From an uncultured Actinomycetes bacterium (GTDB lineage: Bacteria > Actinomycetota > Thermoleophilia > UBA2241): a stretch of 64,000 bases of DNA. Under the pieces are notes generated by a model. The model had not been told where the DNA came from, did not search any database, and was given only the letters and a program-made list of their open reading frames with translations. Below, piece after piece: positions 1-64,000 of the stretch. Each line of letters opens with the position of its first letter. Within the stretch, counting starts at the first letter, position 1. The DNA is taken from positions 64,001-128,000 of the forward strand of contig CAVWIH010000020.1 of the NCBI GenBank assembly GCA_963755025.1, given 5' to 3'. Made by a program: the position numbers and the translations under genes.

Positions 1-362
1 CCAACTCGAGAAGCGTCTCCGACGGCGTCATGCACGCCCTCGTGACCTGGGGCGTGAGCGTCGCCTCGATGACCATTCTGAGCGCCATCGGCGTCGCCGG
101 GCTGCTCGGCTTTGGCCTGAACAGCGGTGCGGCGGTAAGGACGGCCATCGGCCTGCCGTCGACGGCTTTGAGCCCGCTCACCAGCGCGAGCGCGGCCACC
201 GGCACGTACGCCGGCTACTACCTGCTGTTCAGCGGCGTCGGCCTGATCACCGCGGTGATCGGCGGCGTCGGTGTGGCGGGCGCCATGCGCCGGCGGCGCA
301 TCACGCAGGTGCCCTCGTCGGTGACCACCCGCGAGGAGACCGAGGTGCGCCGGGCCGCCTGA
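1..362 (+). CDS. Membrane protein, 3' part (start lies upstream of the window)
   Basis: Frame is open from the window edge, with hydrophobic helices (HALVTWGVSVASMTILSAIG; YYLLFSGVGLITAVIGGVGVAG) and stop TGA at 360-362. Confidence 0.6.
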   Translation, partial: NSRSVSDGVMHALVTWGVSVASMTILSAIGVAGLLGFGLNSGAAVRTAIGLPSTALSPLTSASAATGTYAGYYLLFSGVGLITAVIGGVGVAGAMRRRRITQVPSSVTTREETEVRRAA

Positions 363-532
363 CGGCCTGACGACCGAGGTGCGCCGGGCCGCGTCCGCGG
401 TCCGCGGGCGGGCGCCGGGGCCGCAAGGCCCCGGCGCCCGCCCTTTCGCACCGCGGTCGCGCGGCGCCCGTACGGCGGCCTGCGGAGCGTGCGGGCGTGT
501 CGCTCGAGCGGCGGCGGCGGGCCACCCGCGGG

Positions 533-538
533 TATACT
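533..538 (+). promoter_or_regulatory. Putative sigma-70 -10 element (TATACT) for the antiporter gene
   Basis: Near-consensus AT-rich hexamer in a very GC-rich intergenic region, about 110 nt before the ATG at 651. Confidence 0.4.
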
Positions 539-650
539 CTCGGCAGCATCCGTACGCAGTTCCTTGGTGGCCGGAGACCCATGAAGACCTCGAGCGTGGC
601 CGTCGGCGCAGGCCGCCAGGGGCTTCGTCTTTGAAGAACGGGGGGCGTCG

Positions 651-2234
651 ATGCCCATAGTCCCGCTGGCCGGTACGGCGCCGGCGGTCGAGCAGACGCT
701 CGTCCTGCTGCTCATCATCGCCGCCACCGTCGCCGTGCTGGCGCGGCGCGTCGGTGTGCCCTACACCATAGGGCTCGTGCTCGTAGGCCTGGCCGTCGGC
801 TTGGCCACGCACATCGACACCCTGCGCCTGTCGTCCGACCTGGTCTTCTACGTCTTCCTGCCGATCCTGCTGTTCGAGGCCTCGTTCAACCTCGAGGCGC
901 AGCACCTGCGCGAGCAGTGGCGCCGCATCCTGGCGCTGGCGGTGCCCGGCGTGCTGGTCGCCTTCGCGCTCACCGCCCTCGGCGCGCACTACGTGGGCGG
1001 CCTCACCTGGTCGCTCGCCCTGCTGTTCGGGGCGCTCATCGCCGCCACCGACCCGGTGAGCGTGACGGCCCTGTTCCATCGCCTGGGCATCTCGGAACGG
1101 CTCACCACGCTGGTCGACGCCGAGAGCCTGTTCAACGACGGCGTGGCGGCCGTGATCTTTGCCGTCGTGCTCGCCGCGGTGGTCGACGGCCACAACGTCA
1201 CCGCCGGCTGGGCGATCGGCAAGTTCGCCTGGATGGCGCTCGGCGGCCTCGTCGTGGGGCTCGCCGTGGGCGCGGCCGCGTCGTTCGTGCACCGCAACCT
1301 CGACGACCACCTCATCGAGATCACCTTGTCGACGATCGTCGCCTACGGTTCGTTCCTGGCGGGTCAGGCGCTGGGCATGTCCGGCGTGGTCGCCTGCGTC
1401 ACCGCCGCCATCGTGCTCGGCAACCTCGGCCGGCGCCGTACCATGAGCCCGGTCACCCGGGTGACCATGGGCACCGTGTGGGAGTATGCGGCGTTCGTCG
1501 CCAACTCGCTGATCTTTCTGTTGATCGGGCTGAGCTTGCACCTCTCGCTGATCGGCGCCCACGTGGGCGTGGTGCTGATCGCCTTCGTCGTGGTCGTGGC
1601 GGCGCGGGCTGTGACGATCTACGGCTACGGGCTGGTCGCCCGGCCGTTCGGCGTCGGCCTGCCGCTGCGCTGGCAGCACGTGCTGGTGTGGGGGGGACTG
1701 CGCGGCACGATCGCCCTGGCCCTCGTGCTGAGCGTGCCGGCGAACGTGGCCGGACGGGCCACGCTGCAGGTGGTCACCTTCGGCGTCGTGCTGCTGTCGC
1801 TGGTCGGTCAGGGCCTGACCATGCCCTGGCTCACGCGCCGCCTTGGCCTGGAGCGCGAAGAGTCGGTACCCGGGCGCCGCCGTGAGGTCCTGCTCGACGG
1901 TTTTGTCAGCGCTCACGAAGAGCTCGACCGCCTGCAGGAGAGCGGCGCCCTGCCGCGCGCCGAGCGGCGCCATCTCGAGCGCACCATCGAAGAGCAGGAA
2001 GGTCTGCTGCTCGACGGCATGGCGCCGCTCGCCGAGGAACCCGGTAACGGCGACGACGAAGGGCTCGCCGAGCGCATCGGCGCCCTGGTGGCGCAGCGCC
2101 GCCGCATAGACGCGCTGCGCCACGCCGGCGCGCTCGCCGCGCCCAGCGCCGAAGAGCTGCTCACCGAGGTCGACCGGCGCATCGCCCTGCTCGGTGAGCG
2201 CCTCGCCTGCCAGCGCGACCCCGACCGCTGCTAG
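651..2234 (+). CDS. Na+/H+ antiporter, CPA1 (NhaP/NhaG-like) family
   Basis: 527 aa, about 12 TM; CPA1 motifs FLPILLFEA, AATDPVSV, AESLFNDG and WGGLRG. Confidence 0.93.
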   Translation: MPIVPLAGTAPAVEQTLVLLLIIAATVAVLARRVGVPYTIGLVLVGLAVGLATHIDTLRLSSDLVFYVFLPILLFEASFNLEAQHLREQWRRILALAVPGVLVAFALTALGAHYVGGLTWSLALLFGALIAATDPVSVTALFHRLGISERLTTLVDAESLFNDGVAAVIFAVVLAAVVDGHNVTAGWAIGKFAWMALGGLVVGLAVGAAASFVHRNLDDHLIEITLSTIVAYGSFLAGQALGMSGVVACVTAAIVLGNLGRRRTMSPVTRVTMGTVWEYAAFVANSLIFLLIGLSLHLSLIGAHVGVVLIAFVVVVAARAVTIYGYGLVARPFGVGLPLRWQHVLVWGGLRGTIALALVLSVPANVAGRATLQVVTFGVVLLSLVGQGLTMPWLTRRLGLEREESVPGRRREVLLDGFVSAHEELDRLQESGALPRAERRHLERTIEEQEGLLLDGMAPLAEEPGNGDDEGLAERIGALVAQRRRIDALRHAGALAAPSAEELLTEVDRRIALLGERLACQRDPDRC

Positions 2235-3586
2235 CCGAGCCCCCGTGCGTCGGGCTCGAGGGCGACCTCGACGAGCACGCGGTGCGACTCGAAACGCTGA
2301 TCGACGGCCTCGCGGAGCAGGGTCTGGTGGCGCATGAGGACGGCGCGTCTGTCGTCGGGCACGATGTCCTTGAGCGCGTCGATCAACGAGGCGAGGCGCC
2401 TGGTGACCTGCGGCGAGCCGGCGCCGAACTCGGTGATCTCGGTGAGGGCGAGGTCGACGAGCTGGTCCCAGCTGCGTACCTGCATCATGAGGCGCACGGT
2501 GCCGTTACGGTCGGCGAACAGGCCGGTGGGCCAGTCGCGCGTCGACATCTGCCGCAGGAAGTCCTGAAGGCGGTCGAGCACCTGCACGGCCGTGGTCGGC
2601 GCGTTCACCGCCGGCGACAGCGCCTGCGCGGCGACGTCGACCAGGGCGCGCACGCCGTAGAAGGGGTCGCGGTAGACGGTGCGTTCCGGGCCTATGTCGA
2701 CCGTGCGCAGAAAGTCGTTGTCGGCGGGCAGGCTTGCGGGCCCGTCGGGCCCCGCAAAGAGCTCGAACAGCGGCTCGCCGCTGCCCACGTACTGGCCCAC
2801 CTGGGGCGTGAGGCGCGCCACGCAGTCGTGCTGGCGGGCGAGCCGCACGCAGGCGGCGATGTCGACGGCCTGCAGCATGCCCTGATCGAGGTGCACGCCC
2901 AGGGCGAGCGGCCCTGCGCGGTAGACGATGGTGCGGTCGGGCGCGCCCAGCACCGGCTCCGGCACCGCCGCGTAGCGCTCGGGTGGCGGGAACATCTGCT
3001 CGAGGGCGCGGCTCGTCTCGACGGCTACCGTGCTGATCGCGTAGGCGATGCGCATGCCGCGGATCGTCAGGGTGACGTAGGCGATGAACACGGCGATGCT
3101 GGCGATGGCGAGGGCCATGGCGACCACGACCGAGACCGTCGAGATGTCGGCGTGGCCGCGGCGCGAGAGCTCTTCGAGGTAGCCCAGGCTGAAGAGCGGA
3201 TAGATGAAGGTCGCGATGAAGGTGCCCAGGGCGACCTTGGTGGTCGTGGTGCGCACGTAGTTGCGCAGCACGCGCGGCGAGAACTGCTGGCTGGCGAGCT
3301 GCAGTGCGACGAGGCCGATCGAGAAGACCACGCCGAGGAAGGTGAGCATCGCGGTTGCCAAGGTCGAGAGCACGACGCCTGCGTCGCCGGCGCTCACGAT
3401 CCAGGGCGCGGTACCGGCCGTGACCGGCGGCAGGCTCTGGTCGATCTGGCGGGTGACGATCGACAGCAGCAGCGCCCCGACCAGGAACGCCGCCGGGATG
3501 AACCAGAAGTTGTTGTAGAAGCGCTCGCGGGGACGCACCAGGCTGAAGCGTCGCCCGTCCGCGACCACCTGCGCTCGACTAGCCAC
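2231..3586 (-). CDS. DUF2254 family membrane protein
   Basis: Motifs FWFIP, LQLASQQFSPRVLR, VDVAAQALSPAVNAPTTAVQVLDRL and GAGSPQV. Start set at GTG 3586 because an AGGAGG RBS lies just upstream. Confidence 0.88.
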   Translation of the reverse strand: MASRAQVVADGRRFSLVRPRERFYNNFWFIPAAFLVGALLLSIVTRQIDQSLPPVTAGTAPWIVSAGDAGVVLSTLATAMLTFLGVVFSIGLVALQLASQQFSPRVLRNYVRTTTTKVALGTFIATFIYPLFSLGYLEELSRRGHADISTVSVVVAMALAIASIAVFIAYVTLTIRGMRIAYAISTVAVETSRALEQMFPPPERYAAVPEPVLGAPDRTIVYRAGPLALGVHLDQGMLQAVDIAACVRLARQHDCVARLTPQVGQYVGSGEPLFELFAGPDGPASLPADNDFLRTVDIGPERTVYRDPFYGVRALVDVAAQALSPAVNAPTTAVQVLDRLQDFLRQMSTRDWPTGLFADRNGTVRLMMQVRSWDQLVDLALTEITEFGAGSPQVTRRLASLIDALKDIVPDDRRAVLMRHQTLLREAVDQRFESHRVLVEVALEPDARGLG

Positions 3587-3656
3587 CGCCGCCTCCTTTT
3601 GCACCATCCGTTTGTGCGACTTGCGAACGCGCAGCCGGTCGTGTGTGCCCCGACGC

Positions 3657-3760
3657 AAACGAAGGCGCCGGAACGTCTCTGGCGTTTCCGGCGCCTTCGT
3701 GCATGCGTAGCGCCGGTGCCGACCAGACTTCCCGGCGCTCCACTAGCCGTCGTTAGTCTA
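3657..3760 (-). promoter_or_regulatory. Structured leader or attenuator (candidate riboswitch) upstream of DUF2254
   Basis: -10 TAGACT (3755-3760); 8-bp stem AGCGCCGG/CCGGCGCU (3709-3739) enclosing GAAGUCUGGUCGGCA; then a 15-bp terminator-like hairpin (3659-3700) with a short U tail. Confidence 0.55.
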
Positions 3761-3954
3761 TCCGAATCGCCACGGCTGCGGCCATTCCTGCGCTGCGCCG
3801 GCGACTCCCTCAATGGCCGCGCGCCGACGGCCGGGCGGGGCGCCGCGGCCGACGGGCGCCGCGGCCGCGACGGGCCGATGGATTGCGCCGGCAGCGCGTC
3901 GAGGGCTACGATTGGCGAGCACGACCCGAACGCAAGGCAGGGGAAGGGGGGACG

Positions 3955-4371
3955 ATGAGCCCGGTCGACGCCACCACCAACGTGGGCGCCGGTAACTGGA
4001 AGGGCCTGGGCATGTGGGCCTGGCTGCTCTTCCGCATCGCCGGCCTCGTCCTGGTCCTCTACCTGTTCGCCCACATCGTCGTCATCTCGAGCGCCCGCTG
4101 GGGTGGTCACTCCACCCTGAACAGCGCCTTCACCATGTTCGACCACCCCCTGTTCGTGCTGCTCGACCTACTGCTCGTGTGGGCGGTCCTGTTCCACGCC
4201 GTGAACGGCGTGCGCATCCTGCTCATGGACTTCGGCCTCGGCATCCACCGTCACAAGCTCGTCTTCGTGGCCTGCATGGCGATCGCCGTGATCAGCCTCT
4301 GCTTCTTTGCCTTCAAGGCCTTCTCGTACGTCGCGGCGCACCACGCCGGCGGCCTGGGAGGTCTCGTATGA
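3955..4371 (+). CDS. sdhC: Succinate dehydrogenase cytochrome b556 subunit
   Basis: GMWAWLLFRIAG...LFAH...LFHAVNGVRILLMD; 3 TM; first gene of the sdh operon. Confidence 0.9.
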   Translation: MSPVDATTNVGAGNWKGLGMWAWLLFRIAGLVLVLYLFAHIVVISSARWGGHSTLNSAFTMFDHPLFVLLDLLLVWAVLFHAVNGVRILLMDFGLGIHRHKLVFVACMAIAVISLCFFAFKAFSYVAAHHAGGLGGLV

Positions 4372-4817
4372 CCGCGCAGGTCACGCAGACCCCGCCGCAG
4401 GCGCCGGCGGCGCCGGCGCCTGCGAGCGGCGCGCCAGCGCCCGCCGGCCGCATGCGCCGCGGCGTGATCGACGGCAGCAGGGGCGGCATGTGGGCCTGGC
4501 TGTTCCAGCGTGTCACCGCCGTGGTGCTCATCGTGGGGCTCATGACCCACCTGATCGCCACCCACATCCTGAACCTGGGCCACCTGAGCTTTCTGAACAT
4601 CAGCGCCCGCCTGGGCTCGAGCTTCTTCGTGGTCATCGACGTCAGCCTGCTGGCGGCGTCGATCTTTCACGGCCTGAACGGGGCGCGCATGGTGGTGCTC
4701 GACTACTGGCTGCAGTCGGTGGCCGCCCGCCGCACGCTGGCGATCGCGCTCTGGGTGTTCGGCTCGGCCACCTTCGTGTACGGCATGTGGGCGCTGTGGC
4801 CCTGGATCTCAAAGTGA
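4368..4817 (+). CDS. sdhD: Succinate dehydrogenase membrane anchor subunit
   Basis: WAWLFQRVTA...THL...FHGLNGARMVVLDY; ATGA overlap with sdhC. Confidence 0.88.
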   Translation: MTAQVTQTPPQAPAAPAPASGAPAPAGRMRRGVIDGSRGGMWAWLFQRVTAVVLIVGLMTHLIATHILNLGHLSFLNISARLGSSFFVVIDVSLLAASIFHGLNGARMVVLDYWLQSVAARRTLAIALWVFGSATFVYGMWALWPWISK

Positions 4818-4827
4818 GGGGCCGGCC

Positions 4828-6534
4828 GTGATCAAACATCAGCTCGTTATCGTGGGCGGCGGTCTGGCCGGCCTGCGCGCCGCCGTCGAAGCCAAGGGCG
4901 CGGGCATCGACGTCGCCATACTCTCGCAGGTCCACCCCGGCCGCAGCCACTCGGGCGCGGCGCAGGGCGGCATCAACGCGGCCCTCGCCAATAACCCCGA
5001 GGGCCACGACGACACCCCGCAAAAGCACGCCTTCGACACCGTCAAGGGCTCCGACTACCTGGCCGACCAGGACGCCGTGCTGCAGATGACGAGCGACGCG
5101 CCCGACACGATCTTCGAGATGGAGCACTGGGGCTGCCCGTTCAGCCGCTACGACGACGGCCGCATCGCCCAGCGCCCGTTCGGCGGCGCCGGCTACCCGC
5201 GCACCTGCTACGGCGCCGACAAGACCGGCCACTACCTGCTGCACACGCTGGTCGAACAGGCCTACCGCCGCCAGGTCGCCATGTACATCGAACAGTTCGT
5301 GACCAGCCTGATCATGGTCGACGGCCAGTGCCGCGGCGTGGTCGCCTACGACATGATCCGAGGCGGCTTCGAAGCCTACGCCGCCGACGCCGTGATCATC
5401 GCTACGGGCGGCGCCGGGCGCACCTACTCGAACACCACCAACGCCATCATCTCGACCGGCTACGGCGCGGCCATGGCCTACCACGCCGGCGTGGCCCTCA
5501 AGGACATGGAGTTCGTGCAGTTCCACCCCACGGGCCTCTACACCACGAACATCCTCATGACCGAGGGCTGCCGCGGCGAGGGCGCCTACCTGGTCAACGA
5601 CCTGGGCGAGCGCTTCATGTCGCGCTACGCGCCCAAGGTCATGGAGCTCGCCCCGCGCGACATCACGGCGCGCTCCATCTGGACCGAGATCCTCGAAGGG
5701 CGCGGCATCGGCGGCAAAGACTTCGTCTACCTCGACCTGCGCCACCTGGGCGAGCAGAAGATCGCCGAGAGGCTGCCCGGCGTGCGCGACCTGTCGATCC
5801 ACTTCGAGGGCGTCGACCCCGTGCACGACCCGGTGCCGATCGTGCCCAGCCAGCACTACACGATGGGCGGCATCGACACCGACATGAACGGCCGCACCGC
5901 CGTACCCGGCCTCTACGCCGCCGGCGAGTGCGCCTGCGTGAGCGTGCATGGCGCCAACCGCCTGGGCGGCAACTCGCTGCTCGAGACGATCGTCTTCGGG
6001 CGGCGCGCCGGCAGGGCGGTGGTCGAGTACCTGGGCGGCGCCGACGGGCGCCCCGCGCCCGACGCCGGCGCCCACGAGGCGCTGGCGGCCGTGCAGGCGC
6101 GCGTCGACCGCCTGGCGCGCGCCGACGCGAGCGAAGACGCCTACGACATCCGCGCCGAGATGGTCGACACCATGAAGCTCAACTTCGGCATCTTCCGCGA
6201 GGCGCGCCAGATGCAGGAGGGCGTCGACAAGCTGCTCGCCCTCAAAGAGCGTCTGCCGCGCACAGGCCTGCGCCACGCCGGCGGCGCCTTCAACCTCGAC
6301 ATGATCCGCACGATCGAGCTCGAAGGCATGCTCGACGTGGCCATCGCCACGGCGGTCGGCGCCTTCAAGCGCACCGAGTCGCGCGGCTCGCACGCGCGCA
6401 CCGACTACCCCAACCGCGACGACGCGCGCTGGCTCGAGCACACCCTGGCGCTCTACCGGCCCGACGGTCCGCCCGAGCTGCAAAGCGCGCCGGTCGCCCT
6501 CGGCATGTTCGAACCACAGGAGCGCAAGTACTGA
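4828..6534 (+). CDS. sdhA: Succinate dehydrogenase/fumarate reductase flavoprotein subunit
   Basis: GGGLAG, SHSGAAQGG (covalent FAD His), QFHPTG, ELAPRD, HYTMGG, HGANRLGGNSL and ESRGSH. Confidence 0.96.
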   Translation: MIKHQLVIVGGGLAGLRAAVEAKGAGIDVAILSQVHPGRSHSGAAQGGINAALANNPEGHDDTPQKHAFDTVKGSDYLADQDAVLQMTSDAPDTIFEMEHWGCPFSRYDDGRIAQRPFGGAGYPRTCYGADKTGHYLLHTLVEQAYRRQVAMYIEQFVTSLIMVDGQCRGVVAYDMIRGGFEAYAADAVIIATGGAGRTYSNTTNAIISTGYGAAMAYHAGVALKDMEFVQFHPTGLYTTNILMTEGCRGEGAYLVNDLGERFMSRYAPKVMELAPRDITARSIWTEILEGRGIGGKDFVYLDLRHLGEQKIAERLPGVRDLSIHFEGVDPVHDPVPIVPSQHYTMGGIDTDMNGRTAVPGLYAAGECACVSVHGANRLGGNSLLETIVFGRRAGRAVVEYLGGADGRPAPDAGAHEALAAVQARVDRLARADASEDAYDIRAEMVDTMKLNFGIFREARQMQEGVDKLLALKERLPRTGLRHAGGAFNLDMIRTIELEGMLDVAIATAVGAFKRTESRGSHARTDYPNRDDARWLEHTLALYRPDGPPELQSAPVALGMFEPQERKY

Positions 6535-7256
6535 TGAGCGAGGCTCGCTTTCGCATAAAGCGGTTCGACCCGGCCGGCGACGCGGCGCCGCACTTCGAGA
6601 CCTACGTGGTGCCCTACGAGAACAGCCTGACGGTGCTCGAGGGCCTCTTCTCGGTGCAGGAGCGCCAGGACGGCTCGCTGGCCTTTCGCTACTGCTGCCG
6701 CGCCGCGGTCTGCGGCTCGTGCGCCATGTACATCAACGGCCGCTACCGCCTGGCCTGCCAGACCAACGTCGCCCAGCTGCCCGCCGGCGACGTCACGATC
6801 GAGCCCATGCCGCACCTGCCGCTGGTCAAAGACCTCGTCTGCGACATGACCGACTTCTTCGCCAAGTACGAGTACATCAAGCCCTGGCTCATTCGCGACG
6901 AGGCCGACGACCCCGAGCGCGAGATCGCGCAGTCGCCCAAGGCGCGCCGCAAGCTCGACATGCCGATCGACTGCATCCTCTGCGGCTGCTGCTACAGCTC
7001 GTGCCCGTCGGTGTGGGGCGAAGAGAACTACCTGGGGCCGGCGGCCCTGCTCAAGGCCTACCGGTTCGAGGTCGACTCGCGCGACGACGCCCGCCGCGCC
7101 CGCCTGCCCGAGTTCGACAACGAGCGTGGCGTCTACCGCTGCCACACCATCACCAACTGCGTCGAGGCCTGCCCCAAGGAGCTTAACCCGACCGAGGGCA
7201 TCCAGTGGCTCAAGGGCGCGGCCGTGCGGCGGCGCCTGTTCGGGCGACGCAAGTAG
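6534..7256 (+). CDS. sdhB: Succinate dehydrogenase iron-sulfur subunit
   Basis: CRAAVCGSC...LAC, CILCGCCYSSCP and CHTITNCVEACP; TGATG coupling to sdhA. Confidence 0.95.
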   Translation: MSEARFRIKRFDPAGDAAPHFETYVVPYENSLTVLEGLFSVQERQDGSLAFRYCCRAAVCGSCAMYINGRYRLACQTNVAQLPAGDVTIEPMPHLPLVKDLVCDMTDFFAKYEYIKPWLIRDEADDPEREIAQSPKARRKLDMPIDCILCGCCYSSCPSVWGEENYLGPAALLKAYRFEVDSRDDARRARLPEFDNERGVYRCHTITNCVEACPKELNPTEGIQWLKGAAVRRRLFGRRK

Positions 7257-7273
7257 CGAGCGCGGGGCGGCTG

Positions 7274-7813
7274 GTGAAGACGACCGTGGGCAAGACCGTG
7301 CTCGAAGTGGTCGCCGCGGACATCGCCGCGCTCGACGTCGCGGCCATCGCCAACGCCGCCAACAACGAGCTCTGGATGGGCGCCGGGGTGGCCGGCGCCA
7401 TCAAACGGGCCGGCGGCGTCGAGATCGAGCACGAAGCCATGCGCCAGGGCCCCATCGCGGTCGGCGAGGCCGTGGCCACCGCCGGCGGCACGCTGCGCGC
7501 GACCTGGGTCATCCACGCCGCCGTCATGGGGCACGACCTGCGCACCAGCGCCGACCTGATCGCCGGCGCCACGACGCGCACGCTCGAGGTCGCCGAGCGG
7601 CTGGGCGCGCGCTCGCTCGGGCTGCCGGCCTTCGGCACCGGGGTGGGCGGGTTTCCCATCTACTCCTGCGCCCAGATCATGGTCGAGCGCGTGCGCGCCT
7701 ACCTTGCCGAGCGACCGACCTGCCTGCGGCGCATCGTGTTCTGCGCCTACGACGAGGTCGGCGCCGCCGCCTTCAAACACGCCCTGAGCGGCGCCACGCG
7801 ACCCGACGCCTAG
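7274..7813 (+). CDS. Macro domain (ADP-ribose binding, YmdB-like) protein
   Basis: DIAALDVAAIANAANNELWMGAGVAGAI, VIHAAV and PAFGTGVGGFP. Confidence 0.9.
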   Translation: MKTTVGKTVLEVVAADIAALDVAAIANAANNELWMGAGVAGAIKRAGGVEIEHEAMRQGPIAVGEAVATAGGTLRATWVIHAAVMGHDLRTSADLIAGATTRTLEVAERLGARSLGLPAFGTGVGGFPIYSCAQIMVERVRAYLAERPTCLRRIVFCAYDEVGAAAFKHALSGATRPDA

Positions 7814-7837
7814 AGGCGCCGCCGCGCATCGCGGCGG

Positions 7838-7951
7838 GCGCGAGACCTTAGTCGCCGTAGCGGCGGCGGTGTGCGGCGGAGCTCATCGGGCGTCACGGCG
7901 GCGGTGCGCCGCGCGAGACCTCAGCCGCCGTAGCGGCGGCGGTGCGCGGCG
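7838..7951. repeat. Direct repeat of about 41 bp (2 copies, period 73) duplicating the 3' end of the DUF1786 gene
   Basis: gcgcgagacctYagYcgccgtagcggcggcggtgYgcggcg at about 7838-7878 and 7911-7951. Confidence 0.75.
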
Positions 7952-9012
7952 ATCAGCCCGGCCGGGCCGGTCATCATCATGTCGCCGTAGGGCGCCGGAA
8001 AGCGCACGGGCAGCGAGCTGCCGGCGAGCAGGTGGCGGTTGGGCCCGGTGACGAGCACGGGCAGGCCGGCGGGCACGCCGCCGCGCAGCTCGTCGGCCAG
8101 CGCGGCTCCGTGCCCGCCGGCCTGCCGCACCTCGTCGCCGGGCAGCTCGCCGGCCAGAAAGCGCCGCAGCAGCGTGTCGAGCAGGGGGCCGTCGAGCCGG
8201 TAGGTATGGTCTTCGTAGACGCCGGCCAGGCGGCCTTCGAGGGCGATCGCGCAGATCGTGTGGCCGTTGCCCACGTTGATCAGCACGGCGTCGGCACAGG
8301 CGCCGCCGGGCTCGTCGCCGAGGGCGCCCAGCAGGGCGGCGGGGCCGGTGTCGGCGGCCGTGACTCGCGGCAGAGCCGCGAGCTCGCCGGCCGCCGCCCG
8401 CAGCCGCGTGAACTCGGCCGGCACCTCGTCGGCGCCGCCGCCGGCCGCGTAGAACAGCTCGTCGAGCGGCGTGCGCACCGCCAGGGCGCGCTCCCAGAAG
8501 GCGAAGCGGAAGATGCGGTTGGAACCCTGCGGGTCGAAGCCGTGGTCCTGGGCGGCCACGCAGCCGCCGGCGAAGTCGGTCGGTACGCCGAAGCCGGCCA
8601 GCGCGCGCAGCAGCGCGGGCAGGTCGAGGTCGCCGGCGCGCACCAGGGTAGCACCGCCGCGCACGAGCCCCGCGACCTCGTCGTCCGAGACCAGCGTAAT
8701 GCCGCGGGAGGCCACATCCTTCAGGCTGTCGTCGAAGGTGAGAGCCGCCGTCGCGGTGGCGTAAAAGGCGTGGCCCGCGGCCAGGTGCGCGGTGGCGGCG
8801 CGCAAGGCCGAGCCGCCGCCCATGGTCGATCCGGCGAAGGCCACGGCAAGGCCGCGGCGCGTGGCGTCGCGGATCTGGGCGGAGGCGACCCGGGTGGCCG
8901 AGGGCACGACGAGCTTCACCGAGTTCTCGGGGCGCTCCTCGGGGGCGAAGACGAGGATGTCGGTGGTCCCCGTGCCCACGTCGAGGGCCAGCAGGCGGCC
9001 GGCGGCGGTCAT
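7921..9012 (-). CDS. DUF1786 family protein (ASKHA/actin-like fold)
   Basis: LLALDVGTGTTDIL, ENSVKLVVPSAT, TMGGG, QDHG, DTGPAA, NVGNGHT and APYGDMMMTG. Confidence 0.85.
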   Translation of the reverse strand: MTAAGRLLALDVGTGTTDILVFAPEERPENSVKLVVPSATRVASAQIRDATRRGLAVAFAGSTMGGGSALRAATAHLAAGHAFYATATAALTFDDSLKDVASRGITLVSDDEVAGLVRGGATLVRAGDLDLPALLRALAGFGVPTDFAGGCVAAQDHGFDPQGSNRIFRFAFWERALAVRTPLDELFYAAGGGADEVPAEFTRLRAAAGELAALPRVTAADTGPAALLGALGDEPGGACADAVLINVGNGHTICAIALEGRLAGVYEDHTYRLDGPLLDTLLRRFLAGELPGDEVRQAGGHGAALADELRGGVPAGLPVLVTGPNRHLLAGSSLPVRFPAPYGDMMMTGPAGLIAAHRRRYGG

Positions 9013-9048
9013 GGGCGGGCTGCGGTCATGGGCGGGCTGCGGTCATGA
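9005..9048. repeat. 17-bp tandem repeat (about 2.5 copies) spanning the DUF1786 start codon
   Basis: (gcggtcatgggcgggct)x2 followed by gcggtcatga. Confidence 0.75.
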
Positions 9049-9101
9049 TCGAGCGGCGGCGGTCACTTGAGCGGCTGCCGGCGGCGGTCACGGGCGAACC
9101 G

Positions 9102-9827
9102 TCAGGCGTGGCGCGCGCCGCGGTCGAGCCGCAGGCGCCAGACGCCGAGCATGGCCTCGACCACGATGTCGTTGGACATCTTCGACTCGCCGACCTGGCG
9201 GTCGACGAAGGTGATGGGCAGCTCGACGACCTTGAAGCCGAGCTTGTGTGCGCGATAGGTCATCTCGATCTGAAAGCCGTAGCCGCGGGCGTCGACGGCG
9301 TCCAGGTCGATCGCCTCGAGCACGTCGCGGCGGAAGCACTTGAAGCCGCCGGTGAGGTCGCGGTAGGGCAGGCCGAGGATGGTCTGGGCGTAGAGGCAGC
9401 CGCCGCGGCTGATGACGCGCCGCGACAGGGTCCAGTTCTCGACGCCGCCCCCGCGCACGTAACGCGAGCCGAGCACGACGTCGGCGCCCTGCTCGATGAG
9501 GCGCACGAAGTGGGGCAGGTAGCTGGCGTCGTGCGAGAGGTCGGCGTCCATCTCGAACAGCAGGTCGGCGCCGCCCGCCAGGGCGTGGCGAAAGCCGGCG
9601 ATGTAGGCCTTGCCGAGGCCCTCCTTGCCGGAACGGTGCAGCACCTCGACGTCGGGGTACTCGCCGGCGAGGCGGTCGGCGAGCTCGCCGGTGCCGTCGG
9701 GCGAGTTGTCGTCGACGATCAGCGTGTGGAGTGGCAGGTCGTTGCCGTCGGCGACCTCGCGGATGCGCTCGAGGGCGTGGCGCAGGTTGTCGCGCTCGTT
9801 GTAGGTGGGAAGCACGATGGTGTTCAT
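9102..9827 (-). CDS. Polyprenol monophosphomannose synthase (GT2, Ppm1/DPM1-like)
   Basis: LPTYNERDN, VDDNSPDGTG, EMDADLSHD, GSRYVRGG, DLTGGFKCFR and GYGFQIEM. Confidence 0.92.
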   Translation of the reverse strand: MNTIVLPTYNERDNLRHALERIREVADGNDLPLHTLIVDDNSPDGTGELADRLAGEYPDVEVLHRSGKEGLGKAYIAGFRHALAGGADLLFEMDADLSHDASYLPHFVRLIEQGADVVLGSRYVRGGGVENWTLSRRVISRGGCLYAQTILGLPYRDLTGGFKCFRRDVLEAIDLDAVDARGYGFQIEMTYRAHKLGFKVVELPITFVDRQVGESKMSNDIVVEAMLGVWRLRLDRGARHA

Positions 9828-10100
9828 GGCGCCAAGTATACCTGCTGGGGCGAGCTCGCCGAGGCTCGGGTGCGGGCGCGCCCCGGCGACGCGCCGCGGC
9901 GTCGCGCGGGGCGTTGCGGGTTAGCCCGCCGCGCGCCGCTCCCGCATCGCCGCCGCCCCACGCGCCACCCCGTGAGCCGCGCCGCGAAACGCCGTCCCCA
10001 AGGCGCGCTACACTGGGGGACCAGGGGGTCGATTCTCACCCTCAAGGTGAGAATCACCCTTACCACTACGAAAAGATGTCGTCGGAACGGCAGGGAACCG

Positions 10101-10128
10101 TTGCAACCACGGCGAAATCCGCTATATT
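10101..10128 (+). promoter_or_regulatory. Putative sigma-70 promoter of nrdR-nrdJ
   Basis: TTGCAA-16 nt-TATATT. Confidence 0.55.
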
Positions 10129-10149
10129 GTGACGAGCCAACCCTCCAGG

Positions 10150-10165
10150 CACTACATCTTGTAGT
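10150..10165 (+). promoter_or_regulatory. NrdR box
   Basis: cACTACATCTTGTAGT, a palindrome matching the acaCwAtATaTwGtgt-type consensus, directly upstream of nrdR-nrdJ. Confidence 0.75.
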
Positions 10166-10190
10166 CCTCGGTAGCAGGAGTCCTAAGTCC

Positions 10191-10837
10191 GTGCATTGCC
10201 CTTTCTGTGGTGACGAAGACAGCCGTGTGGTCGATTCGCGCGATTCCGAGTCGGGCGACACCATCCGCCGGCGCCGCGAATGCGGCCACTGCGGACGGCG
10301 CTACACCACCTACGAGCGCGTCGAAGAAGCGCCGTTGCTGGTCGTCAAGCGCAGCGGCGCCGAAGAGGTCTTCGCGCGCGCCAAGCTGCTGAACGGCTTG
10401 CTGCGCGCCTGCGAGAAGCGCCACATCTCGCTCGAGCGCATCGAGCGCATCTCCGACGAGATCGAAGGCGAACTGCGCCGCGAGTCGGTGCAGCAGGTCA
10501 CCTCGGTCGAGATCGGCGAGCGCGCGCTGCGCTACCTGCGCGACCTCGACCGCGTGGCCTACATACGCTTCGCGTCCGTCTATCGCCAGTTCGACGACAT
10601 CGACGAGTTCCAAAGCGAGCTCGCCCGCCTCGACGAGCCGGCCGCAAACGATGGACCGGGCGAGCGAACGGCCGACGCGACGCGCGAGCACGCGGCCGAC
10701 GCGCCGCGCGACCGGGCGACCGACAAGCCACACGACCGGGCGGTCGACGGGCCGCCCCCCACCGCAACGTCAGACGACGCGCCGGTCGACCAGCCGGCGC
10801 TGACCACATCGAACAGAGCAGGGGGCATGACTCATGA
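10191..10837 (+). CDS. nrdR: Transcriptional repressor NrdR with a low-complexity C-terminal extension
   Basis: CPFC...SRVVDSR...[20 protein letters not shown] cone and [13 protein letters not shown]; GTG start with AGGAG RBS. Confidence 0.96.
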
Positions 10838-13083
10838 CTGAGACGGGGCGCGACGTGATAGAGCTGTCGGCCAACGCACTCAAGGTGCTGCAACGTCGCT
10901 ACCTCAAGAAGGGCGAGAACGGCGAGCTGCAGGAGACGCCCGAGCAGATGTTCCGTCGCGTCGCCCGGGCGATCGCCCAGGCCGAGCGGCTGCACAACCC
11001 GAGCGCTCCGGTCGAGCAGGTCGAAGAGACCTTCTACGAGCTCATGTCGAGCCTCGAGTTCATGCCCAACAGCCCCACGCTCATGAACGCCGGTCGCGAG
11101 CTCGGTCAGCTCTCGGCCTGTTTCGTGCTGCCCGTCGGCGACTCCATGGACTCCATCTTCGAGGCCATCAAGAACACCGCCCTCATTCACAAGAGCGGCG
11201 GCGGCACCGGCTTTTCGTTCTCGCGCGTGCGCCCCAAGAACGACGTCGTGCTGTCGACCGCCGGGGTCTCGTCGGGCCCGCTGTCGTTCATGAACGTCTT
11301 CGACGCCGCCACCGAGACCATCAAGCAGGGCGGCACGCGGCGCGGCGCCAACATGGGCATCATGCGCGTCGACCACCCCGACATCCTCGAGTTCATCAAC
11401 GCCAAGCACAACGACGACTGCCTCAACAACTTCAACATCTCGGTGGCCGTCACCGACGCCTTCATGCACGCGGTCGAAGCCGACGAAGAGTACGCCCTGC
11501 TCAACCCGCGCTCCGGCGAGACGGTGCAGATGCTCAAGGCGCGCAAGGTCTTCAACCTCATGGTCACGCTAGCCTGGAAGAACGGCGACCCCGGCGTCGT
11601 GTTCATCGACCGCATCAACGAGCACAACCCCACGCCCCAGCTGGGTCCCATCGAGAGCACCAACCCCTGCGGCGAGCAGCCCCTGCTGCCCTACGAGTCG
11701 TGCAACCTGGGTTCGGTCAACCTCGCCCGCGTGTGCGACGACGGCCACCTCGACTACGGTCGCCTGGGGCGCATCGTCAAGACCGCCGTGCGCTTCTTAG
11801 ACAACGTCATCGACGTCAACAACTACCCGCTGCCGCAGATCGCCGAAATGAGCCGCGGCAACCGCAAGATCGGCCTGGGCGTCATGGGCTTCGCCGACAT
11901 GCTCTTCAGGCTCGGCATCCCCTACGACTCCGACGAAGCCGTGCACCTGGCCGGCGAGCTCATGGAGTTCGTGCACGCCCAGGCGCGAGAGGCCTCTATC
12001 GAGCTCGCCGAAGAACGCGGCGTGTTCCCCAACTTCGCGGGCTCCATCTACGACGTCGAAGGCGGCCCCCGGCTGCGCAACGCCACCGTCACCACCATCG
12101 CCCCGACCGGCACCATCTCGATCATCGCCGGCTGCTCGAGCGGCATCGAGCCCCTGTTCGCCCTGGGCTACGTGCGCCGCAAGGTATTAGACGACGACGA
12201 GATGGTCGAGCTCTACCCGTACTTCGAAGAGGTCGCCCGGCGCGAGGGCTTCTACTCCGACGAGCTCATCAAGCGCGTCGCCGACCAGGGTTCGGCGCGC
12301 CACGTCGACGACGTGCCGGCCGTGTGGCGCAAGGTCTTCGCCACCGCCCACGACGTCACGCCCGAGTGGCACATCAAGCTGCAGGCCGCCTTTCAGGACG
12401 CCACCGACAACGCCGTCTCAAAGACGGTCAACTTTCCCAACGACGCCACCGCCGACGACGTCGACAAGGTCTACCGCCTCGCCTTTCGCTCGGGCTGCAA
12501 AGGCGTCACCATCTACCGCGACGGCAGCCGCGACGAGCAGGTGCTGAACGTGGGGGCCGCCTACAAGCAGGGCGCTCCGCGCGACCCGGCCGCCGGCGGC
12601 ATCGCCACCACGCGGCCCTCGCGGCCGCGCCTGCTGTCGGGCGAGACCGAGCGCATGGACACCGGCTGCGGCAAGCTGTTCGTCATCATGAACGACGACG
12701 AGCACGGCCCGCGCGAGGTCTTCGCCAACATGGGCAAGGCCGGTGGCTGCGCCTCGTCGAACACCGAAGCGCTCGGCCGGCTGATCTCGCTGGCCTTAAA
12801 GAAGGGCGCGTCGCCGAGCGAGGTCGTCGACCAGCTCAAGGGCATCCGCTGTCACGTGCCCTACGGCATGGGGCCCAACGCCACGCTGTCGTGCGCCGAC
12901 GCCATCGGCAAGGCCATCGAACGGCGCTACATCACGGGCGCCGCCGCGCCGGCCGCCACCATCGAGCCGCAGCTCGCGCTCGTCGAGGTCGCCCAGGGCG
13001 CCTGCCCCGACTGCGGCGGCTCCATCGAACACGAAGGCGGCTGCGTGGTGTGCCGCACCTGCGGCTACTCCAAGTGCGGCTGA
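10834..13083 (+). CDS. nrdJ: Class II (adenosylcobalamin-dependent) ribonucleotide reductase with C-terminal TSCPD/Zn-ribbon domain
   Basis: [59 protein letters not shown] and terminal CPDC...[10 protein letters not shown]; no nrdB nearby. Confidence 0.95.
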
Positions 13084-13183
13084 GACCCCGCCGGGGCGGC
13101 GCCGGCCGTCGCGGCCGGCGCCGCGGCGGGGTAGAGTAGGGCAAGCACGCTAGGCACGCCCTTTCCGACCGGGGAGCCCGCAC

Positions 13184-13636
13184 ATGGCCGACCAGCAACC
13201 GCCCGAAACGCCGCCCACCACGCCGCCCGGCGAACCGCCGGCCACGCCCGACGAACCGGGTGCGCCGGGTGCGCACGTGGCCGCCGGCGAGTTCGAGATC
13301 GGCGACACCGTCATCGCCAAGATCGCCCACATGGCCTGCCGCGAAGTCGAGGGCGTGCACGCCCTGGGCGGCGCCACCTCGCGCGCGCTCTCGAGCCTGC
13401 GCGTGGCCGACAACCGCACCCAGGGGGTCACTGTCGACCTGCGCGGCGACAGCGTCGACGTCGACCTCACGCTGGTCGTCACCTACGGGCGCAGCATCCC
13501 CGAGGTAGCCCAGGCTTGCCGCGAGCGCGTGCGCGACCGCATCGAAGCCACCACCGGCCTGGCCGTCAAGGCGGTCAACGTCGTGGTCAGCGACATCTAC
13601 TTTCCCGAAGGCGCTTCTGGCGGCGAAAACGAATAG
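13184..13636 (+). CDS. Asp23/Gls24 family envelope stress response protein
   Basis: IGDTVIAKIAHMACREVEGVHAL...VDLTLVVTYGRSIPEVA...TGLAVKAVNVVVSDI. Confidence 0.9.
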   Translation: MADQQPPETPPTTPPGEPPATPDEPGAPGAHVAAGEFEIGDTVIAKIAHMACREVEGVHALGGATSRALSSLRVADNRTQGVTVDLRGDSVDVDLTLVVTYGRSIPEVAQACRERVRDRIEATTGLAVKAVNVVVSDIYFPEGASGGENE

Positions 13637-13694
13637 GCCCGTCCGGTCGCCTCGCGGCCTCGCCCTCGACGCCCTCGAGGCGACGCTCGGCTTC

Positions 13695-14201
13695 GTGGCG
13701 CTGCTCGCCGCCGGCGTGGTGCTCGTGTCGGCGGCGATCGAGTTGCTGGCGGCCGCCGTGGGCCGCCACCTCACCATCTGGCGCGCCGTGCCCCTGCCGC
13801 ACTCCCACGAGGGGCGCATCGCCCTTCTGCTCGTACTGCTGGCCGGCTCGGTCGCGCTGGCCGCCCTGGCCTTGCGCTCGCGGCCCGCGGCGCTCGTGCT
13901 GAACGTCGAGGGCGGCAGCCTGCGGCTGCCGCCCGACACCCTCGAGCGCTACCTGGCCGCCGAGCTCGCCCGCGACCCCGACGTGGTGTCGTCCAGAGCC
14001 GCCTTTGCGCTGCGCGACGAGCAGCTCACCGCCCAGGTCCGGGTGGCCGTGCGGCCGCTGGCGCCGCCCGCCGTGCTGCGCGAGCGCCTGGCCGGCGCGG
14101 CCCAGGCGGCGCTGCGCGACAAGCTCGAGCTGGCCGTCGAGGTGCGCGAACCGGTCGTCAAGGTGCTGCGCGTCCACGACCTGCCGCGCTACCTCAAATG
14201 A
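13695..14201 (+). CDS. Membrane protein, AmaP-like (start uncertain)
   Basis: Two TM helices plus an Asp23-like cytoplasmic segment; ATGA coupling to the next gene in the asp23 operon. Confidence 0.6.
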   Translation: MALLAAGVVLVSAAIELLAAAVGRHLTIWRAVPLPHSHEGRIALLLVLLAGSVALAALALRSRPAALVLNVEGGSLRLPPDTLERYLAAELARDPDVVSSRAAFALRDEQLTAQVRVAVRPLAPPAVLRERLAGAAQAALRDKLELAVEVREPVVKVLRVHDLPRYLK

Positions 14202-14752
14202 GGCGCGCGGCGACCCTCACCGCGGCGCTCATCGGCACGGTGCTCTGCGCCGCCCTGCTGGTGCGCGAGGGCGCCCTCGCCGCCGACCGCACCGTGACCT
14301 GGTCGGGGGCGCGCTGGTGGCACGACCTGCTGCACGCCCAGGGCGTGCTGGTCGCGCTGGCCGGAGCGGCGGCGCTCGCGCTGGGCGCCGCGTGTCTGTG
14401 GCTCGCCCTGCGCATGCTCGCCGGCAACCACGCCGACGACGGCGCCGGGGTCGAGCTCGGCGACCTGCAGGCGAGCGTCGTCGTCAAGGCCGAGGCGCTC
14501 GAGCACCTGGTCGCCAACTGTCTCGTCGCCGAACTTGCCGAAGTCAGGAATGCGCGTGTGCGGGTCACAAGGCGCGACGAGCGCCTCGTGACCCGCACGT
14601 CTCTTACGCTTGCCGCGACCGACGTGCGTCGCACGCACGCCCGCGCCCGGGCCGTCATCGACCGGGAACTGCGGGCCGCGACGGGCCTCGAAGCGGGCGA
14701 GCTGACAGTCGAGGTCGACGAGCTGCTCGTCGGCCGAGGAGGTGCCACGTGA
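14198..14752 (+). CDS. Alkaline shock response membrane anchor protein (AmaP-like)
   Basis: Two TM helices then an Asp23-like fold (ALEHLV...TGLEAGELTVEV); operon context. Confidence 0.65.
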   Translation: MRRAATLTAALIGTVLCAALLVREGALAADRTVTWSGARWWHDLLHAQGVLVALAGAAALALGAACLWLALRMLAGNHADDGAGVELGDLQASVVVKAEALEHLVANCLVAELAEVRNARVRVTRRDERLVTRTSLTLAATDVRRTHARARAVIDRELRAATGLEAGELTVEVDELLVGRGGAT

Positions 14753-14928
14753 GTCTCAGGTTCATCGGATTGGGCGTCGGCCTGGTGGTCGGCGTCGTGT
14801 GGATGGCGCTCGGCCTCGAGAAGCTGGTCGTGGTGTGCGCGATCGGCGCCCTGGGGTACCTGATCGGGGGTGTGCTGGCCGGCGAGATCGACGTGCAGCG
14901 CTCCATCGACAACCTGCGGCGCAAATGA
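14749..14928 (+). CDS. Small integral membrane protein (DUF2273-like)
   Basis: 59 aa, MSLRFIGLGVGLVVGVVWMALGLEKLVVVCAIGALGYLIG; GAGGAGG RBS; typical member of asp23 operons. Confidence 0.75.
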   Translation: MSLRFIGLGVGLVVGVVWMALGLEKLVVVCAIGALGYLIGGVLAGEIDVQRSIDNLRRK

Positions 14929-14985
14929 GGCGGAGGGGCGCCGAGGGACCATCGCGGCGCAGCCGCCGCCGGCCCGCCTTAGCGC

Positions 14986-15094
14986 AAAAAAGAGACCTGA
15001 TGGGGATTCAGGCCTCTTTGAGAAGCGCTCCCGCGACAGTCGGGGTGCGTCCTTCTCCTGTCTCTCAGTTTACCCCCGCGGCGGCGGTCGTCAA
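14986..15094 (-). ncRNA. Candidate stand-alone sRNA (about 75 nt, about 15060 to 14986) with its own promoter and intrinsic terminator
   Basis: -35 TTGACG (15089-15094), 16 nt, -10 TAAACT (15067-15072); hairpin GAGAAG...CUUCUC; terminator AGAGGCCUGA-AUCCCCA-UCAGGUCUCU followed by a U run. Confidence 0.55.
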
Positions 15095-15106
15095 CAGCGT
15101 TCGGAC

Positions 15107-15952
15107 ATGATGTCGGAGTCGCACCCGGCCACCGCGCCGCAGCGCCTCCTGCACCGCCCCGACCTGGTCGCCTCAGACCTCGACGGCACGCTGCTGCCGC
15201 CCAGCCTGCAGTTCCTGCCGCTGACCGCGAGCGGCGTCAACGAGCTGCGCGGCGCCGGCGTGCCCTTTGTCGTGTCCACCGGGCGCATGTTCAAAAGCGC
15301 GCGCCACATGGTGGCGCGCCTGGGGCTCACGAGCGGGCCCATCGTCTGCTACCAGGGGGCCCTGGTGGCCGACCTGGGCAGCGGCGAGTGGCAGCGCCAC
15401 CTGCCGATCGCGCCCGAGAGCGCCGCCGAGGTGGTGCTCGCCATGCGCGAGCTCGGCCGCCACGTCAACGTCTACGTCGACGACGAGCTCTACGTCGAGC
15501 AGGACGACAAGTGGGCGCGGCAGTACGCCGAGTACGCCGAGGTCGGCATGAACGTGGTGCCCGACCTGCTGGCGGTCGTCGCCAGGCCGCCGACCAAGAT
15601 CGTGATCTCGAGCGAGCCCAGCGACGTGGCCGCCCTGCTGCCCACGCTGCAGGAGCGCTGGCGCGACAGCCTCTACGTCACGCGGTCGCTGCCGCACTTC
15701 ATCGAGGTCAGCGACCCCCTGGCCAGCAAGAGCTCGGCGCTGGCCTACCTGTGCGACGCGCTGGGCCTGGCCCGCGAGCGCACCGTGGCCTGCGGCGACG
15801 GCTGGAACGACATCGACATGATGGAGTGGGCCGGCCTCGGGGTGGCGGTCGCCGAGGCCGCCGACGACGTGCGCGCAAGCGCCGACCTGGTCGTGCCGCG
15901 CGACGAGCTCGGCGCGCTCTTTGCGAAACTCGCGGCGGCCCCCCGGGGCTAG
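15107..15952 (+). CDS. Cof-type HAD-IIB family hydrolase
   Basis: SDLDGTLL, STGR, SKSSAL and CGDGWNDIDM. Confidence 0.92.
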   Translation: MMSESHPATAPQRLLHRPDLVASDLDGTLLPPSLQFLPLTASGVNELRGAGVPFVVSTGRMFKSARHMVARLGLTSGPIVCYQGALVADLGSGEWQRHLPIAPESAAEVVLAMRELGRHVNVYVDDELYVEQDDKWARQYAEYAEVGMNVVPDLLAVVARPPTKIVISSEPSDVAALLPTLQERWRDSLYVTRSLPHFIEVSDPLASKSSALAYLCDALGLARERTVACGDGWNDIDMMEWAGLGVAVAEAADDVRASADLVVPRDELGALFAKLAAAPRG

Positions 15953-15964
15953 CGAGCGCCGGCG

Positions 15965-16143
15965 CCAAAGCGAAGGCGGCGCCCGGAGGGTAAGGCGCCG
16001 CCTTCTTGGGGTGCTGGTGGCGCCGGCGCTTGCACGCCGGCTTCCCCGTGCAGGGGACCTGGACACTCTGTCACCCCGTTCTGTCCAGCATGCTCGGTGC
16101 GGGGGACGCGCTACACGCGACCCGCCGTCCGCTGTTTAGTGTA
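15965..16143 (-). ncRNA. Candidate structured ncRNA (about 165 nt)
   Basis: Non-coding gap with -10 TACACT (16138-16143), several consecutive hairpins and a 12-bp terminal hairpin (15972-16005). Confidence 0.4.
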
Positions 16144-16177
16144 CCCGAGCGCTCTAATCTCACACGAGCGGCGCAAA

Positions 16178-16218
16178 TAAAAGAGGCGGGCGGGGTCGCT
16201 TGCGACCCCGCCCGCCTC
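16178..16218 (-). terminator. Intrinsic terminator of the S55 peptidase gene
   Basis: GAGGCGGGCGGGGTCGC/GCGACCCCGCCCGCCTC inverted repeat followed by TTTTATTT on the minus strand. Confidence 0.8.
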
Positions 16219-16275
16219 GCTCGCCTCGCCGCCCCCGGCCGTTGCCGATCGGGGCGTGCTCGGCCGTCGTGCCTC

Positions 16276-18576
16276 TTAGCGCACGTAGACCTTGCAGGTC
16301 GCGGTGGCGCCGATGTACTCGTCGGAACCGCCCCAGACCGCCTTGTAGGTCTGCGCGGTGGCGCCGAGCTTGACGGTGGTGCTGAAGATACCCTCGCCGT
16401 ATGAGTCGACGTGGACCGGTACGGTGGCGAACGGCTTGGTGGCCTTGCCGGCGTACAGCGAGACCCGGGTGAGGTTCGAGTCTTCTGCCTCGATCAGGCC
16501 GACCAGCCTGACCGTGTGGTGCTTGGCCACGAGGGGAGCCGCGGGGCGCAGGCGCATGTAGGCCGTCGACTTGGAGACGTTGCCCTGCACGTACCAGGTG
16601 GTGCCGTTGTTGATCATGGGCAGGGTGGCCGTGACGATGTTGATCGGCTGGCCGTCGGAGCCCACCGGCACGACGAAGTCGTTGGGCACGTCGGCGATCA
16701 GCGTGGCGTTCAGCACGTCGTTGACCTGCCACGAGGCGACGTCGGCCGACAGGTCGGCCAGCGTGGGCGAGTCGGGAACGGCGGTCGGGTCGACCGACGG
16801 CGTGTTCAGGCGCGTGGCCATGCCCGAGTCGTCCGACGGATCGGACGAGTCGTCGCTCGTGTCGTAGCCCGACGAGTCGTAGACCACGACCTCGCCGGTG
16901 GTGGCCACATTGGAGGGCACCGTGAGGGTGATGTCCTGCTCGTGGGTGCCCGTTTCGCCGTAGGCCCGCACCAGGGCTTTGACCGTGTTGGCGCCGTGCT
17001 TCAGGCCGCCGGGCACGGAGAAGTCCATGATCTGCAGGCTCTTGTTGGCCGGCGTCAGGGTGGCCGTGAAGGTGACCGCGTCGGGCGTGGTCGCCAGCAG
17101 GGCCGGCGCCGTGCCGTTGGGGTTCGACTGCAGCTCGCCGAGCATGTCGTAGACGTCTTCGCCCGCGTAGTTGCTGACGTCGTAGGAGTCGTCGTAGACG
17201 TTGTCCATGGTGTTGGTGTAGGTGGTGGTCGGCGCCGTGGCGTCGGCGACCGTCACGCTCGAGTCCATGAGCGCGTGGCCGGGGTAGAGGCCGGCGTCGA
17301 TGACCTTGGCGACCGCGAAGTAGCAGGCGCTGGCGATCATGTCGGAGCCGTAGTCGATGTTGTCGGCGACCCAGAGCGGCACGTTGGAGTTCGTGACGAC
17401 GGGCGTGCCGGTACCGATCGCGGCCGAGGCCGTGACGGGCACTTCGGGGGTAGCGGCGCCGAGCTCGCCGGCGATGCCGTAGGTGCGGTCCTGGGTGATC
17501 AGGCCGCGCGTGGCGCCCAGCGAGACGAGCTTGTACGAGGCATACGAGTCAGACCAGATGCCGTAGACGTTGGCGTTGGTCATGTCGAGGCCGGAGGCGC
17601 CGTCGAGGTCGGCCGGGTGGCCGAAGGCGACGACGACGTTGTCGTGCGCGTAGGTGACGGTGCCCACGTAGGCGGCCCAGAAGTCGCCGGTCGAAAAGGC
17701 GGCGCCCACCGCCGCGCCGGGCACGAGGTCGGTGGTGAAGCCGGAGTCGCTGGGCCCCGCGCCGACCGGCCTGACGTCGACGCCGCGCTTGGCGAAGGCG
17801 GCGGCGAGGCGCTTGTACGCGGCGCTGGTGCTGGGCAGGCCGCCGACCTCGAGGGCGCTGAGCGGCACGAAGACGGCCGTGCCGGCCGCCGGGTGCAGGG
17901 TGCGGGCGATCGAGCGGCTGCGGGCCACGACGAACGTGCCGAACGTGCCGGCCGACGTCTTGATGGGCTTGGCCGCGAGAGCCGTGCGGGTCTTGGGCAT
18001 GATGGGACCGGCGGTCTCGAGCGACGGCGCCGCCGGGGCGCCGGTGCCGGCCACGGCCTTGTCGAGCGGGGCCACGCTGTAGTCGGTCTCGATCGAGGTC
18101 ATGTACTCGATGGGCGTGGCCAGGCCGAGGCCGTTGGTGGTGAAGGAGTCGCCATACGAGGCGGCGCCGATCATGGGATCGTCGTCGCTGGGACTGCTGG
18201 CATCACCGAGGTAGACGGGGCTGCCGCTCATGCCCTCGGCCAGGCCGCCCTCGCTCACGATGGTCGGGTCGGTGATCTGGAAGAAGATGAGCGCGGAGCC
18301 GTCGACCGGGTTCTGGCCGTCGGCCACCGCGAGCACCTGCACGGGGACGTTGCTGATGGTCGAGCCCGAGAGGACGGTCTTGAAGTAGCCCTGCTGGGGG
18401 CCGCTGTTCGCGAGAAGCGCGCGCAGGTCGCTGAGACCCATCGTGGGCCCCGTCGGCCCGGTGGTCGCGGCCGCGGCCGGTCCAGCGGCCATCAGCGCGC
18501 AGGCGGCCATCGCCGCCAACGCCAAGAGCAAGAGTAGCGGCACGCGAGAGCCGCCCGATCGGACCGACCTGTTCAT
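16276..18576 (-). CDS. Secreted SpoIVB/peptidase S55 domain protein
   Basis: Signal peptide (AAA cleavage), GLAEGMSGSPVY...IGA...GLATPIEYM and GTVTY...VAFGHP; GGAGG RBS before ATG 18576; Ser/Thr-rich beta-sandwich-like C-terminus. Confidence 0.85.
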   Translation of the reverse strand: MNRSVRSGGSRVPLLLLLALAAMAACALMAAGPAAAATTGPTGPTMGLSDLRALLANSGPQQGYFKTVLSGSTISNVPVQVLAVADGQNPVDGSALIFFQITDPTIVSEGGLAEGMSGSPVYLGDASSPSDDDPMIGAASYGDSFTTNGLGLATPIEYMTSIETDYSVAPLDKAVAGTGAPAAPSLETAGPIMPKTRTALAAKPIKTSAGTFGTFVVARSRSIARTLHPAAGTAVFVPLSALEVGGLPSTSAAYKRLAAAFAKRGVDVRPVGAGPSDSGFTTDLVPGAAVGAAFSTGDFWAAYVGTVTYAHDNVVVAFGHPADLDGASGLDMTNANVYGIWSDSYASYKLVSLGATRGLITQDRTYGIAGELGAATPEVPVTASAAIGTGTPVVTNSNVPLWVADNIDYGSDMIASACYFAVAKVIDAGLYPGHALMDSSVTVADATAPTTTYTNTMDNVYDDSYDVSNYAGEDVYDMLGELQSNPNGTAPALLATTPDAVTFTATLTPANKSLQIMDFSVPGGLKHGANTVKALVRAYGETGTHEQDITLTVPSNVATTGEVVVYDSSGYDTSDDSSDPSDDSGMATRLNTPSVDPTAVPDSPTLADLSADVASWQVNDVLNATLIADVPNDFVVPVGSDGQPINIVTATLPMINNGTTWYVQGNVSKSTAYMRLRPAAPLVAKHHTVRLVGLIEAEDSNLTRVSLYAGKATKPFATVPVHVDSYGEGIFSTTVKLGATAQTYKAVWGGSDEYIGATATCKVYVR

Positions 18577-18781
18577 GTTCCCTCCAAAAGTGGACCCCTG
18601 CCCCTGTCGCGATTCGTCGGGGCGCGACGAGCGTGCGTGTTTTGCATGCCGCTTGAGCCGTGCACGCGGCTCCCTGGAGACGGGCACTGAGCATAGAAGG
18701 TTCGGTAGCGAAGGTAAGCCACCTGTATTGGCGAGGAGAAGCTCACCTCTAGTATCGGCCCCAGGGGCCGGTTTGGACAGT

Positions 18782-19705
18782 TTAGAGGGCGCTTACAGTC
18801 GCTCGCGCGCGCAGCGAGAAGGCGAGCGGGAACTCGTCGCGCAGGCGGCGCAGGGCGAGCGAGCCGTCGGGGCGCTGCCCCAGGCAGGGCCAGTCGAGGC
18901 GCCGGTGTTCTTCGAGGCCGCGGAACTCGTGGAGGTACTCGATCGTCAACCCGGCGGCGGTCAGGGCCGAGACGATCTCGCCGAGCGGGTGGTTCCACTG
19001 GTACTCGACCGCCGCCGCCACGTGGGCCTCGGGGTCGGCGTAGCTGCCGCGACCGTCGTTTGCCCAGGCGCTGGCCGCCGCCCTGTGAAAATAGGAGTCG
19101 CGCGCGAGGAGCGGCTCTTCGTGGTCGTCGGCCAGGGCAAAGAGGAACGGGTGGAACTCGGCGATGTAGAAGATGCCGCCGGGGGAGAGGTGGTCGGCTA
19201 TGAGCTGCGCCCAGCGCTGCAGGTCGGGCAGCCAGCAGATCGCGCCCCACGAGGTGAAGACGATGTCGAAGCGCTCGTCGAGCTTGGCGGACAGCGCGTA
19301 GAGGTCGGACTCGATGAAGGTGGCCGGCAGGCCGGTCTGCGCCGCCAGGCGGCGCGCCAGGGCGATCGCCCTGCCCGAGAAGTCGACGCCGGTGACGGTC
19401 GCGCCGAGGCGCGCCCACGACAGCGTGTCGAGCCCGAAGTGGCACTGCAGGTGCAGCAGGCGCTTGCCGGGCACGCTGGGCCCGAGCTCGTCGAGCTCGG
19501 GCGCCGTGAGGCTCGAGGCGCCGGCCAGAAAGCCCTCGACGTCGTAAAAGGCGGAGCGCTCGTGGATGGCGGTGAGCTCGTCCCAGAGCTCGCGGTTGGC
19601 GGCGCGCTGGTCGGGCGACGGGCCGGGTTCGGCGGCGCGTCGGGCGCCGGCTGCGCCGGGTTGGGCGGAGCGCTGCTCGGGCGAGGGGCCGGGCGCGCCG
19701 TTCAT
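18782..19705 (-). CDS. Class I SAM-dependent methyltransferase
   Basis: GKRLLHLQCHFGLDTLSWARLGATVTGVDFS and FDIVFTSWGAICWLPDL. Confidence 0.9.
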   Translation of the reverse strand: MNGAPGPSPEQRSAQPGAAGARRAAEPGPSPDQRAANRELWDELTAIHERSAFYDVEGFLAGASSLTAPELDELGPSVPGKRLLHLQCHFGLDTLSWARLGATVTGVDFSGRAIALARRLAAQTGLPATFIESDLYALSAKLDERFDIVFTSWGAICWLPDLQRWAQLIADHLSPGGIFYIAEFHPFLFALADDHEEPLLARDSYFHRAAASAWANDGRGSYADPEAHVAAAVEYQWNHPLGEIVSALTAAGLTIEYLHEFRGLEEHRRLDWPCLGQRPDGSLALRRLRDEFPLAFSLRARATVSAL

Positions 19706-20538
19706 GGCCGCGGCGCGGCGTCGTCGGCGGCGCGGCTCGCCCTGAGCGAGAACAGGAAGGGCACGTCGCGGCGGCCGCCGGGCAGGTAGTACCAGCCGTC
19801 GGGCGCGCGCTTCATGGAGCGGCTGAACGGCACCACCGAGCAGGGGAACTCGTGCAGGTACTCAAGGCGCAGGCCGGCGCCGAGCAGCGCGTTTATGATC
19901 TCGGCGAAGCTGTGGGTCCAGCCGTAGGCGACGTTGTGCTCGATGGGCGCGTCGGGCTCGGCATACGAGCCGTGAATGCGCAGGCGCTGCGGCTTGTGCG
20001 CCGGAAAGTAGGGCCCCACGACGCGCAGCTCGGGGTGGGCGTCCAGGTCGTCGAGGGTGCGCGCCAGCGGGTGCAGCTCGACCATGTAGAAGGTGCCTCC
20101 CGGCGCCAGAAAGTGGACGATGGTGCGCGCCCAGGCGCTCAGGTCGGCGAGCCACTCGATGGCGCCGTACGATGTGAAGACGATGTCAAAGGCGCCGCTC
20201 AGATTGGCCGGCAGGTCGTCGACGGTCGACTGTACGAAGGTGGCCGGCAGGGCGAGCTCGCTCGCCAGCGACCGGGCGAGCGTGACGGCGCGCTCCGAGA
20301 AGTCGACGCCGGTGACGGTCGCCCCGAGGCGCGCCCACGACAGGGTGTCGAGGCCAAAGTGGCACTGCAGGTGCAGCAGGCGCTTGCCGGCCACGTCGCC
20401 GAGCTCGTCGACCTCGATCGAGTGCAGCGACGACTTGCCCGCGCGAAAACCTTTGAGGTCGTAGAAGGCCGAGGTCTCGTGGATCTCGGTCCACTCGTTC
20501 CACAGACCGAGGTTCGCCTTGAGGAACTCGTCGAGCAC
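19702..20538 (-). CDS. Class I SAM-dependent methyltransferase (paralog of the adjacent gene)
   Basis: Same LLHLQCHFGLDTLSWARLGATVTGVDFS motif; FDIVFTSYGAIEWL. Confidence 0.9.
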   Translation of the reverse strand: MLDEFLKANLGLWNEWTEIHETSAFYDLKGFRAGKSSLHSIEVDELGDVAGKRLLHLQCHFGLDTLSWARLGATVTGVDFSERAVTLARSLASELALPATFVQSTVDDLPANLSGAFDIVFTSYGAIEWLADLSAWARTIVHFLAPGGTFYMVELHPLARTLDDLDAHPELRVVGPYFPAHKPQRLRIHGSYAEPDAPIEHNVAYGWTHSFAEIINALLGAGLRLEYLHEFPCSVVPFSRSMKRAPDGWYYLPGGRRDVPFLFSLRASRAADDAAPRP

Positions 20539-20544
20539 GACGCC

Positions 20545-21265
20545 TCAGACCCGCTCGAGCGCGAAGTCGCCGTCGCGGGCGCCGAGCGCGAAGCTCACGG
20601 CGCACACGGGGCAGCGCACCGCGGCGCCGTCGGCAGGTTCGGCGCCGAAGTCGAGCTCCCAGCCGCAGATGGGGCAGTAGAGGACGACCGCTTCGTGGCC
20701 CAGGTTCAGGCGCTCGATGGCGCGCTCCAAGCCGCGGCGGTGCCCGGTCTCGGCGCGCACGAGGCCGCGCATGAACTCCTTGAGGCGCGGGTCGGTGAGT
20801 TGCTTGACGTTCGCCGCGTAGGTCGCGACGGCGTGGCGCTCGAACTCGAGGTCGGACGCGAGGGTGGCGAGCGTGCGGACGTAGCCGCGCTCGCGCAGCG
20901 GCGCGGTGGGGGAGGGTTGGGCGAACGGCGTCGAGAGGTCGGCGGTCGCGGCGGGGTCGGCGAGGTCGGCGGTGGCGCGGCGGGCGCGGCGCTCGCAGGA
21001 CCGGCGGGAGCGCCTCGGCGGCGGTGGCGCCGGGCGCGGCGGAGCCCATGACGCCGGGCGAATCGGTGTCGGCAGCGCCGAGCGCCACGAGCTCGGCGAC
21101 GATGCGCTCGTGGTGGTCGGCCTCGTTGCGGCGCAGCCCCTCCCAATACGCGCACATCCGCGGGTCGCACGCCGAGAGCTGGTGTTCGGCGTAACGACGC
21201 GTTGCGGCGCGCTCCAGCTCGAGCGTCTCGCGCAGTATGCGGATCGTGTCGGAAGCGTCAGTCAT
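20545..21265 (-). CDS. Rubrerythrin/ferritin-like protein with C-terminal CxxC-CxxC metal ribbon (frame change near 21000, or two genes)
   Basis: Helix pair 1 LELERAATRRY...DPR...NEADH; helix pair 2 in another frame LEFERHAVATY...DPR...AETGH; then CPIC...CPVC. Confidence 0.65.
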
Positions 21266-21605
21266 GGTAGAGGAGGGCGGCGAGCGGGCCGCCATCTGCG
21301 GGAAATTGTACGAACGTGGGCGGCGGGGCGTCAACGAGGGCGAGGGATAAGAGACAGGCGAGGGCGAAACGTCGCAAAGTGTGACATCCGGTCCCCGCTC
21401 GCCCCCGCGGTACGCGGCGGCTCGCCTACCCACCGAGGGTCGTCGTCAGGGTGGCAGATACGGAAGGGTCGCCGCTCGGCTCCTCCGGAATGGTGTCACG
21501 ACCACGTCGGTCAGCTTCCCCCCTCGGACGACCTGTTCTGCGTCGCATCCGATTGCGATAGCATCTAGCATCGGGCCGCATGGCTCACGATGGGGGGCGG
21601 CGCAG

Positions 21606-22181
21606 GTGACTAAGAGGTCAACCCTCGCGACGATTCTTGCAGTCATAGCTCTGCAGGCGAGCGCTTTTGCTGTGGGACGCGTCGATGCGTACCTCGCTCT
21701 CTCTGCCCTTGCGGTGCTTGTGTTGTGGGTGCGGTTGCTTGCCGCCGCATGGGCCGCTCGCACGATTCCGATCACTGGGGGCGAGGCTCTCGCAACGACA
21801 AGGTCGCGCTTCTTCGGCAAGCTTATCGACTGCGTCGCTTGGTACCCGGCACTGCTCCTGATCGCGGCACTTCCGCAGCACCTGGCCTGGCCCGCCTTCT
21901 GGGTCTACACGGTTGCGTATTTCTGGCTCGCTCTGGGTCTCATGGAAGGTCTGACGGGAACCTGCCCTGGCAAGCTCGTGCTCGGCATGGAAGTACATCG
22001 GACAGACGGCTCTCCCCGTACTCTCGGAAGCGCGCTCCTGCGCAATGTGATACCGCTCTGGCTCTTCTGGCCGGCCGTCGTTGAAAGCGTGATCATGCAC
22101 CACACCGCACGGCGGCAGCGGGGCGCAGACCTGATGGCCCATACAGTGGTGGCGGCGATAGGTCCACACCGCCCCAGGTAG
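21606..22181 (+). CDS. RDD family membrane protein
   Basis: RFFGKLID, GTCPGKLVLGMEV, ALLRN and RQRGADLMAHTVV; lower GC than the flanks; start uncertain. Confidence 0.8.
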   Translation: MTKRSTLATILAVIALQASAFAVGRVDAYLALSALAVLVLWVRLLAAAWAARTIPITGGEALATTRSRFFGKLIDCVAWYPALLLIAALPQHLAWPAFWVYTVAYFWLALGLMEGLTGTCPGKLVLGMEVHRTDGSPRTLGSALLRNVIPLWLFWPAVVESVIMHHTARRQRGADLMAHTVVAAIGPHRPR

Positions 22182-22333
22182 TCAGATGGCTGCTGGCGGG
22201 TCAGCCGATGTGGTCGTCCCCCCGATTTGAGTACAGCCTGATCTGGTGGGGTCTCCTGGGAACAAGGTGACCGGTGGGCCTGCGGCCGGGGCGGCCGGCG
22301 GGGCGAGGACGCTCGAAGGCTTTCGGCGACCCC

Positions 22334-22843
22334 CTAAGGACTCGCCGGCGAGTGGCTGAACACGACGCCGTCGTGAGTGCCGGGGTCACTCTGAACGAGC
22401 GGGCTGCCGAAGAATCGCTGCGCCACCGCCAGCACATCGTCGCGCGACCTCACGACGATCTCGAAGGACGTCGGCAGGGGATCGCTCCGTACCCAGACGA
22501 GGTCACCGCGTCGCTCCAGCCACCGCATCGTCGTGAGATGCTTGGAGACGAAGGCGAACTCCTGGACGCCGGGTGTCCGGGCTATCTGGTCGGCCAGCTG
22601 AGCGCGTTGCTCGGGTTTCACGGTGCCCTTCAAGAAGACCGAGACGATGCGCGCCTGGAGGGCCGAACCGATCGCCGGATCGGGAAGTGAAGTGGCGGCG
22701 ACGGAGGGCGCGATTTGCGGGGTCGGCGACGACTTCGCCGCGGTCTGCCCGCCGCAGCCGGCGACAAGAGCAAACGACAACCACGTCGAGAGCAGCGCGA
22801 CCAGCAGCACGTGCCCGTGAGCAGACTCGGCCCGGTTCGACAT
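22334..22843 (-). CDS. Lipoprotein with a stand-alone FtsX extracellular-like domain
   Basis: Lipobox LVAGC; VSVFLK...IARTPGVQEFAFVSK...DPLPTSFEIVV resembles the FtsX ECD; no permease helices. Confidence 0.65.
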   Translation of the reverse strand: MSNRAESAHGHVLLVALLSTWLSFALVAGCGGQTAAKSSPTPQIAPSVAATSLPDPAIGSALQARIVSVFLKGTVKPEQRAQLADQIARTPGVQEFAFVSKHLTTMRWLERRGDLVWVRSDPLPTSFEIVVRSRDDVLAVAQRFFGSPLVQSDPGTHDGVVFSHSPASP

Positions 22844-22908
22844 GACCACACCCTACCAGACGCGCTCCGACTCGCTCCAGTTCAGCGGTCGAGCCCGGAC
22901 TTGCGACC

Positions 22909-23979
22909 TCAGGACGGCCCCTTGGTCGATGTGGCCGGCCCGGCTTCGTCGCCTTGCGCCAGCCAGGGCGGGTAGAGGTCGCGCGTCGTCTGGCGGCGCG
23001 CGCCGGCCAGCGCTGCCTGGCGCGCGGCGTGTCCCTTGCGGATCGTCAGGCGCGCGTGTACGTACTCCCACACGGCGTGGGCGGCCGCCAGGGCGCAGAC
23101 CGCCGCCGGCAGCAGGGCGGCCGCGCCGAGCACCGCGGCAAGAACGACGAACGGGACCAGGTGGGCTGGACGACCCCGGCCGTCCAGGGCAAAGCTCATG
23201 AACAGCCAGACTCCGGCCATGCCGGCGATCAAGAGGAGGGGGTACAGCCAGAACAACAGGACCGAGTGGCTGACACGCACCTGGCTCGCCGGCAGGATCG
23301 AGATGAGGGACGACACCAGCAAGGCTGCCGCCCAGAAGAAGCCGTCGACCACGGCGACGACGCGCAGGTAGGCGAGAAGCCGCCTGAAGTCGGGCTGAGC
23401 GCCGTCGAGCAGCCGCCAGCAGGCGGCGAGCGCCAGGCCGGCGACGGTCAACAGGCGCACGTCGACGCCCCGCAAGAAGCCCATCAACACACCGAGCGTG
23501 CCGGCCGGCACGACGATCAGCAGCCAGCCGCGCGCCCCACGCACCGCGGGCGCCGGCTCCTCGCTGCCGGCGATCTCGACGTAGCGATCGCCGATGACGC
23601 GCCCGGGAGCGTAGAGCGCGGCCGCGAGACCGCCCTCGACGTCGTCCCTCCCCAACGCCGGCGGCTGGTGCCCGGCCTTGCGCACGCAGACACGGACGGG
23701 GCGCCGCCACGCACCGCGTGCACCCCTGCGGGCGAAGATCGAGTAGTAGACGTCGTGGTCGCGCGCGGCGTGCCCGTCGAGGATCTGGCCGCCGCTGCCT
23801 TCGTAGATCAGGTCCTGGGACCACTCGCCGGTGAGGTGCGACTCGGGCGAGTCGCAGAAGCACTCGGTCGAACGCAGCACCCGCACCTGCGCGGCCCGGC
23901 CCGCCCAACGCCACCCCAGGTGGACGGAGGCGTCGTAGCAGCTCACCTTCAGTTCGCGCAGCACCGGAACCCGCGACAC
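22909..23979 (-). CDS. Hypothetical membrane protein
   Basis: 356-aa ORF with a soluble N-terminal half and about 6 hydrophobic helices; GGAGG upstream. Confidence 0.55.
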   Translation of the reverse strand: MSRVPVLRELKVSCYDASVHLGWRWAGRAAQVRVLRSTECFCDSPESHLTGEWSQDLIYEGSGGQILDGHAARDHDVYYSIFARRGARGAWRRPVRVCVRKAGHQPPALGRDDVEGGLAAALYAPGRVIGDRYVEIAGSEEPAPAVRGARGWLLIVVPAGTLGVLMGFLRGVDVRLLTVAGLALAACWRLLDGAQPDFRRLLAYLRVVAVVDGFFWAAALLVSSLISILPASQVRVSHSVLLFWLYPLLLIAGMAGVWLFMSFALDGRGRPAHLVPFVVLAAVLGAAALLPAAVCALAAAHAVWEYVHARLTIRKGHAARQAALAGARRQTTRDLYPPWLAQGDEAGPATSTKGPS

Positions 23980-24093
23980 CTCGACCTCCCCCAGCGGGCG
24001 ACGTTACTGGATTCTACGTCTCCTGGGCGCCTTTTGCTCGGAGGGGCAGACCCCCCGCGGGGATGGGCTGTCAACGACCGCTAGCCCTCCCGA

Positions 24094-25473
24094 CTAGCCC
24101 ACTCGCTGCGTCGGCGAGAACGTCTGCACGATCTGCTCGAGCATCGGTTCTATGGCGTTCCAGTCGCGGACGAGCGACCCGGCGAAGATCGCGAAGTCGC
24201 GGCCCCCGTTTTCGAGCGCACTCATGGCGAAGCGGTCGATCCCCGAGACGTAGGTCGTGCGCCGTGCCGGGAGTCCGTTGACCGTGACCCGTTCGCTTTC
24301 GTGCTCCAGCTCGCAGTCTATCCACGCCGCATGCATCACGCCGGGCACGATGGCGGCCAGGCTGGTCAGCCGCCCCGATTCGTCGGTGGTCGTGGAAGAC
24401 CGCAGCTTCGCGACGTACACGGCGACCATGGGGGCCGTGGCGTCGGCGACGCTGCCGATGGCCGCAGCGTCCCTGTCGCCGAACAGGACCGACCAAACGC
24501 CGTGTCCATGCCCCTCGCCGAGGACCACGGAGTCGGCGGGCAGCGTCAGGCTGAAGCTGTGGCGCGGGTCGCGATACGTGACGAACCCGGGGTCCGCCGC
24601 CGGCGCGATGACCCGGTACGTTCCCGACTTCTGCTCGAGGCCGGGATGCCGCAAGGACTGGTGCGCCCGCCGGTCGGCAAGCCAGGCCACCTTCGCGTCG
24701 ATCAGCGCGTGCCAGACGCGCTCGTCGGCCGAGTGGCGCAGGGCGCCCATGACGAACGAGCGAGAGCGCGGCTGGTCGAGGAGGGCAAGGAGAGCGTCGA
24801 CCCCCGGCTGGCCGCACGCGGACAGGAGCTTCGCGAGCCAGCGACACAGGTCGGGCGATCGCGACTTCCGGAGCATCTCGCCGACCTGCTGTGCGTGGCC
24901 GGGGGTGGGATCGCGTGCGAGCAGCTCGGCCTGGGCCCTTACCGCCAGCTCGTTCTTATCGCGCTCCGTGCGGAGGCCCCGGCCGGCCTGGCGTCGTCGC
25001 GAGCCTTGCCGTTCGTCGTCAAACGTCTCCCTGCGGGCCTCGCCTGGCCGCCGCTCGGTCGGCGGCGGCTCGCCCCGCGCCGCCAGCCGCGCCTTGCGCC
25101 GCGCGATGAGCTGGGCATGGTGAACCTCGCGCCACAGCGGCTGCTGTTGCTCGAACGCCTGCACGGCTTGGGTAGCGCGCGGTTCGTCGAGCGAGGCCAG
25201 CGCCTGTTTGGCAAAGGGTCGCGTGTTGATGTCCTCAAGGAGCTGGACGAGGGCCTCGAACCCCGGGTCGCCGCACCGGGCGAGCGCCGCGGCTGCGGCC
25301 TCGTTGACGGCGCCGGAGTAGCGGTCGTGAAAGTAGGCGACGAGCGCGCTCGCCGCCTCGGTGTCGCCGAGGTCGCCGAGAGCCTGCGCCGCCGCGATCC
25401 TGTCGCTCTCGTGTTTACTGCACAGCAGCGTCGTGCGGAGCGTCGGGAACTCTCTGGCCATCTCCCTGCCCAT
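24094..25473 (-). CDS. HEAT-repeat protein with a PsbP/DcrB-like C-terminal segment
   Basis: RIAAAQALGDLGDTEAASALV and AAAAALARCGDPGFEALVQLL; C-terminal YRDPRHSFSLTLPAD...ERVTVNGLPA. Confidence 0.6.
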   Translation of the reverse strand: MGREMAREFPTLRTTLLCSKHESDRIAAAQALGDLGDTEAASALVAYFHDRYSGAVNEAAAAALARCGDPGFEALVQLLEDINTRPFAKQALASLDEPRATQAVQAFEQQQPLWREVHHAQLIARRKARLAARGEPPPTERRPGEARRETFDDERQGSRRRQAGRGLRTERDKNELAVRAQAELLARDPTPGHAQQVGEMLRKSRSPDLCRWLAKLLSACGQPGVDALLALLDQPRSRSFVMGALRHSADERVWHALIDAKVAWLADRRAHQSLRHPGLEQKSGTYRVIAPAADPGFVTYRDPRHSFSLTLPADSVVLGEGHGHGVWSVLFGDRDAAAIGSVADATAPMVAVYVAKLRSSTTTDESGRLTSLAAIVPGVMHAAWIDCELEHESERVTVNGLPARRTTYVSGIDRFAMSALENGGRDFAIFAGSLVRDWNAIEPMLEQIVQTFSPTQRVG

Positions 25474-26152
25474 GACGTTCGTACGGTTCCCGGTGGAGTC
25501 TACATCGGCCCCCGTCCTGCCGCGCCGGCTCGTCGTGCTGTGCCGACTCCTCTTGCTCAGCCGTCTCGATGAGCGCGCGCACCAGACAGCCGATCATGAA
25601 GGCGAGGCACTCGAACTCGAGGAACTCGATGGCCGTCCTGTCCAGCATGATCTGCACGCCGACCGGAAAGTCGTCGTCGGCCTCTTCGAAGGCAAGCTTG
25701 ACCGGGATCTTCGGAAGCACCGCGAATTTCCACAGATGAGAGCCCGCGCGCGACGCCTCTTCGACGCCGCCCAGCCTCGTCGCTGCCGCGCTGAACGCGC
25801 CGTAGCCATCGGCGAAGTATCGCTCGAGCGGATCGCTCATCAGCCGGCTCTGCGCCCCGAGCATGCCGACCATCCGGGGCAGGGCCTCGACTAAGACGTA
25901 GGAACCTTCTGGGTCGCCGCGTCCTGTGGAGAACAGGTAGTAGAGCAGGACGCTCAACGTGTTGACGTTGGTCGGTCGGCCGTCGTCGCACTGCACGCCG
26001 TCGCGAGTGATGCGATACGGCCTGCCCAGAAAGGTCAGGCGAACGCTGCCCTCGACGTGATCAAGGCCCAGGCGGCCGGCGGCCTCGCGAAAGTCGCACT
26101 CGGGCAGCCGGGCGACCAGCCCGCGGTAGATCGAGTCGTAGCCTCCGTGCAC
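25415..26152 (-). CDS. DUF3786 domain protein
   Basis: LTFLGRPYRI, VLLYYL and FAVLPKIPVKLAFEEADDDFP...IMLD...FL..ECL. Confidence 0.85.
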   Translation of the reverse strand: MHGGYDSIYRGLVARLPECDFREAAGRLGLDHVEGSVRLTFLGRPYRITRDGVQCDDGRPTNVNTLSVLLYYLFSTGRGDPEGSYVLVEALPRMVGMLGAQSRLMSDPLERYFADGYGAFSAAATRLGGVEEASRAGSHLWKFAVLPKIPVKLAFEEADDDFPVGVQIMLDRTAIEFLEFECLAFMIGCLVRALIETAEQEESAQHDEPARQDGGRCRLHREPYERHGQGDGQRVPDAPHDAAVQ

Positions 26153-26361
26153 AGCGCGTCCCTCCCGGTCCGGCGCTCCTGTGCTCGAGGAGTGGAGCGC
26201 CGCCCAACGTCCGGGCGTCGAACCGCGCCCGCTGGCTGTTGAGCATAGCGCAGAGGGCGGCGCGGGCGCTGCTGCGCAGTGCGCTGCGAGGCGGCGGCGC
26301 GGTCAAGGGCCGCCGCCGGGCTGCCGGTGAGCGAGGCGACCACCCCGATCGGAGCCCTTGC

Positions 26362-27533
26362 GTGAAACGCCTGCTCAAAAGCCGGCTCAGCGCCCTTGCC
26401 CTGCCGTGCGCGGCCTTGCTCTGCGCGGTCCTGCTCTGCGCGGTCCTGGTGGTCGGCTGCGGGTCGAGCGGTCGCCGGGTCGATCCCTACGGCGCGCTGC
26501 AGACTCCGGGGCCGCCGCCGGCGGCGCGCAGCGGCGCCCAGGTGTGGGCGGTCGGCATGCCGGTGCTCGTGGTCGCGAGCGCCGACGGCGGCGCGACGTG
26601 GCGCACCGCTGGGGCGTCGACGCACGGCGATCCCTTCACGCAGATCCTCTACGCTGTGGCCTTCGCCGACTCGCGACATGGCTGGGCGGTGGGCAAGGCC
26701 GGACTCGTCGTGGCGAGCTCCGACGGCGGCGCGCACTGGGCCGTGCGCCACCGCGACGCGGCCGACGTCTGCCTGCTGGGCGTGGTAGCGATCAGCGGGC
26801 GCAGCGCTCAGGCGGTGGGCTACGCGCGCGACGGGGCGCTGGGCATCGTCGAGTCCACGAGCGATGCCGGCAAGACGTGGCAGACGCGCTACGCCGGTCG
26901 CGACGCGCTGCGCGCCGTCGCCTTTGCCGACGCTCGTCACGGCTGGGCGGTGGGCAGCACCGGCATCCTGGCGACGACCGACGGCGGCGCCCACTGGCGC
27001 CTGCAGCGCGCGGTCTCGGGCATGTACCGCTTCAGCGCCGTGACCTTCGCCGACGCCCGCCACGGCTGGGCTGTGGGCGGCGCCGGCGCCGGGCCCTTGA
27101 AGCCGGGGTTCATCATGACGACGACCGACGGCGGCGCCCACTGGTCGACGTTCATGCCGGGCACGCCCGATCGCCTGAACGGCGTGTCGTTCGTCGGCGC
27201 GCGGCGCGGCTGGGTGGTCGGGCAACCGCGGCGTGGTCTACCACACGACCGATGGCGGCCGTTCGTGGGTGCTCGGGCACGTCGACGTCGACTGGGAAGC
27301 TCGGCGCCGTCACGTTCAGCGACGCGCGGCACGGCTGGGCGATCGTGCACCCTCACTGGGACCTGGAGGCGGCCTCGTCGGGCGACTCCGCACGAGGCTG
27401 GGGGCTGCAGCGTCAGCTCGACCTGCTCGCCACGAGCGACGGCGGCGCCACCTGGACGGCGGTCAAGACGGTCGACGGCCTGGCGTCTCCGGTGATCCTG
27501 ACCGCGGTCACGTGCCGCGACCTCTCCAGGTAG
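26362..27533 (+). CDS. YCF48-like (BNR/Asp-box beta-propeller) lipoprotein, frameshifted near 27225 and 27295
   Basis: Lipobox VVGC; repeated (S/T)xDGGxxW and FADARHGWAVG units continue across three frames. Confidence 0.8.
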
Positions 27534-27565
27534 GACGCTCGCGCAGACAGGCGGCGCCCCCGAAA

Positions 27566-27657
27566 GCCGCGGGAGGCCCTTCGCGCAGGCCGGGAGCGGC
27601 GCTCACGAGAGCCGCGGGAGGCGCTTCGCGCAGGCCGGGAGCGGCGCTCACGAGAGC
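27566..27657. repeat. 45-bp tandem duplication in an intergenic region
   Basis: gccgcgggaggcScttcgcgcaggccgggagcggcgctcacgaga x2. Confidence 0.85.
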
Positions 27658-27669
27658 GAGGGCCCGCGC

Positions 27670-28238
27670 TCACGAAAGCCGCAGACGGCCCTCCGGACAC
27701 CAGCGCCGCGCCAGGCAATGGGGACAGACCGCCTTGCTGACGAGCACTCGTCGCACCAGGATCAGCACGGCGACCAGCGCCGTGAGCAGCGCGGCCGTTG
27801 CCGAGAAAGACAACACGAGGCCGGGCACGACCAGCGGCAGCGGCGCCAGCCACGACACCAGTTCGAGCCGCTTCGAGCAGAGCGTTCCCCGCGTGCGCTG
27901 CTGGAACTCGCCGGCGGCCGGCGACTGTTCGCACAGCAGGGCTGAGACCAGGTTGAGGCCGTGAGGGCAGCGGCCGTCGCGCACCGTCCGGTAGACGCAC
28001 CCCGGACACACGACGAGCGGCATGAGCACGTAGTGCTGCGTCATGGCGTAGACCAGATAGGCGAGGCCGACGGGCAGGCCGACGATGGGGAAGCGGCGGT
28101 AGGCGAGCACGATGGCGGCGCAACCGACGAGGTACTGCGCAACGGTCAGGCCGTTGAGCGCGCCGGTCTGCCACAGCGGCATGCGGCGGCGCGGGCGGGT
28201 GGCCTGAGGCTGGGGCATCGCGGAGGCGCTGGGCGCAT
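27670..28238 (-). CDS. Cys-rich hypothetical membrane protein (start uncertain)
   Basis: About 4 TM helices with VCPGCVY...CPHG and VCPHC...WCP motifs. Confidence 0.6.
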
Positions 28239-28565
28239 GCTGTAGGTCGGGCGCGCCGGGCGGAGGTTGCGAGGCGGGCGCGCCGGAACTGTCGGCGCCG
28301 GTCGGGCTCGGCCTGTCGGCGTTGGGCACAAGGCGCAGCGGGGCGCCGCTTCGTGCTCGCGCCGAACGACGGGCGTCCACCGACCCTCCTTTGCACCGGC
28401 GCGCCAAAGTCGCGCCTGCTCGCAGTGTGCGCCCTGAAGAGCCGCACGGCAACCCGGGCGGGCGATGAACGCGACGGGAGCGGGTGGGGAACGCTCGAAA
28501 GGAGCGGCTCGGGCACGCGTCGGGGCCGGGCGGCGCACACCACCAGGGAGTGGGTGGCACACGCG

Positions 28566-28606
28566 AGAGGGGCGGGCGGCGCTTCAGCGCCGCCCGCCCC
28601 TCTTTA
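28566..28606. terminator. Intrinsic terminator-like hairpin
   Basis: AGAGGGGCGGGCGGCGC-TTCA-GCGCCGCCCGCCCCTCT followed by TT. Confidence 0.7.
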
Positions 28607-28661
28607 CTTGTCAGCCGATGGCCCCGAGCCGCTTGCGGCTCGGGACATGCAGCGACCCGGG

Positions 28662-29246
28662 TCAGGCTGCCTTGGTCACGTCCTGCTCGGCGGTCGCCGT
28701 CACGCTGCCCGTCGCCCTGTTGACCCGCCGGGCGTGGACGAAGCCCAGCACGGAGAGGACCAGGAGGATGGCTCCGCCGACGAGGCTCACGATCGCGGCG
28801 ATGCCGACGATCATGCCGACGGTGCCGAACGCGTAGGCGTTCAGCAGCAGGCCACGCAGGGTGGTGCCCTGGAACAACGTGGCTTCCTGGGTCTTAAGGG
28901 TGACGTTGGTGGGATCGGCGAGCGCCGCGGAGCTCACCTGTGCGTAGGTCTTGCCGCCGGCGACCTCGCTCAGGTGCACGGCGATGAAATGGTTGGCGTA
29001 GGTCTGCGCCTGAGCGCCGGTGGTGAGTTGCTGGCCGGCGTACTTCTGCATCGCCACGAACTGCGGACCGGCGATCGCCGGGCTACCCTTGGGCGGGAAG
29101 AAGATCTTCTGCGAAGCGAGCTGCGTGTGGACCTGGTTGTCGATGTAGGTATGACCCCAGACCAGGAGGCCACCGGCCGCCAGGAGTACGACGGCGACGA
29201 TCAGACCGGTCCAGCTTATGAAGTAGTCGACGAATCTGCGATCCAT
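28662..29246 (-). CDS. Conserved actinobacterial-type hypothetical membrane protein
   Basis: N- and C-terminal TM; QLASQKIFFP, YAGQQLTTGAQAQTYANHFIAVHL and TLFQGTTLRGLLLNAYAF; AGGAGG RBS. Confidence 0.75.
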   Translation of the reverse strand: MDRRFVDYFISWTGLIVAVVLLAAGGLLVWGHTYIDNQVHTQLASQKIFFPPKGSPAIAGPQFVAMQKYAGQQLTTGAQAQTYANHFIAVHLSEVAGGKTYAQVSSAALADPTNVTLKTQEATLFQGTTLRGLLLNAYAFGTVGMIVGIAAIVSLVGGAILLVLSVLGFVHARRVNRATGSVTATAEQDVTKAA

Positions 29247-29448
29247 GGTGACCCCTCCTGAGTGACGCCGCGGGGCCGTTGCGGCCCCGCGTTGCGGATA
29301 CTTTGTGAGGGTTATCACCGTGACCGCAGTGTTTTAACCACGTGAACGCGCGATCGCGGCGGGCCGAGAGGGTCGGCACCCCAAGGGAGGGGCCGCGCGG
29401 CTCGACAGTGCCGCGCGGCCCCACATGCGTCGGTGGTGTCCGGGCCGC

Positions 29449-31053
29449 TCAGTCGGGCGGCAGCAGCCTCACCGTCATGGTGAGGCTCGTGCCGCGGCGC
29501 TCGCGCACGACGGCCACCATGCGGTAGATCGCCAGGCAGCCCGCGAGGATGGCGACCCAGAGCAGGATCGCCTTGGGCTGGTGGGCGATGCTCGTGCCCG
29601 AGTTGGCGTCGGTCAGGTTGAGGTACGCGGCCACGAGCACGGGCGGTATGGTCACGATGCCGAGCCACGTGAGCGAGCTCAGGCCGGCAAAGCGGCGCGC
29701 CGGCGGCAGGGTGAAGTTGCGCCGGCCGGCCACCCGCGGCAGCACGATCGCCACCAGAGCGACGCAGAGCCATTCCGTGAACATGACGATCATGCCCGAG
29801 AGCAGCGAGAGGTGGGCGTAGATCATGAGCGCCGTGAACACGGTGGCCACGGCGAAGGTCAGCAGCAGGGCGCGGTAGGGGGTGTGCCAGCGGGGGTGCA
29901 CCTCGGCGCACCAGCGCGGCAGGAGACCGTCGAGCGACCAGGCGAACAGGCAGCGCGAGACGCACATGGCGGTCGGTCCCACCCAGGCGAAGCCCCACAC
30001 CGTGAAGGCGGCCATGAGGGCGATGGCCAGCACGCCGTGGTGCAGCGCGAGGGCGACCAGCTCGGCGAAGGCCGGCGTAGAACCCAAGCCGAGCTTGGCG
30101 GCCGGCGTGAAGGCCAGGTTGGCGAAGAACGTCATGCCGAACAGGTGGCTCAGGGCGAAGGTCACGCCCAGCAGCCAGGCGAGGGTCCAGGTCGTGGCGC
30201 CGAGCACGCCGATCGACTGCGTGCGGGCCGGACGGCGCACCTCGCCGGCGATGAACACCGAGAAATAGCAGCCCAAAAAGACGATCCACGGCCAGATCGC
30301 GGCGTGCAGCGTGGCCGACCAGGAAAAGCCGGGCGCCTTGCCGGCGGCGAGCGCCGCGACCGGCCCGGCGTGGATACGCGCCAGCTGGCCGTCGACGTGG
30401 GCCAGGGCGCCGGCCCGCGAGAACAGCAGGGCGGCGATCACGACGGCGGCCAGGGCGGCCGTGCCCAGCACGAAGGCCGCGCCCTGGGCGCGAAAGTAGA
30501 GCTTGCCGCCGCGGATCATGAGCGCCGCGTAGGCGGCGAGCACGGCCAGCGAGACGAGGAAGGTGCCGGTCGGGGTGCTCAGCCAGTTGGCCAGATGGTT
30601 CGCCCCGGTGCTGCCGGTGTAGGCGGCCGCGACGCGCGCCAGCGGGGTGAGGCCGTACTCCACCGTGTAAAGGCCGCCGAGCCCCACGAACAGGCAGAAG
30701 TAGGCCATCGCCGCGGCGTTCACGGCGAAGCCCAGGGCGGGGCTCAGCGTGCGCGAGATCGAGACGTAGTCGCCGCCCGAGCGCGGAAACGCGACGGCGA
30801 GGCGCACGTAGAGCAGGTTGAGCGGCAGGATGCCGACGAAGGCCAGCAGCACGGCCAGGTAGAGGTTGGCGCCGGGGTAGAGGCCGGGGCCGAGCAGCGT
30901 GAGCCACACCAGGCCTATGCCGATGTTGGCGTTCATCACGTTGAAGCCAAACACCTGCCACGAGGTGATCTCGCGCACCAGGCCGCTGGCCTGCCGCGCG
31001 AACGGGCTCACCGCCGAGCGCTGCGCCGCGGATTGCTGTGAGAGAGCTTGCAT
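29449..31053 (-). CDS. APC family (amino acid permease) transporter
   Basis: FARQASGLVREI, FPRSGGDYVSISRTL, AGEVR and SRCLFAWSLDGLLP...VHPRWHTP; about 12 TM; GGAGG RBS before ATG 31053. Confidence 0.9.
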   Translation of the reverse strand: MQALSQQSAAQRSAVSPFARQASGLVREITSWQVFGFNVMNANIGIGLVWLTLLGPGLYPGANLYLAVLLAFVGILPLNLLYVRLAVAFPRSGGDYVSISRTLSPALGFAVNAAAMAYFCLFVGLGGLYTVEYGLTPLARVAAAYTGSTGANHLANWLSTPTGTFLVSLAVLAAYAALMIRGGKLYFRAQGAAFVLGTAALAAVVIAALLFSRAGALAHVDGQLARIHAGPVAALAAGKAPGFSWSATLHAAIWPWIVFLGCYFSVFIAGEVRRPARTQSIGVLGATTWTLAWLLGVTFALSHLFGMTFFANLAFTPAAKLGLGSTPAFAELVALALHHGVLAIALMAAFTVWGFAWVGPTAMCVSRCLFAWSLDGLLPRWCAEVHPRWHTPYRALLLTFAVATVFTALMIYAHLSLLSGMIVMFTEWLCVALVAIVLPRVAGRRNFTLPPARRFAGLSSLTWLGIVTIPPVLVAAYLNLTDANSGTSIAHQPKAILLWVAILAGCLAIYRMVAVVRERRGTSLTMTVRLLPPD

Positions 31054-31190
31054 GTGCCGACCTCCGGATCCTCGCCAGAAAACAACAAATCCCGGGCCGC
31101 CTCTCTGCGAGACTGCCCGGGACCCTGACGCTGCTGGATCCGTGCACGAGCAGTGCCCGCCCCGTACCACGGGGGCGGCGACGGCACCGC

Positions 31191-31353
31191 TTGGAGACAG
31201 GTCTTCTGGCTTGCCGGATCGTCCTTGCGCCGCACCTTCCCACCGGCGTAAAGCCGGCAGTGGCGTGTTCAGCGGCGGTCGTCCCCGGTCACAGCGGCGG
31301 GTCCGCGACGGCTTTGCACCGTCTTCCCTCGAGGCCCCTTACGGGCATCTCCG
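31191..31353 (-). promoter_or_regulatory. Cobalamin (AdoCbl-type) riboswitch
   Basis: Minus strand reads AGGGAA-gacGGTGCAAAGCCgtc-GCGGA-CCCGCCGCTGTGA...GCCACTG...TGGGAAGG...AAGCCAGAAGACCTG (B12 box). Confidence 0.93.
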
Positions 31354-31580
31354 TCGTTAAGGGTAACGGGGTGCGCGGGGGAGCGTCAACCCAGGGCGGG
31401 CCGGCGTCGGTCCCATCAAACGCATAGGACAGCGCCGGCCGCAGTGCTCGACGAAGTCCTGGCGCTGCTCGACGCGTGTCTCTACTGAGCGCCGCCGGAC
31501 GCGTCACCTGACCCGCTCCAGCGCGGAAGAATGCCGGCACGGGAACGGCGCGGAGCGGCGCCCGCTCCGCTCAGGCCCCG

Positions 31581-31778
31581 TCAGGCGTCGTAGGCGACCA
31601 CCCTGATGAGGCCGATGGTCTCGCCGGTGTCGCCCGCGGTGGTGGAGTCGCTCACCGAGTAGACGGTCGTCGCCTTCTCGTCGGCGAGGAACTTGCCTAC
31701 CGTCTCGTCGAGCTCGGTGAGCTCGCGGATGGTCGCGAAGATCTTGATGGGGGTGGCGAAGGTCTTCACTTTGATCAT
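31581..31778 (-). CDS. Small hypothetical protein
   Basis: 65 aa with strong coding bias and AAGGA RBS (MIKVKTFATPIKIF...GETIGLIRVVAYD). Confidence 0.75.
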   Translation of the reverse strand: MIKVKTFATPIKIFATIRELTELDETVGKFLADEKATTVYSVSDSTTAGDTGETIGLIRVVAYDA

Positions 31779-31973
31779 GGCTGTCCTTTCGACCGGTGGG
31801 TGGGCCGGCGCCCCTTGGGCGTCACCCCGAGATACCCACCCGACGTACGTCGCAAGCAGGCCACGAGTTCCCGGGTCGGCAAGGTGGGTGCGCGCCCGTC
31901 GTCAGGGCCCCCGCGGGCTACCCAACGACCCACGTTTTGCCGCCCGTTCGCGGGGGCGTATAGTTAGGCAACG

Positions 31974-32678
31974 ATGGCAATCGTGCGACAATGGGACCTC
32001 TCGCAACTGGGCACCCTTGGGGGCGCCCTGGGCGACGCGACCAGGTTCGCCATGTACAAGCTCGTCGTCGACTCGCCCGAATCGGTCTCGGCCGCCGAAG
32101 CGGCCGACGCCTTCGGCCTGCACCGTACGGTCGCCCGCTCGCACCTCGAAAAGCTCGCCCACGCCGGTCTGCTGGTCGTCGACAACCGTCGCAACCCGCG
32201 CGGCGGCCGTCCGGCCAAGGTCTACTCTCCGTCGGGCGTGCGCCTCGACATTCAGCTGCCGCCGCGCCGCTACGAGGCCCTGGCCGGCATGCTGGCTCGC
32301 CTGGTCGACACGTCGGGGGCGGGCTCGGCGGCATCGGCCCAGGCGGTCGGCTACCAGTGCGGCCGCGAGATCGCCGCCGACCTGCCGAACGGTCACGGCG
32401 AGCACGAGAACGGCGCCGGCCTCGACAGCGTCATGGCCTATCTCGCCACCGCCGGTTGCAGCCCGCGGGTCGTCTCGCGCGACGCGCACAAGCTGGTCGT
32501 CGAGGTGGGCAGCTGCCTGTACCCCGAAGTCGCCCGCGAGCACCCCGGTGTGGTCTGCGACCTGAGCTCGGGCCTGCTCTGCGGCCTGCTGGGTGTCGAC
32601 CCCGCGGCGCACCGGCACACCAGGTCTATCCTGAGCGGCGACGCCACCTGCATGCACGAGTTCGCGCTGCCCGCCTGA
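31974..32678 (+). CDS. ArsR/SufR-like winged-HTH regulator with Cys-containing sensor domain
   Basis: ALGDATR, ARSHLEKL, GGRPAKVY, PRRYE, CLY..VA.EHPGVVC and SGDATC. Confidence 0.85.
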   Translation: MAIVRQWDLSQLGTLGGALGDATRFAMYKLVVDSPESVSAAEAADAFGLHRTVARSHLEKLAHAGLLVVDNRRNPRGGRPAKVYSPSGVRLDIQLPPRRYEALAGMLARLVDTSGAGSAASAQAVGYQCGREIAADLPNGHGEHENGAGLDSVMAYLATAGCSPRVVSRDAHKLVVEVGSCLYPEVAREHPGVVCDLSSGLLCGLLGVDPAAHRHTRSILSGDATCMHEFALPA

Positions 32679-32731
32679 CGCAGTTCGCGCCGCGGCCGCG
32701 CCTGCCGCTTACTTCCGTATGACCGCGGCGT

Positions 32732-33130
32732 TCACCAGCCGGGCAGCGCTTGCTCGCCGCTCAGGCTGCGGGCGTCGGTGAGGTCCTGGTTGACCTCGAG
32801 GATGCCGCGGTAGGCGCCGGCGTCGTCGCGCACGGCCGTGTAGCGCGTGTAGTGGAACTTGTCGCCTTCGCTGTGCCAGCCTTCGGCCACGTCGCGCTCG
32901 CCGCTGCGGAAAGCCTGCAGGATGGTCTCGAGCACTGCGAGCGAGCCGCCCGGGTGGCAGGCGCGGACGTCCTTGCCGATGAAGTGCGGGTCGCAGGTGC
33001 GGTAGGTGATCCCCGACCAGTAGCGCAGGATGTCGTTTTCGTCGGCGAAGCTCACGTCGACCGGCAGCATGCGCAGCACGAACGGCAGGTGCTCGGCGTC
33101 GATGGCGCCGCGCTGAAAGAAGAGGGTCAT
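32732..33130 (-). CDS. Stand-alone PAS domain protein (PAS_10/DUF438-associated type)
   Basis: LPVDVSFADENDILRYW, IGKDVRACHP and YTAVRDDAGAYRGILEVNQD. Confidence 0.85.
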   Translation of the reverse strand: MTLFFQRGAIDAEHLPFVLRMLPVDVSFADENDILRYWSGITYRTCDPHFIGKDVRACHPGGSLAVLETILQAFRSGERDVAEGWHSEGDKFHYTRYTAVRDDAGAYRGILEVNQDLTDARSLSGEQALPGW

Positions 33131-33211
33131 GGTGGTGGACTCCTTACGTCGCCGGCCGCCGCGTGCGCCCGCCCGACCGACGAGCGGGAGTGGCGACCTT
33201 CCGCGAGAAGT

Positions 33212-34051
33212 CTAGTCCTTCGCGGCCCGGTAGTCCCACGGCCCGGCTGCCAGGGCGGCCTCGAGCGCTTTGCGGCCGTCGTGCAGGACGGGGTCGCCGT
33301 GAGTCGTGAGCACGCGCTCCACGTCGCGGTGCAGCAGCGGCCGCATGGTCGGCACGAACACGCGCTCGTGCCAGGCGGGGTCGGTCGACGCCTGCTGCCA
33401 CACGCGCAGGCCGCCGTCGATGCCGATCACCGCGTCGCCAAAGGCGAGCGCTCGGTGAGCGGGGAAGAAGAGCGGCATCTCAAAGCGGCGCGGCTTGCCG
33501 ATCGCCAGGGCGAGAGCGTCGTCGCCGACCGGCCGCCCGGGCTCGATCTCGTGCAGGGTCGTCGCCGGGTCGAGAAAGCGCTTGGCCACAGCGCGGTGCC
33601 CCCAGATAGTGGTCGGCAGGGCGTCGCGGTAGCGCGCCAGCAGCTCCTCGGCGCTACGCGCGTGGTAGGGGATGGTGATCATGATCTCCAGGCGCGTCGC
33701 CTCGCGCGCCAGCCGGTCGAGGGCGCGTTCGACGTCGGCGCGCGTGTCGGCCCCGGGGCGCGCGTCGGCGTCGGGGCGCGCGTCGGCGCCGGAGCGACCG
33801 CCGGCGTCGGAGCGACCGCCGCCGGCCCGCCGCTTGCCGCCGTTGGCGCGGGCGTCGTCGGCGCGCGCGCGTGCGGCCTGCGCTTCGCCGTCGGCGAGGC
33901 CCGCGCCGGGGGCCGGCAGCAACGGGTCGACCAGCACCAGCGCGTCGCCGACCAGGGCGAAGCTCGCCACCTCGTGGCCCCACTCGATGCGCGTGTGCCA
34001 CTCGGGGTGGCGCGCGGTCCAGCGCCAGATGCCCGGCGCGATCTCGTTCAT
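33212..34051 (-). CDS. MBL-fold hydrolase-like protein with an internal low-complexity insert
   Basis: EIAPGIWRWTARHPEW, LVLVDPL, TIPYHARS, AFGDAV and VLTTHGDP. Confidence 0.7.
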   Translation of the reverse strand: MNEIAPGIWRWTARHPEWHTRIEWGHEVASFALVGDALVLVDPLLPAPGAGLADGEAQAARARADDARANGGKRRAGGGRSDAGGRSGADARPDADARPGADTRADVERALDRLAREATRLEIMITIPYHARSAEELLARYRDALPTTIWGHRAVAKRFLDPATTLHEIEPGRPVGDDALALAIGKPRRFEMPLFFPAHRALAFGDAVIGIDGGLRVWQQASTDPAWHERVFVPTMRPLLHRDVERVLTTHGDPVLHDGRKALEAALAAGPWDYRAAKD

Positions 34052-34161
34052 GGGCCTCCCCTTCGTTCGACGTTGGTCACTGGAAGGAACATACCCGCGG
34101 GCGGCGCGGGGCGCGCCGGTGGGCCGAACGAGCGCGGGGCTGCGCCCGGCCGCAGGCACGC

Positions 34162-34196
34162 AAAAAGGGGCGGCGCGTGAGCGCCGCCCCTTTTTG
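34162..34196. terminator. Bidirectional intrinsic terminator after hdrB
   Basis: AAAAGGGGCGGCGC-GTGA-GCGCCGCCCCTTTTT. Confidence 0.85.
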
Positions 34197-34228
34197 GGCT
34201 TTGGTGGTGTGCGGCGTGCGGCCGTGCT

Positions 34229-35089
34229 CTAGGCAAGCACCGCGTCGACGGGCACCATGTGCTTCTTGAGGCCGAGCTCGCCGTCGCCCACGCCGATGGC
34301 GCGGCCGACGAACTGGCTCAGGTAGACGATCGGCACCTCGACCCAGCTGGGGTCGGCCTTTTTGATGTCGCCCTGCCGCGTGTCCAAGTTGACCTGGCAG
34401 AGCGGGCAGGCGCAGGCGATGGCCTGGGCGCCGCAGGCGCGGGCGTTGGCCACGATCTTGCGCACGAGCTCGACCACCACGGCCTGCTCGCAGAGCGCCA
34501 GCGAGGCGCCGCAGCAGTCGGTCTTGAAGGTCCACTCCACCGGCTCGCAGCCCAGGGCCTCGAGCACTTCGTCCATGTGCGTGGGGTACTCGGGGTCTTC
34601 GGCCAGGGTGACCTTGGGCGGCCGGGTGAGCAGGCAGCCGTAGTAGGCGGCCACCCGCAGGCCGGCGTAGGGGCGCTTGACCTTGGCCTTGAGCGTGTCG
34701 AGGCCGACCTCGTCGTGGTAGATGTCGACCAGGTTGAGCACGCCGACGCCGCCCGTGTAGGGGCGACCGACGACCTGGGCCACGTCGCGCGCCGTCTCGT
34801 CGTCTTGCACGTCGTGGTTGGTGGCCATGAAGCGGGCAAAGCAGGCGGCGCAGGGCACCGCGACGCGCTCGAGGCCGAGGTCGTCTTTGACCTTGGCCAT
34901 CTCGTTGGCCGGCAGGGCGGTGGCCAGCAGGCGGTTGGTGGCGTGCGCGGCGGTGTTGCCGCAGCACTCCCAGCCGGGGATCTCGACGAGGTCGACGCCG
35001 AGCGCTCTGGCGGTGCCCCGGAACGAGCTGTCGAGCTCGGGGGCGGTGCCGTGCAGCGAGCACCCGGGGTAGTAGGCGACGCGGCTCAT
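34229..35089 (-). CDS. hdrB: Heterodisulfide reductase subunit B
   Basis: YYPGCSL, WECCG, PCAAC, YYGCLLTRP, DCCGAS and ACPLCQVNLD (two CCG domains). Confidence 0.93.
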   Translation of the reverse strand: MSRVAYYPGCSLHGTAPELDSSFRGTARALGVDLVEIPGWECCGNTAAHATNRLLATALPANEMAKVKDDLGLERVAVPCAACFARFMATNHDVQDDETARDVAQVVGRPYTGGVGVLNLVDIYHDEVGLDTLKAKVKRPYAGLRVAAYYGCLLTRPPKVTLAEDPEYPTHMDEVLEALGCEPVEWTFKTDCCGASLALCEQAVVVELVRKIVANARACGAQAIACACPLCQVNLDTRQGDIKKADPSWVEVPIVYLSQFVGRAIGVGDGELGLKKHMVPVDAVLA

Positions 35090-35706
35090 GCGACACCTCC
35101 TGGGCCCGACTCGGCGGGCGCCTTGGCGGGCAGGTCCATCGCCTGAGCGATGGCCCGCTTGTCGCGCGTGATGCGGTCGGCGACCTGCGCCATGCGCTTC
35201 ATCTGCGGACGGTCGCCCAGCGTGGGCAGCGGGTTGATCTTGCCCTTTAAGAACATGCGGATGCCCATCGCCACGTCGTCGGTGAAGCTCGAGGGCCGCG
35301 TGATCTTGTCGAGGGCGAGCAGTTCGACTTCGTAGAGACGGCCCCAGCGCCGGAACGAGTCGTAGTTGAGCTTGAGGATGTTGGCAAAGGGCGCGTCGGA
35401 GCGCACGCGGCCTTCTTCGCGGGCGATCATGCGCAGCTCGTCCATGATGGCTGCGATGTCGATGCCCTGGGGGCAGCGCGTGGTGCAGGTCTCGCAGCCG
35501 GTGCACAGCCAGATGAAGCGGCTGTCGACGGCGGCGTCGACAGCGCCGATTTGCACGGCGCGCATGACCTGCGCCGGGTGAAAGTCGCCAAAGCCGGCGA
35601 CCGGGCAGCCGGTGCTGCATTTCTTGCACTGGTAGCACTTGTAGGCGTTCTCGCCCGAGCCACGGTTGACGCGGCGGGCGAGCGTGGCATCGATGGTCGT
35701 CGTCAC
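35086..35706 (-). CDS. hdrC: Heterodisulfide reductase subunit C
   Basis: CYQCKKCSTGCP and IWLCTGCETCTTRCPQGID; AAGGAGG RBS. Confidence 0.92.
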   Translation of the reverse strand: MTTTIDATLARRVNRGSGENAYKCYQCKKCSTGCPVAGFGDFHPAQVMRAVQIGAVDAAVDSRFIWLCTGCETCTTRCPQGIDIAAIMDELRMIAREEGRVRSDAPFANILKLNYDSFRRWGRLYEVELLALDKITRPSSFTDDVAMGIRMFLKGKINPLPTLGDRPQMKRMAQVADRITRDKRAIAQAMDLPAKAPAESGPGGVA

Positions 35707-35722
35707 GTCACCCTCCTTCCCG

Positions 35723-36669
35723 CTACGCCACAGCCGGGCGCGGCAGCAAGCCGGCGGCTTCGACGATCTCCGGCACGGCCGGCTCCCATTCGACGGCCAT
35801 GAGGTGCACGCCGGCCACTCCTTCGATCTCGGCGATCTCCTTGATCATCTCGACCGCGAGCTTTTTGCCCTCGGCCTGCTGCTCGGCGCCCTTTTCTTTG
35901 CGCGGCGATGCGATCGACGATCTCCTGCGGCACGTCCATGCCCGGCACGAAGTTCTTCATGTACTTGGCCATGCCGGCGCCCTTGATGGGGGTGATGCCG
36001 GCGAGGATCTTGATCTCCTTGTGCAGGCCGATGGCACGCACCTCTTCCATCCACTTCTTGAACTTGGGGATGTTGAAGATGCACTGGGTCTGCATGAAGT
36101 CGGCGCCGGCCTCGACCTTCTTCTTAAGGCGCAGGGCGCGGAACTCGAACGGGTCGCCGAACGGGTTCTCGGCGCAGCCGATGTAGAGCTCGGGCGACAC
36201 GGCCATCTCGTCGCCGCACTGGAACTTGGCCTCGTCGCGCATGTCCTTGTACATCTTGATCAGGTTGATGGCGTCGAGGTCGTGTACGCCCTTGGCTTGC
36301 GGGGTGGTTGCCGAAGCTCATGTGGTCGCCGGTCAGGCAGAGGATGTTCCTGATGCCCAGCACGTAGGCGCCGAGGATGTCGGCCTGCATGGCCAGGCGG
36401 TTACGGTCGCGGCAGGTCATCTGCATGATCGCCTCGAGGCCGTTCTGCTGGGCCTGCACGCCCGACGCCATGGAGCAGACGCGCACCACGGCGGTCTGGT
36501 TGTCGGTGATGTTGACGGCGTCGACGAAGCCCTTGAGGATCTTGGCCTTGTCGGCGATCACGCTGCCGTCGGCGCTCTTGGGCGGACCGCACTCGCCGGT
36601 GACCGCGAACTTGCCCTCGGAAAGGATCTTCTCGAGGTTGCTGCCTGCCTTGTACTCGGTCGCGGTCAT
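35723..36669 (-). CDS. metF: Methylenetetrahydrofolate reductase MetF (frameshifts near 36295 and 35900)
   Basis: FAVTGECGPPK, NITDNQ, QMTCRDRNRLAMQAD, CLTGDH | KKVEAGADFMQTQ | GVHLMAVEWE, spread over three frames. Confidence 0.88.
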
Positions 36670-37349
36670 ACCGGCTTCGCCTCCTCACGCACCATCTTGC
36701 GGGGGCCGCCGGAACTGCCCTTGCTCCAGTTCTTGGGCGGCCGATTGACGAGCATCAACTCTTCGCGACCCTGGGCCCTGAGGCGCTCCCAGATGAGCGC
36801 CCAGGCGCACTCGATGTCTTCTTTTTCGGGGGTCGTGACTTCGCACTTGCCGTCGTGCGAGCCGCCGCAGGGGCCGTTCATGAGACTCTTGGAGCAGCGC
36901 ACCACCGGGCAGATGCCGGCGGTCTCGCCGATGACGCAGTCGCCGCAGGCGCCGCAGCGCTCGAGCCACACGGCGTGCTCTTGCGGCATGCCCAGCATGT
37001 TGGTGTTGACGGCCGGCATGACCAGGCGAGGGCTGAACTTCTCGGCCATCGACTGGACGCCTATGCCACAGGCCATGCTCAGCACGAGCGGGTACTCTTC
37101 GACCTTGGCGCCGATGGCGTCGAGGTACTCCCACTCGCACTGGCGGATGGCGGCGGTGTGCTCGATCTGCACGTCGCGACCGTCTTCTTTGGCCTTGATG
37201 CGCAGCTGGGCGGCGAGGATCTCGGCCTCTTTTTCGCCGCCGGTCAGGCAGACTGCGACGCACGTGTCGCACCCGGCCACCAGGACTTTGTCGTGCCCCT
37301 CGGTCATGGCGTAGATCTCGTCGAAGGGCTTGCGTTCGGCTGTGATCAT
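36666..37349 (-). CDS. metV: MTHFR small Fe-S subunit MetV
   Basis: GCDTCVAVC.TGG, RQCE, MACGIGVQ, ERCGACGDC...GICPVVRCSKSLMNGPCGG and CAWALI. Confidence 0.9.
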   Translation of the reverse strand: MITAERKPFDEIYAMTEGHDKVLVAGCDTCVAVCLTGGEKEAEILAAQLRIKAKEDGRDVQIEHTAAIRQCEWEYLDAIGAKVEEYPLVLSMACGIGVQSMAEKFSPRLVMPAVNTNMLGMPQEHAVWLERCGACGDCVIGETAGICPVVRCSKSLMNGPCGGSHDGKCEVTTPEKEDIECAWALIWERLRAQGREELMLVNRPPKNWSKGSSGGPRKMVREEAKPV

Positions 37350-37380
37350 CTTGAGTGTCCTTCCTCCACGAAGATCGCGG

Positions 37381-37968
37381 TCATGCGCTTGGGGGGGTGT
37401 CGGCGTCGTCGGGCATGGCCAGGGCGCCCATCTCGCGGACGACGACCTCGTGGGCCGTGAAACCGTCGCGCGGACGCACCGGGTTGGGCCCCAGGCCGCG
37501 GATGCGCGCGGTGAAGTCGCGCGCGGTCTGGGCGAACTGCGGGCCCATGGCCGACGACATGTTGTACATCTCGACGCGACCGGGGTCGACGCCGATCTCT
37601 TCGAGCAGCTTCTTGACGTAGCCCACCCGCTTTTTGGCCCAGAGATTGCCCTTGAGGTAGTGGCACTCGCCCTCGAGGCAGCCCGCGGCGTAGACGCCGT
37701 CGGCGCCGGCTTCGAGCGCCTTGAGCAGGTGGATGACCTCGAGCTTGCCGGTGCAGGGCAGCTTGATCATGCGGATGTTCGAGGGGTACTGCAGGCGCAT
37801 GCTGCCCGCCAGGTCGGCGGCCGCATAGGCGCAGTAGTGACAGGCAAAGACGATGATCTCGGGCTCGAAGCCCTCGTTTGCCGGCAGGTCGGGCGCGGCG
37901 TCGCCTGCGGGGGCCGCGCCTTGTGAGTCGGCGGGAGCCGCGGCGGCCGCGGTGGGCTCGTCGGCCAT
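37381..37968 (-). CDS. mvhD: MvhD/FlpD [2Fe-2S] subunit
   Basis: FACHYCAYAAADLAGSMRLQYP, PCTGK and GADGVYAAGCLEGECHYLKGN. Confidence 0.93.
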   Translation of the reverse strand: MADEPTAAAAAPADSQGAAPAGDAAPDLPANEGFEPEIIVFACHYCAYAAADLAGSMRLQYPSNIRMIKLPCTGKLEVIHLLKALEAGADGVYAAGCLEGECHYLKGNLWAKKRVGYVKKLLEEIGVDPGRVEMYNMSSAMGPQFAQTARDFTARIRGLGPNPVRPRDGFTAHEVVVREMGALAMPDDADTPPSA

Positions 37969-37969
37969 C

Positions 37970-40900
37970 TCAGCTCACCTCCATCGTGAGCGCCTCTTCT
38001 TTGGCGAAGATCTGCGCGTCGGTGTAGTGGTGCAGGACGATCGCCTTGGCGGGGCACTCGCTGACGCACACGCCGCAGCCCTGACAGGCGGCCGCTTCGA
38101 TCACGGCCTTCTTGGCGACCGGGTCGATGGTGGGCACCTCGTAGGGGCAGATGCGCACGCAGGTGAGGCAGGCGGCGCATTTGTCTTGATCGACCTCGGC
38201 CACCACGCCGCCGGCTTTGAGGGCCGGCTTGGCGAGGATGGCGGCGGCGCGGCCGGCGGCCGCGTAGGCCTGGCTCACCGACTCGTCGATGCTCTTCGGG
38301 TAGTGGGCGCCGCCGCACAGGAAGATGCCTTCGCTGGCGAAGTCGACGGGGCGCAGCTTGACGTGCGCTTCGAGGAAGAAGCCGTCGCCCTGGAGCGGCA
38401 CCTTGAGCATTTTGGAGAGCTCGGAGGCGCCGTCGTTGGGAACGGTCGGGGTGGCCAGCACGAGCAGGTCGAGCGGCAGCTCGACGCGGCGCTGCAGGTA
38501 GGGGTCGGTGTAGGCGACCTTGACCGGCGTGCCGGGCTTGCCGTTGGCGGCGCTGCCGGCGCTCACGATCTCGGGCTTGGAGTCGTTGTCGTAGCGCGTG
38601 AAGATCACGCCGAGCTCGCGCGCCCTGGTGTAGTACTCCTCGAAGAGGCCGAAGGTGCGCACCTCTTTGAACCACACGTAGACGGGCCGCTCGGGGTCTT
38701 GTTCCTTTAGGCGGATGGCGTTTTTGACGCTCTGCTGGCAGCAGGTGCGCGAGCAGTAGTTGGCGCCCTCTTCGAGCGAGCCGGCGCAGAGGATGAAGCC
38801 CACCGCGTCGGCCTTGGCCAGGCGCGCCTGGTCGGTGGCGAAGAGGTGCTCGAGCTCGAGGCCGGTGACGATCTTGTCGCTCTGGCCCAGGCTGTACAGG
38901 TCGGGGCGCGCCTCTTGCGAGCCGGTGGCCACGATGACGACGCCGTGGTCGATGGGCGTACGCCGCCCGTCGGCGGCGGCGATGACGCTCGAGAAGTTGC
39001 CGATGAAGCCGTGGAAGTCTTCGAGCGTGGACGCCAGGTGGATCTTGACGTTGGGGTTGTCGATGACGCGCTGCTGCAGGGCGGCGGCGAAGTCGGCCGG
39101 GCGCGAGCCCTTGATGGTCTGGTCGAGCTCGAGCACGCGGCCGCCGAGGGCGGCTTCGCGCTCGACCAGGTGGACCTCGTGGCCCATCTCGCCGAGGGCC
39201 GCGGCGGCGGTCATGCCGGCCACGCCGCCGCCGATCACGACGGTGGCGTGCGTGAGCGGCACGTCGACCTTGTAGAGCGGCTCGAGCAGGCGCGCCCGGG
39301 CCACGGACATGCGGATGAGGTCTTTGGCCTTGTCGGTGGCCTCGCCGGGGTGGTCGCGGTGCACCCAGCTCGCCTGGTCGCGGATGTTGGCCATCTCGAA
39401 CAGGAAGGGGTTGAGACCGGCCTCGCGCAGGGTGTCCTGGAAGATCGGTTCGTGGGTGCGCGGCGTGCAGCTGGCCACGACGACGCGGTTGAGGTCGTGC
39501 TCGGCGACCATGTCCTTGATGAGGGTGAGCGAGTCGGACGAGCACGTGTACATGGTGTCGTTGGCGTAGACCACGCCGGGCAGCTTGAGGGCGTACTCGG
39601 CGACGCCTTCGACGTCGATCACGCCGGCGATGTTCGAGCCGCAGTGGCAGACGAAGACGCCCACCCGCGGTTCGACGCCCACGACGTCGTGCTCGGTCGG
39701 GTACTCCTTGTCGACCGTGAGCGTGCCGCGCGAGTCGGACAGGCCGGTCATGACCTTGGCCGCCGCGGCCGAGGCCTGGGCGACGGAGTCGGGGATGTCT
39801 TTGGGCTCGCCGAACGGGCCCACCACGTAGACGCCCTCGCGGCTCGAGTCGAGCGGCGCGTACTCGTGCAGCTCGCAGAAGCCGTGGCGGTTGAGGGCCA
39901 CGCCGAGCTTGCCGGCGGCCTCTTGCGCCTTGCGCGCCGGCTCGAGGCCGGCGGACAGCACGACCATGTCGTAGCGGTCGGTGTGCAGGGCGCCCGTCTC
40001 GTCTTCCCAGGTGATGAGCAGGTCGTGGGTGAGCGGGTCCTCTTTGATGTACGAGGGCCGCGAGCGGATGAAGTTGACGCCCATGTCCTGGGCGCGCTGG
40101 TAGAAGGCGTCGAAGCCCTTGCCCTGGGCGCGCATGTCCATGAGGAAGACGTCGGGCTTGACGCCGGGCACGTGGTCGATAGTGAGCATGGCCTGCTTGT
40201 TGGCGAACATGCAGCAGACGCTCGAGCAGTACTCGTGGTCCTGGTCGCGCGAGCCCACGCACTGGATGAAGGCGATCTTGCCGGGGTGCTCGCCGTTCGA
40301 CGGGCGCTTGACCTCGCCGATCGGTGGGGCCCGAGGCGGAGAGCATGCGCTCGTACTCGAGGGCCGAGAGGATGTTGGGGTAGCGGCCGTAGCCGTACTC
40401 GCCCTTGTTGCCGGGGTCGTAGAGGTCGAAGCCGGTGGCCAGCACGACGGCGCCGACCTCGACGTCGAACTCGCGGTCGTGCTCGCCGTGCAGCAGGGCG
40501 CCCGGGCCGCAGGCCCGCACGCACTCCATGCACTCCGAGCAGACGGCGCAGTTGAGGCAGCGCTTGGCTTCGGTCACGGCCTGCTCGGCCGAGAAGCCGG
40601 TGTTGACCTCGTCCCAGGTGAGCTTGCGGGCGGCGCCGGCCAGGTGCGGCATGGCGAGGCGCGCCATGACTGCGGTCTGGGCCAGCACGTCGTCGTCGGG
40701 CTTGGCTTCGTCCATGGACTCGTCGTCTAAGGGCAGCAGCTCTTCGCCGCGCAGGAAGTTGTGGATGGCGCGGGCGCCGCGGCGGCCGGCGGCGACGGCC
40801 TCGATGGCCGTCCAGGGGCCGCGCGCGGCGGCGTCGCCGCCGGCGAACACGCCCTCGCGGCCGGTGGCCTGGGTCTGCTTGTCGATGACGATCTGGTTGC

Positions 40901-42438
40901 GCTCGACCGCGAGGCCGGTGGCGCCTGAGGCGAAGTCGTCGACCATGCCCTGGCCGGTGGCGAAGATCACCGTGTCGCAGGCGATCTCGCTGAAGGTGTT
41001 GTCAAGGGGCACCGGCGGGCGCCAGCCGCGCGCGTCGGCCTCGCCCAGGGTGCAGGCGGTGAACTCGACCTTGGCGGCGCGGCCGTCGGGGCCGGCCACC
41101 ACGGCGGTCGGCATGCACGAGCAGATGAAGCTGATCGACTCGTCGAGGCCCTCTTCGATCTCGTCGGCCGAGGCCGGCATGGTGGCGTCGTCTTCGATGC
41201 AGACGAGCTGCACGTGCTCGGCGCCCAGGCGTACGGCCGTGCGGCCGGCGTCGAAGGCCACGTCGCCGCCGCCGATGACGACCACGTTCTTGCCCATGGC
41301 GACGGGCTGTTCGAGGGTAGCGTCGCGCAGCAGGTCGACCGCGGTGAAGACGCCCTCGAGGTCGTTGCCCGGTATGGGCAGCGGACGACCGCCCTGCAGG
41401 CCGACCCCCATGAAGACGGCCTGGTAGCCGTCGGCGAGCAGCGAGTCGATGGTGAAGTCGGCGCCGGCAGCCTTGTTGCACTGCAGCTCGACGCCGAGCG
41501 CCAGGATGCGGTCGATGTCTTGCTGCAGGGCGGCCTTGGGCAGGCGGTACTCGGGAATGCCGAAGCGCAGCATGCCGCCGGGCTCGGGCTTGGCCTCGAA
41601 CACGGTGGTCTGGTAGCCCAGCAGCGCCAGGTCGCGGGCGCACGACAGGCCGCTCGGGCCGGCGCCCACGATGGCGACCTTCTCGGTGAAGGTGGCCTCG
41701 ACGGGCTCGGGCAGGGGCACGTTGTCGAAGGCGAAGTCGGCGACGAAGCGCTTGAGACCGGCGATGGCGATGGGCTGCTCGATCTCGCCGCGCGTGCAGT
41801 CGGTCTCGCACTTGTGGGTGCAGACCCGGCCGCAGACGGCGGGGAAGGGGTTGGGCTCGCTCGCGACGCGGTACGCGTCGGCGAAGCGCTCCTGGGCGAT
41901 GAGCGCTACGTAGCCTTGCGCCGAGGTGTGCACGGCGCAGGCGCGCTTGCAGGGCGAATGGCCCTTCTTGGTGACCGCATAGGTGTTGGGGATGGCCTGC
42001 GGGTAGAGCTTGTAGATGGCCTTGCGCTCGCCGAGCTCTTCGTTGTACTGGTCGGCGACGACCACCGGGCAGACCGGGGCGCACTCGCCGCAGCTCGTGC
42101 AGAGGTCGGGGTCGACGAAACGGGCGTGGTGGAAGACCTTGGCTTTGAAGTTGCCGGGGCTGCCCTCGAGGCCGGTGAGCTCGGAGTTGGTGACGATCTC
42201 GATGTTCAGGTGACGCCCGGCTTCGACCAGCTTGGGAGCCAGCGTGCACATGGAGCAGTCGTTGGTGGGGAAGGTCTTGTCGAGTTGCGACATGTGGCCG
42301 CCGAGCGCCGGCGACTTTTCGACCAGATAGACCTTGTATCCGCCCTCGGCTAGGTCGAGCGAACACTGGATGCCGGCGACGCCGCCTCCGAGGACGAGAG
42401 CAGCACCGGTCGAGGTGGGACCATTTGCCCTTGGCCAT
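37970..42438 (-). CDS. hdrA: Large HdrA (HdrL-like, about 1490 aa) with an inserted GltD-type NAD(P)H/FAD module (frameshifts near 42425 and 40320)
   Basis: LDKTFPTNDCSMC; NPFPAVCGRVC, GGMLRFGIPEYRLP, VIGGGDVAFD; EYCSSVCC; GVFVCHCGSNI, VVASCTPRTHE, EMANIRDQ; FFLEAHVKLRPVD; C-terminal 2x[4Fe-4S]. Confidence 0.9.
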
Positions 42439-42694
42439 ACACTCTCCTTCGCGCGAGTCGGCAGGCTTGCCGTCGGGCGAGAAGCCTCCGCCGAAACGAC
42501 CAGCCGGTGGGACAGGGAGAACTGCCTGAAGTATACCGGGGCCTGCCTGCATCGTCGACTGCAAGCCCGGCTGGTACGAGCGAATCGTTGCGCGGATGTG
42601 GGCGAAAATGGGCGAAAGTGGGCTCGGGCAGGCGAAGAGCACTCCCGGAACCGAAGCGCAGAGGCAAGCGGGCGCGCCGTCTCGCCGGCGGGCG

Positions 42695-43050
42695 CTACAG
42701 GCTGAGCGACCCAGGCCGCCTGATAGGCGACGACGGCGGCGAAGACCACGGTCAGCAGCACGGCGGCGGCCAGCGCGGCCGGGCGGCGCCGCACGCGCCA
42801 GAGCGCCAGCGACGCCCACGGTCACGATGCCGATCTTGAAGACCGCGGCCAGCAGCGTGCCCTCGTGTAAGAAGTAGCGCATGACGTCGTTCTCCTCGGT
42901 GGCGAAGCCGAGCCACAGCGCATACCGGGTGAGCAGCAGGTCGGCCACGTTCAGCACCCAGAGCTCGAGCAGGCACCAGAAGAGGAGCTGCTCGCGCCCG
43001 ACGCCGCGCGTGCGGGTGACGGCCTCACCGTCGGCGGGGCGCCCGATCAT
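42695..43050 (-). CDS. DUF5658-like small membrane protein (frameshifted)
   Basis: LNVADLLLTRYALWLGFATEENDVMRYF...FKI; hydrophobic sequence continues in another frame after about 42810. Confidence 0.65.
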
Positions 43051-44135
43051 TGCGGCAACCGCGCCGTCTGCAGCCACGAGCCCGCCCCGCTGCCGGCCCA
43101 CCAGGCGACGCGGGCGCCGCTGACCAGGACCGCCTGCACGGTCTCGGCGACCCGGGCCACGCGGACCGCCGGCCCGCCGCTCAGGCGCCGGCTCATCGAT
43201 CTCGCAGCCGGCGCCGCTCGGCGCGCACTGCGCCCAGACGACCGTGGTGCCGTCGAAGTCGGGCGCTCCCACGAGCGCGCCCGACGCGACCACGCGGCCC
43301 ACCAGCGAGCGCAGGTCGTAGGCGTTGATCGTGCCGCTCTGCCCGGCGCTGCGCTGCCAGACCAGCGTGTCGCCGGCGAGGATGGGCGCGTCGAAGACTG
43401 GCGCCCGAACTGGTCGGGCAGCGTGATGTCGCCGACCTCGTCGGTGGCGGTGTCGACGACGACAGGGTGAAGGGCGCCGAGGGCTGCGCCTGGCGCGACC
43501 AGGCCACGAAGGAGCCGTCGGCGAACAGGAACGGCCCAGGTGGCTGCCGTGCGCCAGCACGCGCCGACGCCCCGTGGACAAGTCGCACGACCGCGACGGT
43601 GGCGGCGCTGCCGGTCGCCGCTCAGCCAGACCACGCGTGTCGCCGGCCACGACCGGCGCGGCGATCAGCGGGGCGTGGGTCTCGAGCAGGCGCTGGCGGC
43701 GACCCGACGAGAAGTCGTACGGCGTAGACCAGGTTGGTGTCGTCGGCGGCCGGACGAGTATTCGGCCCACGCCGCGGCGCGCGCCGAGACGTCGGGCGGC
43801 GCCAGCGACTGGGCGCCGCGGGCGTCGCCGACGAGGCGGGTCTTGCCCGAGCGCAGGTCCATGACGATCGTGTAGGGCCCGGCGCTCCAGGCTGCGTGGT
43901 CGCCGGCCAGCGAGGGTTCGTCGACGCCGAGAGAGGGCTGGCTCACGCGCCAGCCGGCGGATGTCGGCGATGACTTGCGGCCGCCAGCCGGCATGGGCTT
44001 GCTCCCAGGCAAAGCCGCCGACGCCAACGACGGCGCCGACGACGACGATGAGCGCGGCCACCAGGAGCGCGCGCAGGCTGGCAGGTCGGGATGAGTCCGT
44101 GGCCCCTCCGGCGCCGCGAATGACGGCGTAGCCAA
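43047..44135 (-). CDS. Secreted or membrane-anchored beta-propeller-like protein (multiple frameshifts)
   Basis: N-terminal TM and repeated P.(L/V)AGDT.VW...YDL units distributed across frames. Confidence 0.5.
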
Positions 44136-44177
44136 GGTATCGACCTGAGGGCCGCGCCAGACCTGAGCGCCCGGCGC

Positions 44178-44484
44178 TTAGCAGGGGTGCGTCGAAGGCG
44201 GCCAGCGCTGCCGGCAGGGCCTGGGTGACGGCGTTGCCGACGGCCGGCAGGCCGACGAGCACCGCCGAAATGACCTCGTCGCGGCTGGCGCCCAGGGCGC
44301 GGGCCTGGCCTGCGTGGAAGGGCACGCCGCTCGTCAGGCGCGTGGCGGCGAGCACCGCCAGATAGGCGAGCGCCGCCGTCTTGTCGTCGAGCGCGCTCGC
44401 CGCGCCCAGGCGCTGCACCGCTTCCATCCAGGCGCCGGCGTGCTCGGGCGCCTCGTGCAGGAAGGCCTGGAAGGCGTCGCTCAC
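44178..44484 (-). CDS. Carboxymuconolactone decarboxylase (CMD/AhpD-like) family protein
   Basis: SALDDKTAALAYLAVLAA...GVPFHA...GASRDEVISAVLVGLPAVG; expected stop near 44178 is out of frame by 1 nt. Confidence 0.8.
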
Positions 44485-44760
44485 GCCGGCTCGGTCCGTC
44501 GCTCATCGCAGTTCCCCCTCGGGTGTCGCTTGTCGGCCTGGCTCTCAGCCTGCGGCGCATCCTACCGGACAGCTTGTCGAACGCGGTCGCGCCGGATGGT
44601 GGATCGGGCCAGTCGACGGCCGCGCAGCGCCGCGCCCGGGCTGGTAGAATCGCGCGCACACCCGCCTCAGTCCAAGCACGGCCCCTCTCGGGCACGGCCC
44701 CCGGCTGTAAGGCACAGCAACCCCGCAAAGAAACCGTCACTCGAAGGGTGGTCGATAGTA

Positions 44761-46061
44761 ATGGGTGTCCAGGACCAGTACCGCGACTACGTAATGACCG
44801 GCTTCGTCAAACGCATCGAGCCGGTCGTGGTCGACCACGGCGAGGGCGCCAGGCTCTACGACGTCGACGGCAAAGAGTACGTCGACTGCTTCGCCGGCAT
44901 CTCGGTGACCAACGCCGGCCACCACAACATGGCCATCATCGAGGCCGCCAAGGCGCAGGCCGACAAGCTCGTCCACGCCTGCAGCTACGTCTACTACGTG
45001 CCCACCGTCGGCGCCCTGGCCGAGAAGCTCGCCGAGGTCACCCCCGGCGAGCTGCAAAAAGAGCTTCTTCTGCAACTCCGGCGCCGAGGCCAACGAAGGC
45101 GCCATGCGCCTCGCCAAGCGCTACTCGGGCAAGACTGCGAGCTCGTGGCCATCGAGTCGAGCTTCCACGGCCGCACCTACGCGACCCTGTCGATCACCGG
45201 CAACTCGGGCCGCAAAAAGGGCGGCGGCCCCTACATGCCGGGCGTCGCCTTCACGACCACGCCGTACTGCTACCGCTGCCCGCTGGGCCTGCAGGCAGAC
45301 GAGCTGCGGCCTGGCCTGCGCCGAGCGCCTGCGCGAGGTCATCCGCCTGCACCTGTCGGGCGACGTGCTGCGCCTTCATCGCCGAACCGGTGATGGGCGA
45401 GGGCGGCATCATCGTGCCGCCCGACGACTACTTCAAGGCCGTCAAGAGCATCCTCGACGACGAAGGCATGCTCTTCATCGCCGACGAGGTGCAGAGCGGC
45501 TTCGGCCGTACCGGCAAGTTCTTCGCCATCCAGCACTTCGGCGTCACGCCCGACATCATCACCATGGCCAAGGGCATCGCCGACGGCTGGCCGCTGGGCG
45601 CCTTCACCGCACGCGCCGAGATCGCCGACGCCTTCCAGGTGGGCGACCACCTCTCGACCTTCGGCGGCAACCCGGTGAGCTGCGCCGCCTCGCTGGCCAA
45701 CATCGACTTCATGCAGTCGACCGACCTGCCCGGCCAGGCCGCGGCCAAGGGCGAGAAGCTCATGGCGCGCTTCCGCGCTCACGCCGAGCACGAACCGCTG
45801 ATCGGCGACGTGCGCGGCAAGGGCCTCATGATCGGCATCGAGCTGGTCAAAGACCCCGAGACCAAGGCCTACGCCACGGCCGAAGCCGGCTTCGTGCGCA
45901 ACTACTGCCTCGAGCACGGCGTGCTGATCGGCGTGGGCGGTAACTTCGGCAACGTGCTGCGCCTGCAGCCGCCGCTCGTGATCGACGAGGGCGAGCTCGA
46001 CACCGTGTTCGCCACCATCGCCGAGGCCCTCGAGGCGTCGCGCACCGCGGCCACCGCCTGA
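44761..46061 (+). CDS. Class III PLP aminotransferase (GabT/ArgD-like), about four frameshifts between 45055 and 45375
   Basis: DVDGKEYVDCFAG, NSGAEANE, SFHGRT, EPVMGEGG, IADEVQSGFGRTG, TMAKGI and TFGGNP. Confidence 0.88.
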
Positions 46062-46075
46062 GCCAGACGACCGTA

Positions 46076-46118
46076 AAGGGGCGGGGCGGGGCCGCAGGCC
46101 CCGCCCCGCCCCTTTTTG
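46076..46118 (+). terminator. Intrinsic terminator
   Basis: AAAGGGGCGGGGCGGGGCC-GCA-GGCCCCGCCCCGCCCCTTTTT. Confidence 0.85.
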
Positions 46119-46208
46119 CGTGCAAATCGGCCGGTGCGGCCCGCCGGGTCTGGCGTCGCCGCCTCCGATAGGGCAAAGTAGGCAGATGCCGAGCGAGAGG
46201 GTGGTGAC

Positions 46209-46520
46209 ATGAGCGACGACATGGATTGGCGCGACGGTTCCGTACAGCGCACCATGCCCGACAGCGCGGGCTTCGAGTGGTCGCGGTCGCGTTCTCGTTC
46301 GCGCGGCCGCCGGCGGGCGCGCCGACACGTGCCCTGGACGCCCCTCGTCGTTCTCGTGATGATCGTCGTAGGCGTGGTGCTGTGGCTCGAGAACCGCAGC
46401 CAGGTGCACCTGAAGTTCCTGTCGGTGCACGTCACCGCGCCGCTCTGGGTAGTGGCCGTCGTCAATCTGGCGATCGGCCTCGTGCTGGGCGGCGTGCTCG
46501 TCGCCCGCTCGCGCCGCTAG
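46209..46520 (+). CDS. LapA (DUF1049) family small membrane protein
   Basis: TM-ENRSQVHLKFL...APLW-TM. Confidence 0.75.
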   Translation: MSDDMDWRDGSVQRTMPDSAGFEWSRSRSRSRGRRRARRHVPWTPLVVLVMIVVGVVLWLENRSQVHLKFLSVHVTAPLWVVAVVNLAIGLVLGGVLVARSRR

Positions 46521-46601
46521 GCGAGCGGTCGTCGCCGGCGGGCATAGAGTCTTCCTGCGAAGGGCATAGTCCCGGCGGAACCCCACACGAAGGCCGAGAA
46601 C

Positions 46602-47015
46602 ATGAGTGACTACTCCGATCCGCGCGACACGCGCCCCCCTCGCAGCACGCCCGACACGCGTGGCCCGCGCCGGCTACCCGACGACAGGGCGCGCCGACTA
46701 CCCGACGACAGGGCGCGCCGGTCACCCGACGAAGGCTCGCGCCGGTCACCCGACGAAGGGCCGCGCCGGCCCACCGACGAAGGGCCTCGTCGCCGGCGAA
46801 CCACCGACCCGCGTCGCACCGTGCTGCTCGTCGTGGCGGCCGTCATCGTGGTCGGCGCCATCATCTTCTGGGCGCAGAACCACGGACGCGTCAGCATCTC
46901 GTACCTGACGGTCAACATCACGGCGCCGCTGTGGTTCATGGTCACCGGCTACTTTCTGGTCGGCATACTGATCGGCGCGCTGCTCACCGTCTACTACCAG
47001 CGCCGGCAGCCGTAG
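46602..47015 (+). CDS. LapA (DUF1049) family protein with N-terminal 7-aa repeats
   Basis: TM-QNHGRVSISYL...APLW-TM; RR(L/S/P)(P/T)D(D/E)xx heptads. Confidence 0.75.
   Translation: MSDYSDPRDTRPPRSTPDTRGPRRLPDDRARRLPDDRARRSPDEGSRRSPDEGPRRPTDEGPRRRRTTDPRRTVLLVVAAVIVVGAIIFWAQNHGRVSISYLTVNITAPLWFMVTGYFLVGILIGALLTVYYQRRQP
46665..46795 (+). repeat. 21-bp tandem repeat (about 6 copies) inside the second LapA-like gene
   Basis: cgccggctacccgacgacagg-like units with period 21. Confidence 0.8.
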
Positions 47016-47017
47016 CC

Positions 47018-47716
47018 GTGGCGCCCGCCAAAGCACCCGTCGGCGCCGCCGCCAGGCGGCGGCGCCTGCGCGACGTCGTGGCGTGCCTCGACGACGCCTA
47101 CGGCCGGCCGCGGCTCGAGCCGCGGTTCCCGCCGGTCGGCGAGCTCATCTACACGGTGCTCTCGCAGAACACGGCTGACGTGAACACCGACCGCACGTAC
47201 GCCGAGCTGCGCCGCCGCTACCCGACCTGGAGCGAGGTGCGCGACGCGCCCGTGGCGCAGGTCGAGCAAGCCATCGCGCTCGGCGGCCTGTCGCACGTGA
47301 AGGCGCCCCGCATAGTGGCCATCCTGCAGGCCTTGAGCGCGGCCGGCGGCGAGCCCGACCTGAGCCTGCTCGACACCCTCGACGACGAGCACGCGTTGGC
47401 CTACCTCGAGAGCCTGCCGGGCGTGGGGCCCAAGACCGCGGCCTGCGTGCTGCTCTTTGCACTGGGGCGTCCGGCGATGCCGGTCGACACCCACGTGCAC
47501 CGCGTGGCGCGCCGCCTTGGCCTGCTCGACGAGGGCGTGAACGCGATGGCCGCCCACGCCGTGCTGACCGCCATGGCCGGCCCCGAGCCGGCCGACATCT
47601 ATGCGGCTCATGTGGGCCTGGTGCGCCACGGACGTCGCGTCTGCCACGCCCGCCGGCCGGCCTGCGCCGGCTGCCCGCTCAACGACCTCTGTCCCAGCGC
47701 CGGCTCGTTCACGTGA
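47018..47716 (+). CDS. nth: Endonuclease III family HhH-GPD DNA glycosylase
   Basis: TVLSQNT, LPGVGPKTA, VDTHVHRV and CHARRPACAGCPLNDLC. Confidence 0.88.
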   Translation: MAPAKAPVGAAARRRRLRDVVACLDDAYGRPRLEPRFPPVGELIYTVLSQNTADVNTDRTYAELRRRYPTWSEVRDAPVAQVEQAIALGGLSHVKAPRIVAILQALSAAGGEPDLSLLDTLDDEHALAYLESLPGVGPKTAACVLLFALGRPAMPVDTHVHRVARRLGLLDEGVNAMAAHAVLTAMAGPEPADIYAAHVGLVRHGRRVCHARRPACAGCPLNDLCPSAGSFT

Positions 47717-47748
47717 GCGCCCGGCGCGCCGCACGAAAGGAGCTCGGC

Positions 47749-47904
47749 GTGTCCAAGCTCAGAGACGACTTCTCAAAGAAAGACTGGAAGGAGTGCTGCG
47801 GCAAGGGCTGCAAGAAGTGCGCCGTGCACAACGCCTACCTCGACGCCTACGGCAAAAAAGAAGGCGAGAAGAAGTTCGCCAAGGACTACGACAAGATGCA
47901 CTGA
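47749..47904 (+). CDS. Small Cys-rich protein (oxidoreductase-like CCGxGCxxC motif)
   Basis: 51 aa, ECCGKGCKKCAVH; AAGGAG RBS; strongly biased codons. Confidence 0.65.
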   Translation: MSKLRDDFSKKDWKECCGKGCKKCAVHNAYLDAYGKKEGEKKFAKDYDKMH

Positions 47905-47962
47905 CCGGCGCGAGGGGCCGGGGCGCACGTACCGTCGCGCCCCGGCCCCTCCCTCGTCGTCT

Positions 47963-48793
47963 CTAAAAGATCTCGGGGACGAAGGTCTGGTCTTCGTAGG
48001 GCGGGCGCATGTAGCCCTTGTCTTCGCGGCGCGGCGGCAGCTTGAAGGGCTTGGGTGTGAGATCTTCGTAGGGGATGACGCTCAGCAGGTGGCTGATCAC
48101 GTTCAGGCGGGCGCGCTTTTTGTCGTCTGAGTTGACCACGAACCAGGGCGAGCGCTTGGTGTCGGTGTAGTGGAACATCTCGTCTTTGGCGCGCGAGTAC
48201 TCGACCCACTTGTCCCAGCTGGCGAGGTCCATCTCTGAGATCTTCCAGCGCTTGGTGGGGTTCAGGATGCGGTCTTTAAAGCGTCGCTCCTGCTCTTCGT
48301 CGCTCACGCTGAACCAGTACTTCACGAGGATGATGCCGCTGCGGATGAGCATCTCCTCGAACGGCGGGCACGAGCGAAAGAACTCGTTGACCTCGTCTTC
48401 GCTGCAGAACCCCATGACGCGCTCGACGCCGGCCCGGTTGTACCAGGAGCGGTCGAAGATGACCCACTCGCCGGCGGCCGGCAGGTGCGGGACGTACCGC
48501 TGAAAGTACCACTGGCTGATCTCGCGTTCTGTGGGCACGCCCAGGGCGACCACGCGCACGAAGCGCGGGTTCAGCGTCTCGGTGACGCGCTTGATGGTGC
48601 CGCCCTTGCCGGCCGCGTCGCGGCCTTCGAAGATGGTGACCATCTTGAGGCCGCGCTCCCTGATCCACTCCTGCAGCTTGACGAGCTCGATCTGCAGCCT
48701 GCCCAGCTCTTTTATGTAGGTGCTGTCGTCGAGCTTCTTGCGTTGCGGTTCGACGTCGTCGAGCGCATCGGGTTTATCGGGAGTCACGTCCAC
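47963..48793 (-). CDS. ppk2: Polyphosphate kinase 2
   Basis: FEGRDAAGKGGTI, WYFQRY, FDRSWYNRAGVE and DDKKRARLN. Confidence 0.95.
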   Translation of the reverse strand: MDVTPDKPDALDDVEPQRKKLDDSTYIKELGRLQIELVKLQEWIRERGLKMVTIFEGRDAAGKGGTIKRVTETLNPRFVRVVALGVPTEREISQWYFQRYVPHLPAAGEWVIFDRSWYNRAGVERVMGFCSEDEVNEFFRSCPPFEEMLIRSGIILVKYWFSVSDEEQERRFKDRILNPTKRWKISEMDLASWDKWVEYSRAKDEMFHYTDTKRSPWFVVNSDDKKRARLNVISHLLSVIPYEDLTPKPFKLPPRREDKGYMRPPYEDQTFVPEIF

Positions 48794-48968
48794 GTCCTTC
48801 CCATGCTCGCGGCTGCCTGCGCGGTGAGCCTGATCGCCGGTCCATCTTCGTGCCGTAGTATGCCCCGTAGTCTACGCCACCAGCGCCGGCGTGCGCACAA
48901 CGGCCTGCCGCGCGCCGTCGGCCGCGAGCGTTGGCAGTGGGGCGCGGCGGGGGATAGGGTGTTGACCG

Positions 48969-50585
48969 ATGGTCTCCGTAGCAGACAGTCAAGGCGCAGG
49001 CGACGGCCCCGACGGCCGCGTCGTCGGCTTCATCGACATCGGCACCAACTCGGTGCGGCTCATGGTCGTGCGCATCTCGTCGCGGCGCTCCTACCAGGTG
49101 ATCAACCTGCAGCGCGAGGTCGTGCGCCTGGGCGAAGAGGAGTTCGCCGACCACATGCTACGCCCGGCGGCCATAGAGCGCGGCGTGCTCGTGTGCCGCT
49201 CGTTTGCCGGCCTCGCCCGCAGCCACGGCGCCACCGAGGTCCTCGCCGTGGCTACCTCGGCGACTCGCGAGGCGCGCAACCAGGGCACGTTCGTGAACCG
49301 CCTGCACGACGAGGCCGGCATCGACGTGCGCGTCGTGTCGGGCCGCGAAGAGGCGCGCCTCATCTACCTGGGCATCCAGAGCCGCGTCGAGCTCGGGCAA
49401 CGCACCGTGTTCTGCTTAGACATCGGGGGCGGCAGCACCGAGGTCATCGTGGGCGACACGCGCCGCCATCTCTTTCTCGACAGCCTGCCGCTGGGCGCCG
49501 TGCGCCTGGCCGGCGACCCGGCCCTGCCCGACGTCTCGGGCCGTGTCTCGGGCGACGATTACCAGCGGCTGCAGCGCGCCGTGCGCCTGGCGTCGGTGCA
49601 CGCCGTGGCCGCCGTGCGCAAGTTCGACATAGACGGCGCCTACGGCACCTCGGGCACGGTGCGCAACGTGGCCGCGGTCGCCGCCCGCGTGCTGCACGAC
49701 CGCGAGCCGCAGCGCGACGAGACGGCGAGCCTCGCCGACGTGCGCAAGGTGGTCAAGCTGCTGCGCGGACTGTCGCTCGACGAGCGCCGCAAGGTGCCCG
49801 GCCTCAACCCCGACCGCGCCGACATCGTGATCGCCGGCGCCGTCGTGCTCGAGACCCTGATGAGCGACATCGGCCTGCCCTCAGTGACGGCTCTGAGCGA
49901 AACGGGCTTGCGCGACGGCCTGCTCATGGACTACCTGTCGCGCGGTCCCGACGCCGCCCTGGTGCACGAGCTCAGCGTGCGCGAGCGCAGCGTCTGGCGC
50001 CTGGTGCACGCCTGCGGCGCCGACGAAGACCACGCCCGCCACGTGGCGCGCCTGGCGCTCGAGCTCTTCGACAGCTCGCGCGAGGCCGGCTTTCACGCGC
50101 TCGGCGACGAGGAGCGCGAGCTGCTCGACTACACCTCGCTGCTGCACGATGTGGGCACGTTCGTGTCGTACCCCGACCACCACCACCATTCGGCGTACCT
50201 CATCGCCAACGCCGACATGCTGGGCTTCGACCAGCGTGAGATCGCCATCATGGCGGCCACCGCGTTGTTCCACCGCAAGTCGGCGCCCGGCGTGCGCTAC
50301 CCGGCCTTCGCCCAGCTCGACCAGCCGGCGCGCGCCACGGTGCGCAACCTGGCCAACCTGCTGCGGCTGGCCGAGCGCCTCGACCGCAGCCATAGCGCGG
50401 TCGTGCGCCACGCTCGTCTGGTGGCCGACGGCCGTCGCTCGCTCAAGCTGCTGCTCACCACCACCGGGCCGGCGCGCCTTGAGCTCTGGGGCCTCGAGAA
50501 CCGGCGCGTGTCGATGGAGAAGGCCATGGGGCGTCGCCTGAGCATCGAGGTCGAGTCGTCGTCGGGCAGCGACGACGACTCCTAG
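48969..50585 (+). CDS. ppx: Exopolyphosphatase Ppx/GppA with HD domain
   Basis: IDIGTNS, ATSATREARN, EEARLIY, DIGGGSTE, RADI, GLRDG and LLHDVG. Confidence 0.92.
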   Translation: MVSVADSQGAGDGPDGRVVGFIDIGTNSVRLMVVRISSRRSYQVINLQREVVRLGEEEFADHMLRPAAIERGVLVCRSFAGLARSHGATEVLAVATSATREARNQGTFVNRLHDEAGIDVRVVSGREEARLIYLGIQSRVELGQRTVFCLDIGGGSTEVIVGDTRRHLFLDSLPLGAVRLAGDPALPDVSGRVSGDDYQRLQRAVRLASVHAVAAVRKFDIDGAYGTSGTVRNVAAVAARVLHDREPQRDETASLADVRKVVKLLRGLSLDERRKVPGLNPDRADIVIAGAVVLETLMSDIGLPSVTALSETGLRDGLLMDYLSRGPDAALVHELSVRERSVWRLVHACGADEDHARHVARLALELFDSSREAGFHALGDEERELLDYTSLLHDVGTFVSYPDHHHHSAYLIANADMLGFDQREIAIMAATALFHRKSAPGVRYPAFAQLDQPARATVRNLANLLRLAERLDRSHSAVVRHARLVADGRRSLKLLLTTTGPARLELWGLENRRVSMEKAMGRRLSIEVESSSGSDDDS

Positions 50586-50612
50586 AGCTTGCCGGCCTGT
50601 TCGCGGCGCGAT

Positions 50613-52967
50613 CTAAAGCTCGCCGACCACCGTGCCCAGCCGGCGACCGAAGTCGGCGCCGCGGATCTTGGCCCACATCTCGGGGAAGGTGTCGACCAGG
50701 CGGTTGAGCTCGCCCTGGCGCGTGGCAAGGTACGTGGCCACTCCCGGGGCGATGATCATGGTCATGGCGCGGCGCATGTTGCCCACCGGCGGTTCCCAGC
50801 TGCCCCAGGTCAGGAAGTTGCGCAGGATGGTGCAGGTCACGACCGCGTCCTGCAGGTCGCCCAGGTGGTCCTGCATCTCCTTGGTGGTGCTCACCAGCGG
50901 CTTGGCCTGCGAGCCGAGGACCTCTTCGAAGAACTCGAAGGTGTAACGCAGGCTCTTGCCGGCGATGCGCAGCCGGTGAAAGCGCACGAGCGGCGTGTCG
51001 TGGCCGCCGATCACGTCGTCGTAGGCCCAGACCGCCGCGACGCGGTCGTAGAGCACGGCGGGCAGGACGTGCCCCACGCGGTGCGGGCGCGCCTCGCCGT
51101 CGTCTGAGACAAAGGCGAGGCTGACCGCCGCGGGGTCTTCGAGCAGGCCGGTGAGGCTCTCGACGAACCTTGGGTAGCGGTCGCCGTCGAGGTAGGCGAG
51201 CAGCGCGGCGCGCGCTTCGAGGCGGCGCTCCGCCCACACGGCGAGCAGCGGGTCGAGGTCGCCGTGGCGCTCGGCGGGCAGCGAGTCGAGGTAGCGCATG
51301 GTCTTCTCGTGAAAGACGTCGAGGTCGCGCACGGCGCCGAGCATGTGACCGGTGCGCTTGAGGCCGCGTTCGACCGGGCGCAGGGCGTGGGCGTCGAGGT
51401 AGGGCTCGAAGACGCGCAGCGCGGCCCTCATGCGGCGCGTGGCGACGCGCATGTCGTGCAGGTCTTCGATGTCGTCGTCGGCGCGCGTGCCGGCTTCGTG
51501 TTCGAGCATGCGGTCAAGGTGAAAGCGCAGCGTCTTGAAGGCGGCCTCGGCCATGGTGTCGGTCGCCCGTATGCCGGGGCGCGGGGCGCGAGCGCCGCGC
51601 GGCGCCGGCGTGGCGGCCGGCCTGGCTGGAGCTTCGACTGCGGGGGGCGCCTGCTCGGCCGGCGCGGCAGCCGCACCACCTTGCGCCTCGCCTGCCACGG
51701 ACTTGCTCGCTGGCGTGGGTACCGGCGGCGCGTGGAGCGCGGCGGCGGCTGCCGCGGCAGCCTTGTGCGCGCGCTTGGCCTGGCTGCGCAGCTTCTTGGC
51801 GGCGCGGCGCTCGGCGTCGGCGTCGGCTTCGGCGGCCGGCGCCACTTTGCCGATCGCCGCGGCGGGCGTTGCCGCGCCGGCACCCGGGGCGTGCACCGCG
51901 CCGGCAGCGGCGGCCTGCACTGCGACGGCAGCCGGGGCCGCGTCGGCCGGGCGCCGCGCCGTGACGAGGCGCGCGGGGAAGATGGCGAGGCCCTCGGTGC
52001 GAAAGCGGTTGAGCCAGTAGCGCACAGTGCGCGGCGCCATGCCGGCGCGCGCCGCGGCGTCGCGCTGCAGAGCGCCGTCGTGCAGCGCCAGCAGCACGAC
52101 GGCGCGCCGCCCGACGGCGTCGGTACGCCGCGCGATGCGCGTGAGCAAGTGCGCCTGGTCGTCTGAGAGCAGGCCCGCGGCCGATGCCTCGCTTGGCGCA
52201 TCGGTCTGCGGCCGGGGCTTCGCGGCGGGCTGCGGCCTGCGTGCCGCCGCAGCCTGCGCCTTGCCCTGCGACTCACCCATCGCGCCAGCCTGCGACTCGC
52301 CCTTCCCGCCAGCCGGCGTCTCGCCTTGCGCGGCGGCCATGGCGCGCTCGAACTTTGACAGCGGCTGCGGCGTGAGCGCGAAGTCGCGCTGCAGCGCGCC
52401 GGCGATGGCCGCGAGGTCGTCTTCGGTGCCGTCGCCCTTGAGCTCGGCTTCGACTTCGTGCTGGGCCGGCTGGGCGCCCTGGGCCACGACGATCGTGAGG
52501 GTGTCGAGCGAGAGCTCGGCGATGGTGCGCCCGTCGCGCGCGAGGTCGCGCGTCACGCGGTTCTGGCGCACCTCGGCGACGGGCGTCAGGGGGCGGTCGT
52601 GGCCCGCCGCGAGTACCTGCTCGCGGGCCTCGCTCGGGGGCCACGCGCTCGGCGGCGCGTCGGGCGCGAGATCGGCCGGCAGGTCGACCTCGTACTCGTC
52701 GCGGCGGTGGACGGCGCCCTGTTTGCCGTCGCCGTCGCCGGCCGGCGCGCCGCGGCGTTTGACGGTGATGAGCACGCGGTCGCCGCGGTCGCGGCGCCGG
52801 CAGACGAGGCCGGCGGCCTGCAGGTCGCGCCCGGCGGTGTCGAGGTAGACGTCGCTCATGTCGGCGACCGCGCCGCCCGCGACCTGGTAGCCGGCGAGCT
52901 CGCCGAGCTCGCCGAGACGCTCGAGGGTGGCCGCGTCGGGCGCGCTGAACTTGGCCTCTATCTCCAT
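50613..52967 (-). CDS. CYTH - HTH - CHAD multidomain protein
   Basis: N-terminal EIEAKF, DVYLDT, EVEAELK, SKFER (CYTH); central TVRYWLNRF HTH; C-terminal LHDMRVATRRMRA, VRDLDV, HRLRIAGKSLRY, LGDLQD (CHAD). Confidence 0.88.
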   Translation of the reverse strand: MEIEAKFSAPDAATLERLGELGELAGYQVAGGAVADMSDVYLDTAGRDLQAAGLVCRRRDRGDRVLITVKRRGAPAGDGDGKQGAVHRRDEYEVDLPADLAPDAPPSAWPPSEAREQVLAAGHDRPLTPVAEVRQNRVTRDLARDGRTIAELSLDTLTIVVAQGAQPAQHEVEAELKGDGTEDDLAAIAGALQRDFALTPQPLSKFERAMAAAQGETPAGGKGESQAGAMGESQGKAQAAAARRPQPAAKPRPQTDAPSEASAAGLLSDDQAHLLTRIARRTDAVGRRAVVLLALHDGALQRDAAARAGMAPRTVRYWLNRFRTEGLAIFPARLVTARRPADAAPAAVAVQAAAAGAVHAPGAGAATPAAAIGKVAPAAEADADAERRAAKKLRSQAKRAHKAAAAAAAALHAPPVPTPASKSVAGEAQGGAAAAPAEQAPPAVEAPARPAATPAPRGARAPRPGIRATDTMAEAAFKTLRFHLDRMLEHEAGTRADDDIEDLHDMRVATRRMRAALRVFEPYLDAHALRPVERGLKRTGHMLGAVRDLDVFHEKTMRYLDSLPAERHGDLDPLLAVWAERRLEARAALLAYLDGDRYPRFVESLTGLLEDPAAVSLAFVSDDGEARPHRVGHVLPAVLYDRVAAVWAYDDVIGGHDTPLVRFHRLRIAGKSLRYTFEFFEEVLGSQAKPLVSTTKEMQDHLGDLQDAVVTCTILRNFLTWGSWEPPVGNMRRAMTMIIAPGVATYLATRQGELNRLVDTFPEMWAKIRGADFGRRLGTVVGEL

Positions 52968-52977
52968 GATGGCGCGG

Positions 52978-53458
52978 TCACCTTTCGCTTAAGAAGACGC
53001 GCGGCGGCAGCAGCCAGACGAGCGTGCCGCGCATGGTCTGCTCGTCGAGGTCGACGCGGGCGACGCCCGCCTTCTTGACGGCCACGGTCGCGCCCGTGAG
53101 CTGCGCGATGGTGGCGCTGAAATCGGGCTCGTGGCCCACGAGCATGAGGGTGCGGGCGCCGGGGTGGTCGGCGACGACGGCCGCCAGGCGCCTGCGGTCG
53201 AAGTCGCGGGCGAGGCGCTCGTCGTCGGCGAGCCGGTCGGCGCAGCCCAGCGCCGCGGCGGCGATCTCGGCCGTCTGGCGCGCGCGCACGAGCGGGCTGC
53301 GTGAGCAGGGCGTCGACGGCGACGCCCGCGCGCGCCAGGACGTCGGCGACCAGCGCCACGACGCCGCGGCCGTCGTCGGTCAGCGGGCGCTCGGCGTCGG
53401 GGCCGTGCCAGTCGGCCCTGGAGCCCGCGGGTCCGTGGCGCAGGAAGATGATCTGCAT
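52978..53458 (-). CDS. sixA: Phosphohistidine phosphatase SixA (frameshift near 53300)
   Basis: FLRHG...ERPLT | SPLVRARQTA...LVGHEPD. Confidence 0.85.
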
Positions 53459-53467
53459 GTCGGTCCC

Positions 53468-55708
53468 TTAGCGCCCCGACGACGAGCGCCGTCGGGCGCG
53501 TTGCGAACCTTGCCGCTGGGGCGCGGGCGCGCGGTCGGCGGCGTGCGCGATGAACCAGGCCTGGCTGTCGATGGCCTCTTCGCCGTCGGCCGGATGGGCA
53601 TGCACGTAGCTGCCGTCGGACTGCATGTAGCGCGCCTTGACGTTGTCGCGCAGGTAGACCCCGAGGATGTCGTCGCGCAGGCGGCGCACGATGGCCGGGT
53701 CTTCGACGGGAAAGAGGATCTCGACCCGGCGGTTAAGGTTGCGCGACATGAGGTCGGCGCTGCCCACGAGCACCTGTTCGTCGCCGCCGTTGCGAAACCA
53801 GTAGATGCGGCTGTGCTCGAGAAAGCGGCCGACGATGCTGGTGACCTTGATGTTGTCGCTCACGCCGGGAACGCCGGGTCGCAGCGAGCACATGCCGCGC
53901 ACCAGCAGGTCGATCTTCACGCCGGCCTGCGAGGCCCGGTAGAGGATGGCGATCATCTTGCGGTCGATCAGCGAGTTCATCTTGAAGACGAGGTGGCCGC
54001 CGCGGCCGGCGTTCTGGTGCTCGATCTCGCGTTCGAGCAGGGCTTCGAAGCGCTCGCGCAGGTTGATGGGGCCGACCAGCAGCTTCTTGTAATCGCGCGA
54101 CCGCGAGAAGCCGGTGAGGAAGTTGAAGAGCTCGGTGGCGTCCTGGCCGATGGTCTCGTCGCAGGTGAACAGATCGAGGTCGGTGTAAAGGCGCGCCGTG
54201 ACCACGTTGTAGTTGCCGGTGCCGAGGTGCAGGTAACGCCTGATGCCGTCGCCCTCGCGTCGCACGACCATGCCGATCTTGGAGTGCGTCTTGAGGCCCA
54301 CGAGGCCGTAGACCACGTGCACGCCCTCGTCTTCGAGTGCGCGCGCCCACTCGATGTTGGACTCCTCGTCGAAGCGCGCCTTGAGCTCGACGAGCACGGC
54401 GACCTCTTTGCCGTTGCGGGCCGCCTCGAGCAGCGCCGCGACCGCCGGCGCGTTGCGGCCCACGCGGTAGAGCGTCATCTTGATGGCCAGCACGTCGGGG
54501 TCGTGCGCCGCGCTCTCGAGCCAGTCGATGACCGGTTCGAACGTGTCGAAGGGGCGGTGGATGAGGATGTCGTGCTTGCGGATAGAGGCGAAGATGCTGA
54601 GGTCGGGGTCGCCCAGGCCGCGCGGCACGGCCGGCACGAAGGGCGCGTCTTTGAGGTCGGGCCGGTCGAGGCCCAGCAGGTTGATGCCGCTCATGCCCAG
54701 GGGCGGGGCCACCGCCACCAGGCCGTCGGGCTCGATGTCGAGGTTGTCGACCAGGATCTGGCGTACCTCGGCGGGCGTCGATTGCTCGATCGTGAGGCGC
54801 ACCACCGAGCCGAAGCGGCGGCGCAGCACGCCCTGCTCTATGGTCTCGAGCAGGTCGTCGGCCTCGAGCTCCTGAATGGACATCTCGGCGTCGCGCGTGA
54901 CCCGGAAGGTGTAGACGCCGACGATCGCCATGCCGGGGAAGAGCTCGTCGAAGTCGGCCGCGATGAGCTGCTCGAGCCAGACGAAGTCGTAGCGGCGCGT
55001 CTTGGCCGCGGCCGGCAAGTCGGCGGGCGCTGGCACGGTCACCAGGCGGGGCAGCGACGACGGCACCTTGACGCGGGCGAAGAGCTGCTGGCCGTTCTCG
55101 TCGCGCAGCAGCACTGCCAGGTTGAGGCTCATGTTGGAGATGTGGGGGAAGGGCCGTCCGGGGTCGAAGGCGAGCGGCGTGAGCACCGGGAACGCGCTGC
55201 GGTCGAAGTAGGCGACGGCCGCGGCGCGCTGACCTTCGTCGAGCTCGGCGTAGTCGTGGATGACGATGCCGGCCGCGGCCAGCTGCGGCTTGATGACCGT
55301 GGCCCACGTGTCGCGCGCCTCGCGCATGAGCTCGTAGGCCTGCTCGCGGCAGGCGACGAGCTGCTCGGCGGGCGTCATGCCGTCGGTCGATAAGTCGGCG
55401 ACGCCGGCTTCGACCTGCTGGCGCAGGCCGGCCACGCGCACCATGAAGAACTCGCCGAGGTTCGAGCCCAGGATAGACAGGAACTTGACGCGCTCGAGCA
55501 GCGGGTTGCGCTCGTCCTGGGCTTCTTCGAGCACGCGCCGCTGGAAGGCCAGCATGCTGAGCTCGCGGTTGATGTAGAGCGACTGGTCGCCAAGGTCGAT
55601 GGCCGCTACCGCGCTTTCGGCCTGCTCGGCCGGCGAGGCGGCGGCGGAGGCGTCGGGCTTAGGGCCGTCGCCGCCGGAAGAAGAGGTCGAACGTGAACGG
55701 GTGGGCAT
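53468..55708 (-). CDS. ppk1: Polyphosphate kinase 1
   Basis: YINRELS, PLLERVKF, HRPFDTF (phospho-His region), ELKARFDEE, LKTHSK and GRFLEHSR. Confidence 0.96.
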   Translation of the reverse strand: MPTRSRSTSSSGGDGPKPDASAAASPAEQAESAVAAIDLGDQSLYINRELSMLAFQRRVLEEAQDERNPLLERVKFLSILGSNLGEFFMVRVAGLRQQVEAGVADLSTDGMTPAEQLVACREQAYELMREARDTWATVIKPQLAAAGIVIHDYAELDEGQRAAAVAYFDRSAFPVLTPLAFDPGRPFPHISNMSLNLAVLLRDENGQQLFARVKVPSSLPRLVTVPAPADLPAAAKTRRYDFVWLEQLIAADFDELFPGMAIVGVYTFRVTRDAEMSIQELEADDLLETIEQGVLRRRFGSVVRLTIEQSTPAEVRQILVDNLDIEPDGLVAVAPPLGMSGINLLGLDRPDLKDAPFVPAVPRGLGDPDLSIFASIRKHDILIHRPFDTFEPVIDWLESAAHDPDVLAIKMTLYRVGRNAPAVAALLEAARNGKEVAVLVELKARFDEESNIEWARALEDEGVHVVYGLVGLKTHSKIGMVVRREGDGIRRYLHLGTGNYNVVTARLYTDLDLFTCDETIGQDATELFNFLTGFSRSRDYKKLLVGPINLRERFEALLEREIEHQNAGRGGHLVFKMNSLIDRKMIAILYRASQAGVKIDLLVRGMCSLRPGVPGVSDNIKVTSIVGRFLEHSRIYWFRNGGDEQVLVGSADLMSRNLNRRVEILFPVEDPAIVRRLRDDILGVYLRDNVKARYMQSDGSYVHAHPADGEEAIDSQAWFIAHAADRAPAPQRQGSQRARRRSSSGR

Positions 55709-55865
55709 AGAGGGCTCTCCCCCGGAGGTTTTACCGACCATTTATAGTACCCCATCGGAACGTATCGACCGTACGGCCGCCGTATGTGAGGGCGCGCCGC
55801 GCGGCGCGCTCGGCGCGCGCCGACGAGGCGCCGCGCGGCTGGGGCGTTCCGGCGTTGCGACGCGG

Positions 55866-58502
55866 TCAGCGGCCCCGACCCCGGCCTGCCGGGCGCTGGG
55901 TGAGGGGCCGGCCCTCGGACGGGCCGAACAGGCGGTCGAGCACGCGCCAGTGCCAGACCGCGCGCACCGTGAAGCCCCACGACACGGCGATGACGATCAG
56001 CAGGATCTGCTGCAGCACGCCGATCGGCTGCATGGCGAACAGGTGGCGTCCGCCGGCGCTCGAGACGATCACCAGGTAGGCGACGAACAGCACCGCCGCC
56101 ATGATCGTGGGGCGGCGGTCGCCGCGCAGGCGGGCGCCGCCCACCCAGCGCATGCTGGGCGGCACGGCGAAGGGCAGCAGCAAGATGCCGCAGAGCACGG
56201 CCAGGGCGGTCGTCGCCGTCTGCGCCTTGGGCAGGGCGGCCTGCACCGCCTGCGCGGCGGTGGCGCCGTGGTGGGCGAGCAGGTAGCTGTGCTTGCCGGT
56301 CTTGAAGTAGAGCGTGTAGACGGCCAGCTCAAAGGCGGCCAGCAGGATGGTGGCCGGCACGGCGAAGCGCGCCAGCGGGCGGTAGATGCGCCCCTTGATC
56401 GTCTGGCCCGACTGCGCCCAGACGATGAGGCCGATCGTGGGCACGGTGGCGGTGAGGTACGACAGCAGGGCGGACTGGCGCGGCGAGAAGGCGAAGCCGC
56501 CGATCAGCGCCACGAACGGTATGACGAGCGCCCGCGAGAAGATGCGCACCGCGAAGATGTTGAGGATGTCCTGCATGCCGTTGCGAATGCGCTGACCCTC
56601 GCGGAACGCCGACGGCAGCACGCCGAACGAGTCGTTCATGAGCACGAGGTCGGCTACGCCGCGGGCGGCCGGGCTGCCGCTCTCCATGGCGATGCCCAGG
56701 TCGGCGCGCTTGAGGGCGATCACGTCGTTCACGCCGTCGCCGATCATGGCCACGTAGCGGCCGCGCCGGTGCAGAGCCTCGGTCAGGGCCTCCTTTTGTT
56801 GGGGAGAGACCCGGCCGAAGACCGTGCCGTCGGCGGCCGCCGCGGCGAACTCGCGGTCGTCGAAGCGGGCGAGCTCGGCGCCCGAATAGGCGGTCAGCTC
56901 GCCGCCCAGACCCGCCTGGGTGGCCAGCGCCGCCACGGTGCGCGGGTCGTCGCCCGAGATCACCTTCACCTCGATGCCGGCGGCGGCGAACTCGGCGAGG
57001 GTCTCGGCCACCCTGGGGCGCAGCTCGTCGGCGAGACTCAGCAGGCCGAGCGGCACGAGACCGGCGGGCAGCTCGGGCGGGCGTCCGGCGGGGGCGGCGG
57101 TCGCGGTGCTCGCACCGGCGCCGGCGACGGGTGCGGCCGCGTCCGGCGCAAAGCGCACCGTCGGGCGCGCGCCGGCCAGCAGCAGCACGCGCAGGCCGGC
57201 CGCCGACCACTCGGCCTGGCGCTCGCCGAGCTCCGCACCGGCCCGCAGGCGCGGAGCCAGCACCTCGGGCGCGCCCAGCACGAGCGTGGCCCAAGGCATG
57301 GCGTCGCCGGCAAAGGCGAGGCCGCTCCACTTGCGGGCCGACGAGAAGGCGGCCTCGTCGGCGACCGGCAGGGCGCGCGCCGGCAGGGCGGCGGCGAGCG
57401 CCTCGATGGTGCGGTTGGGCACGGCGGTGCTGGCCGCGTAGGCGGCCAGGAGGAGCTCGAGCTCGTCGCGCGTCACTTCGAGCGGTTCGAGGTCGCTCAG
57501 GCGGATGACGTTGGTGGTGAGCGTGCCGGTCTTGTCGGTGCACAGCACGTCGACGTTCGACAGCGACTCGACCGCGTTCGATTCCTGGATGAGCGCGCCC
57601 TTGCCGGCCATGCGCACGGCGCCCAGGGCGTAGGCCAGCACGATGGCGAGGATGAGGCTGTTGGGCACCAGGCCGACGATCACGGTCGCCGCCTGGATGG
57701 TCTCGACCCACGGCAGGTGCTGACTGAAGTGCTGAGTGACGACCAGCGCGCAAAAGGCGAGCGCGATGACGAGCAGGATCCACACCAGCACGTTGGCCTG
57801 ATGCTGCAGCGGCGTGAGAAAGCGGCGGTGCGACTGCGCCGTGGCGGTCACCTTGTTGGCGAAGCTCTGGGCGCCCACGGTCTCGGCCTCGTAGTAGCCG
57901 CCGCCGGCTACGCAGAAGCTGCCCGAGAGCACAGCGTCGCCGGCGCGCTTGACGACGAGGTCGGACTCGCCGGTGAGCAGCGACTCGTCGATCTCGAGGT
58001 AACCGCGACCGACCACGTGGCCATCGACCACGATCTGGTCGCCGGACTGGGCGCGGATGATGTCGCCCACGACGAGCTCGGCGGGATCGACCTCGCGCTC
58101 CACGCCGTCGCGCAGCACCACGGCGTGCGGTCTGGTCAGGATCGCGATGCGGTCGAGCGTGCGCTTGGCGCGCACCTCCTGGTAGAGGCTGATCACGGTG
58201 TTGGCGGCGACGACGCCCACCGACAGCAGCGCGTCGAGGTAGTGGCGGAACGCGATGAGCACCGCGGCCAGCACGAAGAGGATGTTGTTGATGAAGTTGA
58301 AGACGTTGTCGCGCACGATCTGGCGATACGTGCGCCCGGCGGTCGCCGGCACCTCGTTGCCGTCGCCGGCCGCGCGCCGCCGCGCGGCTTCGGCCTCGGT
58401 AAGGCCGGTCAGGCCGCCGAGTCCGGCGACCGGCTCGGCGGGCTGTCGCTCGTGGGTGGGGATGATCGGCTCCTTGGCGGGGCGACGAGAGACTCGCGTC
58501 AT
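55866..58502 (-). CDS. Cation-translocating P-type ATPase (CtpE-like)
   Basis: DESLLTGES, DKTGT, ISGDD, RVSPQQK and MIGDGVND; start uncertain. Confidence 0.92.
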   Translation of the reverse strand: MTRVSRRPAKEPIIPTHERQPAEPVAGLGGLTGLTEAEAARRRAAGDGNEVPATAGRTYRQIVRDNVFNFINNILFVLAAVLIAFRHYLDALLSVGVVAANTVISLYQEVRAKRTLDRIAILTRPHAVVLRDGVEREVDPAELVVGDIIRAQSGDQIVVDGHVVGRGYLEIDESLLTGESDLVVKRAGDAVLSGSFCVAGGGYYEAETVGAQSFANKVTATAQSHRRFLTPLQHQANVLVWILLVIALAFCALVVTQHFSQHLPWVETIQAATVIVGLVPNSLILAIVLAYALGAVRMAGKGALIQESNAVESLSNVDVLCTDKTGTLTTNVIRLSDLEPLEVTRDELELLLAAYAASTAVPNRTIEALAAALPARALPVADEAAFSSARKWSGLAFAGDAMPWATLVLGAPEVLAPRLRAGAELGERQAEWSAAGLRVLLLAGARPTVRFAPDAAAPVAGAGASTATAAPAGRPPELPAGLVPLGLLSLADELRPRVAETLAEFAAAGIEVKVISGDDPRTVAALATQAGLGGELTAYSGAELARFDDREFAAAAADGTVFGRVSPQQKEALTEALHRRGRYVAMIGDGVNDVIALKRADLGIAMESGSPAARGVADLVLMNDSFGVLPSAFREGQRIRNGMQDILNIFAVRIFSRALVIPFVALIGGFAFSPRQSALLSYLTATVPTIGLIVWAQSGQTIKGRIYRPLARFAVPATILLAAFELAVYTLYFKTGKHSYLLAHHGATAAQAVQAALPKAQTATTALAVLCGILLLPFAVPPSMRWVGGARLRGDRRPTIMAAVLFVAYLVIVSSAGGRHLFAMQPIGVLQQILLIVIAVSWGFTVRAVWHWRVLDRLFGPSEGRPLTQRPAGRGRGR

Positions 58503-58709
58503 CGTACCACCGGGCCCTGCGCGAGGCTGGGCGCCGTCTGCGAGAACCGCGACGGGGGCCGGTCCTGGCACAGGACCGGCCCCCGTCGCGGTTGGGCGGC
58601 CGGCGCCCAGCCGGCCGCGGCCCCTTTGTTCGTCTGCGGTCCGCGGCGCGGCCTCTCGGCTCGCCGCGGCCACTCGGTCCGCCGCAGCCTCTTAGGGCGG
58701 CGCCGGCTC

Positions 58710-58877
58710 TCAGCTCGCCGCGGAGAGCTCCTCAGGGTGGGCGAAGCGTTCGGGGTCGTCGTCGAACTCGACCTTGCAGCCGGTGCTGCAGAAATAGTAG
58801 GTCCTGCCTTCGTACTCGGACGTGCCCTTGGCGTCGTGCTCGTCGACCGTCATCAGGCAGACAGGGTCGGTGGCCAT
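58710..58877 (-). CDS. YHS domain protein (55 aa; absent from the ORF track)
   Basis: MATDPVCLMTVD...SEYEGRTYYFCSTGCKVEFDDDPERF; AAGGAGG RBS. Confidence 0.9.
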   Translation of the reverse strand: MATDPVCLMTVDEHDAKGTSEYEGRTYYFCSTGCKVEFDDDPERFAHPEELSAAS

Positions 58878-59042
58878 TGCGGGGGACCTCCTTTACGGCC
58901 GATTCGGCCGATGCTGGTTGTCGGGTCGGATCGTCACGTGAGCGCGGCGCCCCGGTCGTGCGACCGTCGCGCCGCGTATGTGGAGTGTGTTCCCGCTCGC
59001 GCGTCAGTGACTCACCCGGAGGGGCCGGCCTTGGGCCGCCGG

Positions 59043-59086
59043 CACGACGAGGGGGCGGGCCCTGCGGGCCCGCCCCCTCGTCGTGC
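59043..59086. terminator. Terminator-like hairpin downstream of recR
   Basis: CACGACGAGGGGGCGGGCCC-TGC-GGGCCCGCCCCCTCGTCGTG. Confidence 0.65.
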
Positions 59087-59195
59087 TCTGCGTCTGGCTG
59101 GTAGCTTTGTCAGTCTAGCGCGCCCGCGCGGCGCCGCTGCGTGCGCCGTGGGCCCGCGAGCCGCTCAGGCGGCCCGCGCCGTCGGCGCAGAGAGC

Positions 59196-59798
59196 TCAAG
59201 GCGCGTCGTGGCGCATCTCGTGACGTCCGGTGAAGGCCCGGCCGAGGGTGAGCTCGTCGGCGTACTCGAGGTCGCCGCCTACCGGCAGGCCGCTCGCCAG
59301 GCGCGACACGCGCACCCGCGGCGGCAGCAGGTCGGCGATGTAGAGTGCCGTCGCCTCGCCGGTCATGGTCGGGTTGGTGGCGACGATCACCTCGGTCACG
59401 CCCGCAGCGACACGATCGACGAGCTCGGCCACGTGCAGGTCGGCCGGATCGACGCCGTCGAGCGGCGACAGCGCGCCGCCGAGCACGTGGTACAGGCCGC
59501 GGTACTCGCGTGTGCGCTCGATGGGGATGATGTCGGCCGGCTGCTCGACCACGCAGAGCAGCGAGGGGTCGCGGCGCGTGTCGGAACAGATCGTGCACAG
59601 GTCGCCTTCGGCTAAGTTGAAGCAGCGCTTGCAGAAGCCGATCTTCTCTTTGACCTCGACGATGGCCGTGGCCAGGGGCAGGATCTCGCCCGGCTTGACC
59701 TTCAGCATGTAGAAGGCGAGTCGCTGCGCTGTGCGCGGGCCGATGCCGGGGAGCTTGGAGAGCTCGGTGATCAGGCGTTCGACCGAGGGTGAGTACAC
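59196..59798 (-). CDS. recR: Recombination mediator RecR
   Basis: LPGIGPRTAQRLA, CKRC...CTIC, YHVLGG.LSP and GGDLEYADELTL. Confidence 0.97.
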   Translation of the reverse strand: MYSPSVERLITELSKLPGIGPRTAQRLAFYMLKVKPGEILPLATAIVEVKEKIGFCKRCFNLAEGDLCTICSDTRRDPSLLCVVEQPADIIPIERTREYRGLYHVLGGALSPLDGVDPADLHVAELVDRVAAGVTEVIVATNPTMTGEATALYIADLLPPRVRVSRLASGLPVGGDLEYADELTLGRAFTGRHEMRHDAP

Positions 59799-59803
59799 AG
59801 AGA

Positions 59804-60127
59804 TCAGAACAGACCGGGGATGTTCGGCAGATCGACGCCGGCGGTGGCGCCGCCGAGCTTCTGCTGCGCGAGCGCCTGGGCGGCGCGCAGGGCTTCGTTG
59901 GTGGCGGCGGTGACCAGGTCCTGCAGCATCTCGACGTCGTCGGGGTCGACGGCGCCCGGGTCGATGCGGACCTCGCGCACCTCGAGCGCGCCCGTGACCA
60001 CGACCGTGACGGCGCCGCCGCCGGCGCTGGCCTCGACGGTCTCGAGGGCAAGCTCTTCTTGCGCCTTGGCCATCTTCTTCTGCATGTCCTGCACCTGCTT
60101 GAGCATCTTCTGGTACTGCGGGTTCAT
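59804..60127 (-). CDS. ybaB: YbaB/EbfC nucleoid-associated protein
   Basis: EASAGGGAV and [12 protein letters not shown]; lies between dnaX and recR. Confidence 0.95.
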
Positions 60128-60151
60128 GGACCTGCGTCTCCTTCTGGTCGT

Positions 60152-61999
60152 CTAGTCGTCGTCGGGTAGGTCGCTGGCATCGAGCTCGCGCTTGGCGAGG
60201 GCGATGCGTTGGGCGATGGTCAGGCCGGCGTCGGGCGCCGCTGCTTTGGGCGCGGCCGGTTCGGACGGGGCCTGCTCGAGCTCGAACTTGAGATCCGGGG
60301 CATCGCCGGTGGTGCGGGTGATGATCGCGGTGAGCAGCGCGCGGTTCTCGGGGGTCGAGGCTTTGCCGAACGTGAGGCTCGAGGGCAGCCCCACGACCAG
60401 CCGGTCGCCGTCGGCGCGCACGCGGGCGTCTTTGAGGGCGGCGTACAGGCCGATGTTCTGGGCTTCGGTCTGCTGCAGCACGAGCGCCCAGGCGCGCTTG
60501 ACGCGGTCGGCGCCGCCCGCCGTTGGGGCGCCGTCGTCGGTGGCCGGCGGTACGGCCTCGTCGTCGGGACCCGGCGGCACGTCTTGGTCGTCGGGAACCG
60601 GCGCTACGTTGTGGTCGTCGGCCGGCGGGCTCGACGGATCGGGTGTGGTCGCGGGCGCGCTTGCCGCCGGCGGGCTCGCCGGCCGTGGCGCGGCCGCGTT
60701 GCTGACGGCCTCGGCGAGTCGCGCGGCACGGGCGGCCTGCGCCGGGTCGTGGGGTTGCGCGGGGTGGGTCGCAGGCGCCTGGGCGGGGGCGAACGGCACG
60801 CTGCCCGACTCGAGCCGCCGTAGCCGTTCTTCGAGGGCGTCGGGCGAATGGTCGACTTCGGGGCGCGCCGCGCGCACCAGCGCCATCTCGAGCTGCAGGC
60901 GCGGGTCGAGGCCGCCGCGGATCTCGGTCTGGGCGCGGCCCAGCAGCTCGATCAGGCGCAGCAGCTCGCGACCCGAGAGCTGGTGGGCCTGACGGGCCAG
61001 GCGGTCGAGCAGCTGCTCGTCGATCTCGAGGTTCTGCGCCAGCGCGAGCATGGTGCCGGGGTCGTCGGAGACGTCGTCCAGGTACTGCACCAGGAAGATC
61101 TGCCGCAGGTGGCGCAGCAGGTCGTGGATGAACTGCGGGTAGCTCGTGCCGCGCTCGGCCAGGCGCTGCACGAACAGCAGGGCGGCGGCGGGGTCGCGGT
61201 CGATGACGATGTCGATAATCTCGAAGAGCAGCTCAGAGGCGATGACGCCGAGCACGTCGAGCACCTCGCGCGACGTGATGGCGGCCGCGCCGAAGAACGT
61301 GGTGAGCTTTTCGAGCGTGCCGATGGCGTCGCGAAACCCGCCCTCGGCGTGCCGGGCGATCTCGAGGATGGCGGGCTCGTCAATCTCGATGCTCTCGGCG
61401 GCCGCGACGTGGCTGAGCACCAGGGCGATGTCGTGCACGCGCGGCCGGCGAAAGTCGAAGCGCTGGCAGCGCGACAGGATGGTCGCCGGAATGCGGTGTG
61501 CTTCGGTGGTGGCGAGCACGAAGACGACGTGCGGCGGAGGCTCTTCGAGGGTCTTCAGGAGGGCGTTGAACGCCTCTTTGGTGAGCATGTGGACTTCGTC
61601 GATGATGTAGACCTTGTAGCGCCCGTTGACCGGCGCGTACCCGACCTTGTCGCGCAGCTCGCGGATGTCGTCGATGCCGCGGTTTGAAGCGGCGTCCATC
61701 TCGATCACGTCCATGGCGGTCGAGGCGGCGATGGCGCGGCAGCTGTCGCACAGGCCGCAGGGCGTGACGGTGGGCCCGGTGATGCGTTCGGGCAGAGCGG
61801 GATCGCCGGTGCAGTTGAGGGCCTTGGCGAGGATCTTGGCCATGCTCGTCTTGCCCGTGCCACGCGAGCCGGCGAAGACGTAGGCGTGGGCCACCGCGTC
61901 GCTGCTCACGGCGTTGCGCAGGGTCTGCGAAACGTGATCCTGGCCGACGATCTCGGCGAAGGTCTGGGGCCGGTACTTGCGGTAGAGGGAGAGCTCCAT
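60152..61999 (-). CDS. dnaX: DNA polymerase III subunit gamma/tau
   Basis: LYRKYRPQTF, GSRGTGKTS, EMDAASN, IIDEVHML, LKTLEEPP and ILSRCQ. Confidence 0.97.
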   Translation of the reverse strand: MELSLYRKYRPQTFAEIVGQDHVSQTLRNAVSSDAVAHAYVFAGSRGTGKTSMAKILAKALNCTGDPALPERITGPTVTPCGLCDSCRAIAASTAMDVIEMDAASNRGIDDIRELRDKVGYAPVNGRYKVYIIDEVHMLTKEAFNALLKTLEEPPPHVVFVLATTEAHRIPATILSRCQRFDFRRPRVHDIALVLSHVAAAESIEIDEPAILEIARHAEGGFRDAIGTLEKLTTFFGAAAITSREVLDVLGVIASELLFEIIDIVIDRDPAAALLFVQRLAERGTSYPQFIHDLLRHLRQIFLVQYLDDVSDDPGTMLALAQNLEIDEQLLDRLARQAHQLSGRELLRLIELLGRAQTEIRGGLDPRLQLEMALVRAARPEVDHSPDALEERLRRLESGSVPFAPAQAPATHPAQPHDPAQAARAARLAEAVSNAAAPRPASPPAASAPATTPDPSSPPADDHNVAPVPDDQDVPPGPDDEAVPPATDDGAPTAGGADRVKRAWALVLQQTEAQNIGLYAALKDARVRADGDRLVVGLPSSLTFGKASTPENRALLTAIITRTTGDAPDLKFELEQAPSEPAAPKAAAPDAGLTIAQRIALAKRELDASDLPDDD

Positions 62000-62233
62000 G
62001 GACGTCCTGTGCGGGCTTCGTTACACGCCTGGTGCCGACGATCTGCCTTGTGGTAGTCGCCCAAGCCGGCGCGACTTCGTTGCGCCCCTGGTGACGCCGA
62101 CCGGTTTTGTCGTCGACGCCCAGGCTGGCGCGTGTTCGTTACGTGCCTAGTGTACCCTGCGCGGCGCGGGCAGGTGAAGAACCCACCCGCGCTGCGCAGA
62201 CGCCTGATGGGCGACGACGCATGAGGTTCGAGA

Positions 62234-62505
62234 GCGGCCGCGCACCCGCCGTCGAAACACGTTCCCCGGACGCCTTTGCCGGGCGCAAGCTCCGGTCAGG
62301 ATGACCCACGGCACATGGGAGCGCCTGCTTACCGCTGCTTCCTCCCGGACCTGACGGGGTTCGCAGGTTCCCATTGCGTGGGGCCCGACCATCGACGCCG
62401 CGCGTCGGCCGACTGCTCCACAGAATGGCCCCTCGGGCGGGGATTCAGCCCCGCTGTAGCGGATTGCGGGTACAGGGCACCGCTGGCTCCCCGCCTAGCG
62501 CGGCC
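62234..62505 (-). ncRNA. ffs: Large-type (Alu + S domain) signal recognition particle RNA
   Basis: 5' GGCCGCGCTAGGCGGGGAGCCAGCGGTGCCCTGTACCCGCAATCCGCT (Alu domain) and GTCAGGTCCGGGAGGAAGCAGC (helix 8); 5'/3' ends pair; upstream TTGATT...TAGACT promoter; precedes dnaX. Confidence 0.95.
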
Positions 62506-62632
62506 ACGGGGGAGTCTACCCGCGGCTTGGTGGCGAATCAAACGTGGTCGGGCGGCGCGCAGCCGACGCGACGCGTCCGCGAGCGCGGCGCACCGGCGGC
62601 AGCGACTCAGCCGGCGCCCGGCCAGCGCCCGC

Positions 62633-63616
62633 TCACGCCGAGGCGGCGTGCTCCTGGCGGGCGGTCAGGGTCCAGGCGTCGGCGATCGCCGACGCCACCG
62701 CGGCCGGGTGGGTGATGTGCAGGGCGTGGCCGCCGTTGCCCACCACGATCAGGCGCGAGTCGCGCAAGCGCCGGTGAAAGGCTTGCGACTCGGCGGCCGG
62801 GGCGATGCGGTCGTAAGCGCCGACGACCACCACGAAGGGCACCTCGAGCAGGCGGTACGAGCCGGCCAGCACGTGCAGGTCGGCGGTCGCGCGCTCCAGG
62901 TCTTCGACGGCGTGGCGGAACGGCTCGGGGCGCAGCGCGACGGCCAGCGCGGCGCGAGCGTAGGCGGCCGGCAGGGGCTGCGGGTAGCAGGCGCGGCGCA
63001 GCAGCACGTAGCCCACGGGGTAGGCGGTGGGCACGAGCACAGTCGCCGCCGCCAGGCGCCCGAGCACCGGTACACGCAACACGCGGATGAGCCGCGAGAT
63101 GGGCAGGCGGTAGGGCAGCACGTGGCCGCCGACCGTGACCACGGCGGCCACGTCGTCGGGGTAGAGCTCGGCCCAGGCCACGGCCACGGCCGCGCCCAGC
63201 GAGTAGCCCACGAGCAGGGGGCGCTCCAGGCCGAGCTGCCGCACGGCCCGGTGCAGCAGGTAGGCCTGGCCGATCGGCGTGTGGCCGTCGGCCGGCGGCG
63301 CCTCGCTGTAGCCGTTGCCGGGGCGGTCGAAGGCGATCACGCGGTAGTGCCGCGCCAGGTGCTCGTTCAGCACGATGTCGAAGTCGTGGGTGGAGCCCAG
63401 CAGGCCGTGGATGAGCACCACCGGCGGGCCTGTGCCCGCCTGCGTGTAACGCAGTTCGACGCCGTCGACCACGACGGCGCCGGCGGGGCGCGGGTAGCGC
63501 CGCTGCGCGCGCCGCACCACGAGGCGGGTGAGCAGCGCGGCGGCCACGAGGGGCGCCGCGCCCGCCGCGAGCGCGACGGCGAGGGGGCGGGCCACCGCTT
63601 TGGCATTGGGCTCCAT
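62633..63616 (-). CDS. Alpha/beta fold hydrolase
   Basis: VLIHG, FDRPGNGYS, GYSLG nucleophile elbow, GAYD and GGHAL. Confidence 0.88.
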   Translation of the reverse strand: MEPNAKAVARPLAVALAAGAAPLVAAALLTRLVVRRAQRRYPRPAGAVVVDGVELRYTQAGTGPPVVLIHGLLGSTHDFDIVLNEHLARHYRVIAFDRPGNGYSEAPPADGHTPIGQAYLLHRAVRQLGLERPLLVGYSLGAAVAVAWAELYPDDVAAVVTVGGHVLPYRLPISRLIRVLRVPVLGRLAAATVLVPTAYPVGYVLLRRACYPQPLPAAYARAALAVALRPEPFRHAVEDLERATADLHVLAGSYRLLEVPFVVVVGAYDRIAPAAESQAFHRRLRDSRLIVVGNGGHALHITHPAAVASAIADAWTLTARQEHAASA

Positions 63617-63727
63617 GTCGAGCCTATTGTGCCCACAGCCAACGCCTGAAACGCGCAAGGGGGCGGGGCGGCGGGCCGTCAGGCCCGCCGCCCCGCCCCC
63701 ACAAGGAGCAGCTCGCGGCGCTGTGCG

Positions 63728-64000
63728 CTAGACGCGCAGCACCACCTTGCGGATCTCGGGGTCTTCGGAGGGCCGCACGTCGAAGCCCAGCGACTCGACG
63801 AAGCGCACCATGCCGTCGTTCGAGGCCAGCACGTGGCCGTAGATCTCGCGCACGTACGAACCGCGGGCGGCCTCGATGAGCGAGGTCATGAGGGCGTCGC
63901 CCACGCCGCGGCGCTGGTAGCTGTCGCGCACCACGATGGCGAACTCACCCTCTTCGGTGTTGGCCGTCTCGATCGTGAGGCGGGCGACGCCCAGCATCTG
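63728..64000 (-). CDS. GNAT N-acetyltransferase domain, 3' end (possibly C-terminus of a Pat/acetate-CoA ligase fusion)
   Basis: LGVARL...EFAIVVRDSYQRRGVG...GHVLASNDGM...LGF; runs off the window edge. Confidence 0.8.
   Translation of the reverse strand, partial: QMLGVARLTIETANTEEGEFAIVVRDSYQRRGVGDALMTSLIEAARGSYVREIYGHVLASNDGMVRFVESLGFDVRPSEDPEIRKVVLRV

Follow-up and report, generated by a model that had tools for sequence, protein, structure and literature searches.

A lysine riboswitch placed before lysP or yvsH forms a unit of one riboswitch and one APC permease, and within the cobalamin regulon CblT of Listeria is said to be a precursor transporter, a carrier of alpha-ribazole. A ykkC riboswitch before potE is recorded in the accessible text of PMC2211319. 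The carriers of the lysP/yvsH and potE units move the ligand of their riboswitch or a close relative of it. For cobalamin regulons, the accessible text of PMC3766115 gives four classes of regulated genes (biosynthesis, transport of B12 and its precursors, cobalt transport, and isozymes), and the cobalamin riboswitches themselves are described as OFF switches in the available part of PMC11477304.

The locus described here lies in a window of 64,000 nucleotides from an uncultured member of the Thermoleophilia, whose host group of actinobacteria is abundant in peat and soil, and consists of a cobalamin riboswitch directly before one APC carrier (Table 1), as in the lysP/yvsH and potE units. It departs from those units in that ligand and cargo can only be linked indirectly, because a corrinoid of 1.3-1.6 kDa is an unlikely APC substrate. 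With the riboswitch-controlled btuFCD, cobU-cobT-cobS and cobA operons it has the RF00174 sensor and the host genomes in common, and probably the OFF logic too, but it differs from them in being a lone APC secondary carrier, not an ABC, ECF, BtuM or NiCoT system, and in having no adjoining B12 gene. Riboswitch-controlled uptake of a part of the cofactor would fit the class of B12 and precursor transporters as the accessible text of PMC3766115 draws it, and no sequence relation between CblT and the permease is expected. The preliminary description of this DNA regarded an APC carrier as outside the standard membership of the cobalamin regulon, and the literature searched, as far as its accessible text extends, agrees in containing none; the supplementary regulated-gene lists of PMC3766115 and PMC2211319 could hold one.

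Table 1. Features of the riboswitch-permease unit and of other genes in the window.
Feature	Position	Strand	Basis
Promoter-like element (TTGACG 31389-31384, 18-nt spacer, TACCCT 31365-31360)	31360..31389	-	read from sequence
Cobalamin riboswitch aptamer (RF00174)	31179..31366	-	cmscan, model 1-189
Hairpin A, directly 3' of aptamer	31157..31178	-	RNAalifold and MFE fold
Terminator-like hairpin B, then U-rich tract	31075..31125	-	RNAalifold
RBS GGAGG, 7 nt 5' of ATG	31061..31065	-	read from sequence
APC-superfamily permease P0001, 534 aa (ATG 31053, stop 29449)	29449..31053	-	Pfam, AlphaFold
2-TM gene	28662..29318		
DUF3786	25415..26152		
Class II type RNR (Ribonuc_red_lgN + lgC + TSCPD)	10831..13083		
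MTHFR/MetV	35703..37349		

A search with cmscan against Rfam places the aptamer well above the gathering score of RF00174 (97.8 bits against 31.5; E 3.6e-23), with an alignment that covers the full length of the model (positions 1-189 of 189). The riboswitch is thus complete, as the preliminary description had it, although the upper limit given there, 31353, falls 13 nt short of the aptamer 5' end; it is also upstream of the permease and co-directional with it, at a distance of 125 nt from aptamer end to ATG where about 140 nt had been estimated. It is the single RF00174 match in the source genome (84% complete), and orthologous leaders carry the same aptamer at 90.3-107.9 bits. The B12-box core CCACTG and the GGGAAG beside it vary little or not at all among 18 aligned leaders (invariant alignment columns 114-118, 135-140), and a covariance model of 43 base pairs, R1, was built from 18 aligned riboswitch leaders of this lineage. 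By sequence, the aptamer is of the class-I type of cobalamin riboswitch and is predicted to bind a corrinoid. The promoter-like element of the leader was not picked up by a simple sigma-70 scan; the T, A and T of its -10 hexamer TANNNT are invariant in 18/18 aligned leaders (columns T11, A12 and T16), and the element is probably the leader's own promoter.

Two hairpins separate the aptamer from the start codon. Hairpin A has seven G-C-rich pairs and a loop with an invariant GUGGUA; its pairs are retained in 11 or 12 of 12 leaders, with one compensatory change in RNAalifold, it is also present in the minimum free energy fold of the leader, and it is perhaps a kissing-loop partner. Hairpin B has 11 pairs, three of them with changes on both sides among the 12 leaders in RNAalifold, and was missed by a simple terminator scan because its loop exceeds 8 nt; the U-rich tail that follows is clear in the leaders of genus g1 and weaker in two leaders at 58-59% identity. 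Folding of the leader gave an energy of -73.9 kcal/mol (z -3.08). The spacing, the platform hairpins and the ribosome-binding site are conserved across the ortholog leaders, with GGAGG itself in about 8-9 of 12 aligned leaders as counted by eye. A 444-nt contig from an RNA library (30754-31194) runs from the aptamer 3' end through this platform into the coding region, carry-over of DNA being possible in such libraries, whose contigs give no RNA levels. No RNA-library contig in any of the four runs lies over 29300-29447 or 31372-31500, which fits either transcript ends or flanks that vary by strain.

The terminator-like hairpin and U tract 3' of the aptamer match the usual OFF layout, and we infer that this riboswitch is an OFF switch like other cis-acting cobalamin riboswitches. 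Plentiful corrinoid would then terminate transcription at hairpin B, and scarce corrinoid would allow the permease to be produced. The direction is inferred because neither inspection by eye nor folding of the leaders revealed a conserved or convincing antiterminator.

The gene that follows encodes a single 12-TM APC permease, as had been recognised from the reading frame. Pfam assigns P0001 to AA_permease_2 (PF13520; 52.6 bits, cut-off 27), with residues 33-500 aligned to profile positions 5-425 of 427, and also to AA_permease (43 bits), and no other family reaches E <=0.1; the protein does not belong to the FecCD/Peripla_BP_2/ABC, CbiQ/ECF or NicO families. An AlphaFold2 model (pLDDT 82.8, pTM 0.84) has 12 long helices, and Foldseek relates it to 305 PDB chains at E <=0.001, of which y+LAT1, AdiC and BasC are the top matches, at 13-20% identity; against solved APC transporters E lies between 2e-10 and 1e-8 and the TM-score between 0.62 and 0.74 on target length. 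P0001 thus has the LeuT/APC fold, the 12 helices and the Pfam family in common with AdiC, BasC, ApcT, GkApcT/CAT and LAT1/y+LAT1, and differs from them in sequence, with only 13-20% identity. By sequence, the single P0001 query found no match in the PDB, and a family profile reached only E 2e-5. No NCBIfam model scored above its cut-off (best, BcaP at 34.3 bits against 690; others, 11.6-29.5 bits against 557-953), and the ESM Atlas returned only unnamed clusters of 'APC family permease' with no hint of substrate. On the strength of the model, P0001 appears to be a very divergent 12-helix LeuT/APC-fold carrier outside the characterised subfamilies (BcaP, LAT, TIGR00909).

Orthologs at 77-97% identity are present in 11/11 searched genomes of the genus. 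Every ortholog locus of at least 58% identity that retains its 5' flank carries the riboswitch: 11 of 11 in the genome set (12 loci, one cut at a contig end), 10 of 10 on genome contigs (11 loci, one cut) and 10 of 10 on metagenome contigs (13 loci, three cut), these three sets being partly overlapping. At loci of 44% identity or less no riboswitch was detected by R1 (0/67 and 0/67), a model made from this lineage's riboswitches only that could miss very different ones in archaeal or distant loci, nor at the 44 negative loci rechecked with Rfam (0/12, 0/13 and 0/19). On a permease tree the riboswitch label requires a single change, and the riboswitch-linked clade comprises 22 rows with an SH-like support of 100. 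The tree holds 134 rows, from 133 of the 158 fetched loci plus the window, and 126 distinct sequences, some genome and metagenome rows being identical; the 25 loci left out had a best match of <430 residues or a stop and include L048, which is frameshifted, L127 and L130. The pairing of riboswitch and permease is conserved across two genera and has a single origin.

The 5 kb or so around the permease contain no btu, cbi/cob or metE gene, in agreement with the preliminary description. Encoded nearby are a 2-TM protein, a 106-aa protein that matches no Pfam family, an HTH_20 regulator, a PAS protein, CCG/Fer4 proteins and DUF3786, and the flanks of the permease's orthologs vary by strain (amidase, MarR, DeoR, PfkB and BNR proteins) and give no functional hint for the permease. 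Because the neighbouring genes vary between strains, the riboswitch and permease are a self-contained monocistronic unit and not an orphan riboswitch. We note that the 2-TM gene, which matches nothing in Pfam or NCBIfam, is often found downstream of the permease, with an opposite-strand gene or an amidase between the two in several strains. In a sister group of the permease at 36-39% identity the operon reads AsnC regulator, permease, M24/creatinase-like protein and DUF3830. Elsewhere in the window are the B12-dependent NrdJ-type ribonucleotide reductase, the methyl-THF-forming enzyme and the DUF3786 protein that had been cited as signs of corrinoid demand, together with an HdrA-MvhD-MetVF methylene-THF reductase cluster.

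The hosts have an absolute need for B12. The NrdJ-type enzyme in the window represents the sole type of ribonucleotide reductase found, NrdB and NrdD each being absent from all five genomes, and DNA synthesis of these hosts depends on B12. Their methionine synthesis and methyl-group metabolism are probably B12-dependent as well: each genome encodes 6-16 corrinoid (B12-binding_2) proteins, and canonical MetE is absent from 5/5 genomes, with only weak matches (<=68 bits) in family f1, whereas two genuine MetE elsewhere in the class score 489-494 bits. Methionine synthesis probably proceeds via corrinoid proteins, because no full-length MetH was seen and each genome has only one protein with a homocysteine-binding domain, which stands alone in a chain of about 300 aa and is encoded 80-90 kb from the permease gene. 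This protein scores 183 bits to T. maritima MetH versus 68 bits to MmuM 5dml, 113 bits on NF007020 (cut-off 215), and 238 bits on the bacterial betaine-homocysteine methyltransferase model (cut-off 338). Other B12 riboswitches of genus g1 precede a cobU-cobT-cobS-...-btuF-btuC-btuD operon and cobA, and separate FecCD/Peripla_BP_2/ABC genes and a NicO gene are also present in host genomes. In genome G015 an ABC transporter whose binding protein is NMT1/THI5-like is under the control of the aptamer's closest paralog and adjoins a riboswitch-cobU-cobT locus. One SAM-I riboswitch is found per genus-g1 genome; it lies before metK, the downstream gene having been checked in G000 only.

We tentatively propose that the permease, repressed by B12, takes up a small nitrogen-containing component for cobamide assembly, most likely a lower-ligand base, which we regard as plausible without holding it firmly. 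The best candidate cargo would be the free base, of the benzimidazole type or another nucleobase-like compound, and the aminopropanol linker is less likely. Import of the lower ligand is favoured because the hosts need B12 and assemble the nucleotide loop by CobU, CobT and CobS with no known benzimidazole synthase: BluB above cut-off was found in none of five genomes and none of 36 family genomes, and ThiC/Bza in none of the five and one of the 36. The lower ligand would be the one part without a known source, because G000 makes the corrin ring and has, in its cbi cluster, a CobD-like aminotransferase. DMB is toxic as a flavin antagonist according to the accessible text of PMC10468695, and such toxicity would explain tight B12 control of DMB uptake. 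The ABC transporter that adjoins riboswitch-cobU-cobT in G015 also speaks for this reading.

The cobamide-precursor idea had already been put forward in the preliminary description, and it gains indirectly from CobU, CobT and CobS lying under B12 riboswitches in genomes with no BluB or ThiC/Bza gene; the co-occurrence tests do not, however, distinguish it from a methionine bypass. The absence of BluB and ThiC spans nearly the whole family, as that of MetE spans all of it, and is not confined to permease-bearing genera; CobT occurs in 25/36 family genomes, the majority of which lack the permease, and CbiB in many genomes likewise without it. The L-threonine-phosphate decarboxylase model matched ordinary aminotransferases everywhere and was above cut-off in 3/37 genomes, none in g1 or g5. 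Against import of a lower ligand it also counts that free benzimidazoles are usually taken to pass through membranes without a carrier, and that no APC member is known to carry a benzimidazole or any other substrate that has neither an amino-acid nor an amine group. For purine or phenolic lower ligands, moreover, uptake would be unnecessary, and the wider permease family looks amino-acid related, given the AsnC operon of the sister group and the weak match to BcaP.

The AsnC operon and the BcaP match speak for the strongest alternative, a rather unlikely one all the same, in which the permease imports methionine, or a methyl donor like S-methylmethionine or glycine betaine that would serve B12-independent methylation of homocysteine, and is derepressed at low B12. 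Methionine and related compounds are common substrates of APC carriers, the hosts have neither canonical MetE nor any full-length MetH that we could see, and the stand-alone protein scores, below the cut-off, on the betaine-homocysteine methyltransferase model. Derepression at low B12 would be shared with metE and nrdAB/nrdDG under B12 riboswitches, but the unit encodes a carrier and not an isozyme, and no B12-independent ribonucleotide reductase was found, so that the bypass would not be a full one: with NrdJ as the only such enzyme, a cell that imports methionine still needs B12. SAM would be the expected signal for control of a methionine carrier, and this lineage places its SAM-I riboswitch before metK; the stand-alone methyltransferase is far more like a MetH domain than like MmuM and is encoded at a distance from the permease; and the lack of MetE is not specific to permease-bearing genera. 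The literature searched, in its accessible text, describes no cobalamin riboswitch that controls a methionine transporter.

An importer of a methylated amine or similar compound for corrinoid-dependent demethylation, switched ON by B12, is improbable. The many small corrinoid proteins per genome and the DUF3786 and HdrA-MvhD-MetVF genes of the window are consistent with it, and APC relatives carry choline, ethanolamine and polyamines, but the conserved hairpin B with its U tract and the published description of cobalamin riboswitches both favour an OFF switch, and no gene for a methyltransferase or corrinoid protein is linked to the unit at any examined locus. That the cargo is cobalt or a corrinoid itself, whether cobinamide or cobalamin, is very improbable: although the permease is the only riboswitch-controlled transporter besides BtuFCD in genus g1, a corrinoid importer is already accounted for because another riboswitch controls the btuFCD-containing operon, the cbi cluster of G000 has its own metal carrier of the NicO type, and the pocket of the APC fold is small and occluded, with amino acids and amines as the cargo of solved relatives. 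The view that the riboswitch is an orphan left by loss of a btu or cob gene, with accidental or no regulation of the permease, is scarcely credible, since only the absence of adjoining B12 genes speaks for it and it is contradicted by pairing kept at all ortholog loci with a 5' flank while the proteins diverged to 58% identity, by conserved spacing, platform hairpins and -10 element, by differing neighbours, and by the RNA-library contig that joins aptamer and coding region.

The switch and the carrier point to a small nutrient that is imported when B12 runs short. New functions in B12 transport and salvage have been discovered repeatedly through genes that follow cobalamin riboswitches, and this permease family is a carrier type outside the known B12-regulon classes. 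If its cargo is methionine or a methyl donor, the unit would be the first transport-type bypass in the B12 regulon. If, as we tentatively prefer, the permease imports a lower-ligand base or a different part of the cofactor, a protein would be identified for an uptake step of cobamide cross-feeding that has had none. In its most specific form, that the permease clade is the first dedicated importer of the free cobamide lower-ligand base, a benzimidazole or similar heterocycle, built on the APC fold and placed under direct corrinoid control in hosts that assemble or remodel cobamides but are unable to make that base, the proposal is unlikely, yet if true it would supply the uptake step that lower-ligand cross-feeding in soils and peat has long lacked.

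The preliminary description had read this region as a cobalamin riboswitch standing ahead of, and co-directional with, a single APC permease, and the database searches bear this out, with a full-length Rfam match of 97.8 bits and a Pfam match to AA_permease_2 of 52.6 bits. The riboswitch itself is an unremarkable RF00174 member; the parts of its leader and other features are listed in the table. Across 18 aligned riboswitch leaders of the lineage the -10-like hexamer never varies at its T, A and T positions. In an alignment of 12 leaders both hairpins between aptamer and start codon persist, with compensatory changes in places, and the leader folds better than shuffled sequences (z -3.08). The window is 70.8% G+C and comes from a metagenome-assembled genome of 3.37 Mb that is 84% complete; near-identical public contigs derive from uncultured Thermoleophilia or Actinomycetota of peat, palsa, bog and soil.

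Features of the riboswitch-permease unit and of other regions (window positions unless a locus is named)
Feature	Position	Strand	Remarks
Cobalamin riboswitch aptamer	31366-31179	-	Rfam, full-length; 97.8 bits against a gathering score of 31.5; E 3.6e-23
Promoter-like element	31389-31360	-	TTGACG, 18-nt spacer, TACCCT; read from sequence
Conserved G-C hairpin	31178-31157	-	directly 3' of aptamer
11-pair hairpin with U-rich tail	31125-31075	-	
GGAGG	31065-31061	-	5' of permease ATG
Permease frame, 534 aa	ATG 31053 to end 29449	-	
HdrA-like, MvhD/FlpD, MetV (DUF5981), MTHFR, Fer4 and CCG (HdrC/B-like) in a row	34229-40573	-	
Polyphosphate metabolism cluster	48966-55741		Ppx/GppA phosphatase, CYTH-CHAD protein and polyphosphate kinase adjoining
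Bacterial large SRP RNA	62238-62503	-	191.2 bits
462-aa ORF	L215:12693-14081 (relative G010, contig C5)	-	no Pfam or NCBIfam match; with Fur-family gene between cobS and btuF

The permease is an APC-superfamily carrier that lies far from any characterised protein and belongs to no characterised subfamily. AlphaFold predicts 12 long helices (pLDDT 82.8), and Foldseek matches the model to y+LAT1, AdiC, BasC, LAT1, ApcT and CAT, with sequence identities of 13-20%. All NCBIfam models fall well short of their cut-offs, phmmer finds no match in the PDB, and the best PDB match of the family profile reaches only E 2e-5.

Each of the other 11 genomes in the genus has an ortholog (79-97% identity), as does one genome of a second genus (59%). 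Rfam finds the riboswitch upstream of 11 of 12 ortholog loci, the contig of the twelfth (L010) ending at residue 93, and at none of 12 paralog loci of at most 36% identity. A covariance model built from 18 riboswitches of the lineage was scanned over two wider locus sets. Among 78 loci from species-representative genomes its 10 matches are all 10 flank-bearing loci of at least 59% identity (L044 is cut), with none at the 67 loci of at most 42%; among 80 loci on metagenome contigs its 10 matches are all 10 loci of at least 58% that have a 5' flank (the orthologs L127, L128 and L130 are cut, leaving no 5' flank to scan), with none at the 67 loci of at most 44%. Rechecking with Rfam itself confirmed 13 and 19 riboswitch-negative loci; the genome-based sets share species, and their counts are not independent. 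Across these sets every ortholog locus with a 5' flank thus has the riboswitch. In a FastTree reconstruction of 134 permeases (20 with a riboswitch, 112 without, two unknown) the riboswitch label changes once, and its clade of 22 rows has SH-like support of 100. One ortholog (G007:C44; L013/L020/L048) is read as two frames that overlap, one for residues 1-371 and one for 357-534, owing to a frameshift or to faulty assembly; its riboswitch is intact at 94 bits.

A sister group at 36-39% identity (L051-L057, L075, L131-L137) has no riboswitch and lies in a conserved co-directional operon of AsnC/Lrp regulator, permease, creatinase-like M24 peptidase with Creatinase_N, DUF3830 and metallophosphoesterase; some of these loci have an ECF-type sigma factor and an MFS carrier upstream. 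This arrangement suggests that the wider family handles amino-acid-like compounds and that the riboswitch clade specialised later.

The evidence that the host depends on B12 is strong. The corrinoid demand proposed from NrdJ, a methyl-THF-forming enzyme and DUF3786 is upheld by the class II type ribonucleotide reductase, MetV-MTHFR pair and DUF3786 gene found in the window, and neither NrdB nor NrdD was found in any of five genomes. Canonical MetE was not found in the host genomes, nor long MetH in the five examined (G000, the window's own; G006, G010 and G011, relatives; G015, of the second genus). Each genome encodes a single homocysteine-binding-domain protein, which stands alone at about 300 aa, is nearest to the MetH domain and adjoins an rsmI-type methylase. 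The same five encode 6-16 small B12-binding_2 corrinoid proteins apiece, and together this suggests a split methionine synthase fed by corrinoid proteins. The window's Hdr-MvhD-MetVF row, whose HdrA-like protein scores 411 bits to 5odc_A, has the layout of an acetogen-type methylene-THF reductase, here in a Thermoleophilia genome.

The permease's riboswitch is the only one in G000, an effect of assembly: contig C5 starts partway through a btuF-like gene, with btuC after it, and relatives with better assemblies have two or three riboswitches each. At five loci of relatives a riboswitch precedes cobU, followed in G010 by cobT, cobS, the 462-aa ORF, a Fur-like gene, btuF, btuC and btuD; of the relatives' others, one precedes cobA/btuR and one the permease. 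G000 also carries what looks like a complete anaerobic cbi cluster (NicO, CobD-like aminotransferase, CobQ-like, CbiC, CbiD, CbiG, CbiJ, CobA and two or three tetrapyrrole methylases; L213, G000:C13:12000-30000), which, unlike the permease, has no RF00174 match. CbiC was detected in G000 and G015 and not found in G010 (96% complete), G011 (100%) or G006 (95%), so the permease is found both in probable producers and in probable salvagers; CbiB is present in nine of 11 genus members, plus G000. BluB was above cut-off in none of five genomes, none of 36 in the family and two of 61 in the class sample, and a ThiC/Bza-family gene in none of five genomes checked closely and one of the 36. The scarcity of ThiC suggests that members of the family must obtain thiamine, or its pyrimidine moiety, from outside.

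What the permease carries can be proposed only tentatively. We lean, with somewhat less than even confidence, towards a cofactor building block: a permease repressed by B12 would bring in part of a cobamide, the lower-ligand base being the best candidate. That base is the one part without a known source in these genomes, CobT, CobS and CobU being present and B12-controlled; ring precursors and linker are less needed, since the ring is made in G000, which also carries a CobD-like gene. Precursor transporters are among the cobalamin-regulon classes of PMC3766115, and the toxicity of DMB, noted in PMC10468695, would explain tight control of uptake. In G015 a riboswitch of 108.6 bits, whose aptamer resembles the permease's most closely among the paralogs, precedes a BPD_transp_1 ABC permease and an NMT1/THI5-like binding protein (L028, G015:C122:2354-5537); immediately downstream lies a second riboswitch, with cobU-cobT (L038, G015:C122:5649-8854). 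The lineage thus places other importers of small molecules under the control of B12, beside lower-ligand genes, and this system is possibly a second precursor or lower-ligand importer.

Import of a nutrient that bypasses a B12-dependent step (methionine, S-methylmethionine or betaine) suits APC carrier chemistry better than a building block does, and suits the absence of MetE, but we consider it doubtful: it fits the biology worse, as DNA synthesis cannot bypass B12, the lineage's SAM riboswitch precedes metK rather than a carrier, and the host methyltransferase is not MmuM-like. Phylogenetic profiles do not discriminate between the two. Of the importer first proposed, for a cobamide precursor or a bypass product, the link to the riboswitch is supported. 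A substrate importer switched on, not off, by corrinoid is improbable, and a corrinoid or cobalt carrier very improbable, riboswitch-controlled btuFCD and nucleotide-loop assembly already being present, so that the permease need not carry corrinoids; the remainder of the probability is given to none of these readings.

Genes flanking the unit vary by strain (amidase, MarR, DeoR, PfkB, BNR-repeat proteins), some strains having opposite-strand insertions ahead of a 2-TM gene, which makes riboswitch and permease a self-contained, monocistronic unit. The suggestion that the riboswitch is an orphan left by deletion of a btu or cob gene is accordingly rejected as scarcely credible, the unit being constant amid changing neighbours. 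Wetland metatranscriptome contigs from four runs in four studies (90-99% alike) cover the leader together with most of the permease's coding sequence; one RNA-library contig of 444 nt joins the two, running over 30754-31194 from the 3' end of the aptamer across the leader hairpins into the gene. These fit co-transcription in nature, with the reservation that RNA libraries can contain DNA.

Cobalamin regulons, in the literature searched, comprise biosynthesis genes, transporters of B12, its precursors and cobalt, and isozymes; no APC carrier was found there, and supplementary gene tables might hold one. What is new is the combination, in which the B12 regulon has taken in another family of carriers, and with one gene and one leader it offers a test for a missing uptake step.
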